This document shows positions 1-64,000 of a stretch of 64,000 bases of DNA, piece after piece (positions within the stretch are counted from its first letter, which is position 1; the number at the start of each line of letters is the position of its first letter). Both the position numbers and the translations under genes were made by a program. The DNA is from an uncultured Chlorobiaceae bacterium. GTDB lineage: Bacteria; Bacteroidota; Ignavibacteria; UBA10030; SZUA-254. The stretch covers positions 6,557 to 70,556 of the forward strand of contig CAYPFY010000002.1 in the NCBI GenBank assembly GCA_964410105.1, written 5' to 3'. The notes beneath the pieces were generated by a model, which had not been told where the DNA came from, made no database searches, and saw nothing but the letters and a program-made list of their open reading frames with translations.

Positions 1-295
1 GCCAGACCATAGCACCATCCGCATTTTTGGAGATTGCATCGAGGCCGCAGATAATCGAACCCAGCTGACCCTTCGTCCACCCCTTATTCACCGCAAGAAT
101 CCCGCGGAACCACCCCAGCTCTTTCCCGATCACTTCGGCATCGGCCCCGAGCACGATAACAACCTCGCCGGCGCCAGCCTCCTCTGAGATGCCGGCGATA
201 TGCTGCACGAATGAGATCGAGTGATAGGTAAGAAGAGCCTTGGGGCGGCCCATCCGGAATGACGAGCCTGCGGCGAGAATAACAGCGCTGATCAC
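1..295 (-). CDS. MobA/MocA-like nucleotidyltransferase, N-terminal part (gene continues beyond window start)
   Basis: Minus-strand translation from GTG 295-293 reads VISAVILAAGSSFRMGRPKALL... This is the Gly-rich NTP-binding N-terminus of molybdenum-cofactor nucleotidyltransferases. An in-frame stop lies immediately upstream. The start overlaps the thrC stop as GTGA (292-295). Confidence 0.55.
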   Translation of the reverse strand, partial: MISAVILAAGSSFRMGRPKALLTYHSISFVQHIAGISEEAGAGEVVIVLGADAEVIGKELGWFRGILAVNKGWTKGQLGSIICGLDAISKNADGAMVW

Positions 296-1542
296 CCTAC
301 GTCCAGGGCGGTAGAGGAAAGCGCCTCGGCGACGGCATCCAGCGACGGTTTTACAAGATATTCACGACCGGCCGCCTTACGGGCGGATTGAAAATCCTTG
401 AGGCCGCTGGCCGTGACGACGGCAAGCGCCGATTCGTTCGACTTAATAATATTCATTTCAACCGCCTTCTTAATCCCGGCGATCGACGCCGCCCCGGCAG
501 GTTCACCGAACACAGCGCCCAGGCGGGCCGTCATCCGCATTTCGCCAAGAATATCCTCATCGGAGACGGTGACCATATCGCCTCCGGACGATTTTACCTG
601 TTGGATAGCACGGCTCCAGTTCCGCGGATTTTTCACCGCGATACTATCGGCGATAGTAGATGTCCCGGAAGGGACCGGGCTTCTTCCCGAACTGAACGCA
701 TCCGCAAGGGCGCTTGCCCCCTCCGCCTGCACACCGAGCAGGCGTGGAATGCGGTCTATTATCCCCAGAATTTTCATCTCGCCGAAGCCTTTGCCGATCC
801 CGCCGATCGTGCAGCCATCGCCGACGGACACGGCGATCCAGTCCGGCACTTTGGGGAAAGCTTCGGCGATCTCAAGCCCTGCGGTCTTCTTCCCTTCCAC
901 AAGGAAAGGATTTGTCGCGCAATTCCTGCTATACCATCCGAACTGATCGCAGGCGAGTTTACACAGGTGGTATGCCTCGTCATACGACCCCTCGACCCTC
1001 AGCACCGTCGCACCGAAAATCAGCAGCTGTGCAATTTTCGCCTCGGGCGTAGTGTCAGGAACGAAGACAAAACATTGAAGACCTGTCGCGGCAGCGAAAC
1101 CGGCAAGGGAGGAAGCGGCATTGCCGGTGGAGGCGCAGGCAACCGACGTGAAGCCGAACTCCCGTGCCTTCAGCACGGCGATGGCGCTTGCGCGATCCTT
1201 GAACGAGCCGGTGGGGTTACGTCCTTCGTCTTTCAGAAAAAGCTTCCGGGTTCCTAGAGCATGGGCGAGGCGGGGAACCTCATACACCGGGGACCATCCG
1301 ACGTGAAGGTATGGCGGAGGGATCTGGGGCGACACCGGGAGCAACTCTCTGTACCGCCACTGATCGGGAGGGCGGGAGGAGAGATCCCCGAGACTCCTCG
1401 AGGCGGAATCATAATCGTACTGTACATCAAGAATCCCGCCGCAGCGGGTACATGTAAACAGATTACCGTAGGCGTAGCGGCTGCTGCACGTCAGGCATTG
1501 TAACCCTGTGACGAAGGGGGGCGGCGCAAAAGTCATCGTCAA
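292..1542 (-). CDS. thrC: threonine synthase (PLP-dependent) with N-terminal Cys4 zinc-ribbon
   Basis: 416 aa. N-terminal CxxC...CxxC ribbon. PLP-lysine motif NPTGSFKDRASA. Overall fold II PLP enzyme pattern typical of ThrC. Confidence 0.9.
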   Translation of the reverse strand: MTMTFAPPPFVTGLQCLTCSSRYAYGNLFTCTRCGGILDVQYDYDSASRSLGDLSSRPPDQWRYRELLPVSPQIPPPYLHVGWSPVYEVPRLAHALGTRKLFLKDEGRNPTGSFKDRASAIAVLKAREFGFTSVACASTGNAASSLAGFAAATGLQCFVFVPDTTPEAKIAQLLIFGATVLRVEGSYDEAYHLCKLACDQFGWYSRNCATNPFLVEGKKTAGLEIAEAFPKVPDWIAVSVGDGCTIGGIGKGFGEMKILGIIDRIPRLLGVQAEGASALADAFSSGRSPVPSGTSTIADSIAVKNPRNWSRAIQQVKSSGGDMVTVSDEDILGEMRMTARLGAVFGEPAGAASIAGIKKAVEMNIIKSNESALAVVTASGLKDFQSARKAAGREYLVKPSLDAVAEALSSTALDVG

Positions 1543-1636
1543 ATCACGGAATCACGCGGTCTTCTCCCGGAGGCCGGAGCACAAAATGCTTCACGCCCGG
1601 CGACGAACAAAACCCTGATAGACGGTTTCATGAGCC

Positions 1637-2245
1637 CTAGTAGTCGAAATAGTAATGAACCGGCTCGACATCGAACGAACCATAGGCAACGTGCACAAAC
1701 CGCGTCGTATCGGGCGGGAGCCCTCGGAAAACTCCTGAAAAAGTTCCCTTCAGGCGGGTATCTGCGGACTCGACCGTCACCGAGCCAGAGAATCCCTGGT
1801 ACACAAAGTACTCCCCGAGAGAATCCGAGTATGACAGAAAAGTGACCGAAGCATACAAACCCGCCCCTGCTGAATCGGAGCGGAGAATGGCAAAACTGCC
1901 CGGTCCGAGGGAACCGGGCGCGTAGAGAGATATGTCGAGAAGCCGTTCATCCAGCAGACCATTCCGCATCGTATGATAATAGCCGGCCGTCATCCCCCTG
2001 AGAGGTTTTCCGCTGCGGGTCGTATCATGGATGAAGCCCCCTGCCCCCTGGCCGGCCGTGTCGGAAGAAAAGCTGGCGCTTGGTTTATAATTTCCGGAAA
2101 AACCCAGCCGCGTACTATCGGTTTCCACAAAAGAAATCGCCCCGGACCCGTAGCCGCTCTCGCGCGGTTGGACATCCACGGGGTTATCCGTCTTATGGCA
2201 GCCGGAGATCATCGTCACGGCGGCGGCGAGAAGTGTGAGCTTCAT
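1637..2245 (-). CDS. hypothetical lipoprotein
   Basis: Internal start MKLTLLAAAVTMISGC gives a signal peptide plus lipobox Cys. ATG 2245-2243 overlaps the stop of the upstream gene (ATGA). The track ORF start at 2335 is an artefactual extension. Confidence 0.6.
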   Translation of the reverse strand: MKLTLLAAAVTMISGCHKTDNPVDVQPRESGYGSGAISFVETDSTRLGFSGNYKPSASFSSDTAGQGAGGFIHDTTRSGKPLRGMTAGYYHTMRNGLLDERLLDISLYAPGSLGPGSFAILRSDSAGAGLYASVTFLSYSDSLGEYFVYQGFSGSVTVESADTRLKGTFSGVFRGLPPDTTRFVHVAYGSFDVEPVHYYFDY

Positions 2246-3855
2246 TTTATCACCATGAGAGCCCTGGTCTGTGTGAAAGGACCTGCCTGTAGCCGATAAT
2301 AGTAAATTCCGCTCGAAAAGCCCGTGCAGTCCCATGTCACCTCATGTTCACCAGGTTCCTGTTCGATATCGACCAGGTTCCGCAACTTTCTCCCCAGGAA
2401 ATCAAAAAGAGTAAGCTTTACATTGGATCGGCGTGCTAGCGAATACCTAATCGTCGTGGTAGGATTAAAAGGATTAGGGTAATTCTGGAGTAGGGTGTAT
2501 TGCATAGGCACGCTTTGTGTTTGAGGCACATCCGTCACAATTCCCAGTTTCCCGAAGTGACCTGAGTGCTGGACCCTGATGCACCCCGAAACAGTCCAAA
2601 AAGCTGTCATCACTCCGCCACGATTATCGCCTCCGTAGACTTTAAAGTAGGCGTTCCCCGGATCCTCCAGCAGGTGGAAATATGAACCCCAGAGTGGCAC
2701 ACCATTGCCATCCCACCTTTGAGTCTGGAGGCTATCATTTACCCCGATTATTCCGTCTCCTCCATCCGAGAAGACGTATCGTGAGATTCCACCGATGCCA
2801 TTGAGCGCAAGTTGCCGGTAATTGCCAACGCTGTCGAACTTGAATAGTGTGTCGCCGCACAGGTACACAAAGTAAGTTCCTCCGTCGTTGGTCGGGATAA
2901 GAAGCTCAGTGCGAACATTTGCTCCGCCGATGCATCCATCAGGGAGCGTAAGAGGGCGATTCCAAAGCGTGTCTCCATTGATTCCGATCTTCAGCATAGA
3001 GATAGATCCCGTAATGTTCAGACGGAATAGGATGCTATCTTTCCACGATACGTTGAGTCCATCGTTAGCCCAATACGGACGTTGAATTGACGGGTCATCT
3101 ACCCCCAGAATGAGGGTCATGTAAGCTCCATAACGCATGATCGTCCAGTAGGCGAAATTCCCGAATCTGACCGCTCCAAAGCGAATGAATGCATCGGGTG
3201 TGGTGCCCGAATCTATATCGACCTCCCACACTCGCTTCCCCTGACCGTCATATCTGGTTGCCCAGAGGCGAGTCGTATTGGTTGCTCCAGCATGGTAAAA
3301 ATCCGAATCAATCACAAGAAAAACTATTCCTCCAGAGCCGTCAGAGACCTCATCACCTGCTTTCCTCCCGGTATAGGCCGGCGCGACCTGAACCCCCCCT
3401 GCCTGAAGGAGAATGCGTCCGGATGAGTCGACGTGTTGCATATAAATGGCGTCATTAAAAAAGCCATATTGATCCTGCATTGCCCCCCGATGGTCTGCCC
3501 AGGTAAGAATTAATCCACCCTCCCCGTCATTCACGAGACCAGATCCGCCGGAATTCATGGTGGTATCATTGTGATGTGCCAAGACGTAATTGGGCCAGAT
3601 TCGATTACCCGCGCCGTCTAACTTCATGAGGAAAATATAGTTTTCAAGCGTGCCGGAAACGATCGAACTGCCATCATCGAATGTCAAGAGGCCGGGCTCG
3701 AATCCAGGGATGAGGCAGAGGGCACTATCGGCATGGGCTGATGTTGCCCATTGAGCCTGCGTCAAAGTGGAGATGGAGAGTGCCGGCACGATGAGCAGGA
3801 TAGGTTTGAGCACTAATTGGACCCAATCGACATTAGACGGGCCATCATAGGGCAA
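2242..3855 (-). CDS. secreted hypothetical protein with T9SS type-A C-terminal sorting domain
   Basis: 537 aa. N-terminal hydrophobic signal. C-terminus NYPNPFNPTTTIRYSL...KLTLFDFLGRKL...GEHEVTWD...SGIYYYRLQAG matches the Por secretion tail (TIGR04183-like). Confidence 0.7.
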   Translation of the reverse strand: MPYDGPSNVDWVQLVLKPILLIVPALSISTLTQAQWATSAHADSALCLIPGFEPGLLTFDDGSSIVSGTLENYIFLMKLDGAGNRIWPNYVLAHHNDTTMNSGGSGLVNDGEGGLILTWADHRGAMQDQYGFFNDAIYMQHVDSSGRILLQAGGVQVAPAYTGRKAGDEVSDGSGGIVFLVIDSDFYHAGATNTTRLWATRYDGQGKRVWEVDIDSGTTPDAFIRFGAVRFGNFAYWTIMRYGAYMTLILGVDDPSIQRPYWANDGLNVSWKDSILFRLNITGSISMLKIGINGDTLWNRPLTLPDGCIGGANVRTELLIPTNDGGTYFVYLCGDTLFKFDSVGNYRQLALNGIGGISRYVFSDGGDGIIGVNDSLQTQRWDGNGVPLWGSYFHLLEDPGNAYFKVYGGDNRGGVMTAFWTVSGCIRVQHSGHFGKLGIVTDVPQTQSVPMQYTLLQNYPNPFNPTTTIRYSLARRSNVKLTLFDFLGRKLRNLVDIEQEPGEHEVTWDCTGFSSGIYYYRLQAGPFTQTRALMVIK

Positions 3856-4674
3856 GGATTCTGTCGCAACTGGTCAAAAGTGGAACGATGATACCAGACG
3901 CGAAATTGTGGCTGAAAGCGCATTCGAATGGGTACCTAAACATTCAGATTCGCATGGAAGGACGCTCTGAGCAAACTCAAAGAGGAGCACTCACGCATTC
4001 CCCCACTAGGGAGCACAATTCAGACGGTCAGGTTCGACAGGAGGTTGTGATTTCCGGCACTAGAATCACACATAGGTTTCAAACGCTACGGAGAGGAAAT
4101 TCTCTGTTCATTCGGCCGATATCATAACGTGATTCGAGAAGCTGATCCCATTCAAGAGATTGGAGCAACGAATGAAGCGTTTAGATTCCCCCCTGTTGAT
4201 ACAAGGAAGGTAAGTCATGTAACTCAGAAAAGCAACGTAACCAACCTTTCCATGGCAGGGATATCCGGGAATCTGGGTGAGTAACTACTTTTTTTGAATG
4301 TTGAATGACTGCCTCCGAGCAGCGTCTAGGATTTGCCGGTCGCTCCAGCGGTACATTGGAGGCAGTTTGTCGGCACTCTATATGTTGCTCACTTTTCCTT
4401 AGTCTTCTGATCTTTGAAGCCTTCAGGAATGACTCAACCCGTAACGAGGAGTTTTCACCTCCAAGGCTGGGCAGAACAGGCTCCGAAGAAATTTTTAAGG
4501 AAGAGCCATTTGACTGGCGAAGGCCCTGCAAGCGACTAAAGTACGCATCCCTCAAAGTCAACGGCCTAACCGCAAGTGGTCACCCCCGATTAAACCCTAC
4601 ATCCCACATACGCGCAACCTGATCCACGCGTTTACGTATGTTGACTTAGGCAAATCTTCTAACTCCTCTGGTGA

Positions 4675-5661
4675 TTGACAATGCATACTACGACTCGAAC
4701 AATGCTGTGGGGGTTTAGCGCCCTTCTTCTCATCGCAATCACTTGCTACGGTCAGGAAATCACCCCCGTGAAAGACTACTGGTACATGACAACAAGCGAC
4801 AGCAGCGCCAAGCTCTATGTCGTAGAATTCGGTAAAGGCGACACTGTGGTTGTCTTGCATGGTGGGTGGGGTGGAGAGCATAGTTACCTCTTCGATCCTC
4901 TTCAAGGATTGGACGCTGAGTATCATTTCGTTCTGTACGACCAGCGAGGTTCACTCCGCTCTCCTTGCTCCGATAGCAGCAAGATCTCGGTAGCGAAACA
5001 TGTTGAAGACTTAGAGAAACTTCGGAAGGAGTTTCACCTCCAGAGAATGACACTTCTGGCTCATTCAATGGGAACGTTCCTGGCCATGTCTTACCTCGAG
5101 ATGTATCCAGCAAACGTGAAGGGTCTTGTCCTGCTCGGACCGATACCGCCAAAAATACCTAATGACAGTGCCGACAATCTGGAGTCTTATGCCACCAAGT
5201 CCGGTCACGCTGCCGAGGCCCTTGTGTTGCAGAGGTCAGAGGTCGCTGACGAATATCGAAAGTACGGACTCGAGCGACGTAATCTAAGTGAAAAAGAGGA
5301 ATCGTACAGATGGAGGATAAAATTCGCCTCTGCCAATATCTTTCATGTGGATCGATGGCGGCAGATGAGAGAAGGGGGAAGGGGGGTCTTCTACAGCGGC
5401 AAAGCGGCTGAAGCAACGATAAGTTCGATGCCTGAACACTGGGATTTCACAAACGCACTTATGGCACATCCTTATCCGATAACTGTTATTGTAGGCGACC
5501 ATGATTATGCCGACCTAAATTCTGGACTCAATAGAAGGATAATGGCAGCGCTTCCAAACGTCGAGGTGCTTACGATAAAAGATGCGGGTCACTGTGCCTG
5601 GATCGACGATCCTCAGCTGTTCAGAGGTTTCTTAGACAAAGCTCTAAGAAAGTACCGGTAG
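4675..5661 (+). CDS. alpha/beta-hydrolase fold protein (proline iminopeptidase/esterase-like), secreted
   Basis: 328 aa. Signal peptide. HGGWGG oxyanion region. Nucleophile elbow AHSMG. C-terminal GHC (His) motif. GC is about 50%, well below the flanking DNA. Confidence 0.8.
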   Translation: MTMHTTTRTMLWGFSALLLIAITCYGQEITPVKDYWYMTTSDSSAKLYVVEFGKGDTVVVLHGGWGGEHSYLFDPLQGLDAEYHFVLYDQRGSLRSPCSDSSKISVAKHVEDLEKLRKEFHLQRMTLLAHSMGTFLAMSYLEMYPANVKGLVLLGPIPPKIPNDSADNLESYATKSGHAAEALVLQRSEVADEYRKYGLERRNLSEKEESYRWRIKFASANIFHVDRWRQMREGGRGVFYSGKAAEATISSMPEHWDFTNALMAHPYPITVIVGDHDYADLNSGLNRRIMAALPNVEVLTIKDAGHCAWIDDPQLFRGFLDKALRKYR

Positions 5662-5796
5662 TCCACCGCAACCGTCTGGGAGAGCAACTCTTGAAATGAA
5701 TAATCGAAACAAACGCAGGAAAAGCCTCCGATATCGCTCACTAAGAGAAACTGCGGCTATCTGAGAAAATTAACGGAGCTTAGGTATCAAATGTCC

Positions 5797-8700
5797 TTAT
5801 CTCACATAAAGCATCTTGCGGACCTGGGCGAACGGAGGCGATTGCCCATCCAGGGCTGATGCGTCGATCCGATAAAAATAAACTCCGCTTGAGGTGGCGG
5901 GGACCCACGTAACCTCGTGATATCCGGCATCGAGCGTTCCATCGACGAGAGCAGCGACCTCCTGACCGAGAATTGTGAAAACAGAGAGGCGAACCCGGCT
6001 CATCACGGGGAGAGCGAAGCGGATATTTGTGGCCGGATTAAAGGGATTGGGGGCGTTTTGAAATAACGAGTACGAATGAGGCAGGGACGACGTTTCATAA
6101 CCGAGGGCAAGGTCAAGATTGTTGAGCGAAATCCTCCCCGAGCTTGAAAGCTCAGTACTCTTCTCTGAGGTTCTCATGTAATACCGATAGCCCGGCTGCC
6201 GGATGTCCCACGACACTGTCAGCGGAAGTTTTGAACTCTGCAGTTTAACATCGGAAACCGACCCCTCCTGGCGGGGAACCATCACAAAACTCCCGTCGGC
6301 GAATCGGGCATCGAAGCAATCCGGGGGAGGTGCGGGGGGCAAGGCGAATTCGCCCGAAAACTGCGAGAACCCAAAATAGAGGGTAGCGGAATTCCCGTCG
6401 GGATCCGAGATTGTGAGCCGGTTAAATCCTGAGAGATCGGGCGGTGACGTCCCGGAACGAAGAGCGGATGAGGGAGCGGGGAGAATGACAGATCCCGCCT
6501 GATGCGATTTCACCCAATAACCTCTCGTCGGAAGGATCGACGTTGCAATCTTATAGCTCCCGGAAAACTCAAACAGATTTGAAGCCATAATCCCCGGAGG
6601 ATCTGAGGACACAGTGGAGGCGGGAATCGAATCAAAGACCGAGCCTATCAGATTCCAGCCCGCCAGAACGTGGATCGTATCAGAGTGCATAGGCAGTCCG
6701 GTCAGCCAAGCGGTAGAATTTTGTGGAAACTTCAGCCAGTAGCCTATGCCGTGTCGCAGAGAATCCTTGATTTGATAGGCTGTTTCGAAGGCAAAGGCCG
6801 TGGAGGAAGCGTAGGGAAAGAGAGTTGTCTTCCGCGGGTCGCCCACCACCAGCGGAACTGAAACAAGATTCCACCGGCCGGACACCGGATAACCCTTCGT
6901 GTTTGAAGAATAAAACCCGAAATTCCCTGAAAAATTCGGATTCAGGGCATCGAGCGTAAAACCATAAGACGACGGGGGCATCGTCTGGGTCCAGCTCGTC
7001 AGAGAATCGGCTGAGAGAGTATAGGAGCCGTTGGAGAGCCCTGAAAAAAGGAACGCCCCGTTCGTTCCGGACGACGTCGAATCGATCCGATCGCCTCCCA
7101 GCCTCACCTTTCGCCCCGGAAGAACCGGCTCACCCGTATCGAGGGAACCGTTATTGTTAAGATCATCGAAAACTATGCCCGACACATTGCCGCTGGGCGG
7201 AAGAGGAATATCGTTCGCCAGAACCGATCCATAATCCCCGCTTGCCCAGACGGTTGAAGAACCGGAGCGCGCTATCCCGAAGAGGGAGTGAAGCGTACGG
7301 GTATATTGCGCCTGCCAGGTCTGGCCTCCGTCGGAGGTATAGAGCACCACCCCGTTATCGCCGGCGGCGACAGCATCAAGTGCCGTTCGTGCGACGACGG
7401 AGTAAATAATATCTGTCACCCCGGTCGTCTGGCGGGTCCACGAAGCGCCCCCGTTGGTCGTACGGAGAATCGTGCCGGTATCCCCCACCGCCCAGCCGTT
7501 CATTCCGTCCGAGAAAGAGCACCAGTACAGAGCATTCGCAACCCCGCTTGACTGGGGCTGCCAGGATGAGCCGGCATTCGACGTATGGACGATCATCCCC
7601 TGCTCACCCACGACCCATCCCGACAGGGAGGTTGGGAAAGACAAACCGTAGGCGATATGCGGCAGGCTTGGATTCTGGACGGTCCAGGAACCGCCGCCAT
7701 CGGAGGAATGCAGAATCAGGCCGCCAAAAGTTCCGAAATCGCCGGCGGCGATCCATCCTTCCGACGCGCTTGCAAAAGTTATCCCGAGAAGCGCCGCAGA
7801 GGTCGGGCTGGACTGGCTCGACCAGGACGCGCCGTCGACCGTCCTGAAAATTGAGCCGTGATCACCGACGGCCCATCCGTGGCTCGCATCAGCAAACTTC
7901 ACACCGTAGCAGGAAACGGTAGAATCGGGCGAAGCCTGTTTCGTCCATGAAAGGCCGGCGTCCGTCGTCCGCATAATAAGACCAGTCTGGCCGACGGCGA
8001 CGGCGACCAAGCTTGAGGGCGCATCGATCCAATTGGCGCTCAGCCGGGGGCCGGCATCGAGACCGGACCATGCGACGCCGCTATTGGTGGAAAGAAAAAT
8101 TGTCCCCAGTTCGCCCGAAGTCCAGAGCTTTCCGGAGAACTTCGAGAGCCCGTTGATATCAAAACCGCCCGCGATAGAGCCCACGGACCAGGAAAGCCCT
8201 CCGTTCAGGGTTTTCAGCAAAACCCCGGCGTCGCCGGCTATCCAGCCAACGACAGAGTTCTGCATCACCACCTGATTGAGATTCGTCAAGACCCCGGAGC
8301 TGACGGGGGACCAGGAGGTTCCGCCGTTATCGGTCCGGAGAATCGTCCCGCCCGTCCCGGCGATGAACCCGAGAGTGGAGGAGACAAAGTTGATACTGAG
8401 ATACGAGGCGGAACCAAACCCGATGACTGATTTGGACCACGTCGTGCCGCCGTCGGTCGTCATGAAAACCGACTTATTACTTCCGACGGCCCAGCCGTTA
8501 TTCAGATCGATGAAAATTATTTCATTAATACTGACTGCCGGTCCGGCCAAATGCTGGGATGACCAGACCAGGCCGCCGTTTGTCGTATGGATGATCGTCT
8601 CGTTATCGCCTGCGGCCCAGCCGTTCTGGGCATCCACAAAAAACACCGAGTTGAGGCCGGCGCTCGTGCCGCTCGATTGATCGATCCAGTCATCTCCTCC

Positions 8701-8997
8701 GTTCGTCGTATGGAGAACCGAGCCGTTATCTCCGGCTGCCCATCCCACTGAGCTCGTCACCATGGAGAGGCCGAGAATATTATCTGTACTCCCGAACTCC
8801 TGTTCATCCCACGAACGGCCGCCGTCGGACGTATGAATGATCGTCCCGTATTCGCCGACCGCCCATCCCTGGGCTGTATCGACAAACTGCATGCTGAGAA
8901 GAGTATTCCCCTGCGGAGAGGGAGACTTCCAGGTCCACTGAGCAAAACTCAGCGTAGCGGAAAGGGCGACAAGCAGCAATACTTTCAGAATGCGCAT
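5797..8997 (-). CDS. large BNR/Asp-box repeat beta-propeller protein (sortilin/GH74-like) with Cna-B-like domain and T9SS type-A CTD
   Basis: True start MRILKVLLLVALSATLSFAQ at 8997 (signal peptide); the track ORF start at 9240 is an extension. More than 15 repeats of S-x-D-G-G-x-[ST]-W. A DLNNNGSLDTGEPVLPG SdrD-B/Cna-B-like module. C-terminal NAPNPFNPATNIRFALP...GYHEVTW...SGVYFYRI sorting domain. Confidence 0.8.
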   Translation of the reverse strand: MRILKVLLLVALSATLSFAQWTWKSPSPQGNTLLSMQFVDTAQGWAVGEYGTIIHTSDGGRSWDEQEFGSTDNILGLSMVTSSVGWAAGDNGSVLHTTNGGDDWIDQSSGTSAGLNSVFFVDAQNGWAAGDNETIIHTTNGGLVWSSQHLAGPAVSINEIIFIDLNNGWAVGSNKSVFMTTDGGTTWSKSVIGFGSASYLSINFVSSTLGFIAGTGGTILRTDNGGTSWSPVSSGVLTNLNQVVMQNSVVGWIAGDAGVLLKTLNGGLSWSVGSIAGGFDINGLSKFSGKLWTSGELGTIFLSTNSGVAWSGLDAGPRLSANWIDAPSSLVAVAVGQTGLIMRTTDAGLSWTKQASPDSTVSCYGVKFADASHGWAVGDHGSIFRTVDGASWSSQSSPTSAALLGITFASASEGWIAAGDFGTFGGLILHSSDGGGSWTVQNPSLPHIAYGLSFPTSLSGWVVGEQGMIVHTSNAGSSWQPQSSGVANALYWCSFSDGMNGWAVGDTGTILRTTNGGASWTRQTTGVTDIIYSVVARTALDAVAAGDNGVVLYTSDGGQTWQAQYTRTLHSLFGIARSGSSTVWASGDYGSVLANDIPLPPSGNVSGIVFDDLNNNGSLDTGEPVLPGRKVRLGGDRIDSTSSGTNGAFLFSGLSNGSYTLSADSLTSWTQTMPPSSYGFTLDALNPNFSGNFGFYSSNTKGYPVSGRWNLVSVPLVVGDPRKTTLFPYASSTAFAFETAYQIKDSLRHGIGYWLKFPQNSTAWLTGLPMHSDTIHVLAGWNLIGSVFDSIPASTVSSDPPGIMASNLFEFSGSYKIATSILPTRGYWVKSHQAGSVILPAPSSALRSGTSPPDLSGFNRLTISDPDGNSATLYFGFSQFSGEFALPPAPPPDCFDARFADGSFVMVPRQEGSVSDVKLQSSKLPLTVSWDIRQPGYRYYMRTSEKSTELSSSGRISLNNLDLALGYETSSLPHSYSLFQNAPNPFNPATNIRFALPVMSRVRLSVFTILGQEVAALVDGTLDAGYHEVTWVPATSSGVYFYRIDASALDGQSPPFAQVRKMLYVR

Positions 8998-9001
8998 AGA
9001 A

Positions 9002-10273
9002 TTAAAATTCAACTCCGACAGCAAGCATAAACGTATTTTTTCTGAAATCATAATAGGGAGCGTTCGACTCATTCCGGAAATAATGCAACTCCGCCCGCGC
9101 CTCGAGAGTTCTGGCCGCGCCCAGTGCGAACGGGCGGGACAGAACCGCAGCCCCTTCCCAGCGGTCATCCAGGCGGTGATCGGCGATAAGCAGCGTATCG
9201 GAAAGATCGAAAGCAGGCGTCGAATATTTTTTCGATGCATACTGGCCCCTCAGCGTCAGCGTCAATGCAAACGGAAAAGTCTGGTCGATCTGCAGAAAAA
9301 TCTCATTCGCTGAAAAAGCGTAGTGATCGTCAAAAACCTCTCCCCGGGCGACGGCGTTCCCCGCAAAAAAATCATCCTCCCCTGTATTCCCCACCTGGCC
9401 CCTCAGAGTTCTGGCTGTCGTCGAAGGATTTGCATAGCGCGTAAACTGAGCGATGAAAACCGTTCCGGGGGGAAAGGCCTGTTTGATCTGAAGACTCGCA
9501 TGAGGCTGGGCAACGTGGCCGATACTCATCGTGTCGCTGACAGTATACAAGCCACCGGAAGCGCCCCCTTTGCCGACCCCTGTCGAGGCCGACCCCCTCA
9601 TGAACGAATGCACGGTCGTAAAGGGATAATGCTTGATCCCGTAGGAGAACCCCGCGGTGAACGAACCCCTCGGCGCGGTGGAGCCCGTAATCCCGAGAGA
9701 GAGCAGATGTTCCACATTCGTGAGGCCCGGCAGATTGGGATAGGAGCGATAGGTGAGGGAATACGAAGGCCAGGAAACAAGCAGGCTTCCCAGAGGCTGC
9801 CGGAATTGAAGAGACCCCTGGATCCTGGAATTGTCATACTGCTCGAATTCAATCTTATCAAACTGTGATGCCCCGAGCAGCGTGAGGCTCAGAAAGCGAT
9901 CGAGGCTATCGGCATGAGAGATCCCTGATGGCGCTCCGGCGGGATTCCCGGAAGAATCGGGAGGATCGTCCTCACCGCCGTAAAACTGATACGACGTACC
10001 GACCGTAAGGGCATGGAGGTGATAATTGCGCGCCGAAAGATCATTGAACCGGAAAAAAGCCCCGACATAGGATGCGGAAAAAGTAAATTGATTTGCGTCC
10101 CAGTCGTGTGATGCATTCAGCTGCAGCTGAGTAATCTGGTCGGGCGTAGCGGAGTAAATATCAAAAATATTCTGGTCATGGATCGTGGCTGTTTCCAGCT
10201 CAATATCCTGGGCAAGAGCGGCAAACGAAAACGAAACCCAGCAGATCAGCGCAAACGTATGTCGAGCGATCAT
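9002..10273 (-). CDS. outer-membrane beta-barrel protein (hypothetical)
   Basis: Signal peptide MIARHTFALICWVSFSFAALAQ (internal start at 10273). Alternating amphipathic strands rich in Y/F/G/S/T. Terminal residue is Phe, typical of OMP beta-signals. The stop lies 4 nt before the downstream T9SS cargo gene. Confidence 0.6.
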   Translation of the reverse strand: MIARHTFALICWVSFSFAALAQDIELETATIHDQNIFDIYSATPDQITQLQLNASHDWDANQFTFSASYVGAFFRFNDLSARNYHLHALTVGTSYQFYGGEDDPPDSSGNPAGAPSGISHADSLDRFLSLTLLGASQFDKIEFEQYDNSRIQGSLQFRQPLGSLLVSWPSYSLTYRSYPNLPGLTNVEHLLSLGITGSTAPRGSFTAGFSYGIKHYPFTTVHSFMRGSASTGVGKGGASGGLYTVSDTMSIGHVAQPHASLQIKQAFPPGTVFIAQFTRYANPSTTARTLRGQVGNTGEDDFFAGNAVARGEVFDDHYAFSANEIFLQIDQTFPFALTLTLRGQYASKKYSTPAFDLSDTLLIADHRLDDRWEGAAVLSRPFALGAARTLEARAELHYFRNESNAPYYDFRKNTFMLAVGVEF

Positions 10274-10631
10274 AGTCAGAAAGCGTGAAAAACGGGGAGG
10301 AACTCCGCAGCCGCCATTACACAAAACGTGTCGTTTCAATAAATTGAGATTTTGGGGAAGAATCAAGTTAAAAATTAACATGCCGGACCCCGAATTAACT
10401 CAAATTCCGGCAATGATATAGTGCGGCGCATCACCACGGGTAATCATTGAAGAGCAGCGTAAAGCGAAGAGTCACAGGGATGACGTTCAGCCATCGGAGG
10501 ACAACACGAAAAACCATCAAAATCAAAAGCGCAAACATGCTACGGCGCCATCCATTCTGAGTTCCAAATAATCCTCCGCCGGTCCCGCAACCGAATTAGT
10601 CACACGGGGAAAAACCGGACGGGCCGCAGGC

Positions 10632-11498
10632 TTGAACGCGATGTGTGATACTCTTATATTTCGTCGTTTGATGAAAAAGGACAGAATACTTAGACTCCTG
10701 GTCCCTTCGGTGCCCGTCCTTGCGAGGACCCCCCTGGCCCCGATCCTTGACATGGTGGACGGCTACATAAGGCGGGGGCATGAAGAATGGCGTGAATTAC
10801 CCCCGGCTTCATTGAGAATGAAAATCGGCGTAGGAAACCGGATCATACGAAACCACGAGCAATTCATCGAATCCGGAAAAATGATTGTGACCGAACTGAG
10901 CGGGCGGGGATTTCTAGCGAAAAATTCATCGGTCCTCGAGCTCGGCTGCGGATGCGGGCGCAATGCCATTGCCCTGTCCCGGTTTCTCGGTGGCGCGGGG
11001 AGTTATGCGGGGCAGGACGTTGACCGGGAAATGATCGAATGGTGTCAGAACAACCTTCAAAATGAGAGAATAAAATTCTACCACGCGGATCTCTACAGCA
11101 AAGTCTACAATCCGGACGGCAAACCGGTGGAAGAATACACCTTCCCTGCGGGCGATGGCAGCGTTTCGCTCATCATTTCGGTATCCCTCTACAGCCATCT
11201 CCTGAGCAAGGATTTTGCCCATTACATTAAAGAATCGGGCAGAGTACTCTTTACCGGCGGCCACCTGCACATGACCCTCTTCCTCCTTGACTTCGTCAGA
11301 CCGAGGCTGGGAGACCGCTGGACTTTTTCGCACAAACTGGATGACTGTTATGTCGACAGCCTCCGGTATCCCGAAGCCGCCGTTGCTTATGAGCTCAAAA
11401 CCGTCGAGAAGTTTCTGGGAGAAAGCAGCCTTTCGATCGTTGATATTTATAATAAAGACAACCACCAACAGACAGTCATAGCGCGGAAAAGAGCATGA
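10632..11498 (+). CDS. class I SAM-dependent methyltransferase
   Basis: Motif I VLELGCGCGRNAIAL followed by acidic motif II. 288 aa. Confidence 0.7.
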   Translation: MNAMCDTLIFRRLMKKDRILRLLVPSVPVLARTPLAPILDMVDGYIRRGHEEWRELPPASLRMKIGVGNRIIRNHEQFIESGKMIVTELSGRGFLAKNSSVLELGCGCGRNAIALSRFLGGAGSYAGQDVDREMIEWCQNNLQNERIKFYHADLYSKVYNPDGKPVEEYTFPAGDGSVSLIISVSLYSHLLSKDFAHYIKESGRVLFTGGHLHMTLFLLDFVRPRLGDRWTFSHKLDDCYVDSLRYPEAAVAYELKTVEKFLGESSLSIVDIYNKDNHQQTVIARKRA

Positions 11499-12196
11499 AA
11501 ACCGTGGGATTAATCGGGGGGACCACATGGATATCGACCATCGAGTATTATAGAGCAATCAATCGCCTCACCAACGAGCGCCTGGGGGGTATAAACTCCG
11601 CCAAAATCCTTCTTTACTCATTAAACATGGGGGAAATCCTCACCCTGATAAACTCAGGTGAGTGGGAGACCATTGGAGACATGCTCTCAAAACATGCGCG
11701 GCAACTGGAGAATGTGGGGGCGGACTGCATCCTCCTCTGTGCGAACACTCTTCACAAGCTTGCCGGCAGGGTGCAGGCGGGCATTGGCGTGCCGCTCATC
11801 CACCTGGCCGAGGCCACGGCGCGGGAAATTGTGAAGCAGAAAATCACGCGGGTAGCGTTATTGGGAACGCGATTCACCATGGAGGAGCCTTTTTTCGCCG
11901 ATACCCTTTCACAGCACGGCATTCAAACGAACATACCAGATCAAAACCAGCGCGAGTTCATCCACTCCTCGATACTCAACGAGCTCGGACGGGACATATT
12001 CCGAGATGAAACGAAGAAGAAATACATCGACATCATAAAACAGATGCAGAGTGACGGAGCGGGAGGGATAATACTTGGCTGCACGGAGATCCCGCTCCTT
12101 GTCAAACAATCCGACTCCGGCTGTCCGTTGTTCGACACAACCCTCATACACGCACGGGCTGCTGTAAACTTTGCACTTGACGAACCTTTATCATAA
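11495..12196 (+). CDS. aspartate/glutamate racemase family protein (aspartate racemase-like)
   Basis: MKTVGLIGGTTWISTIEYYR N-terminus. Two catalytic Cys regions: ILLCANTLH and GIILGCTEIPLL. ATGA overlap with the upstream methyltransferase. Confidence 0.85.
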   Translation: MKTVGLIGGTTWISTIEYYRAINRLTNERLGGINSAKILLYSLNMGEILTLINSGEWETIGDMLSKHARQLENVGADCILLCANTLHKLAGRVQAGIGVPLIHLAEATAREIVKQKITRVALLGTRFTMEEPFFADTLSQHGIQTNIPDQNQREFIHSSILNELGRDIFRDETKKKYIDIIKQMQSDGAGGIILGCTEIPLLVKQSDSGCPLFDTTLIHARAAVNFALDEPLS

Positions 12197-12216
12197 TAAG
12201 GATTGAGAGCGTAGCG

Positions 12217-13173
12217 GTGGGCAAGAGGATCAGAATCGGGATCGTCGGCGTGGGGGGAGTGGGCGGGTACATCGGGGCCAAACTCGCGGCAACTTTCGAC
12301 CTGTCCCCGGCGGTGGAGGTAGGGGTCCTCGCGAGGGGAGAAGCGGCAAAGGCCATCGCGTCGGACGGGCTCAGGCTGATCACGCCCGCCGGGGAGATCA
12401 CCGCACGTCCTTCTCTTGTCACGAGCCAGCCCGAGGAGCTTGGCATCCTTGACCTCATCATCTGCTGTGTGAAGACATACGATCTCGAACAGGCGATGAC
12501 GATCATGAAGCCGTGCATCGGGGAAAAAACCTCCATCCTGCCGTTACAGAATGGGGTTGACGCAACCGAAAGGCTCACAAGCATGTATCCGGGCACAGAT
12601 ATCTGGTCCGGGTGCATTTACCTCATATCAAGAAAGAAATCGCCGGGACTTGTGGAGCAGACCGGCGACATCCACACGATGTACTTTGGAGGAAAAGAGG
12701 AGGCGGGATTAAAGATTTACCACATGGAAAACGTCTTTGCCGAGGCCGGGATAGACGGCCGGGTATCGGAAGAAATTTTGAGGACAATCTGGGAAAAATA
12801 CATATTCATCTCCCCTTTGGGCACCATCACCTCCTATCTGGATCGTCCCATCGGCGACATACTCAGCACGCCCGATGACAGGCGACTGCTTGAGAGTTTG
12901 CTGGAGGAGGTGAAAGCCGTGGCCAGGGAGGCCGGATTCGGGGATGACATAATAGAGAGAACCCTCCAAAAAATATCCGCTCTCCCCCCTGATTCCACCT
13001 CATCGATGCACAGAGATTTCAAAAAAGGGGGGAAAACGGAGGTAGAGTCATTGACCGGTTACATTGTCGAATCCGGGAAGAAACAAAACATCGCGACGCC
13101 CCAGTATGAGAGGATTTACAGCGAACTTTTGGAAAAGTCCAAATCGCTTCGAACTTACCGCGGATCCCAATGA
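12217..13173 (+). CDS. panE: 2-dehydropantoate 2-reductase (ketopantoate reductase, ApbA/PanE family)
   Basis: Rossmann IGIVGVGGVGGYIGAKLA. LQNGV. C-terminal SSMHRD...KGGKTEVESLTGYIV matches the PanE SSMLQD...TEID..NG signature. Confidence 0.85.
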   Translation: MGKRIRIGIVGVGGVGGYIGAKLAATFDLSPAVEVGVLARGEAAKAIASDGLRLITPAGEITARPSLVTSQPEELGILDLIICCVKTYDLEQAMTIMKPCIGEKTSILPLQNGVDATERLTSMYPGTDIWSGCIYLISRKKSPGLVEQTGDIHTMYFGGKEEAGLKIYHMENVFAEAGIDGRVSEEILRTIWEKYIFISPLGTITSYLDRPIGDILSTPDDRRLLESLLEEVKAVAREAGFGDDIIERTLQKISALPPDSTSSMHRDFKKGGKTEVESLTGYIVESGKKQNIATPQYERIYSELLEKSKSLRTYRGSQ

Positions 13174-14066
13174 AGAATTCATCTGCGGCTCACAAAAAGA
13201 AAAAAAGGGGGACCGAAACAAGCTCCTTCGGCACGAAGGGGAGAATAAGCCACGATTCCTCGAGATTCTACAAATCCCGGCTTTACAATTCGTTCGAAAC
13301 CGCGAAATCGGTGCCGCTCGCGGAAAAAAGGCTGCCGGCGAAACATCAGAATAGAGTAATCGTCGGAAGCTCGGAGAACATGAGGGAGCTTCCTTCCGGA
13401 TGCATACACATGATGGTCACCTCTCCTCCCTACAACGCCTCAAAAGAATATGACAACGACCTCACGCTGGCCGAATACCTGGAGCTCCTGAAAAAAGTCT
13501 TTTCCGAGACACATCGCGTCCTCGTCGAAGGGGGTCGAGCCTGCATCAACGTCGCGAATCTGGGAAGGAAGCCGTACATACCCCTTTCGGATCACATCTC
13601 GCGCATGATGACAGACATCGGATTCAACATGCGGGGAGAAATCATATGGAACAAGGCGGCAAGCGCTAGTCCGTCGACGGCATGGGGGAGCTGGCAATCG
13701 GCGGCCAACCCCATCCTGAGGGACATACACGAATACATCTTAATCTTCTCGAAAGGAACATACTCCCGCGATCCCAGGGAAAACACCATATCACGTGAAC
13801 AATTCCTTGAATGGACGAAGTCCATATGGACCATGAAATCGGAATCGGCGAGGAAAGTCGGGCATCCGGCCCCGTTTCCGGAGGAGCTGCCGAGACGGCT
13901 CATACAGCTCTACACCTTCAAGGGGGATGTCGTCCTCGACCCTTTCATGGGAAGCGGGACAACGGGCATGGCAGCAATAAGAAGCGGAAGAAAATTTGTC
14001 GGATACGAGATCAGCAAAGAGTACGCTGCCCTGGCGGCCAGGCGCATAGGCGGGATAAGCCCCTGA
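13170..14066 (+). CDS. DNA methyltransferase, beta-class N6A/N4C (DNA methylase N-4/N-6 domain); orphan
   Basis: Catalytic SPPY motif (VTSPPYNASKEY) precedes the SAM motif DPFMGSGTTGMAA; this is the beta-class order. Lys-rich N-terminal tail. ATGA overlap with panE. No adjacent restriction endonuclease. Confidence 0.8.
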   Translation: MKNSSAAHKKKKRGTETSSFGTKGRISHDSSRFYKSRLYNSFETAKSVPLAEKRLPAKHQNRVIVGSSENMRELPSGCIHMMVTSPPYNASKEYDNDLTLAEYLELLKKVFSETHRVLVEGGRACINVANLGRKPYIPLSDHISRMMTDIGFNMRGEIIWNKAASASPSTAWGSWQSAANPILRDIHEYILIFSKGTYSRDPRENTISREQFLEWTKSIWTMKSESARKVGHPAPFPEELPRRLIQLYTFKGDVVLDPFMGSGTTGMAAIRSGRKFVGYEISKEYAALAARRIGGISP

Positions 14067-14070
14067 ACAA

Positions 14071-15432
14071 CTAATCGGGAGTCGGGAAAAGCTCCCGGTG
14101 CAGCGACTCTACGGCGGGGAGAATATGATCTTCGCTGATCACGAACGTAAGATTAATCTCCGACCCCCCGTGAGAAATCAGTTCCACATTCACCCCTGCG
14201 CGCCCCAGGGCGTCGAACACCCGGCCAGCGATCCCGGTCGTATATTTCAGATTTTCTCCTACGACGCAGACGACCGCCTTCTTCCTTTCCACGGACACTT
14301 CGGCAAACGCGCCGAGCTCACGGACGATCGGCTCGAGATCCTCATCGTCGTCGACGGTGAGGGACACGGCCACCTCTGACGTAGCGACCACGTCGATACT
14401 TTTTTCAAAAACCTTAAAAACCTCAAACACGCGGGAGAGAAATCCGTACGCCATCAGCATGCGGGTACTCTGGATCGTAATGACGGTGATACCTTTTTTA
14501 TAGGCGATCGATTTCACGGCGAAATCCGCCTGAACCTTTGGCTGCATCGTGATGCGGGTCCCCTCGACGTTCGGCCGTCGGGAATTCAGCACCCTCACCG
14601 GGATATTCTTTTTCATCGCCGGCAGGATCGTGCTGGGATGCAGAACTTTCGCCCCGAAATAGGCAAGCTCTGCGGCCTCACTGAACGATAAATCGCTGAT
14701 AAGCCGCGCCCCGGGGATGAGAGAGGGATCGGCGGTCAGCATACCGTCGACATCCGTCCATATCTGAATCTCTTCGGCACCGAGGGCGGAGCCAAAAATG
14801 GCGGCCGAATAATCCGATCCGCCGCGACCCAGAGTTGTCGTAATCCCCTTTTCCGTCGCGCCGACAAATCCCTGAGTAATAATAACCTCTTCACGCACGG
14901 GCGGGATCACCTCACGGGCCCTTGATTCGATCCGGTCAAAAAGCGGCTCGGCGCGCATGAAATCGTCAGAGGTAATGATAATCTCGCCGGCATCGAGGAG
15001 GCAGGTCGAGAGATTCCTTTCCCGCAGAGCGGAAGCAAGCAGCAAAGATGACCACCGCTCGCCCAGGGAGGCGCATTGATCGAGAAGACGCGGAGTAACC
15101 TCGCCGACGACCGCGATGCTTTTTGCAAGATGCGAAAGATCGTCAAACTGCGGGGCCAGATTCTCCTTGACCGCACCGGCAGATTCTTTCCCCAAGAGCT
15201 CATCGGCGATCCTGAAATGCCTTTTCTTCAGCATAGAGACATCGTCAAGGGATTTATCAAGACACCCCTCGGCAGCACCGCGGGAAAGTCGGAGCAAGGC
15301 ATTCGTCACACCCGCGCAGGCAGACATCACGACAAGAGGCTTTCGATCGACCCGGCCGGCGATAATCTGGCAGACGTTTCGCAAAGCATTGGCATCCTCG
15401 ACGGAGGTGCCGCCAAATTTCATGACAATCAT
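14071..15432 (-). CDS. lysC: aspartate kinase with C-terminal ACT domains
   Basis: Start MIVMKFGGTSV (internal; the track start is an extension). Amino-acid kinase family motifs. Two ACT repeats near the C-terminus. Confidence 0.9.
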   Translation of the reverse strand: MIVMKFGGTSVEDANALRNVCQIIAGRVDRKPLVVMSACAGVTNALLRLSRGAAEGCLDKSLDDVSMLKKRHFRIADELLGKESAGAVKENLAPQFDDLSHLAKSIAVVGEVTPRLLDQCASLGERWSSLLLASALRERNLSTCLLDAGEIIITSDDFMRAEPLFDRIESRAREVIPPVREEVIITQGFVGATEKGITTTLGRGGSDYSAAIFGSALGAEEIQIWTDVDGMLTADPSLIPGARLISDLSFSEAAELAYFGAKVLHPSTILPAMKKNIPVRVLNSRRPNVEGTRITMQPKVQADFAVKSIAYKKGITVITIQSTRMLMAYGFLSRVFEVFKVFEKSIDVVATSEVAVSLTVDDDEDLEPIVRELGAFAEVSVERKKAVVCVVGENLKYTTGIAGRVFDALGRAGVNVELISHGGSEINLTFVISEDHILPAVESLHRELFPTPD

Positions 15433-15800
15433 AGATTTTTCTGCAACACGTGCACGGGATATTCGCAGTCGCGAGCTGATGAGCTTACGCGAGAGAGGAT
15501 GGGCCGACCAAGGAGCTCGGCTCAATCAGGACTGATCTTTACCACGATGATTCCCGGTTCCGTTGTGTTCAAATATTACAATAAGACAGGTCAACATCAA
15601 GTTAAGCCCCGCCGTATCCATTCCAGGCAGCATGGGGAAGCGAGAATGACAACTGAATCGAAGAAGATCGTCGGAGGAAAGTGTCGGGAGTGATGAGACC
15701 AGTCGGGTACTCCCATCATGCTTTACCCGAGAACCGACTGGCCTCTACACGGGAAGGTGATCAACAAAGCGAGGGCTGAATCCCGTTGAAACTTCGAAAC

Positions 15801-15855
15801 GCGCCGACGGCACAGTGTTCAGGAGTCAGGAACACTGTGCCAAAAATGCCGGCGC
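15801..15855 (-). terminator. GC-rich nested palindrome immediately downstream of the BNR gene stop; putative intrinsic terminator or protein-binding site
   Basis: A perfect 12-bp stem, GGCACAGTGTTC (15809-15820) paired with GAACACTGTGCC (15830-15841), has a 9-nt loop. It is enclosed by an outer stem, GCGCCG (15801-15806) paired with CGGCGC (15850-15855). An A5 run at 15842-15846 on the plus strand becomes a U-run on the minus strand, but that run lies 5' of the inner stem, not 3'. Confidence 0.4.
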
Positions 15856-15856
15856 A

Positions 15857-18013
15857 TTACTTCGCCAGAGTCATCTTTTTGAACTCGGTAAAATCGCCTG
15901 CCTGCAGCCGGCACAGATAGATTCCGCTTGACAGGTCTCCTGCGTTCCATGACACCTTATAGGAACCGGGGTGCAGGGCTTCATGGACCAGGGTGGTGAC
16001 CTCCTGGCCGAGTACGTCGAAGATTTTAACCGAAGCCATCCTCCCCGCCAAAGAGCCGGGGATGTTAAAAACAAACTCTGTTGCGGGATTGAAGGGATTC
16101 GGATAATTCTGGGACAGGGAAAACTCCTTCGGCACAGCTCCAGGAATCTCCCGGACTCCGGTCAGATCGCTGAATGGACGCTTCCACACGCCCAGAAACG
16201 ATCCATACATATACTGTCCCACTTGGGCAAGAGCGGCGATAGAGGGAGGATCGGGAAGCCCCTCATTCACCGGCACCCAGCTTGCGCCGTTATCGCCTGA
16301 CCGATAGACACCCTTTGCGACAGTCGGCGAGTTATGATTAAACCCGGCGAAAAGATAACCGCCTGATGAAAACATCGTCAGAAGATAGCTGGAGCGCGGG
16401 ATCCCGGTACTTGCGACCGTCCACTGGCCCCCGTTATCGGTTGAAATATAGATATTGCCGTTAACTGCATTGGTGAGGCCGACGAAAAGATTTGAACCAT
16501 TCCGGACTATAGAGCAGACATCCTTGCTGAAACCCGGCAGCCCATTATTGGCCGTGGTCCAGGTCGCACCGTTATCCGTCGAATGATAGAGGCCATAGGA
16601 CCCAAAACCTGCCCAGACATCGGCGCCGTCCGGGAAAATCGTGAGCGGACTTCCGAATCCGGGAAGTCCCGTCGCCGGTCCTGACCAGCTCCCGCCGTCG
16701 TCGGTCGAGACGTAGAGCCCTTGAAAAGTCCCGGCATACACCGATGACCCGCCGGCGGCCAGCCGGTTTATCAGGAGAGAGTATCCGCTGAGCGAGCCGT
16801 TCGCAGGCGACCAGGTTGCGCCGTTATCGCCGGATCGGAGGATTCCGGATCCGTCCGAGGTTCCGGCGAACACATAAGAACCTCGAGTCGCCATCGACGT
16901 CACGCCCACGTCACTCGACACGCCGTTATTCACATAAGTCCAGGTCGCCCCCTCGTCGGTCGTCCTTGTGATACCGCCCGGGACTCCGGCAAAGAGGGTC
17001 GTTCCGAGAACTGTCATCGTCAGAGGATTCGCGTTCGCGAGGCCCGAATTTGACAAAGCCCAGCTCCCTCCCCCATTCGTGCTGGCACTGAGACCTGCCC
17101 AGTGCGAAAAAAACACCTTTCCGCCTGCTCCGATCCCGAGATTGAAACCATTCTTCGACTGAAGATTGGATTTTACGGAGACCCAGGATGCGCCGTTATC
17201 GGTTGACCGGTACACGAGTCCCGTATCGACGGCCCCCCCATAGGCACCGGTGACATGAGCATAGATCGACGACCCGTCGGTGGCGAGCGCTCCCACAGTT
17301 GCCCGGAAATTCATACCCGTAGCACTGGCTGACCAATTGGCGCCCGAATTCGTCGAAACGAGAATGGCAGAATCGGACGTTGACGCGAAAACTTTCCCTC
17401 CGGCTAATGCAAACGAATTCACGGATCGGGTATTCCCGAGCCCTGTGCTTGACTGGGTCCAGGAGGCACCGCTATCGGTTGAGGCCCAGACGCCCTTTCC
17501 CCCGAGTCCCGCCAGAAGCTTTGGGCCCACTGCGATAATCGCCGCCGGATAATTATTGGACGGGGAAAAGCCGGTCGCCTTCGTCCAGTCTAGCCCGTCG
17601 TTCGTCGTGCGATAAATGGCATACACGGCGGTGCCGACCACGACACTTCCGCCCAGGGATGCCATGGACATCATGCCAGAGGTGGGGAGTCCGCTTGATC
17701 TCTGGATCCATGAATCCCCGTTATTCGTCGAGACGTAGACCTTGTCGAAACTCCCTGCAAAAAGAGTCGAACCGGATCGGACCATGGTAGATGGTGCGTC
17801 ATCCCCGTTCATCCCCACCATACACTGGGACCAGTTCAGCCCGTTGTCGCTTGAGCGATAGAACCCGCTCCCGCCGACAAACACATACCCGCTCGCAGGA
17901 TCATAGAATACCATACCGGCGCTGCCGCCCTCCGGCCCGTTGGTTTTCACCCATTGAGACAGCGCTGCGGAGTGCAGCGCGAACGCGATCAGAATAGTCG
18001 TAGATATTTTCAT
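15857..18013 (-). CDS. BNR/Asp-box repeat beta-propeller protein with T9SS type-A CTD
   Basis: Signal peptide MKISTTILIAFALHSAALSQ. About 12 S-[TS]-D-x-G-x-[ST]-W repeats. C-terminal SQNYPNPFNPATEFVFNIP...VKIFDVLGQEV...GSYKVSWN...SGIYLCRLQAG. Confidence 0.8.
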   Translation of the reverse strand: MKISTTILIAFALHSAALSQWVKTNGPEGGSAGMVFYDPASGYVFVGGSGFYRSSDNGLNWSQCMVGMNGDDAPSTMVRSGSTLFAGSFDKVYVSTNNGDSWIQRSSGLPTSGMMSMASLGGSVVVGTAVYAIYRTTNDGLDWTKATGFSPSNNYPAAIIAVGPKLLAGLGGKGVWASTDSGASWTQSSTGLGNTRSVNSFALAGGKVFASTSDSAILVSTNSGANWSASATGMNFRATVGALATDGSSIYAHVTGAYGGAVDTGLVYRSTDNGASWVSVKSNLQSKNGFNLGIGAGGKVFFSHWAGLSASTNGGGSWALSNSGLANANPLTMTVLGTTLFAGVPGGITRTTDEGATWTYVNNGVSSDVGVTSMATRGSYVFAGTSDGSGILRSGDNGATWSPANGSLSGYSLLINRLAAGGSSVYAGTFQGLYVSTDDGGSWSGPATGLPGFGSPLTIFPDGADVWAGFGSYGLYHSTDNGATWTTANNGLPGFSKDVCSIVRNGSNLFVGLTNAVNGNIYISTDNGGQWTVASTGIPRSSYLLTMFSSGGYLFAGFNHNSPTVAKGVYRSGDNGASWVPVNEGLPDPPSIAALAQVGQYMYGSFLGVWKRPFSDLTGVREIPGAVPKEFSLSQNYPNPFNPATEFVFNIPGSLAGRMASVKIFDVLGQEVTTLVHEALHPGSYKVSWNAGDLSSGIYLCRLQAGDFTEFKKMTLAK

Positions 18014-18028
18014 GGGAATACTCCTAAA

Positions 18029-20093
18029 TTATTTTGCAAGAACCATACACTTGATTTCAGTGACAGAGCCGGCCGAGAAGCGGCTGAAATACACGCCGCT
18101 CGGAAAATTCCGTGCATCCCATGAAACCTCGTAGGTACCGGGATGAAACTCACCGCTGGCGAGCGTCGCCACCTCGCGCCCGAGCACATCATAAACCTTC
18201 AGACTAACAAAGGCCGATTTTGCCACCGAATATTTCAGGCGGGTTGACGGATTGAATGGATTCGGATAGTTCTCGCTCAGACTGAATCCGGCCGGGGCGG
18301 CATCCGTCACCTCCCGGACAGCAGTTAACTCAGAGAGAGGGCGTCGCCAGGCGCCGTTCCCCGAGGTCCCCGCAAACAGATAACCCGAATGAACCTGGAG
18401 GGAGAGAACCGTCAGATTCAGCAGCCCCTCATTCATATGTGTCCAACTATCCCCGTTATCGGTCGACACAAACACACCGCCGTTTGATCCGGCAATCAAT
18501 GCCGAACCCGAGAGAATCATCGCATGAACGTGAAGTTCGCTCAGGCCGTTATTGACAGCAGTCCAGCTCCCTCCGCCGATCGGCGAACGAAAGACGCCAA
18601 AGAAGGGGGACGACGCGAACAGATAGGAGGCGTTCTCGACGATCGCAGACACGCTTGACGTATATCCTGTATTTCTGGCTGACCAGGAACTTCCCGATGC
18701 AGAGACAAAAACACCGCCGCTCGTCCCGGCGTACACATTCGTCCCGTCGGAGAGAAGCGAGGTAACGGATGTACTCGTCAGGCCCGAGGCAGAAGAGGTC
18801 CAGTTCCCGCCGTCATTCGTCGAGCGGTACACCCCGCTCGAACTTCTCGCTGCAAGCAAATCCGTCCCCGCTGTGGCGAAAGCCCTCACGCTTCCGGAAG
18901 TCGGCATCCCCGTACCCGAATAATTCCAGGTAGTGCCGTTATTCGTCGAGCTATGAACGTTTCCTGTAGAAGACCCCTCCCCGTCGAAAATCACAGACCC
19001 TTTGAAATAAAGGGCAAATACGGCCGTACCGAAATCATGCAGCCGGGTCCAGGTCGTCCCGTTGTCGGAGCTAGAGAGAACCCCGCTATCGGAGGTTCCC
19101 GAAAAAATATTCGTCCCGTCGGAGGCAAAGGAATAAACCAGAGAATTGATATAACCGGTATTCGCCTCCGTCCAGTTTCCCCCGGAGTCTGTCGATCGAT
19201 AGATCCCTCCCCTCTCACCGTTATTCCCCATCCCGACGAAAAGTGTTGAACCCAGCGCGCAGAGCGACCGTGTATTATTCGTCGGTGGAATCCCCGTATT
19301 CGCGCTGATCCACGTAAGTCCAGCGTCAGTCGAGCGGCTGATCCCGGCCAGGCCGCACTTAAACACATCGGAACCCAGGACAGCGAGGCCGAGAGTAATC
19401 TCAAGCTGGCCTCCGGACCAGGAATCGCCGTCATCCGTCGAGACAAAAACACCATTGCCCCCGGTGCCGGCGAGGATAGACCCATTGATCACCGCCATAG
19501 TATTGACGCTCAGATTCGTGAGCCCGACATTCGCTTCCGTCCAGGTTGCACCGTTATCGGTCGACCGGAACACGCCGGAGGTCGTTCCGGCGAAGATTTT
19601 GCCGCCTGATTCAACAAATGAAGTGACCGAGAAGCTGCTCGGAAGGCCGACCGTATCTACCTCCCACGAGACCCCTTCGTTGGTCGACTTGAAAACCCCG
19701 ACACCATTATGACCTCCTGCAAAGACAGAGCCGCCGGAGGAGAGCAGCGCGATAATCTCCATATTGACCAGTCCCGAATTGGCCTGAAACCAGGTAGATC
19801 CCGCGTCTGTCGATTTATAGATTCCGCCGGTTGTGCCGGCATAGAGCACCGACCCATGGAGGCCGAGGGCACGAACTTCCACGCTCAGCTGGATCCCCGT
19901 ACTTGAGGGTTCCCAGTGGGCACCGTTATCGGTTGATCTGAACACGCCGCCCAGAAACGACCCCGCAAAAATCGTATCTCCCTTGACAACAAAGCATTCC
20001 GGGTAACCGCCGGCGGGGCCGCTCGTTTGGCGCCACTGGCTAGGGAGGTTAAGAGGTTGGATCAACAAAATGGCAAGAGCAAGAATTCTCATG
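18029..20093 (-). CDS. BNR/Asp-box repeat beta-propeller protein with T9SS type-A CTD (paralog of 15857-18013)
   Basis: Start MRILALAILLIQPLNLPSQ at 20093. Repeated STD[NA]G.[ST]W blades. C-terminal SENYPNPFNPSTRLKYSV...LKVYDVLGREV...GTYEVSWD...SGVYFSRFSAG. Confidence 0.8.
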
Positions 20094-20668
20094 CATACTC
20101 CGATCTTGATTGGCAAAACTCATGGTGAACAACCGGAAGACCCTCTCAGAATTGGGGCACCGGACCATGTATGATTCTATCAATCTTCATGCCATGGAAC
20201 GACTTCGCAAAATCTTGAGGGAAGCTCAAATCAGGACGGAAATCGGGCCTGGGTGTCGGCAATCAGCGACAAACCAGCGCGAAGGTTTGTCGGTTCGCGA
20301 CGACAGCAAAAACGAACCAATTCGTAGGTGGAGAGACCGGCAGGGAAATACGGAAGGAGAGAACACCCGTGAACAGTAGCCTTATCGAGGGCCGGGGGGA
20401 ACAACCCAAAAGTCTTCATAACTTTTCCCGTCATAGTAGAATACGTGCGGAGATTGTCGATGCACCATCTCTGATGGCACATGGAAAAACCTCCTCTCCG
20501 ACCACAATCAGAGGCTTATCAAAGAGCAATTGCTAACCCGGAGCACGCTCGATTCTCCCCGGGACTCTCATCAATTGCAAGTCGGGGCTGAGATTTGTAC
20601 ATTGAGAAGCTTTTTTCCCCGGTTGATAAGCCGCTGGAACCCCTAAAAACCTCAAGGAGTACCCCCTA

Positions 20669-21793
20669 ATGAGAACATCCGCATCATGCGCACTATTATA
20701 CATCGCCGCGTCGCTGACGCTCGTCGCGCCCCGATCCATCCACGCCCAACCATCAGCGAGTCCGGGCGGAGAGAAAACCGCCGAACAGGTGAAAAAAAAC
20801 ATACAGGTCTTGAAGGGACTCCCCGCGTCTCAATTCAGTGCGGTCATGGACTTTGTTGCGTCATCCCTCGGAGTACGGTGCAGCCACTGCCATGTCCAGG
20901 ACTCCACCGGCTGGCAATATGACAGCGACGATAAGCAATCGAAGCGGACGGCCCGGAAAATGATGCAGATGGTTATGGACATCAACGCGAAAACATTTGC
21001 CGGAAGTCCGGACGTTAACTGCTACACATGCCATCGGGGATCGACCGAGCCGATAAAAATGATCCCTATCCCTCAGCCTCCCGTCATCGGTGGGCGCGAA
21101 CAGGCCCCGCCGGTCGCAGAACTTCCGCCGGCCGACAAAATTCTGGCGATGGTTGAAAGCGCCCTGGGCGGCGCGGATGCTCTCACAAAAGTAACATCGC
21201 GAATATCGAAGGGTATAACAGTCGACGGCCAGGGGAGGGAGCAGGAGATAGAGATAACTCAGCAAGTTCCTGACAAATACCTGATGGAGGTCTCGATGAA
21301 AGACCGCGGATCATTTATCCGCTGTCTCAATGGAACAAGCGGTTGGATGAGCGGACCGAGGGGTTCCCGTGAGCTTCCCCCGGGGGAAGTGGAGATGCTC
21401 AAAGAAGAGGCTCAACTTTTCCCCCTTGCGCGGATACGCCAGCTGGCATCGACCTTGCACGTAAAGGAGAAAATCACGCTGAATGGCGCCGCATGTTACG
21501 TCCTCGAATCGCCCGCAGGGACGCACGATGTTCAACGATACTATATTGACAGTGCGAACGGGCTCCTGCTGAGGAGCATGACCATAAGCCAGACCATGCT
21601 CGGTGACATCCCGGAGCAGACCGAGTATTCCGACTACCGGCCTGTCGGGCCGGTGAAAGTGCCCTTCATGGTCAAATCCGCCACGGTCGATCCCCGCGAC
21701 ACTGCAACACGCAAATTCACATCGGTTGAACAAAACGTCCCGATCGATGAGAAGAAATTCCAGATGCCGAAAAAGCAGTCGGGCGGGAAGTAA
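20669..21793 (+). CDS. c-type cytochrome (photosynthetic-reaction-centre cytochrome c subunit-like, 2 CxxCH) fused to a LolA/RseB-like C-terminal domain
   Basis: Signal peptide. VLKGLPASQFSAVMDFVASSLGVRCSHCH and CYTCH heme-binding motifs with Met-rich ligand segments, PF02276-like. Residues 150-374 resemble the lipoprotein-carrier (LolA-like) beta-barrel fold; this rests on pattern recognition only. Confidence 0.6.
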   Translation: MRTSASCALLYIAASLTLVAPRSIHAQPSASPGGEKTAEQVKKNIQVLKGLPASQFSAVMDFVASSLGVRCSHCHVQDSTGWQYDSDDKQSKRTARKMMQMVMDINAKTFAGSPDVNCYTCHRGSTEPIKMIPIPQPPVIGGREQAPPVAELPPADKILAMVESALGGADALTKVTSRISKGITVDGQGREQEIEITQQVPDKYLMEVSMKDRGSFIRCLNGTSGWMSGPRGSRELPPGEVEMLKEEAQLFPLARIRQLASTLHVKEKITLNGAACYVLESPAGTHDVQRYYIDSANGLLLRSMTISQTMLGDIPEQTEYSDYRPVGPVKVPFMVKSATVDPRDTATRKFTSVEQNVPIDEKKFQMPKKQSGGK

Positions 21794-21899
21794 TCCCCTG
21801 GAGAGCCGACAAAACCCGTGGGAAGAAAGAGGAATATAACCTCGTTGCGGACAGACCCCAGGCCCTCGGAAACAGAACCTCCGGATTGACTGGCGATCG

Positions 21900-22511
21900 A
21901 TGAAAGATTCGATGGGCGAAAAGGAGACGATTCGCCTCGAGGCATTCAGCGACGGCGTCTTCGCGATCGCGATGACCCTCCTCGTCCTTGACCTCAAAGT
22001 CCCGGCCCGGTGGAGCGAGGATCTCAATGCCCACCTTCTGAACCAATGGCCCTCCTTCGTTGCCTACCTCAACAGCTTCATCACCATCCTCATCATCTGG
22101 ATCAATCATCACAACCTCTTCACCCACATCAAAAGGACGAACAACCTCTTCATGATGCTGAACGGGTTGCTCCTCCTTACCGTCACCTTCCTTCCCTTTC
22201 CGACTGCGCTCACCTCGGAATACTACGGTCATCCGGGCGAAGTCGCCGCGACGGCCCTCTATACGGGAACGTTCGTCATCATGGCGATCGCGTTCAACTT
22301 ATTGTGGCGATATGCGGCCGGGGAGCACAGGCTCCTGGGGAGGGAAGTCACGCAAGCCCAGGTGGAAAGCATCAACCGGCAGTACATGGTTGGGCCCTTA
22401 TTTTACGGCCTCTCATTCATCCTCGTCTTCATAAGCGTGCCGGCAAGTCTGCTCCTTACGATACTCCTCGCCCTTTTTTATGCGATAACAGGCTCCCTGA
22501 GCCGGTCTTAA
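21900..22511 (+). CDS. TMEM175/DUF1211-family membrane protein (putative K+ channel)
   Basis: Hallmark RLEAFSDGVFAIAMTLLVLDL motif. About 6 predicted TM helices over 203 aa. Confidence 0.8.
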   Translation: MKDSMGEKETIRLEAFSDGVFAIAMTLLVLDLKVPARWSEDLNAHLLNQWPSFVAYLNSFITILIIWINHHNLFTHIKRTNNLFMMLNGLLLLTVTFLPFPTALTSEYYGHPGEVAATALYTGTFVIMAIAFNLLWRYAAGEHRLLGREVTQAQVESINRQYMVGPLFYGLSFILVFISVPASLLLTILLALFYAITGSLSRS

Positions 22512-22520
22512 CATCGCAAT

Positions 22521-24575
22521 TTGACTTCTGCGACTCCATCCCTTATCTTTGGGGTCAAGAATTTCAGAAGGGCGACGCGGATGAACATTGAAACAGAGAC
22601 AACGGTCGAAAGGGAGACAGAAAGCACGGCACTCTCAGCCGGCGTGCGCGAGCTCAGGATCACCCTCATCCGGGCGACCAACTACACTGACGACGGATAT
22701 CCGATCCGGGCAAGAGTCGGCGTCATCAGAAGCAACACCCTCACCCAGATGGCGACGCTCGTGCGGGACCTCGCCAACCATCCCTATTTCAAGAACACCC
22801 CGCTCAGAGTCAGGCTTATTGACGAAGCGATACAGCGCGTGCCGGAGAAGGAGATACTTCGCGGCTCACGCGAGCCGGGGGTGAGGGAGATAGTCATGAT
22901 CGTGGGGGTACAATCGAACCAGTATCCCCGGGCGCTAGACATCGCGCACAAATTCATTCAGAACCATATACCGGTATTGATCGGGGGATTTCACGTCAGC
23001 GGCATGATGGCGATGGTAGGGCTCACCTCCGACCTGAGAGAGGCGCTGTCGCGGGGAATCATCCTTGTCGCGGGAGAAGTTGAGGGAGGGAGGCTGGGAA
23101 CAGTTGTTGAAGACGTCGTCCGGGGCCGTGCTGAGCCGTTCTACAATTTCCTCTCCCCTACGACCGATCTCGGGAACATTCCGATCCCGCGGCTCACCCG
23201 CTCGGACGTGAAAAGTTTCGCATCCCCCTTCAGCACCATAGACACCGGGCGGGGGTGCGTCTTCACATGTGATTTCTGCACCATCATCAATGTCCAGGGG
23301 CGCACCATGCGGTGCCGGGATCCCAGACAAGTCGTGGAATTCGTCAGGGAATCATACAGGGAAGCCGGGGTCGCGCACTGCTTCTTCACTGACGACAATC
23401 TTGCCCGCAATCCGCGCTGGCGCGAGCTCTTCGCGGGGCTCATCTCGCTGCGCGAGGAAGAGAAAATCCCCTTCACATTCATGATGCAGAGCGATCTGGC
23501 GGCACGGAAGCTCCCGGGCGGGGATTTTTTCACATTGGCGGCGAGGGCAGGCTGCAACCAGGTATTTTTTGGCGTGGAGAGCGTCAACAAACAAAACCTC
23601 CGTTCCCAGGAGAAATTCCAGAACCAGGTATCGGAATACCAGGACCTCATGTCTCACTGCCACTCCCTCGGACTGGCATGTCATGCGGGCTATATCCTGG
23701 GACTCCCCTTCGACACACGCGAGACCATCAGGGAGGACATTGGAGAACTTCAGCGTTTCGGCTTCGATTCCGCGTCCTTTTACATATTGACCCCCTTGCC
23801 CGGCTCGAAGGATCACCAGAAATGGTGGAAAGAGCGGCGGTGGATGGACAAGGATTTTAACACCTATGATTCAGCGCACGTTTCGGTGAAACCCGAGAGA
23901 ATGACGCGGGAAGAACTCATGGAGGCATACAGGGGAGCGTGGGAGCAATTCTATTCCACCGACTACATGGTCAGCGTTCTCAAGAGATGGCGGCACAACT
24001 GGCGGTATTACTGGGACAGACTATTCTTCTTCGCCTGGTATCTCTCCGCATCTCGAATAGAAAGGCTGCATCCCATGAACTGCGGATTCTGGACAGTGCG
24101 GCGGCGGAACGAGCGGAGAAGCGGGTACGCTCGTGAAGCATTCTTACCCTTCTGGTGGGGCCGGCTCAGATCTGTCGCCACCAGGATGCGGGGAACAACG
24201 AAACTATTCTTCCAGCTCGAAGAAGTATGGCTGAGAAGCAGGCCGAAGAGTCAATGGGAGGAAAGACTCCAGGAGCTCATCGTAAAAACCACGCGCGACA
24301 TCATTGACTGGAGGGATCTGAAGGCAAAAGACCTTGTCGCTTTTTACGAAAAACTCCACGTCGAGATGCCGGAGATAAAAGTCCCCTCAATTCTCACGGC
24401 GTGGATAAGGAAACAAAACCCGTTTGCCAAGGCCTACACGAGGGCCCGTGCGACACGGATCTGGCAGAAATGGTATCTTCACATCTGGAATCCGTGGAAA
24501 TGGATTGACGTGTGGGTCTTTGAGTTCTTCCACGGACTGAGGTTCCTGGTTTACATGCTTGCCCTGGGGCGGTAG
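22521..24575 (+). CDS. B12-binding domain radical SAM protein with W/R-rich C-terminal extension (DUF4070-like)
   Basis: B12-binding region IPVLIGGFHVSGMMAM. Radical SAM cluster motif GRGCVFTCDFC. About 250-aa C-terminal tail rich in W/R/Y. The start could instead be the ATG at 22581. Confidence 0.8.
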   Translation: MTSATPSLIFGVKNFRRATRMNIETETTVERETESTALSAGVRELRITLIRATNYTDDGYPIRARVGVIRSNTLTQMATLVRDLANHPYFKNTPLRVRLIDEAIQRVPEKEILRGSREPGVREIVMIVGVQSNQYPRALDIAHKFIQNHIPVLIGGFHVSGMMAMVGLTSDLREALSRGIILVAGEVEGGRLGTVVEDVVRGRAEPFYNFLSPTTDLGNIPIPRLTRSDVKSFASPFSTIDTGRGCVFTCDFCTIINVQGRTMRCRDPRQVVEFVRESYREAGVAHCFFTDDNLARNPRWRELFAGLISLREEEKIPFTFMMQSDLAARKLPGGDFFTLAARAGCNQVFFGVESVNKQNLRSQEKFQNQVSEYQDLMSHCHSLGLACHAGYILGLPFDTRETIREDIGELQRFGFDSASFYILTPLPGSKDHQKWWKERRWMDKDFNTYDSAHVSVKPERMTREELMEAYRGAWEQFYSTDYMVSVLKRWRHNWRYYWDRLFFFAWYLSASRIERLHPMNCGFWTVRRRNERRSGYAREAFLPFWWGRLRSVATRMRGTTKLFFQLEEVWLRSRPKSQWEERLQELIVKTTRDIIDWRDLKAKDLVAFYEKLHVEMPEIKVPSILTAWIRKQNPFAKAYTRARATRIWQKWYLHIWNPWKWIDVWVFEFFHGLRFLVYMLALGR

Positions 24576-24667
24576 CGGCGGGAAGGCCTGCCTGGAAGCT
24601 CTACCTTGCTCAGCGAATCCCGCTGGGTTCGACCCTGCTCCCTTATCTCCCGCAGATCCAGGAAATG

Positions 24668-25564
24668 CTACATCAGTCCCGCTGTACAGAGGAGTTTTTT
24701 CATCCTCTCGCGGAACTCCTCAGGCAAGGGAAGAAGCGGGCTCCGCACATGAGCACCCTCATAACCGAGCAAAGACGCGGCACACTTCAGACCGGGCACG
24801 CCGTAAATCGACGTCACCGCAGCGTTAACAGGGACCAGCTTCAGATAGAGATCTCTGGCCTCATCCAGTTTCCCGGCTAGGACCAGTTTCTGAACGCGGG
24901 CGCACGCATTTCCCGCAAAATTGGCAAGAGCGAGAATCCCGGCCCTCACACCGAGAAGCAGAGCGGGATACCAGGCCGATGCCGTTCCCACGATAAGATT
25001 AAACTTTTTGGGAACACTCCCGGCAAGAGTCGCCAGCCGGGGAACATCTCCCGAAGAATCCTTCATCCCGATGATATTCGGATGATCGCTCAATCTGACG
25101 ACCGCCTCCACGGGGATCATCAGATGGGTATAGGCCGGGACATTGTAGATAAGTACCGGAATGTGCGCCCCGTCTGCGACCTTTCGGAAATGGTTAACAA
25201 GGGCATCATCCTTCATCTGTCCGGAGTAAAAAGATGGGGTCAGAACGAGGGCAGCCTGAGCGCCCTTCTCGGCGGCGAGATTTGTCAGCCGGACAGTTTC
25301 TCGGGTGGATTCAAGACCTGTCCCGGCGAGCACAAGCCTTCCTGGAGCGGCCCGCTCCGCTGTAACCTCGATCAGCCGCAGCTTTTCCGTTTCATTCAGG
25401 TAGGGAGTCTCACTATTTGATCCGAGGACGAGGTAACCTGCGAGCTCATCCTTATTCCAGCGGTCAAGATTGCGGACATGGGCATCGTAGTCCGGGTCGC
25501 CTGACAATGTGAACGGAGTCATCATGGGAGGAAAGACGCCGTTGAAGTCGGGAATTTTCACCAC
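24668..25564 (-). CDS. DapA/NanA-family class I aldolase (4-hydroxy-tetrahydrodipicolinate synthase-like)
   Basis: 298 aa. TIM-barrel class I aldolase pattern with Schiff-base Lys in NIIGMKDSSGD. N-terminal LGSNSE instead of the canonical GTTGE, so exact specificity (DapA, NanA or KDG aldolase) is uncertain. Confidence 0.75.
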   Translation of the reverse strand: MVKIPDFNGVFPPMMTPFTLSGDPDYDAHVRNLDRWNKDELAGYLVLGSNSETPYLNETEKLRLIEVTAERAAPGRLVLAGTGLESTRETVRLTNLAAEKGAQAALVLTPSFYSGQMKDDALVNHFRKVADGAHIPVLIYNVPAYTHLMIPVEAVVRLSDHPNIIGMKDSSGDVPRLATLAGSVPKKFNLIVGTASAWYPALLLGVRAGILALANFAGNACARVQKLVLAGKLDEARDLYLKLVPVNAAVTSIYGVPGLKCAASLLGYEGAHVRSPLLPLPEEFRERMKKLLCTAGLM

Positions 25565-25591
25565 GGAAGATACAACAAACGACGTGTAAAT

Positions 25592-26617
25592 TCAATCATT
25601 CTTGCCTGTGCCATGGGTCCTTACCTTGATCTGACCCTTCTCGATTATCAACGTATTGTTTCGACCATCATCAAGCGGGGCAATAAAACTGCCAGCTGCC
25701 GAATCGATGATGGCGGCTCTGTCGACATCGAAGATATAACTTTGTTCCATTTCGTCATCCCAGAAAACCAGCTGATTTCCCCTGAACCAGCGGACTGACG
25801 TCTCGTCGTAAGTCCGATGAGGCGAATGGATCGCCATATATTTCTTCACGGTCGATTCAAATGCAGGGGTAATCTCTTCGTTTGTTGCCCGGACGTATAG
25901 GCGAAAAGGCGACTCAGGCTTGAGGGAGATATAGTAATGACCGTCATCAGAAAAGTGAAGATCCTTGTATGGGGTCAACCCGATCTTGCCGTCTGCAGAG
26001 TTGTACCGATAGACTTGCGTTGGATTAGAGAAATAAATATTGCCATCAAAAGCCGCCCAATGTAATTCATAACCGACATCTGAAATCTTCTGTTTTTCTC
26101 CGGTTTTAATATCCAGAATCCACGTAGCAGTAATCCTTGGATACGTTGCCATCTCCCCACTTTCGCCAGGCGTGAGAAATGCAATCCTGTCTTCCATGGG
26201 AGACCATTGATAGCTTGCAGGCTTTATTTCGAATGACTTGTAATCCTCTCCACTCATTCTCAGAATGAAAAGCTTCAGGTTCCTGTTCATGCGGCCGTTT
26301 TCGAAAAGCTTTGTATCGGCGCGATCAGTTCCGAAGAAAGAGACGTAACTCCCCCTTGGAGACACCTTTGAACTAACACCCCGATATTTCTCGCTGAATT
26401 TCTTCAGAGATCTTGAGGTCCTATCAAAATAGTAGATGTATTCGCTTTCGGCTAACCCTCCCATCCCATTTCTCTTTAATCGGATGTCATATCCATCCAT
26501 GATGATCCTTGGAGAATCTTTTCCCTGAGCAGGTGATTGCACGATCGCAATGGAAAGGAGAATCGGTATACAGAGGTACATTGATGCGGTCAGTAGGAGC
26601 TGTTTGCCGATTTCCAT
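25592..26617 (-). CDS. hypothetical secreted protein (low-GC gene)
   Basis: 341 aa. Cleavable signal peptide. No recognisable catalytic motif. GC about 43-47% versus about 62% in the neighbours. Confidence 0.55.
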   Translation of the reverse strand: MEIGKQLLLTASMYLCIPILLSIAIVQSPAQGKDSPRIIMDGYDIRLKRNGMGGLAESEYIYYFDRTSRSLKKFSEKYRGVSSKVSPRGSYVSFFGTDRADTKLFENGRMNRNLKLFILRMSGEDYKSFEIKPASYQWSPMEDRIAFLTPGESGEMATYPRITATWILDIKTGEKQKISDVGYELHWAAFDGNIYFSNPTQVYRYNSADGKIGLTPYKDLHFSDDGHYYISLKPESPFRLYVRATNEEITPAFESTVKKYMAIHSPHRTYDETSVRWFRGNQLVFWDDEMEQSYIFDVDRAAIIDSAAGSFIAPLDDGRNNTLIIEKGQIKVRTHGTGKND

Positions 26618-26688
26618 ATCTCCGAACTATCGGTACAATTGGGATTGGGAAGATTTGCTCGCATGGAAATCGAACAGACTAGCGGCTT

Positions 26689-26713
26689 AAAAAAACCCTC
26701 TCGTTTGAGAGGG
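26689..26713 (-). terminator. rho-independent terminator downstream of the tricorn protease gene
   Basis: Minus-strand hairpin CCCTCTC-aaac-GAGAGGG (plus coordinates 26696-26713) followed on the minus strand by U7 (plus-strand A7 at 26689-26695). It lies 124 nt past the tricorn stop. Confidence 0.65.
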
Positions 26714-26836
26714 TGCGCCCTTACAATAAATTCCATCAGAGCATTATCAGGTTGATCAAAAGAAATAATCTAAGAAGAGGAGGCGCGAGCGGGGTCCGCA
26801 AAAACCTGATGCGGACCCCGTCTCGCAAGAAGAGTA

Positions 26837-29800
26837 TCAGCGATGATCGGTCGACTTCACCGGATACGGAGGGATAGCCGGCACTTCAACGGGATGAGAC
26901 TGAATCTCATTCTGTAAAAACTTAATTGCGGCATCAAGCTGGGCGTCTTTCCCCTCAAAACTTTCATGCGGAGGATTATCGACGACGATATCAGGATCCA
27001 CGCCATGCCCTTCGATGAGCCACTTCCCCTCAGGACCATACACGCCCATTTCGGCGGCGCTGGCAATCCCCTTGTCGACCAGATACGTATCGAAACTCAG
27101 CCATATCTCGCCTCCCCAGGTCCTCGTGCCTATCACCTTCCCGAGCCCGAGGCGGCGGAAGCCCTCGGTGAACGCCTCGCCGTCGGACGCCGTCCGTTCA
27201 TCGCAGAGCACGACGAGATGACCCCGGAAGGCATACTGCATATTCCAGATAGGAGCGCCGACTCGCGGCTTCCAGTAGAACCAGGCTCTCCGCATCAGCT
27301 TCTCGAGAATCCAGCTGTCGATATTCCCCCCGGAATTGTGTCGCACATCGATAATCAGACCCTTCCGGTCGAACACCGGGTAAAAATTCTTGGCCCATTC
27401 GGAATAATTCCCGCCCCCCATGGCACGAAGGTGAACATATCCGATCTCCCCCTTCCCCTCTTTTTCCACCCGCATCCTGCGGGAGTACTCCCAGTCAGAG
27501 TACCTCAAGCCGAACTCATCCCCGGGAGAGATAGGCTTCACAATCGCGTCGAACTCCTTCCCTGAAGCCGGCTTGATATGGAGGAGAACCTGCTGGGATG
27601 ATTGATTCCGCAACATAAGGGCGGGTGACGCAGCTGAGAGAGTTGAGACCCCGTTCACCGACGTAATCACGTCCCCCTCGTTGATAGTCAGGCCCGCTTT
27701 CTTCAAAGGCGAAGAAATTTCCGGGTAATCGGGCTCGGCCTCATAAATGCGATCGATCCGGTAGCCGCCCTTCGCCTCATCGCGGCGGAGAACCGCGCCG
27801 AGCGATGCGACGGAAATCGGGTCGGGACTCAGCCTCCGGTCGCCGCCCACCACAAAAATATGCAGGGCGGAGAGTTCTCCCACGATATCCGTAAGCAGAT
27901 CATTCAGCTCATCGCGATCCGACACCCGGTCCACGAGGGGGAGATGTTTCGCCATGAGACCTTTATAATCCGCGCCGTGGAGACCCGGGTCGTAGAAATA
28001 ATCCCGTTCGAGGCGCCATGCTTCGACGAACATCTGGCGCCATTCTTCGCGGGGGGTCAGGGAAAAACTCCAGCTTCCCAGATTCACCTTTGACTTTGGG
28101 AGTTCGGTGGGCGCCGTCGCGGAGGCGTCGATAACATAAAAATCATCCGACTTCCTCACCAGAAGTTTTTTACCATCGCGTGAGAGCTCGTAGCTCGCCA
28201 TATCATCAAGAAGAGTTTTTGATGAAAGATCCTTATTCTTGATCTCCAGGGCGAGGAGCTTCGTCTTCGAATTCAAAGCGGCATCCCTCTCCGTCCAGAA
28301 CAGGAACTTATCATTCATGGAGAGGTTACTGTATGTGCCGGCGGGCATGGGCACTTCATAGACCCGGTTCTCGAGCCCGTCAAGGTCGATAACGACTTCC
28401 ACCTTCTTCTCGGCCTTATCGGACTTCTCCGACTTCTTGGAAGACTCGTCCTTCTTATCGGATTTTGAATCAGAGTCAGACGAGGGGGCAAGTTCATCGG
28501 GGGGGCTAAAGGGAAATCGGCCCTCCTTCTTCAGCGAAACTGAATAAATCTTCGTGGTTTTGTCAAAGAACGGTTCCGGCTGTCGTGATCCCCAGGGGCT
28601 GCTCACCACAGACTGGAAGAACCGGTCTGACAAAAAATAAATCCATGCGCCGTCCCGGCTCCAGACCGGGTTATAGCTATCGATCCTCTCGCTCGTCAGA
28701 GTAACCGTCTTCCCGTCGGGAACATGGTAGAGTTTTATCTGCTGGTACTGATTCTCGGCGGCGACCGAATATGCGAGCCACTTACTATCGGGCGAGAACT
28801 GCAGATCGGAGAACCCGGAAACATCGGACGAGGCGATCATCAGATTCTTCTTCGAAAGAGCATCGAAAAGCCAGAGCTTTTGATTCTTATCGTCGAAGGC
28901 AATGAGATTCCCGTCGGGGGAAGGGACGCCGTCGAAACGGAACACCGACCCGTCGTGCGTAAGAAGTTCCGGTTTTCCCACCCCGTTTGACTGAAGCTTA
29001 CAGAATTCCAGCTCACCCGTTTCATCCGAGAGAGCGAGCAAACTCTTGCCGTCCGGCATAAAGCGGGCCGCGCGATAGCGCACCGTATTCTTAAGAGTGG
29101 CGTGAACAAGCCTTCCCTCCTGTGCGGGGGCGACGAACACCTGACCGCGTGCGGTAAGGGCTATCCGGTCGCCGTTCGGCGAAATACTTGCGGAGGTCAC
29201 ATATTCCATCGGCTTCGTCACCCATTTTTCCCTGGTCTGGTCGAAATCCGAGGAAAGCGTGATTGCAAGCTCGCGGTCATTTCCGGCAGAAACGTCGAAC
29301 AGATGCAGATCGGCTCCCACCTGATACACAATCTTCCCATCCCGGAGCGAGGGTGATTTCACATCAAAGCCTTTATGAGTCGTCAGCTGTTTAAGATCGG
29401 ATCCGTTTTCATCCATCGACCAGAGATTCATCGTCCCGTCGCGGTCGCTCGCAAAATAGATTCGTCCTTTCCAGAACATCGGGTTCTTGCTCGTCCCTGC
29501 ATAATCGGCGGTGAGGGGGACAGCCTCCTTTGAGCCGGGAAGGAACGTCCAGAGATTCTGGGCGGTCCCTCCGGCATAGCGCTTCGTATTGCTCCCCTGA
29601 AACGGGAGGCGGGTAAAAAACAAAACACCCTTATCGTCGTAGCACCCGTCGCTCGCCTGGCTCAGGGGAACAGGCTCAGAGGATTTCTTTGCAAGGTCGT
29701 AGAGAAAAAGTTGTCTATTGGGAAGAGTCGAGAAGTGGCCGGTCGCGTAAATAATCTTTCCATCCGGCGTCCAGCCGATAGTAAGCGCATTATCCCCGTC

Positions 29801-30100
29801 AAAAGTACGTCGGGTGGGGAGGCCCCCTTCTGTCGGCATCGTATAAACCTCGGTGGGACCTTCATACTGTGCGGAGAACGCCAGCGTTTTCCCGTCAGGG
29901 GAGACGGCGGGGAGAATCTCCGACCCGAGGTTGGACGTCAGACGGCGTGCTGCGCCCCCCGCGAGGGGTACGACCCAGAGATCCCCCTCGGACGTGAAAA
30001 TAACATTATCGCCCGAAAGGGCTGGATACCGGTAGTACCCCTGCTGGCCCGCGGGTGAGAATTCTGCAAGAAAGATGGTAAATAAAAGCAGTCGTGTCAT
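26837..30100 (-). CDS. tricorn protease homolog (beta-propeller + PDZ + S41 peptidase)
   Basis: 1087 aa. N-terminus YRYPALSGDNVIFTSEGDLWVVPLAGG is characteristic of tricorn. TolB-like repeats. PDZ segment. C-terminal S41-type catalytic region. An internal Ser/Asp/Lys low-complexity linker. Confidence 0.85.
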   Translation of the reverse strand: MTRLLLFTIFLAEFSPAGQQGYYRYPALSGDNVIFTSEGDLWVVPLAGGAARRLTSNLGSEILPAVSPDGKTLAFSAQYEGPTEVYTMPTEGGLPTRRTFDGDNALTIGWTPDGKIIYATGHFSTLPNRQLFLYDLAKKSSEPVPLSQASDGCYDDKGVLFFTRLPFQGSNTKRYAGGTAQNLWTFLPGSKEAVPLTADYAGTSKNPMFWKGRIYFASDRDGTMNLWSMDENGSDLKQLTTHKGFDVKSPSLRDGKIVYQVGADLHLFDVSAGNDRELAITLSSDFDQTREKWVTKPMEYVTSASISPNGDRIALTARGQVFVAPAQEGRLVHATLKNTVRYRAARFMPDGKSLLALSDETGELEFCKLQSNGVGKPELLTHDGSVFRFDGVPSPDGNLIAFDDKNQKLWLFDALSKKNLMIASSDVSGFSDLQFSPDSKWLAYSVAAENQYQQIKLYHVPDGKTVTLTSERIDSYNPVWSRDGAWIYFLSDRFFQSVVSSPWGSRQPEPFFDKTTKIYSVSLKKEGRFPFSPPDELAPSSDSDSKSDKKDESSKKSEKSDKAEKKVEVVIDLDGLENRVYEVPMPAGTYSNLSMNDKFLFWTERDAALNSKTKLLALEIKNKDLSSKTLLDDMASYELSRDGKKLLVRKSDDFYVIDASATAPTELPKSKVNLGSWSFSLTPREEWRQMFVEAWRLERDYFYDPGLHGADYKGLMAKHLPLVDRVSDRDELNDLLTDIVGELSALHIFVVGGDRRLSPDPISVASLGAVLRRDEAKGGYRIDRIYEAEPDYPEISSPLKKAGLTINEGDVITSVNGVSTLSAASPALMLRNQSSQQVLLHIKPASGKEFDAIVKPISPGDEFGLRYSDWEYSRRMRVEKEGKGEIGYVHLRAMGGGNYSEWAKNFYPVFDRKGLIIDVRHNSGGNIDSWILEKLMRRAWFYWKPRVGAPIWNMQYAFRGHLVVLCDERTASDGEAFTEGFRRLGLGKVIGTRTWGGEIWLSFDTYLVDKGIASAAEMGVYGPEGKWLIEGHGVDPDIVVDNPPHESFEGKDAQLDAAIKFLQNEIQSHPVEVPAIPPYPVKSTDHR

Positions 30101-30178
30101 AGTAACCTCGTAGAAATTGGGCGGGGATTCCTTGAAAGTAAAGAGATTTCAGCCAACTATCAACCTGCGGGGATAAAA

Positions 30179-31153
30179 TCAGTGCGCCAGAAAATCCGCG
30201 TTGATCACACGGTTGACCCCATCCTTATGGAGCGAGTATTGCAGACCCTTCTTATAACTGAAAGCTCCTACCTCATCGTTTTTATTGATTGCGATAAACC
30301 CCACGAGAAAATTATCGACATCCTTATACTGGGGCTGTTTCGTGATCAAACGTTCGACTGCAAGCCGGCACGCCTCCTGGGGCGATTTTCCATTGCGCAT
30401 CAACTCGACGACAAGAAAACTCCCGGCCACCTTGATCACCGTCTCCCCGAGACCGGTGGAGGTCGCCGCTCCCACCTCATTGTCCACATAGAGGCCTGCG
30501 CCGATGAGGGGTGAATCCCCCACGCGGCCGTGCATCTTCCATGCGGCGCCGCTCGTCGAACAGCCCCCGGCGATATTCCCCTGAACATCGACGGCGATCA
30601 GGCCGATCGTATCATGATTCTTCTCGTTCAGGGGGGGATTATACCCGCTCGACTTCAGCCAGTCGGCGTAAGCCTTCTTTGCGTTATCCGTCAGCAGATC
30701 TTCTCTGGTAAAACCCTGTTCGAGGGCAAACTGCAGGGCCCCGTCGCCGGCCAGGACGACATGCGGAGTTTTTTCCATCACCCTTCGGGCGACAGAGATG
30801 GGATGCATAATATGTTCCAGAAAAACCACGGACCCGGCATTCCCGCGAGAATCCATGATACAGGCATCGAGCGTGAGATGGCCGTCGCGGTCCGGGAAAC
30901 CGCCCCGTCCGACGCTCGTCGTTTTGGGGTCTTCCTCCACGACGCGAATAGCCTTCTCAACGGCATCCAGTGCGCTCGCGCCCGACATCATCGCGGAGAA
31001 CGCCGTCTCGTTCACCGGGAGCTTAAAATCCCATGTCGAAAGAACAATCGGGTGGGTCCTCGCGCCCGCATTCTTCCAGACGCCGGACGTTGAGGGGAGA
31101 AGGGAGCCGATAGCGGCAGTTTTCAGGAAATCCTTACGGTTCATAAGAATCAC
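30179..31153 (-). CDS. N4-(beta-N-acetylglucosaminyl)-L-asparaginase / isoaspartyl peptidase (Ntn-hydrolase, Asparaginase_2 family)
   Basis: Signal or TAT-like N-terminus. Autoproteolytic site HDTIGLIAVD (nucleophilic Thr). GRGGFPDRDG and SPLIGAGLYVD motifs typical of glycosylasparaginase. Confidence 0.8.
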   Translation of the reverse strand: MILMNRKDFLKTAAIGSLLPSTSGVWKNAGARTHPIVLSTWDFKLPVNETAFSAMMSGASALDAVEKAIRVVEEDPKTTSVGRGGFPDRDGHLTLDACIMDSRGNAGSVVFLEHIMHPISVARRVMEKTPHVVLAGDGALQFALEQGFTREDLLTDNAKKAYADWLKSSGYNPPLNEKNHDTIGLIAVDVQGNIAGGCSTSGAAWKMHGRVGDSPLIGAGLYVDNEVGAATSTGLGETVIKVAGSFLVVELMRNGKSPQEACRLAVERLITKQPQYKDVDNFLVGFIAINKNDEVGAFSYKKGLQYSLHKDGVNRVINADFLAH

Positions 31154-34100
31154 ATGTGAGATAAAATTTTTCCGTCCGTTCTGTTAACAAACATCACTGC
31201 GCTCCTTTGAGCCGGCACATGAACGGTGAGAGCCCTCCCCGACTCCGTAAGCTTCACCGGAAGATCGGCATCCCTGTCCAAATCCGACACGCACGTGATC
31301 AGAAGAGTCTTGGCAAAAAGAGTCGGAAGCACCACAAAAGGAATTTTACATGACAGTGCCGGCACGACCCCCGCGTGTTCAAGGGCAAAACCATAGAGCG
31401 CTGTTGTCGGCTCGGGAGATTCGGAAAGTTCAATTGGCACTGGCGCCCAGATAAGGAATCCCTTCCCGTGGGGAGTACTCAAAACTTCCCTATGGTCAAA
31501 GCCTTTTTCAAGCCTTTCGATCTTTTTCCCGCGAAACCCGAGCTGGAAATCCGTTCCGCCGATCGTTAGAAACTCCTCCTGGGACACAGGTTTACACGAG
31601 GAATTTATTCCGAACTCCTTCAGGCGGTCGATCGGCATCCAGTGCTCATCCGAATTGATGCACCCGGTCACGAGAAGAGTAGAACCCTGTTCAACGAAAC
31701 TGAGCAGCAGAGTCCAGGCGTTCTGGTTCAGCACCCGGGGCGAGGGAAGAATAATAAGCTTGCGGGGCGTGAGACCGGGGCGGAGACGGTATTCGGAGAT
31801 CGCCGAAGGAAGAACCTGAAAATTTCTCGTCAGAGCCCGGACGCACCGCTGTGTCGCTTCGGTTGAAAAATCCCTCGTCGAAAACATCTGCGAATGAGGA
31901 ATGACCATCAGCACCTCCTCTTCCACCCTCCCGGCCATATGCAGACGATTGGCCTCAAAAAAACGCGCAAAAGATTCGACGGGTTCTAATTCCGGCTTCG
32001 CCGTCCCGTCGGGCCGGAAAAGACCTATCGCCGCCTCGTTATCGGATTTCATATAGGGATTAGTATTCCAGACCCACTCGATGAATCCTGCCCCGCCGGC
32101 ACCGAGGGCGATGGCCAGCTTTCGTTCCAGCAAATCCCGGGCGTCAGCCTCGCTTCGCCAGGGAGAGCCGTCCATTTTCTCATAGAACATAATCCCGGTC
32201 TCTTCAATCAGATTCGGCCGTCCGGAGATCCTTGTCATCACCTGATCCCAGACAAGATCATCGTTAAGCCACCATGTGTGGATACACGTAAAATCCACAT
32301 CATCCCCAAAAAACTGGGGAGAAGGCCTGTCGGCGGTCCCTCCCTCATCCTGGCCGACGGTCACAAGATGGCCCGAGACCGATTTCACCGTAGAAGCCAT
32401 CTCCCGTGTCCAGCGGGCGAACATCTCCTGTGCAAAGAGCCGGTAATCGATCACCTTAAGGGAGACCCTGTCGCCAAAAATGTTCACATCCTCAAAATCC
32501 TCCGGCGTCGGGAGGGAGAGGGCATCATCGGCGGTCGTACGATAAACCTCCTGCAACCTCCCTGTCAGTAGCGCATCGGACTCAGAAGAGTATTTCTCAT
32601 AAAGCCACTTCTTCCAGGCTGTTTTCTCATAAAGATCGCCGTTCGGGCGGCATTCCCAGAGTTTCTGCGGATTACAGAAAGAGGGCTCGTTAATAAAATC
32701 CCAGAAAATCCCGGGTGTGGTACGGTACCTTTGCACAAAACTCAGGACAAATTCCTTCTGCGCATCAACCGCGCGGGGGTCGAGATACGGATTCACGCCC
32801 CCCCACATTTCGGGAAGAAACGCAAAGAAAGTGAAAATCACGGGAACATCGTACTTCCGGGCCGTCAGAACAAACGCGTCCATCGCGCGGAGAGCGGACT
32901 CCTCGGGAGCTCCCACATCGAGCATAAACTTCTTCCAGCCTGTCCAGATCCCGGTCCGGACCATATTGATGCCGGACGATTTCATCTCCTTGAAATCCCG
33001 GTCCCACACTGCGGGATTCGCCTCAAAAAGGAATTTCCGGTGGACATCCGAAGCCATATACGTCGTACCCGTCACCGGATAGGCAGAGTTCTCCTGAAGA
33101 AAATAGTCCCCGTTCGTCGAAAAACTCTTTCCCGCGGAAGCCAGCTTCCGATCATAAACCCAGAAACCGGTCGAGCGTTGTGGAAAACTCCCCAGGCTCG
33201 CGGTGACGGTATAAAAACCCGGAGGATGTGCCACCTTCGAATCAACGGTGCCGGTTGCAAGTTTTTCCGTGCCGGAGAGCGAGACCGACAGCCTTTCAAG
33301 CACTGAACCGGCGGAACTGCGCACCTCCACCTGACACTTCTCAGAAATCCTGACATTCCCCCTTGGCCGGTGCAGGCGCACGGACAGCGACATCCTTTCC
33401 CCCTCATGGTAGCAGGCGAGAGAAGAATGCGCGGACAATTCAGAAGAGCCTTCCAGGGCGATTCCGGCGAGAACTTTGACTGCGTTTGTTGAAATGCTGC
33501 CCTTAAAATTGGCAAGAACCCAGCGGCCGCCTGCGAACGCGCCCTGCATCCTGTCTACCTGAAGAAAGGGGCAGACAAGCTTACGCCCGGCATCATTCAC
33601 GCCATGCACAAGAGGTTTTAGAAGCGCATCCCGCTGGCCGCCCGTGCCATCCTCGTCGGGAAAATCCTTCGTTGACGCAAACCGGACATAAGTTTCATAA
33701 AACTCCTCCGCCCTGAACTCTCCGAGGAGGGCCTGGGCGCCATCATGTGCCGTGAAAGAAGTCACCTTGCCGGCCGGCACCGGGAATGACTGAGTAATCC
33801 CCAGCTTCTGATGGTACGCCGTTTCAGAATTCCCGATCCGCCATGCCGATCCATCGCGGGTCACGGGATTTTTAAACGGGATCCCGCCGAGATTCAGCCA
33901 GTTTCCCCCGGAAGTCAGATACTCCAGCAAATCGGGGAAAAATTCTTTTGGGAAGAGCGACCCATAGGGATTCACAAAAAGATCGGCGTCTCGCGAGGAC
34001 ACGGCATCCTTAAAACTCAGGAAAGCAACATCGAAGCCATGAAGCGCCTCCCCCACTTCGGTTCTGGAGGGAAGCGGAATCTCCCCTGCCGGAAATGACG

Positions 34101-34230
34101 GCTCCGAAAAAATGACGATGCGAGGGGATTTCCTGGATAGTGCCGGGCCGAACGCCGGGAGGACCGAGGCAAGAGCGATGCCCCCTGCCGTTTTAATAAA
34201 TTCCCTCCGGTCGATATACGCGGGCGGCAT
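31150..34230 (-). CDS. TAT-secreted multidomain glycoside hydrolase, clan GH-A (GH5/GH42-like TIM barrel) with GATase1-like flanking domains
   Basis: Twin-arginine leader DRREFIKTAGGIALA. Putative acid/base in WDFINEPS and nucleophile in LIEETGIM. 1026 aa. The family assignment is tentative. Confidence 0.55.
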   Translation of the reverse strand: MPPAYIDRREFIKTAGGIALASVLPAFGPALSRKSPRIVIFSEPSFPAGEIPLPSRTEVGEALHGFDVAFLSFKDAVSSRDADLFVNPYGSLFPKEFFPDLLEYLTSGGNWLNLGGIPFKNPVTRDGSAWRIGNSETAYHQKLGITQSFPVPAGKVTSFTAHDGAQALLGEFRAEEFYETYVRFASTKDFPDEDGTGGQRDALLKPLVHGVNDAGRKLVCPFLQVDRMQGAFAGGRWVLANFKGSISTNAVKVLAGIALEGSSELSAHSSLACYHEGERMSLSVRLHRPRGNVRISEKCQVEVRSSAGSVLERLSVSLSGTEKLATGTVDSKVAHPPGFYTVTASLGSFPQRSTGFWVYDRKLASAGKSFSTNGDYFLQENSAYPVTGTTYMASDVHRKFLFEANPAVWDRDFKEMKSSGINMVRTGIWTGWKKFMLDVGAPEESALRAMDAFVLTARKYDVPVIFTFFAFLPEMWGGVNPYLDPRAVDAQKEFVLSFVQRYRTTPGIFWDFINEPSFCNPQKLWECRPNGDLYEKTAWKKWLYEKYSSESDALLTGRLQEVYRTTADDALSLPTPEDFEDVNIFGDRVSLKVIDYRLFAQEMFARWTREMASTVKSVSGHLVTVGQDEGGTADRPSPQFFGDDVDFTCIHTWWLNDDLVWDQVMTRISGRPNLIEETGIMFYEKMDGSPWRSEADARDLLERKLAIALGAGGAGFIEWVWNTNPYMKSDNEAAIGLFRPDGTAKPELEPVESFARFFEANRLHMAGRVEEEVLMVIPHSQMFSTRDFSTEATQRCVRALTRNFQVLPSAISEYRLRPGLTPRKLIILPSPRVLNQNAWTLLLSFVEQGSTLLVTGCINSDEHWMPIDRLKEFGINSSCKPVSQEEFLTIGGTDFQLGFRGKKIERLEKGFDHREVLSTPHGKGFLIWAPVPIELSESPEPTTALYGFALEHAGVVPALSCKIPFVVLPTLFAKTLLITCVSDLDRDADLPVKLTESGRALTVHVPAQRSAVMFVNRTDGKILSHM

Positions 34231-34238
34231 CGTACGGC

Positions 34239-35015
34239 TCAGATAGTCGAAGCAGGTTCCCAGAGCTCGATCTTATTACCTTCGGGGTCAAGGATCCATC
34301 CAAACTTCCCGTGCTCACGCGTCTCCACCTTCTCATCCACAATGATACCTTCATCCCTGAGTTTTGCAAGAAAACGATCCAGATTTTCCACGCGATAATT
34401 CAGCATAAACGGTTTATCGGTCGGGCGGAACTGGGTTGACTCGGCAGGGAAGAAAGACAGCGTCGTCCGCGCTACGTGTTTCGGGTTATCATATTCCCGC
34501 CAGAGAAACGAGCAATGGTCGGCATCGCCGAATTTTGTGCCCAGATGTGCGTCGTACCACTGCGCGAGGCTTTTGGGAAAACTCGATTTGAAGAAAACTC
34601 CGCCGATGCCGGTCACGGAATTAAACCCGCGGGCCCCGGTTGAAAACTTTTCTATCATGGCAAAGGGCACCTTCGTATCGGCGTACACCTGCCAGGTCTT
34701 GATCTTCTTTCCGTCAACAACTGCCTTCCATGAGGCGGGAAGCCGCCAGGAAGCCTCGACCATCTTATGATACGACCCTCCGGCCGAGCCGAAGAGCGCC
34801 ACCGTATCCCCCATCTCGACCGCGTGAGTAATCTCGATAGTAAAATCGGGGAAAAGCTGAAAATACTTATACCAGCCTTCCCGGTTCACACTATTCCCCA
34901 CGACCTCCGTGCCGTGAGCATCGACAAAAACATGATCCTCGGTCATCATCTTCCACATCGAGAAGAGATCATGCGCATTGATAAACTGAATGAACTGCAG
35001 CGCGATATCTTTCAT
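34239..35015 (-). CDS. NTF2-like (SnoaL) / VOC (glyoxalase-like) fusion protein
   Basis: Start MKDIALQF at 35015 (ATGA overlap with GH92). N-terminal SnoaL-like pattern. C-terminal HGKFGWILDPEGNKIELWEP VOC beta-alpha-beta-beta-beta module. Confidence 0.5.
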   Translation of the reverse strand: MKDIALQFIQFINAHDLFSMWKMMTEDHVFVDAHGTEVVGNSVNREGWYKYFQLFPDFTIEITHAVEMGDTVALFGSAGGSYHKMVEASWRLPASWKAVVDGKKIKTWQVYADTKVPFAMIEKFSTGARGFNSVTGIGGVFFKSSFPKSLAQWYDAHLGTKFGDADHCSFLWREYDNPKHVARTTLSFFPAESTQFRPTDKPFMLNYRVENLDRFLAKLRDEGIIVDEKVETREHGKFGWILDPEGNKIELWEPASTI

Positions 35016-37912
35016 TTTACAATCACCTCGTCGACGAAGAGCCACGCCTTGCCGCCGGATCCCTTATGCCAGGGCGGGCACGTACCCACATTCCTTGCCT
35101 GCACGCGGACAAATCTGGCACGGACGCTGTCTGTCGATGTCATAAAGTTTTTGATGAGAATATTCGGATCCTGTGGTGAAACGTCATTCATGATTTTTTT
35201 GGGAGAATTCCATGTGGAATCGTCGTTCGAGAAAGAAAAATCCACCTCGGTCGGAAAAAAGATCCACGAATTATTATCCTGAAGACAGCCGAGCGACACC
35301 TCGTGCAGAGTCCTGGACGAATCCAGGTCAAGGATCGCATCCAGATCGACCCCCTCATAACCCTGCCATCCGCCCAGCCGGAAATCCCGGCCGCCGCGCA
35401 ACCCATCGACAAGCGCGTCAACCCCTCCCCCCGAATATTGTTGTGCGAACCCGGATTTAAGAATGATACTTCCGATCGGAGACGTCCTGAGAAATTCGGC
35501 CCTCACAACCGGGCTGGGAGCCGTCCCGGCTTTCACGGCGAATGCCTGAAGCGACGTCGTGTGTCTCAGCGTAACGGCAGAGTGCGCGCTAGGCGACTCC
35601 ATGGTAGGAGCGCTCCCGTCGGTCGTATAGTAAATCTCCGCTCCCGGAGTATTGCACGCGAGCGAGATTTCCAGGGAATCCCGGAAAGTCCTCTTCCCGT
35701 TCAGAACAAAGGGCACGGTCGTCACCGGGACAGGGATTTTCTGCGCTTGCAGCCGTGCGCCCCAGAGAGGATTCGGGACTTTCCCCATCCGGAACCTCAG
35801 AGTCGACCCCTGCATAATCGCATCGTGCGTGATGAAACAAGAGGGATAGGGGGAGCCGTTCAGAGTTGCCGACTGGATAAACTCATTCCGGCCCCTGTTG
35901 TCATCGGCAAGAACCGTGAAATGTTTTTTATTCTCCAGTCTTACTGAAACCCTTGTAAAAGCGGGAGAGCCGATCGCGTAGACGGGAAGAGAGGGGGCGA
36001 CCTGATAAAAACCGAGCGAACTCATCACATACCATGCGGACATCTGACCGCAGTCATCATTCCCGCACAGCCCGTCCGGATTCGGGGTAAAAAGAGAGTC
36101 CATGATACGGCGGACGATGTGCTGTGATTTCCAGGCTGCGCCCGCGTAATCATAGAGATAGGCGACGTGATGGCTCGGTTCATTCCCCTGGGCATACTGG
36201 CCGATCAATCCGGAGATATCCGCCTGCTGTCTCCCCGAGAGGGCCGGATTTGCCTCAAAGAGCGAATCCAGCTTCGTCACAAATTTCTGTGAACCCCCCA
36301 TGAGGTCGATCAGCCCGTCCACATCCTGCGGCGCGAAAAAAGAATACTGCCAGGGATTCGCCTCGGTATAGTGATTTGTCACAGCCGTCGGGTCGAAGGG
36401 AGAATCCCAGGACGCATTCACCATAGGGCGCATGAACCCGGTAGAGGGATCGAAAAGATTCCGGTAAAACTGCGATCGTCTGAAATACTCATCGGCGTCG
36501 CTCTTCTTGCCGAGAGCCTGGGCCATGCGTGCGATACACCAATCGTCGTAGGAATATTCAAGAGTCTTTGAGACAGATTCCGGTTCGTTCTCGCCGGGCA
36601 CATAGCCGCGGAGCCTGTATTCCTTCAGCCCGTAGTGATCAAGCGTGGCGCTATGCTTCATCGCATCCAGTGCTTCACCGGCATCGAATCCTGTGATATT
36701 CTTCAGAAACGCGTCGGCGATCACCGGCACGGAATGGTAGCCGATCATGCACCAGGTCTCATTACAGGCGAGTTCCCACACGGGAAGAACTCCCGACTGC
36801 TCGTACTTTGCGAGGAGCGATTTCACAAAATCAAGCGTCCTCTTTCTGTCGATAATCGTGAGCAAGGGGTGTTCGGCCCTGAAAGTATCCCACAGAGAAA
36901 AAATCGTATACATTGTAAAATCATCCGCCTTATATATCTTATTATCCATTCCCCGGTAGGATCCATCCAGGTCGCTGAACACATTGGGGGTAAGAAACAC
37001 GTGGTAGAGGGCGGTATAGAACGTTTTCAGCTTATCGGAGCTCCCTTCAACGACAATCTTCGAAAGTTCATTTTCCCAGGCGAGCTCGGTTCTTGCCCTC
37101 AGCTTCTCGAAATCCCATCCTGAAAAATCCTTCAAATTCCTCCGCGCCCCCTCGATACTCACTGAGGAGAGGGCCACCTTCACGAGCACCTTCATCGCGG
37201 ATGAGTTGGGGAATCGTACATACCCCTTAATATTTGTGCCTGCGGCGGACCGCACGCCGGGGAGCAGCGTATCGTTGATCGCGATCCCATAGGAGGTAAA
37301 CGGCCGCGAGAACTCGGCGGCAAAAAAAACATGTTGATCCTTTGCCCAGCCGTTCGACCGGCGGGACCCTGCGATTTCGTGGTCGCTGAGAATCTGCAGA
37401 TTCGACTCAAGAACCTGATCCGGTCCGAGACCATGGTGAAGATCGATGATAATATTCCCGTGAGATCCGGCGGGAAAAGTATAGCGGTGCAGACCCAGGC
37501 GTGTCGAGGCGGTCAGTTCCGCTTTGATATGATACCGGTCGAGCAGCACCGAATAAAAACCGGGAGAAGCCGACTCATTTCGGTGGCTGAAATGCGAACC
37601 AAAATCTTTCATTGAAATGTCCCCTGAGGCGGGCATAAACAGAATATCCCCATAATCTGCGACCCCGGTGCCGCTCAGGTGAGTATGGCTGAATCCCAGA
37701 ATCGTCGAGTCCGAGTAGTGATAACCTGCGCAGGCGTCCCATCCTTCGACCCGCGTATCGGGACTCAGCTGGACCATGCCGAAAGGAGCTGCAGCGCCCG
37801 GATACGTATGGCCGTGGCCACCGGTGCCGACGAAGGGATTCACATACTTCGTGAGCGTGCCGGCTTCAAGGCAACCGGCGGAAAGAAAAACGCAGAGAAG
37901 GGAACGCATCAT
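35012..37912 (-). CDS. GH92 alpha-mannosidase with C-terminal carbohydrate-binding (discoidin-like) domain
   Basis: Signal peptide. YVNPFVGTGGHGHTYPGAAAPFGMVQLSPDT hallmark of GH92. 966 aa. C-terminal domain ends ...AWLFVDEVIVK. Confidence 0.9.
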   Translation of the reverse strand: MMRSLLCVFLSAGCLEAGTLTKYVNPFVGTGGHGHTYPGAAAPFGMVQLSPDTRVEGWDACAGYHYSDSTILGFSHTHLSGTGVADYGDILFMPASGDISMKDFGSHFSHRNESASPGFYSVLLDRYHIKAELTASTRLGLHRYTFPAGSHGNIIIDLHHGLGPDQVLESNLQILSDHEIAGSRRSNGWAKDQHVFFAAEFSRPFTSYGIAINDTLLPGVRSAAGTNIKGYVRFPNSSAMKVLVKVALSSVSIEGARRNLKDFSGWDFEKLRARTELAWENELSKIVVEGSSDKLKTFYTALYHVFLTPNVFSDLDGSYRGMDNKIYKADDFTMYTIFSLWDTFRAEHPLLTIIDRKRTLDFVKSLLAKYEQSGVLPVWELACNETWCMIGYHSVPVIADAFLKNITGFDAGEALDAMKHSATLDHYGLKEYRLRGYVPGENEPESVSKTLEYSYDDWCIARMAQALGKKSDADEYFRRSQFYRNLFDPSTGFMRPMVNASWDSPFDPTAVTNHYTEANPWQYSFFAPQDVDGLIDLMGGSQKFVTKLDSLFEANPALSGRQQADISGLIGQYAQGNEPSHHVAYLYDYAGAAWKSQHIVRRIMDSLFTPNPDGLCGNDDCGQMSAWYVMSSLGFYQVAPSLPVYAIGSPAFTRVSVRLENKKHFTVLADDNRGRNEFIQSATLNGSPYPSCFITHDAIMQGSTLRFRMGKVPNPLWGARLQAQKIPVPVTTVPFVLNGKRTFRDSLEISLACNTPGAEIYYTTDGSAPTMESPSAHSAVTLRHTTSLQAFAVKAGTAPSPVVRAEFLRTSPIGSIILKSGFAQQYSGGGVDALVDGLRGGRDFRLGGWQGYEGVDLDAILDLDSSRTLHEVSLGCLQDNNSWIFFPTEVDFSFSNDDSTWNSPKKIMNDVSPQDPNILIKNFMTSTDSVRARFVRVQARNVGTCPPWHKGSGGKAWLFVDEVIVK

Positions 37913-37951
37913 AGAGACGCCAAGGTATCCAAGAGAAACCTGAAATCCAAA

Positions 37952-39934
37952 CTATTCCTGTGAACACCTCAGCAGGAGGACTCCGTGGTAGGGGACCTCG
38001 CCCGAAAATTTCTCGGAAACAGCTCGATCACGCTGCCTCCAGACATCTCGGACTTTGAACTTCCCCTTGAACCCGAGCCTGGCACCGTCGAGCGAAACTA
38101 CACGGGACTTCTTCGCTTCCCAGTCGAAATAGTCGGAGAGAGATTTTTTTTCACGAACATCGGCCCAGAAAATCCCCACCGCCTTCGAGCCGTCCTCCAG
38201 ATCTTTCGACCACACCTGCACCCCGTCAGCATCGGAGATTCGGGACGCCTGCCTGCCGAGGGGATCCTGGCTGATATCGATCACCTCGTCATTCGTCAGA
38301 AGATTGAGCGTAAAATCATCGAGCTTGCTAAGGTCGCATCCAATCAGGAGCGGGGCGGAAAGCAATGACCAGAGACTGATATGAGTATACTGCTCATCGG
38401 GCGTGAGGCGGCTCGGGTGCAATTCCGGACCCCAGCCTACAAGTCCAACGACGAGCATGTCGGGGTCATTCCAGTGACCGGGGCCTGCAAAAACCTCGTG
38501 TCCTGCCTGTCCGAAACCGATATGCGACATGCTCGACCATGAATCCTCGATATCCCCGGTCGTTCGCCAGCTATTTCCGCCCACCTCCGCTCCCCATTCC
38601 CACACGTTTCCCATTCCGTACTGGCAGAGGCTGAAAACGATATCACGGTCCACCCCGTCGAGCGCCTTCCTCATCACGGCATACGGCTTCTTCAATTCCG
38701 GGAGACTCCTATCGGACGCGATCCTGTCGTAGGAGCACCAGTCATATTTCAGATAATCGATCCCCCAGGAGGCATATCGTTCCGCATCCTGATTTTCAAA
38801 CTGATAACTTGCCGTGAATCCGGCGCAGGTCAGGGGACCGGGGCCCGAGTAGATGCCGAGCTTAAGACCTTTGGAGTGAACATAATCACTGAGAGCCTTC
38901 ATATCGGGGAACTTCTTGTTCGTATTAATCATCCCCGCCGAACGCGCCTCGCCCCGCAGCAGAGAGTCATCGGAGCCGGGCTTAACTTCCCAGCAATCGT
39001 CGATATTCACATAGGTCCAGCCGTGATCGGCGAGGCCGGAGTTCAGCATAGCATCGGCTGAGGCGCGGACCTTCTGATCGTCGACGGCGCAGGCCCAGCA
39101 ATTCCAGCTATTCCAGCCCATCGGGGGGGTCAGAGCGATGGAATCCCCGACAAAAATCCGAAAATCCCTTTGTGCCTCCCCGAGATCATTCCTGGCACCG
39201 AGCGTCGCCTTAAAAACTCCCCTGTCATGCAGGGCCCCTGTGATCATACCCGTTTGTGAATCGAGAGTAAGGCCTTCGGGCAGATTTTTTGCCGAAAAGG
39301 AAATCGGTCTCTTCCCTGTCGCCGCAATTTTATACAAAAAAGGATGGCCGGGTCGTACGCCGAAAACTCTCGCGCCGTTGATCCGCGGCTTCTCGGCGGC
39401 CTTCGGAGTCAGAACATACGGAGCGCTCCCCCCTTTCATGACAAGTTCCCGGGGAGATGCCTGCTCTGCAAGATCGATGCGGGCGTCGCACCAATCGGCG
39501 TGGTCGTAATCGATGCCGTCCCCGGCATCGGTCACCAGCAAACCGAGCAGATTCACGCCATGCAGATCCACATCGGCCTTCTGGGGGGAGATTCCTTTCT
39601 TCATCACGTGGCTTTCCCACAAAACCCTGCCGTCCCCGAGCACGGCGAACGAGACGCTAGCCTTATCGCTCCCCACCTCATCATCGACACCGACCGAGGC
39701 CGAAAACCTATCCCCCTTTCCGTTGAGATGCAGCAGAAACGTGCTCACCGCGTGAGTCCCGACGCCGCGCTCGAACTTTTGGCCGGCGACGGAAAGAGAG
39801 TGACCTTCAACGGAGAGACGCGGGTGAGGGGATCCCCATCCGATCTGCATCGCAGAAAGATCCAGTTCATCGAGCCAGACCGGCTGGGCGACGCTCAGGG
39901 GCGCGCACAGAAGCGTGAGGAAAACAAATTTCAT
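37952..39934 (-). CDS. GH27 alpha-galactosidase/alpha-N-acetylgalactosaminidase with N-terminal NPCBM domain
   Basis: Start MKFVFLTLLCAPLSVAQ at 39934. NPCBM-like module. GH27 motifs TPPMGWNSWNCW and nucleophile region IDYLKYDWC. Confidence 0.85.
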   Translation of the reverse strand: MKFVFLTLLCAPLSVAQPVWLDELDLSAMQIGWGSPHPRLSVEGHSLSVAGQKFERGVGTHAVSTFLLHLNGKGDRFSASVGVDDEVGSDKASVSFAVLGDGRVLWESHVMKKGISPQKADVDLHGVNLLGLLVTDAGDGIDYDHADWCDARIDLAEQASPRELVMKGGSAPYVLTPKAAEKPRINGARVFGVRPGHPFLYKIAATGKRPISFSAKNLPEGLTLDSQTGMITGALHDRGVFKATLGARNDLGEAQRDFRIFVGDSIALTPPMGWNSWNCWACAVDDQKVRASADAMLNSGLADHGWTYVNIDDCWEVKPGSDDSLLRGEARSAGMINTNKKFPDMKALSDYVHSKGLKLGIYSGPGPLTCAGFTASYQFENQDAERYASWGIDYLKYDWCSYDRIASDRSLPELKKPYAVMRKALDGVDRDIVFSLCQYGMGNVWEWGAEVGGNSWRTTGDIEDSWSSMSHIGFGQAGHEVFAGPGHWNDPDMLVVGLVGWGPELHPSRLTPDEQYTHISLWSLLSAPLLIGCDLSKLDDFTLNLLTNDEVIDISQDPLGRQASRISDADGVQVWSKDLEDGSKAVGIFWADVREKKSLSDYFDWEAKKSRVVSLDGARLGFKGKFKVRDVWRQRDRAVSEKFSGEVPYHGVLLLRCSQE

Positions 39935-39941
39935 AAAAACC

Positions 39942-42656
39942 TCAGAATTCTTTCGACGAGGAAACATGTGCGTCACCGAGTTTGACATTTTTCGGGAAAA
40001 CGTTCGGAGGAAAGGGACGGGGGGGCATAGGGCGGTCCGCAAAACTCTTCTTTGCCGTAAGAGACAGCACACTGCCGGCGAGAGATTCCGTGCCGGTGAG
40101 CCACGCTGAAACATTCCACGGCCTCGGCGATTCAGGCGACACGATCCGGACCTCACATCTATGCTTACCCGCGGGGATTTTCAGGGTATGCCACGAAGAA
40201 CGGGCCTCGGTCGGTTCAGACCGGGCCGTATCCACCTGGCCGTCGACGGACACAAGCGCCGCAAAACTCTTGGGCGCAGTTCTTGCAGGCGTCAGAAGCA
40301 GAGCAAGAAGTTTGGGAGAGTCGAGAGACACATCAAAAGACAGGCGGGCACCGTCGGACGTGAAGGACCGTCGGGCCGCCGATTCGGATTTGAGGCTCTG
40401 CGGGAGTCCGGAAAGATTTGCGTGGGAGGCAAGCTTCTCAGGGTTTAAAATCCTCACAGCTGAGCGTGGCCCATAGACGGAAAAGGTGATCTTATTCCCC
40501 TCCCTCCCGATAACATCGAACGGTGCCCCCGCCAGGAGGGGTTCGTCACAATCCTTAAGCGGATAAATTTCGTACACAGCCGTCTCATAGCCGCTCAGGG
40601 GAAGGTCCGCGACCTGCCCTTCACGATAGAGAGTCGGGGAAATCCAGTGGTCGGGATACACCCTCTCGAGAACAAGAGATGACCCCGAAGAATTCAGCCC
40701 CATCTCATCAGCAAACGGGACTTTTACCGACGTCGGGGTCATCACCGGATTTCTGACGGCGAGGATCCCCCGGGAACCTTTGAAGTGTGCATAGCCATAA
40801 GGCTGGCCTTTCGTCGGGTCGCCGCCGAACATTTCCGTCGTCGAGAGAATGTCGAACCGATCCCGGGCCCATTTCATCGCCTGTCCGATTGCATCCCATT
40901 CCCCTTCGTTCAGAATATCGGGGGAGATATAGAGCTCCCACATCGCCACGCCGCGCGCGAGATACAGCACCACTTCATTCGTAAACTTATCGAGAGGCTC
41001 ATCCTTGCCGCCGAGCCACTCAAGATTCCCCTTGATAATCCCGTGCGTCATCAGATTGGCGACAGGGAACCACATCTTCTGGCGTGTGAAATCATCATAC
41101 AGAACAAAATCCCGGTACGTGATCGCAGCGTCGCGGGGACTGATCGACGGAACATCTGCGTAGCCGAAATCGGCTCCCTGCATCCAAATCGTATTGGCAT
41201 ATAAAACCCACCAGGGGCTCAGCCATGTGCCCGAGGTAATATTCAGGAACATGCCGGGATTCCTCAGGCGCACGGCCCGGCACTTGCTGATCAGCGACTC
41301 CATCACCGAGCGGCGGGAAAAAATGCCGACGGGGTGGCCGTGATCCGGCTCGCTGCAGGAAAACTGAATCCCATCCCACTTAAAATATCCGATTCCCTGG
41401 TCGGCAAAATCCGTGACCCGTTTTTCGAACAGTTTCTGATAATTCCGGCCGGCGAGGCAGAGCATCGCCGTATTACGGGTATGCCCGACGACCTCATAAC
41501 CATGCGCCTTCATCCAGTCGATCCGTTTCATCCGGAACGAATACCCGCCGGTCGGGCCGAGCCACATGCCGAGCGACGTATGAGTTTTCTTGAGTTCATC
41601 GGCGATGACCGTCAACCCCCGGGGAAACTCCTTGTCATTCAAAACCCAGTCGCTCTCATACGTATCCCAGCCATCGTCGAGAACGAACGCATCCAGCTTT
41701 ATGTCATGCTTCTCGATCATATTCCTGCGGATAAGATCGATCATATGGAACACATTCTTCTCCGTCATCCAATTCCCCTCGGGCACCTTGGGGTAGGTCA
41801 TTGACCGGAGATCGTACCAGCTGTTATAGAGAGTAAACGGTTGCAGAGGAGTGATACGGATGTCGTCGACATACTTCATAAAAAACTGTTTCACATTTTT
41901 TGTTGGTGAAACCCCTTCAACGACCGTCTCGCTCTCAACCCAGGCCCCGTTGATTTTCTCGCCGACCTCGTGGCCGCACTGGATGCGGGAGGATTTTGCA
42001 TCAAACACATTATCGGCTGCCGGATACTCCACGCCGAAAAACCCCCCTCCGGATAAAGAACGAAAGGCAACGGGTTGACCGAACCCCCCATCCTTCAGAA
42101 CCGAGACTTTTTGTTTGACCCTTCCGTCGACCGGACAGATTTTCTGGAGAAAATGCCCCGCCTCGCCCGTATCCGAGAGAGCCAGAGATTTCTTGACATA
42201 AAACGCCTCCGGATCGAGGCGGTATCGCAACCGGGCCAGCAGCGGATAATCGATACCCGAAAGATCGATCAGAAGCTCCTTCTTTCCGGACCCGGGATCA
42301 CGGAACTCATGGTGGTCGACATGAAATTCGGACTGAGTCAGACGAACAGGATTCTCTGCGTTATTGAGGTTTTTGGGGGCCTGCCAGTCGGTCCACATTA
42401 TTTCTGCAGAGAAACCCCCGTCAGTTTCGATCTGTGCCGGTTTTGCCGCAAAAGACTTTGACCACTCGGCGTGTGTTGAAAGCTGCTCGGAGACAATCCT
42501 GTTAGAATCAATCGTCACTGAAAGTTCGACCCGAGCATTCGCGAGAATCAAGGAAAACTTTCCACGCGGCTCGCGCGCGGGACCCGGTTGGGCCGAAGCC
42601 AGGCAAAAAGCGAGATTCAGGGAAACGGTAAAAAACGCTACGTGTAAATTCATCAC
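39942..42656 (-). CDS. clan GH-D (GH36-like) alpha-galactosidase/alpha-GalNAc-ase family protein
   Basis: Signal peptide. FVLDDGW and YFKWDGIQ motifs resemble GH36 or melibiase. 904 aa. ATGA overlap with GH20. Confidence 0.55.
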   Translation of the reverse strand: MMNLHVAFFTVSLNLAFCLASAQPGPAREPRGKFSLILANARVELSVTIDSNRIVSEQLSTHAEWSKSFAAKPAQIETDGGFSAEIMWTDWQAPKNLNNAENPVRLTQSEFHVDHHEFRDPGSGKKELLIDLSGIDYPLLARLRYRLDPEAFYVKKSLALSDTGEAGHFLQKICPVDGRVKQKVSVLKDGGFGQPVAFRSLSGGGFFGVEYPAADNVFDAKSSRIQCGHEVGEKINGAWVESETVVEGVSPTKNVKQFFMKYVDDIRITPLQPFTLYNSWYDLRSMTYPKVPEGNWMTEKNVFHMIDLIRRNMIEKHDIKLDAFVLDDGWDTYESDWVLNDKEFPRGLTVIADELKKTHTSLGMWLGPTGGYSFRMKRIDWMKAHGYEVVGHTRNTAMLCLAGRNYQKLFEKRVTDFADQGIGYFKWDGIQFSCSEPDHGHPVGIFSRRSVMESLISKCRAVRLRNPGMFLNITSGTWLSPWWVLYANTIWMQGADFGYADVPSISPRDAAITYRDFVLYDDFTRQKMWFPVANLMTHGIIKGNLEWLGGKDEPLDKFTNEVVLYLARGVAMWELYISPDILNEGEWDAIGQAMKWARDRFDILSTTEMFGGDPTKGQPYGYAHFKGSRGILAVRNPVMTPTSVKVPFADEMGLNSSGSSLVLERVYPDHWISPTLYREGQVADLPLSGYETAVYEIYPLKDCDEPLLAGAPFDVIGREGNKITFSVYGPRSAVRILNPEKLASHANLSGLPQSLKSESAARRSFTSDGARLSFDVSLDSPKLLALLLTPARTAPKSFAALVSVDGQVDTARSEPTEARSSWHTLKIPAGKHRCEVRIVSPESPRPWNVSAWLTGTESLAGSVLSLTAKKSFADRPMPPRPFPPNVFPKNVKLGDAHVSSSKEF

Positions 42657-44899
42657 TTCACCTCGATCTCATCGGCAAAGAGCCACGAATCGCTTCCGGC
42701 GCCGGGTTTTCCGGCCGGAATCTTCCCTGAGTTGAGTGCGACGACCTTCACAAACCTCGCCGGACGGCTGTCGAATTTCACAAAAAGATGAGATCCGGAG
42801 CGTGCAATTTTATCAAAGGAAAGTTTTCCCACGCTTATGAGATCGAGAGAATCGGTTCCGGAAAAAACCTCAAAACTCTTCGGCGGATAAATCCAGCTCG
42901 CCTCGGACGCCACAAAATTCATCGACACCTGTGAAACGGGCACCGGTTGGCCGAGGTCGATAACAGCTTCCAGATCGGGGCCCCACCACCCGATCCACCC
43001 CTGGCCGACGCTGGACGAATCTCCCAGAACGCCGTCGACGAGACTAAAGGCGCCGGACCCGTAATAATCCTTATGCGGAGGAGTCTTGAGAACAACAGAC
43101 TTCCCTGTCGATTTCGAAACATGGAATTCGCGTGTGGATGATCTTCCCTCCTGCCCGTCGGCTCCAACTGCGAGGAATTTTAGAGCCCCATCGCTTGTCA
43201 CATGAATCGGGGAAGAATAGCGTGCTGATCCCGTGGATGGCGGAGAGCCGTCGAGAGTGAAAAAGATCGACGAAGAGTCAAGCGGAGAGGACAGTTCAAC
43301 AGAGACGCCATCCGGGGCAGGCGATACCTTTGGTGCAACCTGGAAAACGGAGCGAGAATAATTCACGTCCATCTCATCCAGGAGGTGAAAATGCCCGAAA
43401 AGGCGCTTTTGAAAATTTTTATAATCACGCGCTTCGCGGGGACTCCACAAGACTTCGGAAAGGGCGGCCATGCGGGGCATAGCCATATACTCCACCTGTC
43501 GAGGAGAGGTAATATACTCGGTCCAGACGTTTCCCTGAGCACCGCGAATGAACCGTTGCTCGTCAACGGAAAGTTCAGTGGGGACAGGCTCATAGGAATA
43601 CACCTTTTCCACAGTCGTATAACCCCCGATGGCGAGCGGTTCATCCTGGGGAAAGCCCTGATAGTGATCGAAATAGCAAAAACCTCCAGGCGACATAACT
43701 GCGGAATGCTTTTGGCGGGCGGCAGCGATACCGCCATCGGTCCCTCTCCAGCTCATCACCGTAGCATTCGGGGCGAGGCCCCCGTCGAGAATCTCGTCCC
43801 ATCCGACAATCTGCTTCCCTTTTGAATTCAAAAACTTCTCAATCCGGCGGATAAAATAACTCTGCAGCTCATTTTCATCCTTGAGCCCCTCTTTTTTCAT
43901 GAGCTCCTGGCAGTAGGCGCACGATTTCCAGCGCGTCTTCGGGCATTCATCCCCGCCGATATGAACATATTTCCCCGGAAAGAGATCGCACACTTCGCTC
44001 AGAACGTTTTCAAGAAACTCGAACGTATGCTCCTTCGGGCAATAAACATCGTCGAAAACCCCCCATCCTCTGGCCACGTCGAACGGACCCCCGGTGCACG
44101 AGAGTTCCGGATAGGAGGCGAGGGCAGCGACGGAATGCCCGGGCATTTCAATTTCAGGAACAATCGTGATATGGCGCTTCTGTGCATAGCGGACGAGCTC
44201 CCTGATATCATCCTGCGAATAGAACCCCCCATAGCGGATCGAGTCGAACTTCTGGGCGTCATAGGGACCGATCATCGACCCGTTGCGCCATGCGCCGATC
44301 TCGGTCAGCCTGGGATACTTCCGGATCTCTATCCGCCACCCCTGATCCTCCGTCAGATGCAGATGAAACATATTCATCTTATACATCGCGATATAGTCGA
44401 TGTATTTTTTCACAAACTCGACAGGGAAAAAGTGCCGGCAGACATCAAGATGCATCCCGCGCCAGGAGAATCGGGGCGCATCGTCGATCTCCAGGCAGGG
44501 AACCTCGGGATCACCCCTGGTAAGAAGTTGACACAGCGTCTGAAAGCCGTAAAAAATCCCGGCGCGACCCCCGCTTAACGAAATCCCATCCCGTGCGATG
44601 CTGAGCGAATAACTCTCATCCTTCTCATCGTCGCGCAGAGAAATCCAGACACACCCTGCGGCTGGTTTTTTCCGCACCTCAGCCCGAAGAGCAAACCCAA
44701 AGCGTTTCGCAAATATTTCTGCAAAAACGTCTCCCTCTCCGGCAAGATCCTTAGATGAGGCGGCGATTCGGGTTTTCGTATCAAACCGGAACGTTCCCTC
44801 CTTCACACGAAGCGTGGATGGCACTGGAATAAGAGGAAAAGCAAAAGTTTGTGCCGAAATTGCCGCCGCTGCCAGAACCGAAGAGAGCCGCATGAACAC
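42653..44899 (-). CDS. GH20 beta-N-acetylhexosaminidase with C-terminal carbohydrate-binding domain
   Basis: Motifs RGMHLDVCRHF, HLHLTEDQGWR and HIGGDE. The C-terminal domain ends ...SWLFADEIEVK, like the GH92 C-terminus. Confidence 0.9.
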   Translation of the reverse strand: MFMRLSSVLAAAAISAQTFAFPLIPVPSTLRVKEGTFRFDTKTRIAASSKDLAGEGDVFAEIFAKRFGFALRAEVRKKPAAGCVWISLRDDEKDESYSLSIARDGISLSGGRAGIFYGFQTLCQLLTRGDPEVPCLEIDDAPRFSWRGMHLDVCRHFFPVEFVKKYIDYIAMYKMNMFHLHLTEDQGWRIEIRKYPRLTEIGAWRNGSMIGPYDAQKFDSIRYGGFYSQDDIRELVRYAQKRHITIVPEIEMPGHSVAALASYPELSCTGGPFDVARGWGVFDDVYCPKEHTFEFLENVLSEVCDLFPGKYVHIGGDECPKTRWKSCAYCQELMKKEGLKDENELQSYFIRRIEKFLNSKGKQIVGWDEILDGGLAPNATVMSWRGTDGGIAAARQKHSAVMSPGGFCYFDHYQGFPQDEPLAIGGYTTVEKVYSYEPVPTELSVDEQRFIRGAQGNVWTEYITSPRQVEYMAMPRMAALSEVLWSPREARDYKNFQKRLFGHFHLLDEMDVNYSRSVFQVAPKVSPAPDGVSVELSSPLDSSSIFFTLDGSPPSTGSARYSSPIHVTSDGALKFLAVGADGQEGRSSTREFHVSKSTGKSVVLKTPPHKDYYGSGAFSLVDGVLGDSSSVGQGWIGWWGPDLEAVIDLGQPVPVSQVSMNFVASEASWIYPPKSFEVFSGTDSLDLISVGKLSFDKIARSGSHLFVKFDSRPARFVKVVALNSGKIPAGKPGAGSDSWLFADEIEVK

Positions 44900-44934
44900 G
44901 ACAGACTGTCCTTTGCTACGGTGAATAAACGAGA

Positions 44935-45501
44935 CTAATACCAGATCGTAAAGCCGACGGAGACAGTCAACTGATTCACTCCGTACCGATTGACAGCGCC
45001 GCTCGGATTCAAAGTAATCTGAAGGTACTGAATCCCCGCATTCAGCAATCCCTTATCTGTCACGGCAAATTTCGCGCCCCCTCGGGCTCCCCAGCTGAAA
45101 CCACTCCGCGAGGTCCCATCGGTCTGAGTGGCAAATCCGACGAGCCCTTCGATGAACGGATACGCCGTCCCCTCCGTCCGAAAGTTATAGGCCGGGGCTA
45201 CCAGAATCAGAAACTGCACCGTAGAATTGTTTCCTGAATTAATCACGGTGACCCCGAACGGATTAACACCGAGCTCAAAACCATCATCGACGAAGTAGCC
45301 GAGATAGGGCTCAAACGAGAAGATCGTCGTCGACTCACCTGAATTCCCATTGGAGACGGGAGTAACCACTTCAAAGGCAATATTCCCCCCCAGTTCCGTC
45401 GTCCCCTTCAGGGCAAATTTCTTCGTCTCCTGAGAAAGCGATGCTGAGGTCAACAGCGCGGTCGCGAGAAGCGCAGCCACACATACCGAAAATGTTTTCA
45501 T
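44935..45501 (-). CDS. small outer-membrane beta-barrel protein (OmpW/OMP_b-brl-like)
   Basis: Signal peptide MKTFSVCVAALLATALLTSASLSQ (start at 45501). 8-strand-like amphipathic pattern. C-terminal ...GFTIWY aromatic beta-signal. Confidence 0.6.
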   Translation of the reverse strand: MKTFSVCVAALLATALLTSASLSQETKKFALKGTTELGGNIAFEVVTPVSNGNSGESTTIFSFEPYLGYFVDDGFELGVNPFGVTVINSGNNSTVQFLILVAPAYNFRTEGTAYPFIEGLVGFATQTDGTSRSGFSWGARGGAKFAVTDKGLLNAGIQYLQITLNPSGAVNRYGVNQLTVSVGFTIWY

Positions 45502-45539
45502 AAAAGCGCCCTTCGAAGTTATGATTTTCTTAACAAAGA

Positions 45540-47912
45540 CTACCAATGAACAATGATCCGTGAATCAGCATTCCGGAAATACAAATTCCGGACATTCAAA
45601 GGGCCGGTCGAATAGTGAGCCGTTTCATGATTAACCGAGATGTTCCGGATCCCTTCAAACTGATGCATGCATAGATTAATGACGGCGAAACGAGACGTGA
45701 AAGACCCTTCCCGGCCGTCGAACACGATTTCCCTCGATGAAGGATCGAACGAGATCTTCCGCATATAGAACATTCCGTGAGAATAATCGACCGACACGCC
45801 ATCGTCCTCATAATAGAGAAAAGATGATTTCGGGCCGTCATAAACATGAATCTTCAGAGTATCGGAGCTTGTCAGCGAATACTGAGTCACCGGTTGCATC
45901 GGAATAATGGCGCCGGCCCTGACGAACACCGGGAGATCGTTCAACGGCGCATCCACGATAAAATCCTGACCCCCCTTAAAAACCTGTTCCGTCGACAGGC
46001 GGTACCAGCTCCCGGCCGGAAAATAGACCCGGGCAAGCTTCTCGGTGCTCGCAACGGGCGCGACCAGCATATTATCGCCAAAAAGATATTCCTGCTGAAA
46101 CTGTTCCCAGTAGATATGCTCATCGAACGGCGAGTCGAGAGCCAGCGACCGGGCAACCGGCATTCCGGATAAAGTCGTCTGATAGAAAGTCGAGTACACG
46201 TAGGGCAGAAGCTCATAACGGAGGCCGATCACCCGGCGTGAAGCGGCTTCGACCTCTTCGCCGAATGACCAGGGCTCCTGCCGTTTCATCGCGTATTCCT
46301 TATGATTGCGGAAAAACGGAGTAAACGTCCCGATGGAAAGCCATCGGAGAAACAATTCCGGTGTAGCGTCGCCTGAAAACCCGCCGATATCCGGCCCCGC
46401 GAAAGCCACTCCTGAGATTCCCATAGAATTCACCATCCGTACGGCCAGAAGCATATGATCGTCGGAGGGAACATTATCGCCGGTCCAGACCGCTGAGAAC
46501 CTTTGCACCCCTGCATAACCGGCTCTCGTCAGCACAAAAGGGCGGCGCCCGTTCATCAGAGATTTCGCCCCTTCGTACGTACTGCGGGCCATCTCGAGGC
46601 CATAGATATTATGCGCCTGGCTCATCGTCATCGGAGAAACCTCGCCGGCGCACTCGACCAGATCGGGAACATGCTGACCCCAGACGGCGGGCTCATTCAT
46701 ATCGTTCCAGAACCCTTCCACGCCGGGCGAGATCAGTCTTTGGAAGTTCTTCCCCCACCACAGCCTCGCCGCGTCCTTCGTAAAGTCGGGAAAATGACAG
46801 CGCCCCGGCCACACGGACCCCACATAAAAACTTCCATCCGGATATTTCAGGAAAAAGTCATTCTTCGAACCCTCGTCGTAGGCAAAATACCCCGGCTCGA
46901 CTTTGATGCCCGGATCCACGATCGTCACAAGATGGAACCCCCACCGTTTCAGCGTATCGATCATTCTTGCGGGATCCGGGAATCTTTCGGGATTCCAGGT
47001 AAAAATCTTGTACGAATCCATGTAGTGAATATCCAGATAAATCACGTCGGCGGGGATCTTCTTCTCCCGGAAAGTTCTGGCGAGGTTAATCACTTCCCTG
47101 TCGGGATAATAGCTCCATCGGCACTGCTGATAGCCGAGGCCCCAGAGCGGGGGGAGAGGCATTCGTCCGGTGAGATATGTATATCCCTCAATAATTCCTG
47201 CCGGGGATGTTCCCGCGAAGAAGTAATAATTCATTTCCCCTTCGGCAGCGGAGAAGAAAAACCTCTCGTTATCGGTTGACGCCCCGAAATCGAACGTCGT
47301 CCGGCTCGTATTATCCAGAAAAACCCCATAGGCCGAATGATCATGGAGCCCTATAAAAAACGGGATCGAGCTATAAAGCGGATCATCCTCGGTGCCGTAG
47401 GCATAGTGATCCGTGTTCCAGTTCACGAACGACCGGCCCCGCCGGTCGAGTCTCCCCGTCTTCTCCCCCAGTCCGAGGAACCGCTCATCCTGAAAAAGCC
47501 TTTTGAAGCACGAAACAGATGTCCCCTGCCACGTAATGCCGAGGTGAGCATCATCCTCGTTGAGCAGCTTTCCGTCTCTATAAAAGTGAAACCTCAGCGG
47601 GCTCTTTGTCACGATCACGGTCAGTGAGGAGGTTTTCAGAACAACCTGGGCGGGCCCATCCTGGATTTCCGAAAAATTGCCGGAGGCCTCATGAACGACG
47701 GCGTATGAAAAATCCCTCGAGAACTCGTCTTTCGCGGCCCGGAGGCGAACAATATCGGGCCGGTAGACCGTCAGAGAAACCCTTGCATTGGCGGCGACAA
47801 AGACGACGCCGTGATCCGATTTCTTCAGAGAAACGAAATTCCCAAGCTGTTCCGAGACAGCGGCCCATGAAGTCGCGGCCGACAGCAAAAGACACGCGCA
47901 GAAAAAGGTCAT
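45540..47912 (-). CDS. GH31 alpha-glucosidase/alpha-xylosidase
   Basis: GH31 nucleophile motif GFWNDMNEP and acid/base region SAVWTGDN. 790 aa with signal peptide. Confidence 0.9.
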   Translation of the reverse strand: MTFFCACLLLSAATSWAAVSEQLGNFVSLKKSDHGVVFVAANARVSLTVYRPDIVRLRAAKDEFSRDFSYAVVHEASGNFSEIQDGPAQVVLKTSSLTVIVTKSPLRFHFYRDGKLLNEDDAHLGITWQGTSVSCFKRLFQDERFLGLGEKTGRLDRRGRSFVNWNTDHYAYGTEDDPLYSSIPFFIGLHDHSAYGVFLDNTSRTTFDFGASTDNERFFFSAAEGEMNYYFFAGTSPAGIIEGYTYLTGRMPLPPLWGLGYQQCRWSYYPDREVINLARTFREKKIPADVIYLDIHYMDSYKIFTWNPERFPDPARMIDTLKRWGFHLVTIVDPGIKVEPGYFAYDEGSKNDFFLKYPDGSFYVGSVWPGRCHFPDFTKDAARLWWGKNFQRLISPGVEGFWNDMNEPAVWGQHVPDLVECAGEVSPMTMSQAHNIYGLEMARSTYEGAKSLMNGRRPFVLTRAGYAGVQRFSAVWTGDNVPSDDHMLLAVRMVNSMGISGVAFAGPDIGGFSGDATPELFLRWLSIGTFTPFFRNHKEYAMKRQEPWSFGEEVEAASRRVIGLRYELLPYVYSTFYQTTLSGMPVARSLALDSPFDEHIYWEQFQQEYLFGDNMLVAPVASTEKLARVYFPAGSWYRLSTEQVFKGGQDFIVDAPLNDLPVFVRAGAIIPMQPVTQYSLTSSDTLKIHVYDGPKSSFLYYEDDGVSVDYSHGMFYMRKISFDPSSREIVFDGREGSFTSRFAVINLCMHQFEGIRNISVNHETAHYSTGPLNVRNLYFRNADSRIIVHW

Positions 47913-50158
47913 TTCGTCAACTCAAATTCGTTCTTCCTGAGATAGAACCTGTAAGACTTAATCTTGCCGGGGGCGTCCTCCTGTCTCGGAAGATAGCGAA
48001 ACCCGGCGACATTCCTCGACTCACCCAGATCGATCGCAATCGCGTGGGGATGGTCGGGTTTGCTCTTCCCCCACTCTGTATGCCAGATCGTATGAGAATC
48101 GTCATCGAACGCGTTTTCAGCATGTCCGTCCTCAGCGTCGAGCTCCTCGCTGTCGACGGTAAAGACAGACCATTTCTCTCGTGGAAGCGCATGGCCCGCA
48201 GAGTCGAGCAGATAAAACTCCGCGATCGAGGCAAAATGATCGTGCGCCAGCGACGACAGAGATTGCAGACAGGCGAAGCGGGCTGGTCGGGGAGAGAACG
48301 CGACACTTTGCAAGGAATCCCCCAGAAAACCTTCCGCCGCCACATCATGGGAGTCAAGACGAAGTGTTCCTGAAACCCGGTGCGGCAGGGGAGGTTTCAG
48401 TCTGTCCGGAACCAACTCATCGAGCACAGCCCCTTGAGCCCCTTCCACCGATTGCTTCGCGGCCCCGGACTCAAAGACGACGAGGTCGTTCTCGCCCTGC
48501 TTCAGCCATGGCCCCGGCACATACAGAGTCTGCTGCGGCCCTACGTACCAGTAGCGGCCGAGCGGGTGGCCGTTCACCCAGGCGCAGCCCTTATTCCAGC
48601 CGTGCATATCCAGAAAACCGTCGCCCGCCCGTGCAAGCGAAAATTTTCCACGATAGAATCTCGGCCCGGACCGTTCGGAAGTCTGCGTCCAGCGGAGAGA
48701 ATTCAGACTGTCCATAGGAAGTGAAAAAATCTGCCAGTTGACGAACTCACGGCCGTTGACGGTAATTTTTTCAATACCCTTCCGGTTATCCAGCATCTCA
48801 CGACCATAATTGATGCGCCCGCCATTCTCGACGAGAACATCGAGAGTCCCGGAAGTTTTCAGCGCCAGAGGTTTGAATTTATATCTTCTGTCGAGTACGC
48901 CGATTTCATCGCGATTCAGAAAAACCGTGCAATAATCACGCAGCCCCTTGATGACGAGTTCCCCCGGAGAATCGACAGCCGTTCTATACAGAATAAATCC
49001 GTAAGACTGGCCGACATCCTCCATGGAGAGAAGGTTTTTTGATGTGAAAGGTTGAGGCAGCCCGTCGAACAGGCTTACCGATTCCCTCAGCGGCACCTTC
49101 GGAATTCGGACTGGCGGATTCTGCGGCGGGATTTCCCGGGTAGGCGAATACTTCTTCAAAACATCACGGAACGCAAAATACTTCGGCGTAGGCCGGCCCG
49201 TCTCGTCGAGGGGAGCGTCATAATCATAGCTGGTCGGTTGTGGTTGAAACCTTCCCCCGAAATTCGCACCGTTCATGAACCCGAAATTCGTCCCCCCGTG
49301 GAACATATACAGGCTCACCGAGATCCCGTGAGCCAGCAGCCAATCGAGCTCACGTGCGCTCTCAGCGCCATCGACCACGGAATGCTTTTCCCCCCAATGA
49401 TCGAGCCAGCCGGGGTAGAATTCAGGGACAAAGAACGGGCCGTTGGGGCGGAATCGTTTCACCGCTCGAAAAACTTCCTCGCCTGTCGCCCCGTTCACAG
49501 CCGGGAGAACGTCGGGCAGATAAGCATTCGGCATCTGGGAGGGTCCGTCGGCTGTAAAGAGAGGAACCTCAAAGCCGGCATGGCGGATCATGTTTCGAAC
49601 CGAACCCTCGTAGAGCGTATCCTTGCCATAGGATCCGTATTCATTCTCCACCTGCACCATAATAATCGGGCCGCCGCGGGTAATCTGGAGTGAAGTCAGC
49701 TCCTCGCCGACGTGCCTGATATATTCTTCGGAATACCTCAGAAAGCGTTCATCCCGGCTCCTCACAACGAGATCGTGTTCCTTCAGCAGCCACGAGGGAA
49801 ATCCGCCGAACTCCCACTCAGCGCAGGCATAGGGGCCCGGGCGCAGGATAACATACAGCCCGACCTCCTGTGCGGTGCGCACAAAAGCGGCAACATCGGC
49901 CATCCCGGAAAAGTCGAACCGGCCGGGACGGGGCTCATGGACATTCCAGAACATATACGTCGAGACCGTATTGAGCCCCATGCACTTTGCCTTCACCAGC
50001 CGATCCCGCCAGTATTCCCGTGGAATGCGGGAATAATGCATCTCGCCGCTTATAATTTGAAACGGCTTCCCGTTCAACAGAAACTGAGGCCCGTCGGCCG
50101 TAAAAGACTGGGAATAGGCGCAGCTCCAGAACCCGATAATCAATGCGAAAAATTTCAT
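47909..50158 (-). CDS. GH35 beta-galactosidase with C-terminal F5/8-type-C (discoidin) domain
   Basis: Start MKFFALIIGFWSCAYSQ at 50158. GGPIIMVQVENEYG catalytic motif. C-terminal W.TEW...PH.I.IDLG...GFRYLPRQ discoidin pattern. ATGA overlaps at both ends. Confidence 0.9.
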   Translation of the reverse strand: MKFFALIIGFWSCAYSQSFTADGPQFLLNGKPFQIISGEMHYSRIPREYWRDRLVKAKCMGLNTVSTYMFWNVHEPRPGRFDFSGMADVAAFVRTAQEVGLYVILRPGPYACAEWEFGGFPSWLLKEHDLVVRSRDERFLRYSEEYIRHVGEELTSLQITRGGPIIMVQVENEYGSYGKDTLYEGSVRNMIRHAGFEVPLFTADGPSQMPNAYLPDVLPAVNGATGEEVFRAVKRFRPNGPFFVPEFYPGWLDHWGEKHSVVDGAESARELDWLLAHGISVSLYMFHGGTNFGFMNGANFGGRFQPQPTSYDYDAPLDETGRPTPKYFAFRDVLKKYSPTREIPPQNPPVRIPKVPLRESVSLFDGLPQPFTSKNLLSMEDVGQSYGFILYRTAVDSPGELVIKGLRDYCTVFLNRDEIGVLDRRYKFKPLALKTSGTLDVLVENGGRINYGREMLDNRKGIEKITVNGREFVNWQIFSLPMDSLNSLRWTQTSERSGPRFYRGKFSLARAGDGFLDMHGWNKGCAWVNGHPLGRYWYVGPQQTLYVPGPWLKQGENDLVVFESGAAKQSVEGAQGAVLDELVPDRLKPPLPHRVSGTLRLDSHDVAAEGFLGDSLQSVAFSPRPARFACLQSLSSLAHDHFASIAEFYLLDSAGHALPREKWSVFTVDSEELDAEDGHAENAFDDDSHTIWHTEWGKSKPDHPHAIAIDLGESRNVAGFRYLPRQEDAPGKIKSYRFYLRKNEFELTK

Positions 50159-52485
50159 GACCCTTCCGTCACCGTACGAAGCTCCCGGACCTTCGCATAA
50201 AATTCCGGAAGATCCATTTCCTTCAAAAAAATCATCCCGCGGGCTGCCCGAAGTCTGGGATGCGTATGGCTGAGAAAAAAATCCTGACCCAGGCACGTTT
50301 TCACTGCCCGGTACTGCTCCACAAAAATCTTCTGTGCGAGTTCAGAGAAAGGCCCGTCATGCTCATAACTTGGAAATGATGCCGAACTCTGCGACCCGAA
50401 ACAGTTCATGAACGCCGAATGGAGCAATGACAGAGTATTCAGAGAAACCGGGATGAAAACATTCGCCTCAGAAATTTTAAACCGGTACCAGACATTACGG
50501 TATCCCCAGATGCGGAGGCTGGAAGCCTCCTTTTCGTAAAGTCTCACCGCCCCGGCGACAGCCTGAAGAGCTTTATAGTGAGTATCGGGCCCGCTCCCCT
50601 CGGGATCGAAGGCCACGGTCACCACATCCGGGCGAATAAGCCTCAACAGTTCAAGAATTGGCTCGACATCCCGCTCTACCCGGGGCTCCTCCCCAAAAAC
50701 ATCCCCCTGATAAAAGCCGAGCCGGAGGGCGTACACATTCGACGATTCTATCCCGAAATACGCCCAGAGCAGTTCCACCTCCCATTCCCTCAGAGACCCC
50801 TTTAAAACCTGCACATCCGGGGGATCCTTTGCGCCCGGATACTGATTCAGGAAGTACTCCTCGAGAGCCTTACGTTGGAGCAACGCCGCCTCGGGAGAAC
50901 CATAGAGTTCGACGAGATTGCGGAGGAACCGGCATGCTTCGGCCTCATCCTTTTGTTCCTGGCTTTTTGCTGCGGACCCGTCGAGATACTTATAGACATC
51001 CTCCATACGACGGGACGGATCGACGAAATAACCACTCGTTAAAAGCTCCGCGAATTGAGGTTTTTCAACAAACCGGGAAGACTTCTTCAGAATTGAAAAA
51101 ACATATCTGTTCGAAACGGAGGTAAAGCCGGAAGTAAGATTGGCGAAGAAATGCTTGTTGTCGGGATCTCTCACCAGATGATAAATATAAGGAAGGTATG
51201 CGAGCATCACATCGTCCTGATGGGGTTCCGTATGCAGAAATCTGAGACCGGATACGGGCTCGAGGCCCCTTTCAATCTTCCGGACAATCCGGTTATAGGC
51301 AGACTCCGCAAAAAGTTTTTGAGGGGAATCCTGCAAAAGTTCCCTCCCCCGGGGGTCGGCTGAGAAATCATCGCGGGTAATTTCCAGAAGAGATTTATTT
51401 TTCAGAAGCGAAACCGAGATGGCCACCTCATCGGCGGCCTCATCGGGAGCGGGGCGCGATCTCTCAAAATCTTCGAGCCGGCGTTCCGTCAGCAGACTTG
51501 CGGCCCCCCGGGTCAGATAAAACCTGGAATTTTCCAGATCCTGGAGGGCAGATGCCGGATATTGCTGGTGCTTCTTTTCCTCGATAGCCTGCCTGACAAC
51601 GGACGCCTTCGCATCTCCGGCGGCGATGATGATCGCTGTTGCCGAGGAATTACACGTTATAGTCTCCAGACCGATCGTGATCACAAGGCGATTCCTGGAA
51701 ATTTCGACCCCGCCGAGATCCGCTGCGGCGGCGGCCTGCGTCTCATAATTTGTCGCCGTCAGGCGCGTGACGGAATAGAAACTCGACCCGCGGACATTGA
51801 ACGCCACATGTCCGTCTGGTCCGATGCCGCCGAGAAAAAAACCGATCCCCCCGAGATCCCTGATTCTCGATTCATAGTCGGTGCAGAAAGAATCCACGCG
51901 GTTGATGACATCCTTTTGACGTTTTTCCAGGTCCGTCGACGTCTGGCGAACCCGCAGGGACAGATCCACCGAAAAATCCGGAAACAGCTCGCTCATCGAA
52001 GCATTTGAGGGAAGGCCCAGGAAGGTCGCGTCGATCACGAGCGCCCGTGAAGCATCGAGACCAAAACCTTTTATATAAAATTCCGACACATAGTGGTGAA
52101 AACTATTATGCTGCGACGCGTCCATCGGATAAAACTCATCAATCTGGACAAACCGGAGAGACTTCATATCGGGTGGCCGGGAGCGATCGATTCCGTACGC
52201 ATCGAGAACCTCCCGGATGTTTTTGTCATTCCAGTTATGGAGAATACGGGTCACCCACTTGATAAAATACTCGGGAGTTCTTCCTGTCGGGAGGGCAACG
52301 AGTCCTCCGGGATTCTTCAGAACCCATTCCACGAACCGGAACGCGGTGAACTTCCCGAGCAGCGGGAAATTCTCAAGCTCAACGACGTGAATCTTTTCGA
52401 CGGGGGAATAGATGAACTTCCGGCCGGAGCGTTTCACCTCGATACTTTCAGCGGATGACGTCGTATCGTAGACTCTCATCGGCAT
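50155..52485 (-). CDS. long-form glucosamine-6-phosphate deaminase-like protein (NagB N-domain + about 450-aa C-terminal domain of unknown function)
   Basis: NagB motifs LPTGRTP, VQIDEF and GIGPDGHVAFNVRGS in the first about 300 aa. Remaining about 470 aa has no known catalytic motif. Confidence 0.75.
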   Translation of the reverse strand: MPMRVYDTTSSAESIEVKRSGRKFIYSPVEKIHVVELENFPLLGKFTAFRFVEWVLKNPGGLVALPTGRTPEYFIKWVTRILHNWNDKNIREVLDAYGIDRSRPPDMKSLRFVQIDEFYPMDASQHNSFHHYVSEFYIKGFGLDASRALVIDATFLGLPSNASMSELFPDFSVDLSLRVRQTSTDLEKRQKDVINRVDSFCTDYESRIRDLGGIGFFLGGIGPDGHVAFNVRGSSFYSVTRLTATNYETQAAAAADLGGVEISRNRLVITIGLETITCNSSATAIIIAAGDAKASVVRQAIEEKKHQQYPASALQDLENSRFYLTRGAASLLTERRLEDFERSRPAPDEAADEVAISVSLLKNKSLLEITRDDFSADPRGRELLQDSPQKLFAESAYNRIVRKIERGLEPVSGLRFLHTEPHQDDVMLAYLPYIYHLVRDPDNKHFFANLTSGFTSVSNRYVFSILKKSSRFVEKPQFAELLTSGYFVDPSRRMEDVYKYLDGSAAKSQEQKDEAEACRFLRNLVELYGSPEAALLQRKALEEYFLNQYPGAKDPPDVQVLKGSLREWEVELLWAYFGIESSNVYALRLGFYQGDVFGEEPRVERDVEPILELLRLIRPDVVTVAFDPEGSGPDTHYKALQAVAGAVRLYEKEASSLRIWGYRNVWYRFKISEANVFIPVSLNTLSLLHSAFMNCFGSQSSASFPSYEHDGPFSELAQKIFVEQYRAVKTCLGQDFFLSHTHPRLRAARGMIFLKEMDLPEFYAKVRELRTVTEGS

Positions 52486-52498
52486 CGGGGCCGGAGGT

Positions 52499-53362
52499 TC
52501 AGAGAGAGAAATTCGGGAAATTTTTGTTCAGATAATCCCTGACGATGGCGATATCGTCCTGGCGGGTAAGATCGGGCACGTACTCCGAACGGGGAATAGT
52601 CGCCACCGCATTCGGATTTTCGGCCAGAAGCATCATGATAGCCGCGGGCAGATCCTTCTCGTTCCGCACGGGGTGGAGAGGAACGTTGAGCAGAACAGGA
52701 AGGATCACATCATAGGAAAACCGGAAAATGTTCATACTCACACGGATCCTCCCGTACCTATCGGCTGAGGCAGCGATCTCCTCGGGGGTCGGCTTCTCGA
52801 TGATCGCTTCGAGAATCCCCTCCAAACTCTTCCGGAGGACGGAGAACTGTTCAATGCGGGACGGTTCAAACCGAAGGGCACTCCAGTCATAATCGATAAG
52901 CGCCGTTGAGTGCGGGGTTGCCAGAAGAAGGCTGAAGGCTGCACGCGAGTAAAGATTATCCGCATTGCACACGGTAAACTTCTGACCATGCCAGTCCTTT
53001 CGAAACTGTAGAGCGCACGCAAGGGCATCAGCCGTGCCGAGAGGCTTGGATCTCCCCTTGGGAATTGGCTGGATGGCGTAAGAAATCTTGAGACCGTGGA
53101 ACTCATTCCCCTTATCAGCCTTCCCGTAATGGGAGCGAAACGGTTTATCGTCTTCCCCCACAAGAATCACCACATCCTTATAGCCGGATTCGCGGGCGTT
53201 AAAGAGCAGATAATCCATAAGGGGCCGGCGATCCTTGCCGAGTCCGATCATCGCCTTCGATTTTCGAAGAGCCTCTTTCGAGAGGGCCGGGTCGGCTGAA
53301 GACGAAGGCTTCTTCATGCGGGAAGAAATCCCTCCGGCCAGGATGACGAGATTCGGATTCAT
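52499..53362 (-). CDS. sugar-1-phosphate nucleotidyltransferase
   Basis: Start MNPNLVILAGGISSRMKK (G-loop of NTP_transferase) at 53362. ATGA overlap with the upstream kinase. Confidence 0.7.
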   Translation of the reverse strand: MNPNLVILAGGISSRMKKPSSSADPALSKEALRKSKAMIGLGKDRRPLMDYLLFNARESGYKDVVILVGEDDKPFRSHYGKADKGNEFHGLKISYAIQPIPKGRSKPLGTADALACALQFRKDWHGQKFTVCNADNLYSRAAFSLLLATPHSTALIDYDWSALRFEPSRIEQFSVLRKSLEGILEAIIEKPTPEEIAASADRYGRIRVSMNIFRFSYDVILPVLLNVPLHPVRNEKDLPAAIMMLLAENPNAVATIPRSEYVPDLTRQDDIAIVRDYLNKNFPNFSL

Positions 53363-54447
53363 ACGGCAAGGCCCTGTTCGATGCGCGAGCCCTCGTCCGC
53401 GGTAATCACGAAGGCTTTTCCGCCCGCCTTCTCGATAGCCCCGGCGACATTGTGGAAAAAATCGGGGGCGTAGACAAACATACACCCGCCGCCCCCGGAT
53501 CCGTTGATCTTCCCTCCGAGGGCTCCGGCAGAAAGAGCAGCATCGATCATAGCGTCGATCTTCGGAGTAGAAATCTTCAGCACGTCACGCAGGACAGCCT
53601 GATGATCATTCAGCAGAGAGCCGAGGCGGGCGTCATCGGGCGTACGGGACTCGAGAACTGACCGCGCGTCAAGTGTAATCCCGTGATTCCGCACAGTCGC
53701 TTCGAGCAAAAGATAATCCTCAGGCGAAAGAGCGGACTTTAACTGAAGGATTGAGTCGAGAGTTGCATTGAGAAGCGAGAAGTGGGGGAATCCGGCTATG
53801 AGGCGCCGGGAAATATCGAGCACCCGGTCTTTCACCCGTGCCAGAACTTTTTTTGTATCCTTGGGCTCCCCCGAATCTCCCAGCACAAATGCGCCGAGCC
53901 GCGGATTCAGACGGGTCACCTTACATTCAGGGGAAAAATCGATAAACGTCACGCCGCCGAAAGCCGTTGAATACTGATCCATCATCCCTCCCGGTTCGGA
54001 GAATTCAAGCACCTCAGCCTCATAGGCGAATCGTGCGCATTCCGATGCAGAAAGCTCGCGGCATTGATCGCTCATCAGAGCCAGAAACCGGACCCAGCAC
54101 ACGACCAGAGCCGAGGAGCTGGACGTGCCCGCATTGATCGGAATAGTTCCCGAGACGGTACAATCCAGGCCTGACGAAAACGAAAACCCGTGCCGGCGCA
54201 AGACTGTCACGGACGAGCGGAAATAGTCGCGCTCACGGACATAGCCTGCGTCCTCCAGCGAGAACGATTCCCGCGAGCCGATATTGGGCAAGTGTACAAA
54301 AATGCGGGAATCATTGCGGCGGCGTCCCGAAACGGATATTCTCAGCGAGATGGCGCAGGGAATAACCGGAAGCATCAGATAATCCTGATGCTCGCCGAAA
54401 AGACATATCCTCCCGGGAGCAGATACGCACACGTCACCCATTGGCAT
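53359..54447 (-). CDS. GHMP-family sugar 1-kinase (galactokinase-like)
   Basis: N-terminal SAPGRICLFGEHQDY matches the galactokinase signature. GHMP motif II TIPINAGTSSSSA. 362 aa. Confidence 0.75.
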   Translation of the reverse strand: MPMGDVCVSAPGRICLFGEHQDYLMLPVIPCAISLRISVSGRRRNDSRIFVHLPNIGSRESFSLEDAGYVRERDYFRSSVTVLRRHGFSFSSGLDCTVSGTIPINAGTSSSSALVVCWVRFLALMSDQCRELSASECARFAYEAEVLEFSEPGGMMDQYSTAFGGVTFIDFSPECKVTRLNPRLGAFVLGDSGEPKDTKKVLARVKDRVLDISRRLIAGFPHFSLLNATLDSILQLKSALSPEDYLLLEATVRNHGITLDARSVLESRTPDDARLGSLLNDHQAVLRDVLKISTPKIDAMIDAALSAGALGGKINGSGGGGCMFVYAPDFFHNVAGAIEKAGGKAFVITADEGSRIEQGLAV

Positions 54448-54570
54448 TATCGCTCAAACGTTTCAGCATCCCGCGGATATCCCTGATCCCCCTGACGGTA
54501 ACCAGAATTGTGACAGTCGAATACCAGAGGAGGCAGCCCGCCAATAGAAGCCACCAGAACCAATGGCTCG

Positions 54571-56040
54571 TCATCGCGCGAAAACCTCCCTTCTCTGAGG
54601 CTTCAGAAGCGAGCCTATGACCATGGCGGCTGCTGCAAGGAAGTAGGTTGCGATGCCCGAATAATAGGGACCGATCGCATCGGCGATGAGTTTTGTGGAA
54701 GAGAGCTGCTGGAGGACCAGAAAGGTTGCCGGGACGGCCGCTCCGGCGATGATTGCCGCGGCGGCTCCCCATGAATTAGCCCTTGTCCAGTAGCAGGCTG
54801 CAACGAGAAGCACGGACATACTTGAAAGATAAATAGTTCCGGTGATGCCGAGATAGGTCCACAGATCGCCTTTCAGGGGATACCAGAGCCCGTAAAAAAG
54901 AAGAAACAGACCGATCAGGGCGACAATCGATCGGTTCCAGAACAGGCCCCGGCGGTCCGACCAGACCTTTTTTCTGAATGGAGCAAGAATATCGTTATAG
55001 ATCACGCTCCCCCAGGCAAGCATATACGAGGAATCTGTGGACATATCGGCGGCGAGCATAGCCGCAACAAGAATACCCATAAGGCCGGCGGGAACTGCGG
55101 TGCTGAGATAACGGGGCATCGCATCGAGAGAATCGAACGAACCGGGAGACAGGGAAGCGAGGGCGGCGATCCCCCAGACACCCGGGATAAGAAACCGGCA
55201 GACAAAAAAGAATGCGGTGCCTTTATAGACCTGGAGCCCGGTCTTCGTATCGCGCGCGGCAAGCAGCCGGGCGATCGTGGTCTGCCAGGTAAGAACTGCC
55301 GCGAGATTCACAAACACATTAAACAGAACATATTGCCAACCCATCTCCGGATGGACGAACGGGTTAAATCCGCCAGCGCCGTAATGAGACGACACGGCTG
55401 AGACGATCGAACTCCACCCTATTGTTGAGAGAATAAGCACCGTCACAGCGATCAGCCCCGCGCTCATCACAATAAATTGCAAAAAATCCGTGACGAGCAC
55501 AGACAACATACCCCCGAGCACGGTATAAACTGACACGGCAACCAATAAAAGAGTCATCATCACTTCGAGATAGCGGACATCGAGACCGCTTACGAGCACA
55601 AGAAACTCCCCCCCGGTCCTGAGAAACACGCCCATATTCAGAAGACCCCCGAGGACGATCACAACCCCTGCGGCCCACCGGATGCGCGGGCCGAACCGCC
55701 GGGCGAGCAGTTCAGGGATAGTCATAACGCCGGCATCCCGGAGTTTTCTGACACAAAAACCTGTTGCTCCCACGGCATACATCGCTGCGGCGGTGATAAT
55801 TCCGGGCGTTGCGCCGGCGAAGCCAAAGCGGTAACCGTTCTGCGCGGTATACATACAGGTCACAATCCCGAATTCCGTGGCGGCGAGAGAAGCGATGCCG
55901 AGGTAGAGATCCATCTCCCTCCCGGCCATAAGAAAATGCTCCATAGTGCCGACATAACGGCGCACCATAATGCCGGCGATCATAGTGGCGAGGAGATAGA
56001 GCCCGACTATACCGCCGTCGAGGATCGTGAAGTTGGTCAT
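54571..56040 (-). CDS. sodium:solute symporter (SSS family) transporter
   Basis: About 13 TM segments. SSS-type N-terminus LYLLATMIAGIMVRR. The first ATG is at 56040; the track start is TTG at 56073. Confidence 0.8.
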   Translation of the reverse strand: MTNFTILDGGIVGLYLLATMIAGIMVRRYVGTMEHFLMAGREMDLYLGIASLAATEFGIVTCMYTAQNGYRFGFAGATPGIITAAAMYAVGATGFCVRKLRDAGVMTIPELLARRFGPRIRWAAGVVIVLGGLLNMGVFLRTGGEFLVLVSGLDVRYLEVMMTLLLVAVSVYTVLGGMLSVLVTDFLQFIVMSAGLIAVTVLILSTIGWSSIVSAVSSHYGAGGFNPFVHPEMGWQYVLFNVFVNLAAVLTWQTTIARLLAARDTKTGLQVYKGTAFFFVCRFLIPGVWGIAALASLSPGSFDSLDAMPRYLSTAVPAGLMGILVAAMLAADMSTDSSYMLAWGSVIYNDILAPFRKKVWSDRRGLFWNRSIVALIGLFLLFYGLWYPLKGDLWTYLGITGTIYLSSMSVLLVAACYWTRANSWGAAAAIIAGAAVPATFLVLQQLSSTKLIADAIGPYYSGIATYFLAAAAMVIGSLLKPQRREVFAR

Positions 56041-56246
56041 GGGGAGCAGGGGAAGATAAAGATTTCCGCCCAATTTACAAAGGGTGGGCGGATCGAAATC
56101 CGATCAAATCCTTTGATTTGGCCGGAATTTTAATTAACGTGGCGGGAGAACCTCAGGGCGTGCGCCCAGACCAGGCAAAACTTTTCCGCTGTGGTGGGAT
56201 ACACTACCATCTTTGACAACCAGGCATTTACACACAAGGAGCAAGA

Positions 56247-56990
56247 GTGGCACCGCGTGAATGGTGGAGAGATTTCTTTTCCGGACTGGCGGTAGAGATG
56301 TGGCGGGAAGCGGTCAATCCGGAGCAGACGCGCCGGGAGGCAGACTTCATTCAGCGGGGGATCCCCGAGGCTCCTTTGCCGCTCCTCGACGTCCCGTGTG
56401 GAAACGGACGGCTCGCGATTGAGCTCGCCGCCCGGGGGTGCACGCTGACCGGAGTGGACCTCTCTGCGGAGTTTTTGCAAGAAGCGCGCGAGCAAAGCAA
56501 CCAGAGGCGATTGTCGATCAATTGGGAGCTGCGGGAAATGCGCGATCTCACATGGAGAGACCATTTCAGAAGCGCATTCTGCTTCGGCAACAGCTTCGGA
56601 TTCCTCGATGACGAAGGGAACCGGCAGTTCCTCAAGGCGGTGCACCGCGTTCTGGCACCCGGCGGAATCTTCATCCTCGATGCGAGCAGCGTTGCAGAAA
56701 ATGTTCTTTTAAAAATAACCGATCACAGCGAGATGCAGATCGGGGACATCCGGTTCATCGAGGACAATCGTTATGACCAGCGTACGAAACGGCTGGAAAC
56801 GGACTACACATTCATCCTCGGCCGGAGGCAAGAAAAGAAATTCGGATCGCACCGAATATACACGTACAGAGAACTGCTGTCCATGATTTCCGAGGCAGGA
56901 TTCGTCACGTGCAGCTCTTTTGGATCGCTCGACGGAGAACCCTTCAAACCCGGGATCCAGAACCTCTACATTGTAGCGGGAAAACGGTAA
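56247..56990 (+). CDS. class I SAM-dependent methyltransferase
   Basis: Motif I LLDVPCGNGRLAIELA. Motif post-I VDLS. 247 aa. Confidence 0.7.
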   Translation: MAPREWWRDFFSGLAVEMWREAVNPEQTRREADFIQRGIPEAPLPLLDVPCGNGRLAIELAARGCTLTGVDLSAEFLQEAREQSNQRRLSINWELREMRDLTWRDHFRSAFCFGNSFGFLDDEGNRQFLKAVHRVLAPGGIFILDASSVAENVLLKITDHSEMQIGDIRFIEDNRYDQRTKRLETDYTFILGRRQEKKFGSHRIYTYRELLSMISEAGFVTCSSFGSLDGEPFKPGIQNLYIVAGKR

Positions 56991-58361
56991 TCAGCTGTCC
57001 CGGATCCACACCGTCTTAATATTCACAAACTCCCGGATCCCGAACACGCTCAGCTCGCGTCCGTATCCGGAATTCTTCACGCCGCCGAACGGCAGACGCG
57101 GATCTGAGGCGACCATCCCGTTAATAAAAATGCACCCCGCCTCCACATTGTCGATGCAGTACTGTTGCTCCTCTCGATCACGGGTCCACACGCTCGCGCC
57201 GAGGCCGAACGGAGAATCATTGGCAATCCCAACCGCGTCGTGAACATTTTTTGCATGAAAAACAGCGGCCACGGGGCCGAACAGCTCTTCCGAATAAGCG
57301 GGTGATGTCCTCGGAATATTTGCAATGATCGTGGGGGCATAAAAATTGCCGGACCGGGGCAACCTCCGGCCCCCTGTCAGCAGCGTGCCGCCGGCTGCGA
57401 CGGTACGCCGCACCTGATCATCCAGAATATCCAGGATCCCGGGAGTAGCGAGCGGGCCCACATCGGTCTTCTCGTCCATCGGATCTCCCACGCACAGTTT
57501 TTCGAAAAGCTCCACGAACCGCTCCTCGAATGATTGGGCGATGGATTCATCCACGATAAACCTTTTTGCGGCGATACACGACTGACCGTTATTGATCACA
57601 CGCGCCTTCACAGCCGTCGCGATAGCCTCGTCGAGGGCGGCGGACGGAAGAATGATGAAGGGATCGCTCCCTCCTAGCTCGAGCACGGTCTTCTTAATCA
57701 GCTTGCCGGAGAGAGCAGCGACGCTTCGTCCCGCCGGCTCGCTCCCGGTAAGAGTAGCGGCCCTGACTAGGGGGTCGCTCAGAACCCTTTCAACCTGATC
57801 AGATCCGATCAGCAGAGTCTGAAAGACGCCTTCAGGGAACCCGGCGCGGCGAAACAGCCCTTCTAGTGCAAGGGCGCATTGAGGAACAGTGGAAGCGTGC
57901 TTCAACAATCCGACATTCCCCGCCATAAGAGCAGGTGCAGCGAAACGAATCACCTGCCAGAAGGGAAAATTCCAGGGCATCACAGCAAGAATCGGCCCGA
58001 GAGGTTCGTAGCGGACGAAGCTTTTCGAGGCATTCGTCTTCACGACCTCATCGGCCAGAAATGTTTCCGCATTCTCTGCGTAGAACCGGCAACCCCAGGC
58101 ACATTTGACGGCTTCTTCGACAGCTGACTTCAGCGTCTTTCCCATCTCCAGAGTCATCAGCCGGCCGAACTCCGCCTTCTCCGATTCCAGAATATCTGCC
58201 GCCCGCAGCATTTTCTCGGCACGGTCGGAAAAAGTCGACCTCCGGTATGAGAGAAACGCCTTCCGCGCGGAATCAAGTTTTTGGGAAATCTCCTCATCGG
58301 AGAGCGGGCGGAACTTTTTCACAATTTCCCCCGTGGCGGGATTAACACTTACAATCGGCAT
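56991..58361 (-). CDS. NAD(P)+-dependent aldehyde dehydrogenase (succinate-semialdehyde dehydrogenase-like)
   Basis: Start MPIVSVNPATGE at 58361. ELGGSDP and catalytic Cys GQSCIAAKR motifs. PWNFP motif. Confidence 0.85.
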   Translation of the reverse strand: MPIVSVNPATGEIVKKFRPLSDEEISQKLDSARKAFLSYRRSTFSDRAEKMLRAADILESEKAEFGRLMTLEMGKTLKSAVEEAVKCAWGCRFYAENAETFLADEVVKTNASKSFVRYEPLGPILAVMPWNFPFWQVIRFAAPALMAGNVGLLKHASTVPQCALALEGLFRRAGFPEGVFQTLLIGSDQVERVLSDPLVRAATLTGSEPAGRSVAALSGKLIKKTVLELGGSDPFIILPSAALDEAIATAVKARVINNGQSCIAAKRFIVDESIAQSFEERFVELFEKLCVGDPMDEKTDVGPLATPGILDILDDQVRRTVAAGGTLLTGGRRLPRSGNFYAPTIIANIPRTSPAYSEELFGPVAAVFHAKNVHDAVGIANDSPFGLGASVWTRDREEQQYCIDNVEAGCIFINGMVASDPRLPFGGVKNSGYGRELSVFGIREFVNIKTVWIRDS

Positions 58362-58378
58362 TAAACCTTTCAGGAAAT

Positions 58379-59062
58379 TTACAGAACGTGCGCAAGCAGC
58401 GACTGGAGATCCGGCACCGAAAAATCGGGGGGGGCGTCGGAGGCCGGAGTAGCCCCGGATCCGTCCCTCCCGCTCATCCGTTGAACCCACACCGTCGACA
58501 TCCCGCAGGTGCGGGCGGGAGCAATGTCGTGATAGAGGCTTTGGGCAGCATGCAAAATTTCTTGTGGAGGAACCCCCAGGCGCTCGATCGCCCGCTCAAA
58601 ATTGTTTCTTGACGGTTTATACGACTTCACCTGTTGCGCGGTGATCACCTCATCGAACGGCGAGCCCAAAACCTTCGCCGTTCGGGCAAAAAGATCATCG
58701 TCGATATTTGAGATCACTGCAAGCCTGAAAGACTTTTTCAACGTACGGAGAGAATCAACCGTATCATTGAACGGCGTCCAGACGGGCAGAGAGACTTCCA
58801 GAGAGCGGGATTCATCCTCCGAGGGTTTGAAGCCGAACTTCTCGCCGAAGCGGGCAACGACCTGCTGCAACACCGATTTATACGGAATATAGGGTCCCGA
58901 TTCGGCGGCCGATTCGAACGCGGCATAATTCTCCAAAACCTCCGCGTCCGGGATTTTTACACCATATCGCGTGAAAAGCGGCCTGAGGGTAGACAGGATC
59001 CCTGTTTCCCAATCGATGAGGGTCCCGTAGCAATCGAACGTAATGACGCGAAAATCCTTCAT
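58379..59062 (-). CDS. HAD-superfamily hydrolase (haloacid dehalogenase type II-like)
   Basis: Motif I ITFDCYGTLID. Motif III and IV region VISNIDDD. 227 aa. Confidence 0.8.
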   Translation of the reverse strand: MKDFRVITFDCYGTLIDWETGILSTLRPLFTRYGVKIPDAEVLENYAAFESAAESGPYIPYKSVLQQVVARFGEKFGFKPSEDESRSLEVSLPVWTPFNDTVDSLRTLKKSFRLAVISNIDDDLFARTAKVLGSPFDEVITAQQVKSYKPSRNNFERAIERLGVPPQEILHAAQSLYHDIAPARTCGMSTVWVQRMSGRDGSGATPASDAPPDFSVPDLQSLLAHVL

Positions 59063-59418
59063 ATGCGCGGAAGGCTTTCTCGGGTACGTTCACTGCGGAC
59101 ATTGCCCGTATTCAGGGTCGACTTCGGTTCAAACAGAAGAACGTGAACCTCATCGGCTGCGAAAGGTTTGTGCTCCACCCCGTGAGGGACGACAATCGCT
59201 TCCCCCTCGGAGAGGACAACCTGGCGATCTCGGAAGTTCATCGTCATCGACCCCTTCACGACCAGAAAAAGCTCATCCTCGGCGTCGTGATGATGCCACA
59301 CAAAATCCCCCTTGAATTTCACCAGCTTCACATACTGGCCATTCAGCTCTGCGACGATCTGGGGGCTCCAGTAATCCTTGAACAAGCCAAACTTCTCAGC
59401 AAGATTGAATTTATTCAT
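59059..59418 (-). CDS. cupin-domain protein
   Basis: MNKFNLAEKF... followed by the conserved cupin pattern FVWHHHDAEDELFLVVKGSM...VVPHGVEHKP. Start taken at ATG 59418, alternatively 59454; the track ORF is extended upstream. 8-nt overlap with the AddB stop. Confidence 0.6.
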   Translation of the reverse strand: MNKFNLAEKFGLFKDYWSPQIVAELNGQYVKLVKFKGDFVWHHHDAEDELFLVVKGSMTMNFRDRQVVLSEGEAIVVPHGVEHKPFAADEVHVLLFEPKSTLNTGNVRSERTRESLPRI

Positions 59419-62218
59419 AGTGACCTTTCGTCCATTGAGTTCCGCAGATAGCATTGTAGGGACACCGTGGGCATTGTTGTGGGAGATCGGGAGTTGGTTG
59501 AAAGGGAAGAGCGGGATCGAGAATCTCATTAATAAGCGCGAACACGACCGGTTCCACGGCGGCATAGATTTCTGCGGGAGTTTGTTTTCCGTTACCCAAT
59601 TTAACCTCGATCGAATCGTCGATATGCGAGTTCCCCAGAAAAAGATAGGCGGGCGTGATCGAACCAACCGGCCTCCCGGTAGAAACCGAGTGCAGAAGCA
59701 TATACAGAGGAAGCTGGAAGGAACGTATAGCCTCATTCCAGGTCGACCTTTTCGCAGGATCCAGCTTATCGATTGCGATGTTCAGGGACTTTGACTCCTT
59801 CCCCGATTTATAGTCGAGGATCACGGGGGCCCCATCCCGCGAATCGATCCTGTCGATCCTGCCGCTGAATCTCCGTCCCTTATAGGTGACGTGCAGATCT
59901 TTTTCAACCGCAGAAATCACCACCGTCTGATTCCGGGCGGCGGGGATCTGGTACTGGGACAGAAAAGCCCTCAGCTGACGATGAACCTGTATTTTCAGAA
60001 AATAGGCGGCTCCTGCGGCATCTTTCCCGTACTCGGCGTCAAAACAGCGGTCGACGACACTCTCAAGCTCCTCGCCGCTCAGCAGCTCGGGAGAAAGCTT
60101 TTTTCCCACAAGCGGCTGAAAATACTGCTTCAAAATCGAATGAACAAAACTCCCGACATCGGAAGAATCGATATCCTCGGAAACCTCAGCCTTCTCACGG
60201 AGCGAGAGCACATTCTGGTAATAAAATTTCAATGGGCAGTTGAGATACGTATTCAGAGTCGATGCGCTATAACGCAGCGACGTTTCGATAAATTCGACCA
60301 TGGCGGGAGTTTTTTCGACCGGGGCGGGGCGGCTATTCGTCAGCCGCACCGCGTATTTTATCCGCTTCTCGAACCGTTCTGACGAGACATCCAGCTCCTC
60401 TTTCTGGAGTTTCCAGAGCAGCTTTTCCACAAAGCGGCTCTTCTCCCTCTTGCTCGATTCGGTGTAAAAGATATGGACCTCCCGTGCATTCTTTATAAGC
60501 AGATTGAAGAAATACTCGCCCACCTCCTCACGGTCGCGGGCCGTCTCCAGACCGAGCATCGTCCTCACCGGGTGAGGCAGGAGCAAATCCTGGGCGCCGG
60601 GGCCCGGGAGCACATCGTCATTGGCATCCAGAATATACACGGTATCGAACGAAACGTTCCGGGTTTCCAGCAGGCCCAGCACCTGCAGGCCGCGGAGAGG
60701 CGTGCCGGGGAAGGGAACCGTCTGGGAGGCTGCGGTGCAGCGCAGGAACGTCGAGTAGCCTTCGATACCCTCAAAGACCCTTTCGCCCACGAGCGATCGT
60801 GACACCTTGTCAAGGATCTCAATGAGAGATTCAGCGTAGGGACGGAACAGGGGATGTCTATTGGCCGTACTTTCCTCGAAAATATACCTCACGACGCCGG
60901 AACTTTTCTCGGCAAAATCCTTGATCGATTCGATCGTCAGGAACTTCCTCACCGTCCGGTCATGGATATTCTTGACATGATCACGCAGCTCCTCGGGCCT
61001 CACATCCCCGATGATGCCGCGGACGCGGGAGGCGGCCGCTTCCCAGACAGAAGGTTCGGCCTCGAGATCTTCGAGGGAAAACAGCTGCCGTCTTCCCGCC
61101 AGAAATTCCTCCAGAACATGAAAGGCGATGCGGGTAACATCCGACCTGTTCCGGAACCGGATATTTTTAGTATAGGGGTGAAGAACAAACTGCAAATAGG
61201 CGGTCCCTGAAAACTTGCCGTCTCGAGCTGAGGCGACAAGATCAAGCAGCCCGTTCAGGAAGCCGAGGACGGGCGTACGGGAGAGCGGATACCCGAGAGA
61301 AATATTGTAGCCCTCGTCCGGGATAACCGACAGCGCGTGATGAAGCAGTGGAAAAAGAGTTTCGGGGGACGGGAGTACGATCGCGGTCCGCTCATCGGGC
61401 GGTTGATTGACCCTTTCTTTCAGAATCGCCGCCAGAGCAAGCACCTGGCCGTGCGAATCGGGGGATTTGTAGAAGCTCACGAAAGGCTTTTCGGGCCGGA
61501 CAGAGCTCTCGAACGATATCCCGAGGCGATCCAGCCTCTTCGTCAACCGCGGACCCTCCTGAAAGAACAGAGACACGTTCGGTCTCGAGGCGAGATGCCG
61601 GACGATATCGGCCTCCGTCTGGGCAAGGGAATAGAACCCGGCGAGGGCGATGAACTCATACGCCGAAAGATCAATATCGTCGAGATGATCAAAAACCTTT
61701 CGGTACATCATCGATCGTGTCACATACCCGAGCCGATCGAGCAACGCGTAGAATTCCGCATAATAAAAGCCGAGGGAATGGAATTTTGGAAACTCCACAT
61801 ACCGCAGCGCCTCGCCGACGCGCCGCGCATCCAGATTCGAGAGCATCACCTCTTCCAGTTCCGAAAGCACATTCAGCCCAACAGGCAGAAAATCGTCGAA
61901 GGAGCTGTAATGGCCGAGGGGCTGCTTGCCGCGCTGGTGAATATCGTAGAGAAGGGCGGCCGCATCCGCCGGTTCCAGAATTTCCGGGGAGTTTTTCAGA
62001 ATGTCGGCATACAAAAAAGTGACAAACGTATTGAGCGCAAAAATCCTGGGGGGAAGAAACGGACGGCCGATCTTCTCTGCCAGCCGTTTTCGCAGGAAAT
62101 GGGCGGGTCGCTTTCCGGGAAACACCACAATCGACCGCGAGAGTTTTTCCGGATCGGCGGGCAGAGAAATCACAAGCTCGTCAATAAGATCCCCCGACAT
62201 GATCTTGGCAGAGTTCAC
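59411..62218 (-). CDS. addB: AddB-like helicase-nuclease subunit (inactive helicase + PD-(D/E)xK nuclease with Fe-S Cys cluster)
   Basis: 935 aa. C-terminal nuclease motif GRIDRIDSRDGAPVILDYKSGK. Terminal Cys cluster CPRCPYNAICG. ATGA overlap with addA. Confidence 0.75.
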   Translation of the reverse strand: MNSAKIMSGDLIDELVISLPADPEKLSRSIVVFPGKRPAHFLRKRLAEKIGRPFLPPRIFALNTFVTFLYADILKNSPEILEPADAAALLYDIHQRGKQPLGHYSSFDDFLPVGLNVLSELEEVMLSNLDARRVGEALRYVEFPKFHSLGFYYAEFYALLDRLGYVTRSMMYRKVFDHLDDIDLSAYEFIALAGFYSLAQTEADIVRHLASRPNVSLFFQEGPRLTKRLDRLGISFESSVRPEKPFVSFYKSPDSHGQVLALAAILKERVNQPPDERTAIVLPSPETLFPLLHHALSVIPDEGYNISLGYPLSRTPVLGFLNGLLDLVASARDGKFSGTAYLQFVLHPYTKNIRFRNRSDVTRIAFHVLEEFLAGRRQLFSLEDLEAEPSVWEAAASRVRGIIGDVRPEELRDHVKNIHDRTVRKFLTIESIKDFAEKSSGVVRYIFEESTANRHPLFRPYAESLIEILDKVSRSLVGERVFEGIEGYSTFLRCTAASQTVPFPGTPLRGLQVLGLLETRNVSFDTVYILDANDDVLPGPGAQDLLLPHPVRTMLGLETARDREEVGEYFFNLLIKNAREVHIFYTESSKREKSRFVEKLLWKLQKEELDVSSERFEKRIKYAVRLTNSRPAPVEKTPAMVEFIETSLRYSASTLNTYLNCPLKFYYQNVLSLREKAEVSEDIDSSDVGSFVHSILKQYFQPLVGKKLSPELLSGEELESVVDRCFDAEYGKDAAGAAYFLKIQVHRQLRAFLSQYQIPAARNQTVVISAVEKDLHVTYKGRRFSGRIDRIDSRDGAPVILDYKSGKESKSLNIAIDKLDPAKRSTWNEAIRSFQLPLYMLLHSVSTGRPVGSITPAYLFLGNSHIDDSIEVKLGNGKQTPAEIYAAVEPVVFALINEILDPALPFQPTPDLPQQCPRCPYNAICGTQWTKGHYE

Positions 62219-63999
62219 CGGACGCTCCTCACCAGCTGAAGGTCGACGTAAGCCAGAGCCCCATAGACCTGTTTCCGCGGGTAGAGTTCACGGACCAGCT
62301 CCATATACCCCTTCACCTGTTCATCGTAATCAGACTGCTCGGCGCCCGTCTTATAATCGATGACCGTTACGGCCTCGGGATCGAGGACCATCCTGTCCAT
62401 TCTATAGAGACGACCTTTCGGGCTCACGATCTCCTGTTCATTGAGAATTCTTCTCCCTTTGCCAGCTTCAAAGTATCTGCTCACCTCAGGCGTTTTCAAG
62501 AATCGTGACAGAACCGTCTTGAGAGATTCCTGATCAAAAGCGGCGTCTAGCGAAAGCGAGGCGAGGGCATCTGACAGCTGGGCGTCCGCGTCAACCAAAA
62601 ACTGAATGCGGCCGAGAATAGCGTGAACAGCCTCGCCTCGTTGAACCTCGGCTCTACCGATCCACTCCTTGTCGGGAGACCCCGCGACTCCGCGGCTGCG
62701 GGGATACGCCAGGGGAACATGCGGGTCCGTTCCGGCTGCCGCCTGCGGCACAGGCGAAAGGCGGCCGGACGAAAAACCCCCACCGGGCAGGAAGAGTGAC
62801 GGCGAAAGAGGTTTATCGGCCTTAACGCTCAGGACATACATCTCATCCCGCGCGCGGGTGAGCGCAACGTACAGTTTATTGAGGTCATCCACCTGTCGCA
62901 GCACTGTCCCCCTCGTATAGATCTCCTGAAGAAAATCCGAGCGGTCGGCCCAGGCTCTCGTAATCCTGAGCAGCCGTATGCCTTCAGGAGACTCCTCGAT
63001 GAACAAATTATTCGTGAGGGGCTTGGCGTCGTAGAGGAGAACAATCAGCACGCGAAACCCGAGCCCTTTGGCCTTATGCACCGTCATCACCGTCACGGCA
63101 TCCTCCCCGGCAGAGACGTCGATATTCCAAGAATCCTCGGGATCTGTGCCGGCGTAGAGGAGAAAATCCTTCAGGCTGTTCCTGCCAGAATCCTCGAAGT
63201 TCCTGATAACCTCCAGGAGTTTTATGACAGCTCCCTCCTCATGCGGAAATGACCGGGCAATATCGAATGCCGAGTAAACCTCCGAAACCAGATCATACAG
63301 CGGAAGATAGCCAACCAGAGAAAACAGGGATTCAAAGAACACGTTCCAGAGATCCGGATATTTTTCCCTGAAAAACGCGTAGAGAGGCTCCTCCGAGCCG
63401 GGACCGGAGCGGTGAGCGAAGACCAGATCCCGCACATCGCCGGTGAAACCCGCATGAGAGAGCGACGCGCCGAAAATTTTCCCTAAGACGAACGAAGCAA
63501 AGGAGAGATCATCGATCGGCGAGTCGAGGAACTTCAGCAACGCGAGCAATTCACCCGTGATCGTACGCGTGCGGATATCCAGGCTGCTGTGGGAAATGAA
63601 GCGGATCCCGGCTTCGTTCAGCCATCTGCTGGCCTCCACCACGTGATCGTTCTTAGGAGTGAGGATAGCGATATCCCGGTATGAATACCCTCTCTTACGG
63701 CAGTCGCGCAGAATTTCAAGAAACTTCCTCTTCTCGGGGGCCTCCGGTTCGTCCTCGGCATGCTCGAACGAGAACACCTCGACCCTCCCCTTGCCGTCAG
63801 AAGTCGGAAGAATCTGACTCTTAAAAGACGCGAGCCCGCTCAGGTCGGCGATTTCGGGCGAGATCTTCCGCGGCACAATCTCCTGAAACACATTTTCGGA
63901 AAACTTTACAACAGCCTCTTTGCTCCGGTAGTTGACCAGAAGAGGCATTCGGCGGCAGGCGACGGACGCAAACTCCTCCGCTTCAGACATCCGGCGCAT
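62215..63999 (-). CDS. addA: AddA/UvrD-like helicase-nuclease subunit, C-terminal part (N-terminus beyond window end)
   Basis: Helicase motif VI VMTVHKAKGLGFRVLIVLL. C-terminal PD-(D/E)xK nuclease motif VTVIDYKTG. The frame is open to the window edge. Confidence 0.75.
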   Translation of the reverse strand: MRRMSEAEEFASVACRRMPLLVNYRSKEAVVKFSENVFQEIVPRKISPEIADLSGLASFKSQILPTSDGKGRVEVFSFEHAEDEPEAPEKRKFLEILRDCRKRGYSYRDIAILTPKNDHVVEASRWLNEAGIRFISHSSLDIRTRTITGELLALLKFLDSPIDDLSFASFVLGKIFGASLSHAGFTGDVRDLVFAHRSGPGSEEPLYAFFREKYPDLWNVFFESLFSLVGYLPLYDLVSEVYSAFDIARSFPHEEGAVIKLLEVIRNFEDSGRNSLKDFLLYAGTDPEDSWNIDVSAGEDAVTVMTVHKAKGLGFRVLIVLLYDAKPLTNNLFIEESPEGIRLLRITRAWADRSDFLQEIYTRGTVLRQVDDLNKLYVALTRARDEMYVLSVKADKPLSPSLFLPGGGFSSGRLSPVPQAAAGTDPHVPLAYPRSRGVAGSPDKEWIGRAEVQRGEAVHAILGRIQFLVDADAQLSDALASLSLDAAFDQESLKTVLSRFLKTPEVSRYFEAGKGRRILNEQEIVSPKGRLYRMDRMVLDPEAVTVIDYKTGAEQSDYDEQVKGYMELVRELYPRKQVYGALAYVDLQLVRSVR

Positions 64000-64000
64000 A

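Follow-up and report, generated by a model that had tools for sequence, protein, structure and literature searches.

The locus considered here raises two questions: which sugar is activated by a kinase and a nucleotidyltransferase encoded side by side among glycosidase genes, and whether the activated sugar is then catabolised or recycled. In the window, the whole 64,000-nt stretch that was analysed, the gene of a 362-aa GHMP kinase (P0001, 54447 to 53359, minus strand; protein beginning MPMGDVCVSAPGRICLFGEHQDY) is followed by that of a 287-aa NTP_transferase (P0002, 53362 to 52499, minus strand). At 53359–53362 the coding strand reads ATGA (TCAT on the plus strand); therefore, the kinase stop codon TGA and the transferase start codon ATG share 4 nt, and the two genes are translationally coupled.

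All the neighbouring genes described here lie on the same strand. Upstream of the kinase start, at a distance of 123 nt, is the gene of a sodium:solute symporter family (SSF) transporter (54571–56040; PF00474, 104 bits; TIGR00813, 132 bits); its gene call on a near-identical contig gives 489 aa, and it is presumed to be a monosaccharide importer. Downstream of the transferase is the gene of a long NagB-like protein of 774–776 aa (50155–52479; PRK02122, 190 bits, and nagB, 87 bits, both below cut-off), the gap being 13 nt if the first in-frame ATG is used and 19 nt according to the gene call on the near-identical contig. Its N-terminal domain is glucosamine-6-P deaminase-like and its C-terminal domain resembles PIG-L (deacetylase), as indicated by an atlas lead to PIG-L clusters (0.96) and a weak Pfam PIG-L match (17.9 bits). 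As judged by eye, no signal peptide was apparent at the N-terminus, and the protein is therefore presumed to be cytoplasmic. The next two genes, placed by gene calls (on the near-identical contig for the first), encode a secreted GH35 beta-galactosidase with an F5/8-type C domain (47909–50158; PF01301, 387 bits) and a secreted GH31 glycosidase (45540–47912; PF01055, 400 bits; signal peptide by eye). The stop of the NagB-like gene and the start of the GH35 gene share 4 nt, as do the GH35 stop and the GH31 start. Further along are genes of a secreted GH20 beta-N-acetylhexosaminidase (42653–44893; PF00728, 399 bits) and a secreted 904-aa GH36-like (Melibiase-related) protein (39942–42656; PF02065, 33.8 bits; signal peptide by eye) that gave weak PDB matches to GH36 alpha-galactosidases. 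Coordinates and Pfam matches thus agree with the initial annotation, which had placed an ATGA-coupled GHMP kinase and small NTP-transferase after an SSF symporter and before NagB, in a glycosidase operon. Scanning 49500–57500 for promoters and terminators gave no more sites than in shuffled sequence, and the sigma-70 consensus may not suit this group of bacteria; the scan is uninformative on the limits of the operon.

P0001 matched GHMP_kinases_N (PF00288), GHMP_kinases_C (PF08544) and GalKase_gal_bdg (PF10509) above the Pfam gathering cut-offs; for PF10509, the galactose-binding signature, the score was 41.2 bits (cut-off 23.1). Three motifs, P11-G-R13, G18-E-H-Q-D-Y23 and G153-G-M-M-D157, were invariant in 68 homologues. 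In pairwise alignments, the Arg, GEHQDY and GGMMDQ motifs fell on their counterparts in human GALK1 and GALK2, with G153-G-M-M-D157 aligned to the GIMDQ motif of GALK1; from structural papers, we take R13, GEHQDY and GGMMDQ to be the sugar-binding and catalytic residues. The predicted structure (pLDDT 92) has a galactokinase fold, the best 50 Foldseek matches all being galactokinases (TM 0.8–0.87). Clustering with mevalonate kinases, which the initial annotation had considered, was not observed, since none appeared among these best 50 matches and the galactokinase signature is present.

P0001 is nevertheless distant from the characterised enzymes. It fell below the cut-offs of all NCBIfam equivalogs, including five galactokinase models (TIGR00131, 104.6 bits versus 226.65), and its identity to the galactokinases GalK, GALK1 and GALK2 was 22–29%. 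The top HMM score was that of an archaeal mevalonate kinase model, PRK03926 (130 bits versus a cut-off of 403), and the mevalonate kinase model TIGR00549 gave 112 bits versus 163; some homologues have been deposited as 'mevalonate kinase family protein'. Arg13 and GEHQDY occupy the positions where mevalonate kinases have Lys and GEHAVV, whereas the C-terminal glycine-rich motif is closer in look to that of mevalonate kinase. The region aligning near human GALK1 Tyr236, presumably a sugar-contacting residue, reads GDSGEPKDTKK and is mevalonate kinase-like, the HMMER alignment being ambiguous there. A maximum-likelihood tree combined 12 members of this family with four canonical GalKs, two GalK-like proteins and one true mevalonate kinase, together with two HddA-like kinases whose N-terminal motif, by eye, looks to be of the heptose-kinase type. 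The P0001 family formed a separate clade, for which no sister group can be named because support along the long deep branches is weak (80/72). Compared with GalK, GALK1 and GALK2, the last of which is a GalNAc kinase, P0001 therefore shares the fold, the PF10509 signature and the Arg, GEHxDY and MDQ motifs, and is set apart by its score below the TIGR00131 cut-off, its separate clade and its glycine-rich motif. These features point to a GalK-like anomeric GHMP sugar kinase of an uncharacterised subfamily, which would phosphorylate its substrate at C1. A literature search found no study of the P0001 kinase or P0002 transferase family and no biochemical data on any member.

P0002 scored 47.4 bits with PF00483 (NTP_transferase; cut-off 21.2); its match to NTP_transf_3 fell below the cut-off of that model. 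Invariant in 70 homologues were G11, R15, K36, Q98, G109-T110, D135, E189-K190-P191 and D264. Compared by hand, the motifs GG-x-x-S-R, K36, Q98, GT, D135, EKP and D264 match those of sugar-1-phosphate nucleotidylyltransferases, and their positions agree with alignments to AGPase, GlmU and 3pnn. By analogy, they would represent the N-terminal G-x-G-x-R loop, the Lys, the base-reading Gln, the Asp, the EKP motif and the Mg-binding Asp. The model (pLDDT 91.5) matched RmlA, GlmU-N, GalU, AGPase and ST0452 in Foldseek (E approximately 1e-15, TM approximately 0.7), and these structural neighbours speak against the MobA-type enzyme that had been considered at first. Models of the named transferases (GalU, RmlA, GlgC, GlmU and AglF) scored 35 bits at best against cut-offs of 290–720, and the closest sequence relative in the PDB, 3pnn, was distant (E 1.4e-9). 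P0002 is probably a UTP-dependent sugar-1-phosphate nucleotidylyltransferase, the nucleotide preference being suggested by the conserved Gln and by analogy.

Species-representative genomes gave at least 582 matches to the kinase-transferase module, which is conserved in the Bacteroidota/Ignavibacteriota group. Ignavibacterium album and Melioribacter roseus are among its cultured carriers. Among 80 related loci, 74 had enough DNA for the spacing to be read; in 66 of these the transferase lay 400 nt or less downstream of the kinase, and in 57 of the 66 the two genes were within about 20 nt; as a rule, they overlapped or stood a few nt apart. Natural fusions of 636–648 aa were also found, the fused form lying in the gene order SSF-fusion-CutC-GH20. 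Adjacency in 66/74 loci and the existence of fusions indicate that the pairing is not due to chance. The earlier view of the pair as a split bifunctional enzyme is borne out to the extent that such fusions exist; they are rarer than separate genes, and have the kinase first.

The neighbours of the module are conserved as well. SSF directly preceded the kinase in about 40 of the 80 loci. The commonest glycosidase neighbour was GH36-like (n = 20, with n being the number of loci out of 80), usually in the order GH36L-SSF-kinase-transferase, and the others included Melibiase (n = 16), GH109, the alpha-GalNAc-ase family (n = 15), GH20 near the kinase (n = 8) and GH2 (n = 5). A NagC/Mlc-like ROK regulator (n = 20), a GalE-like epimerase immediately after the transferase (n = 15), a NagB-like gene after the pair (n = 6), AgaS/PfkB/AgaZ (n = 3–4) and GalM (n = 2) were also observed. 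GH92, GH38 and GH31 occurred here or in some relatives and GH95 in one gene map; fucosidases were rare and did not recur. Of the 121 genomes of the phylum that were sampled, 9 carried the module; its distribution is patchy and accessory.

The genome background was also considered. A canonical galK (TIGR00131, 356 bits) is present elsewhere in the source genome, and a GalE-like gene is on contig C5. GalT and NagA were not found in this genome, nor was an orthologue of AgaS, GH109 or the epimerase cluster. No paralogue of P0002 was found there, and a search for a second transferase resembling GalY or 3pnn turned up nothing beyond a MurU-like gene (contig C15). Among the nine carrier genomes, GalT was present in four and adjoined a GalK(-like) gene in two; four had a further galactokinase scoring above cut-off, two more had a GalK-like gene scoring below it, and the remaining three had no other GalK-like gene. 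The picture is not uniform, and nine genomes are too few to conclude firmly. The canonical galK, GalT in 4/9 carriers and the extra galactokinases suggest a module substrate other than plain galactose.

Taken with the SSF, GH109, GH36-like, GH20, GalE-like, NagC-like and AgaS/AgaZ neighbours, which argue for GalNAc (or galactose) handled by a Leloir-like pyrophosphorylase route, these observations lead us to favour, with about an even chance of being right, the following reading. The pair would be the cytoplasmic entry step of glycan-sugar utilisation, acting on a galacto-configured sugar, GalNAc in the first place and galactose in the second, and yielding a UDP-sugar by a pyrophosphorylase-type Leloir route. 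Secreted exo-glycosidases (GH35, GH31, GH20, GH36-like, GH27 and GH92) would release monosaccharides in the periplasm, and one of these would be taken up by the SSF symporter. P0001 would phosphorylate the imported sugar at the anomeric carbon, and from the resulting sugar-1-phosphate and an NTP (probably UTP) P0002 would make an NDP-sugar. A GalE-like enzyme, encoded next to the pair in many relatives and elsewhere in the source genome, would 4-epimerise the UDP-sugar to the gluco form. Its carbon would then reach central metabolism, probably via the adjacent NagB/PIG-L-like fusion, or be used in envelope synthesis; no gene is assigned to the link from UDP-GlcNAc to a 6-phosphate. Which sugar enters, and that it is broken down rather than used for biosynthesis, are what we infer from this gene context. 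In the window, the GalNAc markers GH109, AgaS, an adjacent epimerase and a NagC-like regulator are absent. The nearest hydrolases (GH35, GH31, GH20 and GH92) would also liberate Gal, GlcNAc, Man or Xyl, and GH20 together with the NagB-like gene is compatible with GlcNAc as well as GalNAc.

A module specific for galactose is a rather unlikely reading. It would consist of a second galactokinase and a UTP:galactose-1-phosphate uridylyltransferase (Isselbacher/'GalY'-type) in place of GalT, with galactose supplied by GH35, GH2 and GH36. This agrees with the GalK signature and fold of P0001, the lack of GalT in the source genome, GH35 in the same operon, the GalE-like and GalM neighbours in relatives, and the three carriers in which the module provides the only GalK-like gene. 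An NTP_transferase substitute for GalT has been predicted in Bacteroides and Akkermansia (PMC5583593), and the GalT gap in Akkermansia was still called open in 2026 (PMC13313206). However, with canonical galK in the source genome and several carriers, and GalT in 4/9, a second galactose route would be redundant, and the GH109, GH20, NagC-like regulator, AgaS/AgaZ, GNAT and NagB-like neighbours indicate amino sugars.

A more far-reaching version of the GalNAc reading, which we likewise regard as rather unlikely, is that the pair and the NagB/PIG-L-like fusion constitute an undescribed GalNAc catabolic route in bacteria without GalT, NagA and the AgaS pathway. GalNAc would be converted to GalNAc-1-P by the GHMP kinase, to UDP-GalNAc by the transferase and to UDP-GlcNAc by the GalE-like epimerase. 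The transferase acting in reverse would then give GlcNAc-1-P, from which the PIG-L-like domain would remove the acetyl group; GlmM would act next, and the NagB domain would deaminate the product to fructose-6-P. If this were true, bacterial HexNAc 1-kinases would have arisen independently a third time with the GHMP kinase family.

Pure salvage, in which the imported sugar would be activated solely for the cell's own glycans (LPS, capsule and glycoproteins) and not burnt, is an improbable explanation. Human GALK2 and AGX1 form a salvage pair of kinase and pyrophosphorylase. This logic is classical for salvage and is also that of Fkp (PMC11982464). No gene in the window clearly sends the NDP-sugar back to central metabolism, and scavenged mucin sugars feed envelope synthesis in Akkermansia (PMC13313206). 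Against this, the module of the relatives lies within operons of hydrolases, transporters and regulators, followed by an epimerase, AgaS/AgaZ/PfkB or a NagB-like deaminase. Its patchy distribution is more in keeping with a nutrient niche than with envelope synthesis, and glycosyltransferase neighbours are absent. The proposal of the initial annotation that the sugar is recycled rather than catabolised is therefore not favoured, this substrate-utilisation context being what is expected where a sugar enters catabolism by a Leloir-type route, although biosynthesis could also draw on the UDP-sugar.

Other glycan sugars, namely GlcNAc, mannose, L-arabinose, xylose or fucose, make a still poorer case. 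The GH20, GH92, GH38, GH31 and GH95 neighbours noted above would suit them, and P0001 is too divergent from characterised enzymes for its specificity to be read. On the other hand, the motifs GEHxDY and MDQ, which do not vary in the family, are the ones found in kinases that bind galactose and GalNAc, and the commonest specific neighbours act on galacto-sugars. Of the three sugars first proposed, Gal and GalNAc remain good candidates in view of the GalK-like kinase, whereas fucose loses ground, fucosidases being non-recurrent and no Fkp chain being matched in the PDB sequence comparison. Lastly, that P0001 belongs with the mevalonate kinases or with other GHMP kinases of non-sugar substrates, beside an unrelated transferase, as the top NCBIfam score and some deposited names might suggest, is hardly credible given scores well under the mevalonate kinase cut-offs, Arg for Lys and GEHQDY for GEHAVV, no mevalonate kinase among the best 50 fold matches, conserved coupling and fusion to a sugar-1-phosphate transferase, and the absence of isoprenoid genes nearby.

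The favoured reading, entry of a galacto-configured sugar through kinase and pyrophosphorylase, can be set beside several known systems. In the bifidobacterial GNB/LNB pathway, the corresponding enzymes are the N-acetylhexosamine 1-kinase NahK, the uridylyltransferase LnpC and the 4-epimerase LnpD. In Bacteroides thetaiotaomicron, GalNAc is metabolised via the anomeric GalNAc kinase BT4240, an APH-family enzyme, and the BT4240-43 operon encodes this GalNAc 1-kinase, a GH2, an MFS transporter and a GH109; this 2025 study assigned no step beyond the 1-kinase (PMC11992087). Both resemble the module in proposed logic, a freed HexNAc being imported, phosphorylated at C1, converted to a UDP-sugar and acted on by a 4-epimerase, and in having the kinase encoded with a transporter and hydrolases of GH109, GH2 or GH20 type. 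NahK and BT4240 have the APH fold (PF01636), whereas P0001 is a GalK-like GHMP kinase, and the likeness is functional only. Activation in the module would be by a pyrophosphorylase (PF00483) rather than by uridylyl exchange of the GalT type.

Fkp of Bacteroides fragilis, an L-fucokinase/GDP-fucose pyrophosphorylase (PMC11982464), likewise combines a GHMP kinase with a nucleotidyltransferase and converts a free sugar to an NDP-sugar. The resemblance to Fkp noted at first does not extend to a specific link, since no Fkp chain was found among the PDB sequence matches at E 0.001 or better, P0001 is GalK-like rather than fucokinase-like, and the module lies in catabolic operons without recurrent fucosidases. 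The opposite order was confirmed: transferase-kinase in Fkp, kinase-transferase in the gene pair and the fusions here. GalK also differs from the P0001 family in this respect, not being paired or fused with a transferase.

GalY, an NTP_transferase of the Amuc_0031 type, is a predicted GalT replacement (PMC5583593). Compared by family and description, it resembles P0002 in being a small PF00483 enzyme proposed to convert hexose-1-phosphate to UDP-hexose in GalT-less Bacteroidota; unlike P0002, it has not been reported as coupled to a kinase. The best, though distant, PDB sequence relative of the P0002 family, 3pnn, is a 'conserved domain protein' of Porphyromonas gingivalis. UDP-sugar pyrophosphorylase (USP) is a large enzyme of the UDPGP family. 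The plant and protist route in which it acts with galactokinase/arabinokinase (PMC6329318, PMC9306886) is similar in using an anomeric GHMP kinase, a pyrophosphorylase instead of GalT and a 4-epimerase, and is different in not relying on a small PF00483 protein and in being eukaryotic, without an operon.

The finding is useful rather than surprising, because the chemistry is familiar in kind and the specificity is one that we infer. The pair could serve as a compact two-enzyme tool for analogues of UDP-GalNAc or UDP-Gal. In bacteria of the Bacteroidota group, many of which lack GalT, the handling of GalNAc and galactose after uptake is partly known. A widespread, coupled and sometimes fused kinase-pyrophosphorylase module, often adjacent to an epimerase, provides a testable gene set for the missing steps in environmental glycan degraders.

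The kinase gene (54447 to 53359; product P0001, 362 aa) and the nucleotidyltransferase gene (53362 to 52499; product P0002, 287 aa) lie on the minus strand of the window, as do all other genes of interest. Positions 53359-53362 read TCAT on the plus strand; thus the stop codon of the kinase and the start codon of the transferase overlap within an ATGA. Upstream of the kinase, across a 123-nt spacer, is an SSF symporter gene (54571-56040, minus strand; gene call from a near-identical contig), and 13-19 nt downstream of the transferase is a NagB-like gene (50155-52485, minus strand; 774-776 aa). The start of the GH35 gene (47909-50158, minus strand) overlaps the NagB-like stop by 4 nt, and the GH31 gene (45540-47912, minus strand) overlaps the GH35 stop by 4 nt, a chain of translational coupling that joins cytoplasmic with secreted proteins inside a single operon. 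Further along the minus strand are genes for an outer-membrane beta-barrel protein, GH20, GH36-like, GH27-NPCBM and GH92 proteins, followed by a SnoaL/VOC protein, a 1026-aa protein without assignment, a glycosylasparaginase and a tricorn-like protease. By eye, signal peptides were seen on the hydrolases and none on the kinase, the transferase or the NagB-like protein. Beyond the symporter, a plus-strand methyltransferase gene (56247-56990; Ubie/Methyltransf_11 type on the near-identical contig) stands between it and the upstream AddAB-cupin-HAD-aldehyde dehydrogenase genes; therefore, the sugar operon probably starts at the symporter. The initial annotation had described the pair, its ATGA overlap, the symporter upstream and the NagB-like gene downstream, correctly in every detail.

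In P0001, the Pfam models GHMP_kinases_N and GHMP_kinases_C and the galactokinase galactose-binding signature each scored above cut-off. No NCBIfam equivalog cut-off was reached: an archaeal mevalonate kinase model scored highest, at 130 bits against a cut-off of 403, and galactokinase models came next, at about 100 bits against cut-offs of 227-509. These mixed scores arise because motifs of both types are combined in the protein. Pairwise alignments to solved proteins showed a galactokinase-type N-terminal substrate motif, Arg13 plus GEHQDY, where mevalonate kinases have Lys plus GEHAVV, and a catalytic motif, GGMMDQ, whose counterpart in human GALK1 is GIMDQ; the C-terminal glycine-rich GSGGGGCMF and the stretch GDSGEPKDTKK were mevalonate kinase-like. 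R13, G18-Y23 and G153-D157 were invariant in an alignment of 68 homologues (56-64% identity). An AlphaFold model built on this alignment (mean pLDDT 92) had galactokinases, including human GALK1 and those of Pyrococcus and Lactococcus, as all 50 of its best 50 Foldseek matches in the PDB (TM 0.8-0.87). In a small tree with weakly supported deep branches, the family formed a clade apart from both the canonical GalKs found in related genomes and a true mevalonate kinase; clustering with the latter, which would have spoken against a sugar kinase, was not observed. We conclude that the kinase represents a distinct, uncharacterised GHMP subfamily; as the galactokinase manner of holding the sugar is kept, it most likely phosphorylates a galacto-type sugar at C1.

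P0002 matched PF00483 above cut-off (47 bits), and scored far below the cut-offs of the named equivalogs GlmU, GlgC, RmlA and AglF. Among 70 homologues, G11, R15, K36, Q98, G109-T110, D135, E189-K190-P191 and D264 were invariant, aligning with conserved blocks of ADP-glucose pyrophosphorylase, GlmU and PDB 3pnn. By analogy to RmlA and GlmU, we take these positions to be the N-terminal phosphate loop, the catalytic Lys, the base-reading Gln, the catalytic Asp, the EKP sugar-phosphate motif and the Mg-binding Asp. The model (pLDDT 91.5) matched RmlA, the GlmU N-domain, GalU, AGPase and ST0452 (TM about 0.7, 15-20% identity), and the top PDB sequence relative of the family was 3pnn, an unannotated Porphyromonas gingivalis protein (E 1.4e-9). 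The transferase is thus intact and belongs to an unnamed subfamily of sugar-1-phosphate nucleotidylyltransferases; UTP, suggested by the conserved Gln and by epimerase neighbours, is our guess for its nucleotide. No paralogue of P0002 was found in this genome. Another PF00483 protein (327 aa; locus L095, contig C15, about 54.9-55.9 kb) is extended N-terminally by about 95 residues, and its top PDB relatives are MurU N-acetylmuramate-1-phosphate uridylyltransferases (4y7t, 8hhd).

Homologues of each protein numbered in the thousands at about 60% identity, many sharing contigs. When one genome per species was scanned, at least 582 carriers emerged; those listed include, under their deposited names, Ignavibacteriota, 'Bacteroidetes' MAGs, Kryptoniota, KSB1, Caldithrix, Balneolales, Fidelibacterota, Krumholzibacteriia, Melioribacter, Chitinophagales, Cytophagia, Arcicella and Flavobacterium. 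The kinase occurred in 9 of 121 genomes sampled evenly from the window's phylum and is therefore an accessory trait. Among the best 80 related loci, 74 had enough DNA for scoring; the transferase followed the kinase within 400 nt in 66 of these, and within about 20 nt or less in 57. Fused kinase-transferase proteins of 636-648 aa also occur; in one, residues 11-349 were 35% identical to P0001 and residues 361-629 were 32% identical to P0002. Adjacency and fusion together indicate that the two activities belong together, as the initial kinase-pyrophosphorylase assignment had proposed, and the pair very probably turns a free sugar into an NDP-sugar. The suggested link to Fkp and fucose is wrong or unsupported: the domain order in the fusions equals the gene order of the pair and is opposite to that of Fkp, no specific similarity to Fkp was detectable and the genomic context differs, which places the module outside the Fkp family.

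Clustering of all ORFs in the 80 loci revealed recurrent neighbours: the SSF symporter directly upstream (40 loci), a GH36-like protein of about 880 aa (20), a full-length NagC/Mlc-like ROK regulator with DNA-binding head (20), a 679-aa Melibiase-family protein (16), GH109 (GFO/IDH/MocA plus Glyco_hydro_109_C; 15), an NAD-dependent epimerase directly after the transferase (15; top model GalE, 206 bits), DUF4874/DUF4832 (10), GH20 (8), GNAT acetyltransferase (7), APC permease (6), the long NagB-like gene (6), GH2 (5), CutC (5), AgaS (4), PfkB (3), AgaZ (3) and GalM (2). Typical orders were Melibiase-DUF4874-permease-GNAT-GH36L-SSF-kinase-transferase-ROK-epimerase and Melibiase-GH109-SSF-kinase-transferase. 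At least one member of a galacto-sugar group of our own definition (GH109, GH36-type, GH2, GH35, GH27, GalE-like epimerase, AgaS/AgaZ/PfkB, GalM) was present in 49 of the 80 loci. The characterised activity of GH109 is alpha-N-acetylgalactosaminidase. Together, GH109, GH36-type, GH20, 4-epimerase, NagC-like sensor and Aga genes make N-acetylgalactosamine the common denominator, with galactose second, both candidates named at the outset. A galacto-configured sugar is accordingly the probable substrate; GalNAc specifically is a tentative choice, just short of an even chance.

Some loci carried further genes. A recurrent ten-gene operon type (L010, L024, L026, L052 and similar loci) adds, on the module's upstream side, the Melibiase-family protein, DUF4874/DUF4832, the APC amino-acid-type permease and the GNAT acetyltransferase; in pure speculation, it would fit growth on alpha-galactosaminoglycans that have lost some of their N-acetyl groups (for example Pel or fungal galactosaminogalactan), in which case GalN would be taken up and then re-acetylated. 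At L013, L018, L069 and L073, AgaS stands beside kinase-transferase-ROK, with PfkB and AgaZ in three of the four; these genes belong to the tagatose-6-phosphate branch of GalNAc/GalN catabolism, so 1-phosphate and 6-phosphate routes may coexist in some organisms. No 6-kinase was evident. The CutC-family gene (PF03932, nominally copper homeostasis) adjoins SSF or kinase genes (e.g. L082:41-736) and, at L112:7645-8352, follows the fused kinase-transferase; the locus of the fused form reads SSF-fusion-CutC-GH20. This recurrence hints at an unrecognised role of CutC in the sugar pathway.

This genome (99% complete) has a canonical galK far from the window, on another contig, C14 (locus L007, about 80.2-81.4 kb; TIGR00131, 356 bits), and no GalT (PF01087) was found in it; the window's transferase is one candidate for handling the galactose-1-phosphate. 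GalE-like genes were present only below cut-off, the top one on contig C5, and no NagA, AgaS, AgaZ, GH109, ROK regulator or epimerase-cluster orthologue was found in this genome. Among nine carriers sampled, GalT was present in four; a separate galactokinase scored above cut-off in four, a sub-threshold GalK-like gene was present in two more and three had no other GalK-like gene. Two carriers combined a galactokinase above cut-off with GalT, and in two more GalT was accompanied only by a sub-threshold GalK-like gene. The first two cannot need the module for galactose, which, in this small sample (n = 9), favours a substrate other than galactose.

While the module's genes, with their folds, motifs, coupling and surroundings, are established, all chemical steps of the following route are inferred. 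A sugar freed by periplasmic exo-glycosidases would be imported by the SSF protein, converted to its 1-phosphate by the kinase and to a UDP-sugar by the transferase, and turned to the gluco form by a GalE-like epimerase. The pool could then leave by reversal of the pyrophosphorylase step, through a mutase and through the NagB/PIG-L-like protein, or be spent on envelope synthesis. The N-terminal half of the NagB-like protein is deaminase-like; its C-terminal half (about 430 aa) was PIG-L/LmbE deacetylase-like in a language-model atlas search (0.96), with a weak Pfam PIG-L match below cut-off (17.9 bits, E 0.005). With NagA missing, this fusion may, as a lead only, unite deacetylation and deamination in the breakdown of amino sugars. 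The initial view that the sugar is recycled and not catabolised is unsupported; the balance tips slightly towards a mainly catabolic role.

The same logic underlies the bifidobacterial GNB/LNB pathway and human GALK2/AGX1 salvage. It is also that of the plant GalK/USP route (PMC6329318). In B. thetaiotaomicron, growth on GalNAc requires the GalNAc-specific anomeric kinase BT4240, an APH-fold enzyme whose gene stands with those for GH2, an MFS transporter and GH109; no step after the kinase is named there (PMC11992087). GalY, a PF00483 enzyme, is the predicted GalT replacement in Bacteroides and Akkermansia, and in the same comparative study Actinobacteria, Firmicutes and Proteobacteria were the only groups found to have the AgaS-type GalNAc pathway (PMC5583593); for Akkermansia, a paper of 2026 still reported no GalT candidate (PMC13313206). 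Our literature searches found no publication on the present family. The kinase-transferase module is real, conserved and uncharacterised, and its biochemistry is of a familiar kind; it would solve the kinase step with a non-orthologous enzyme and bring an explicit activation step that is genetically coupled to it.
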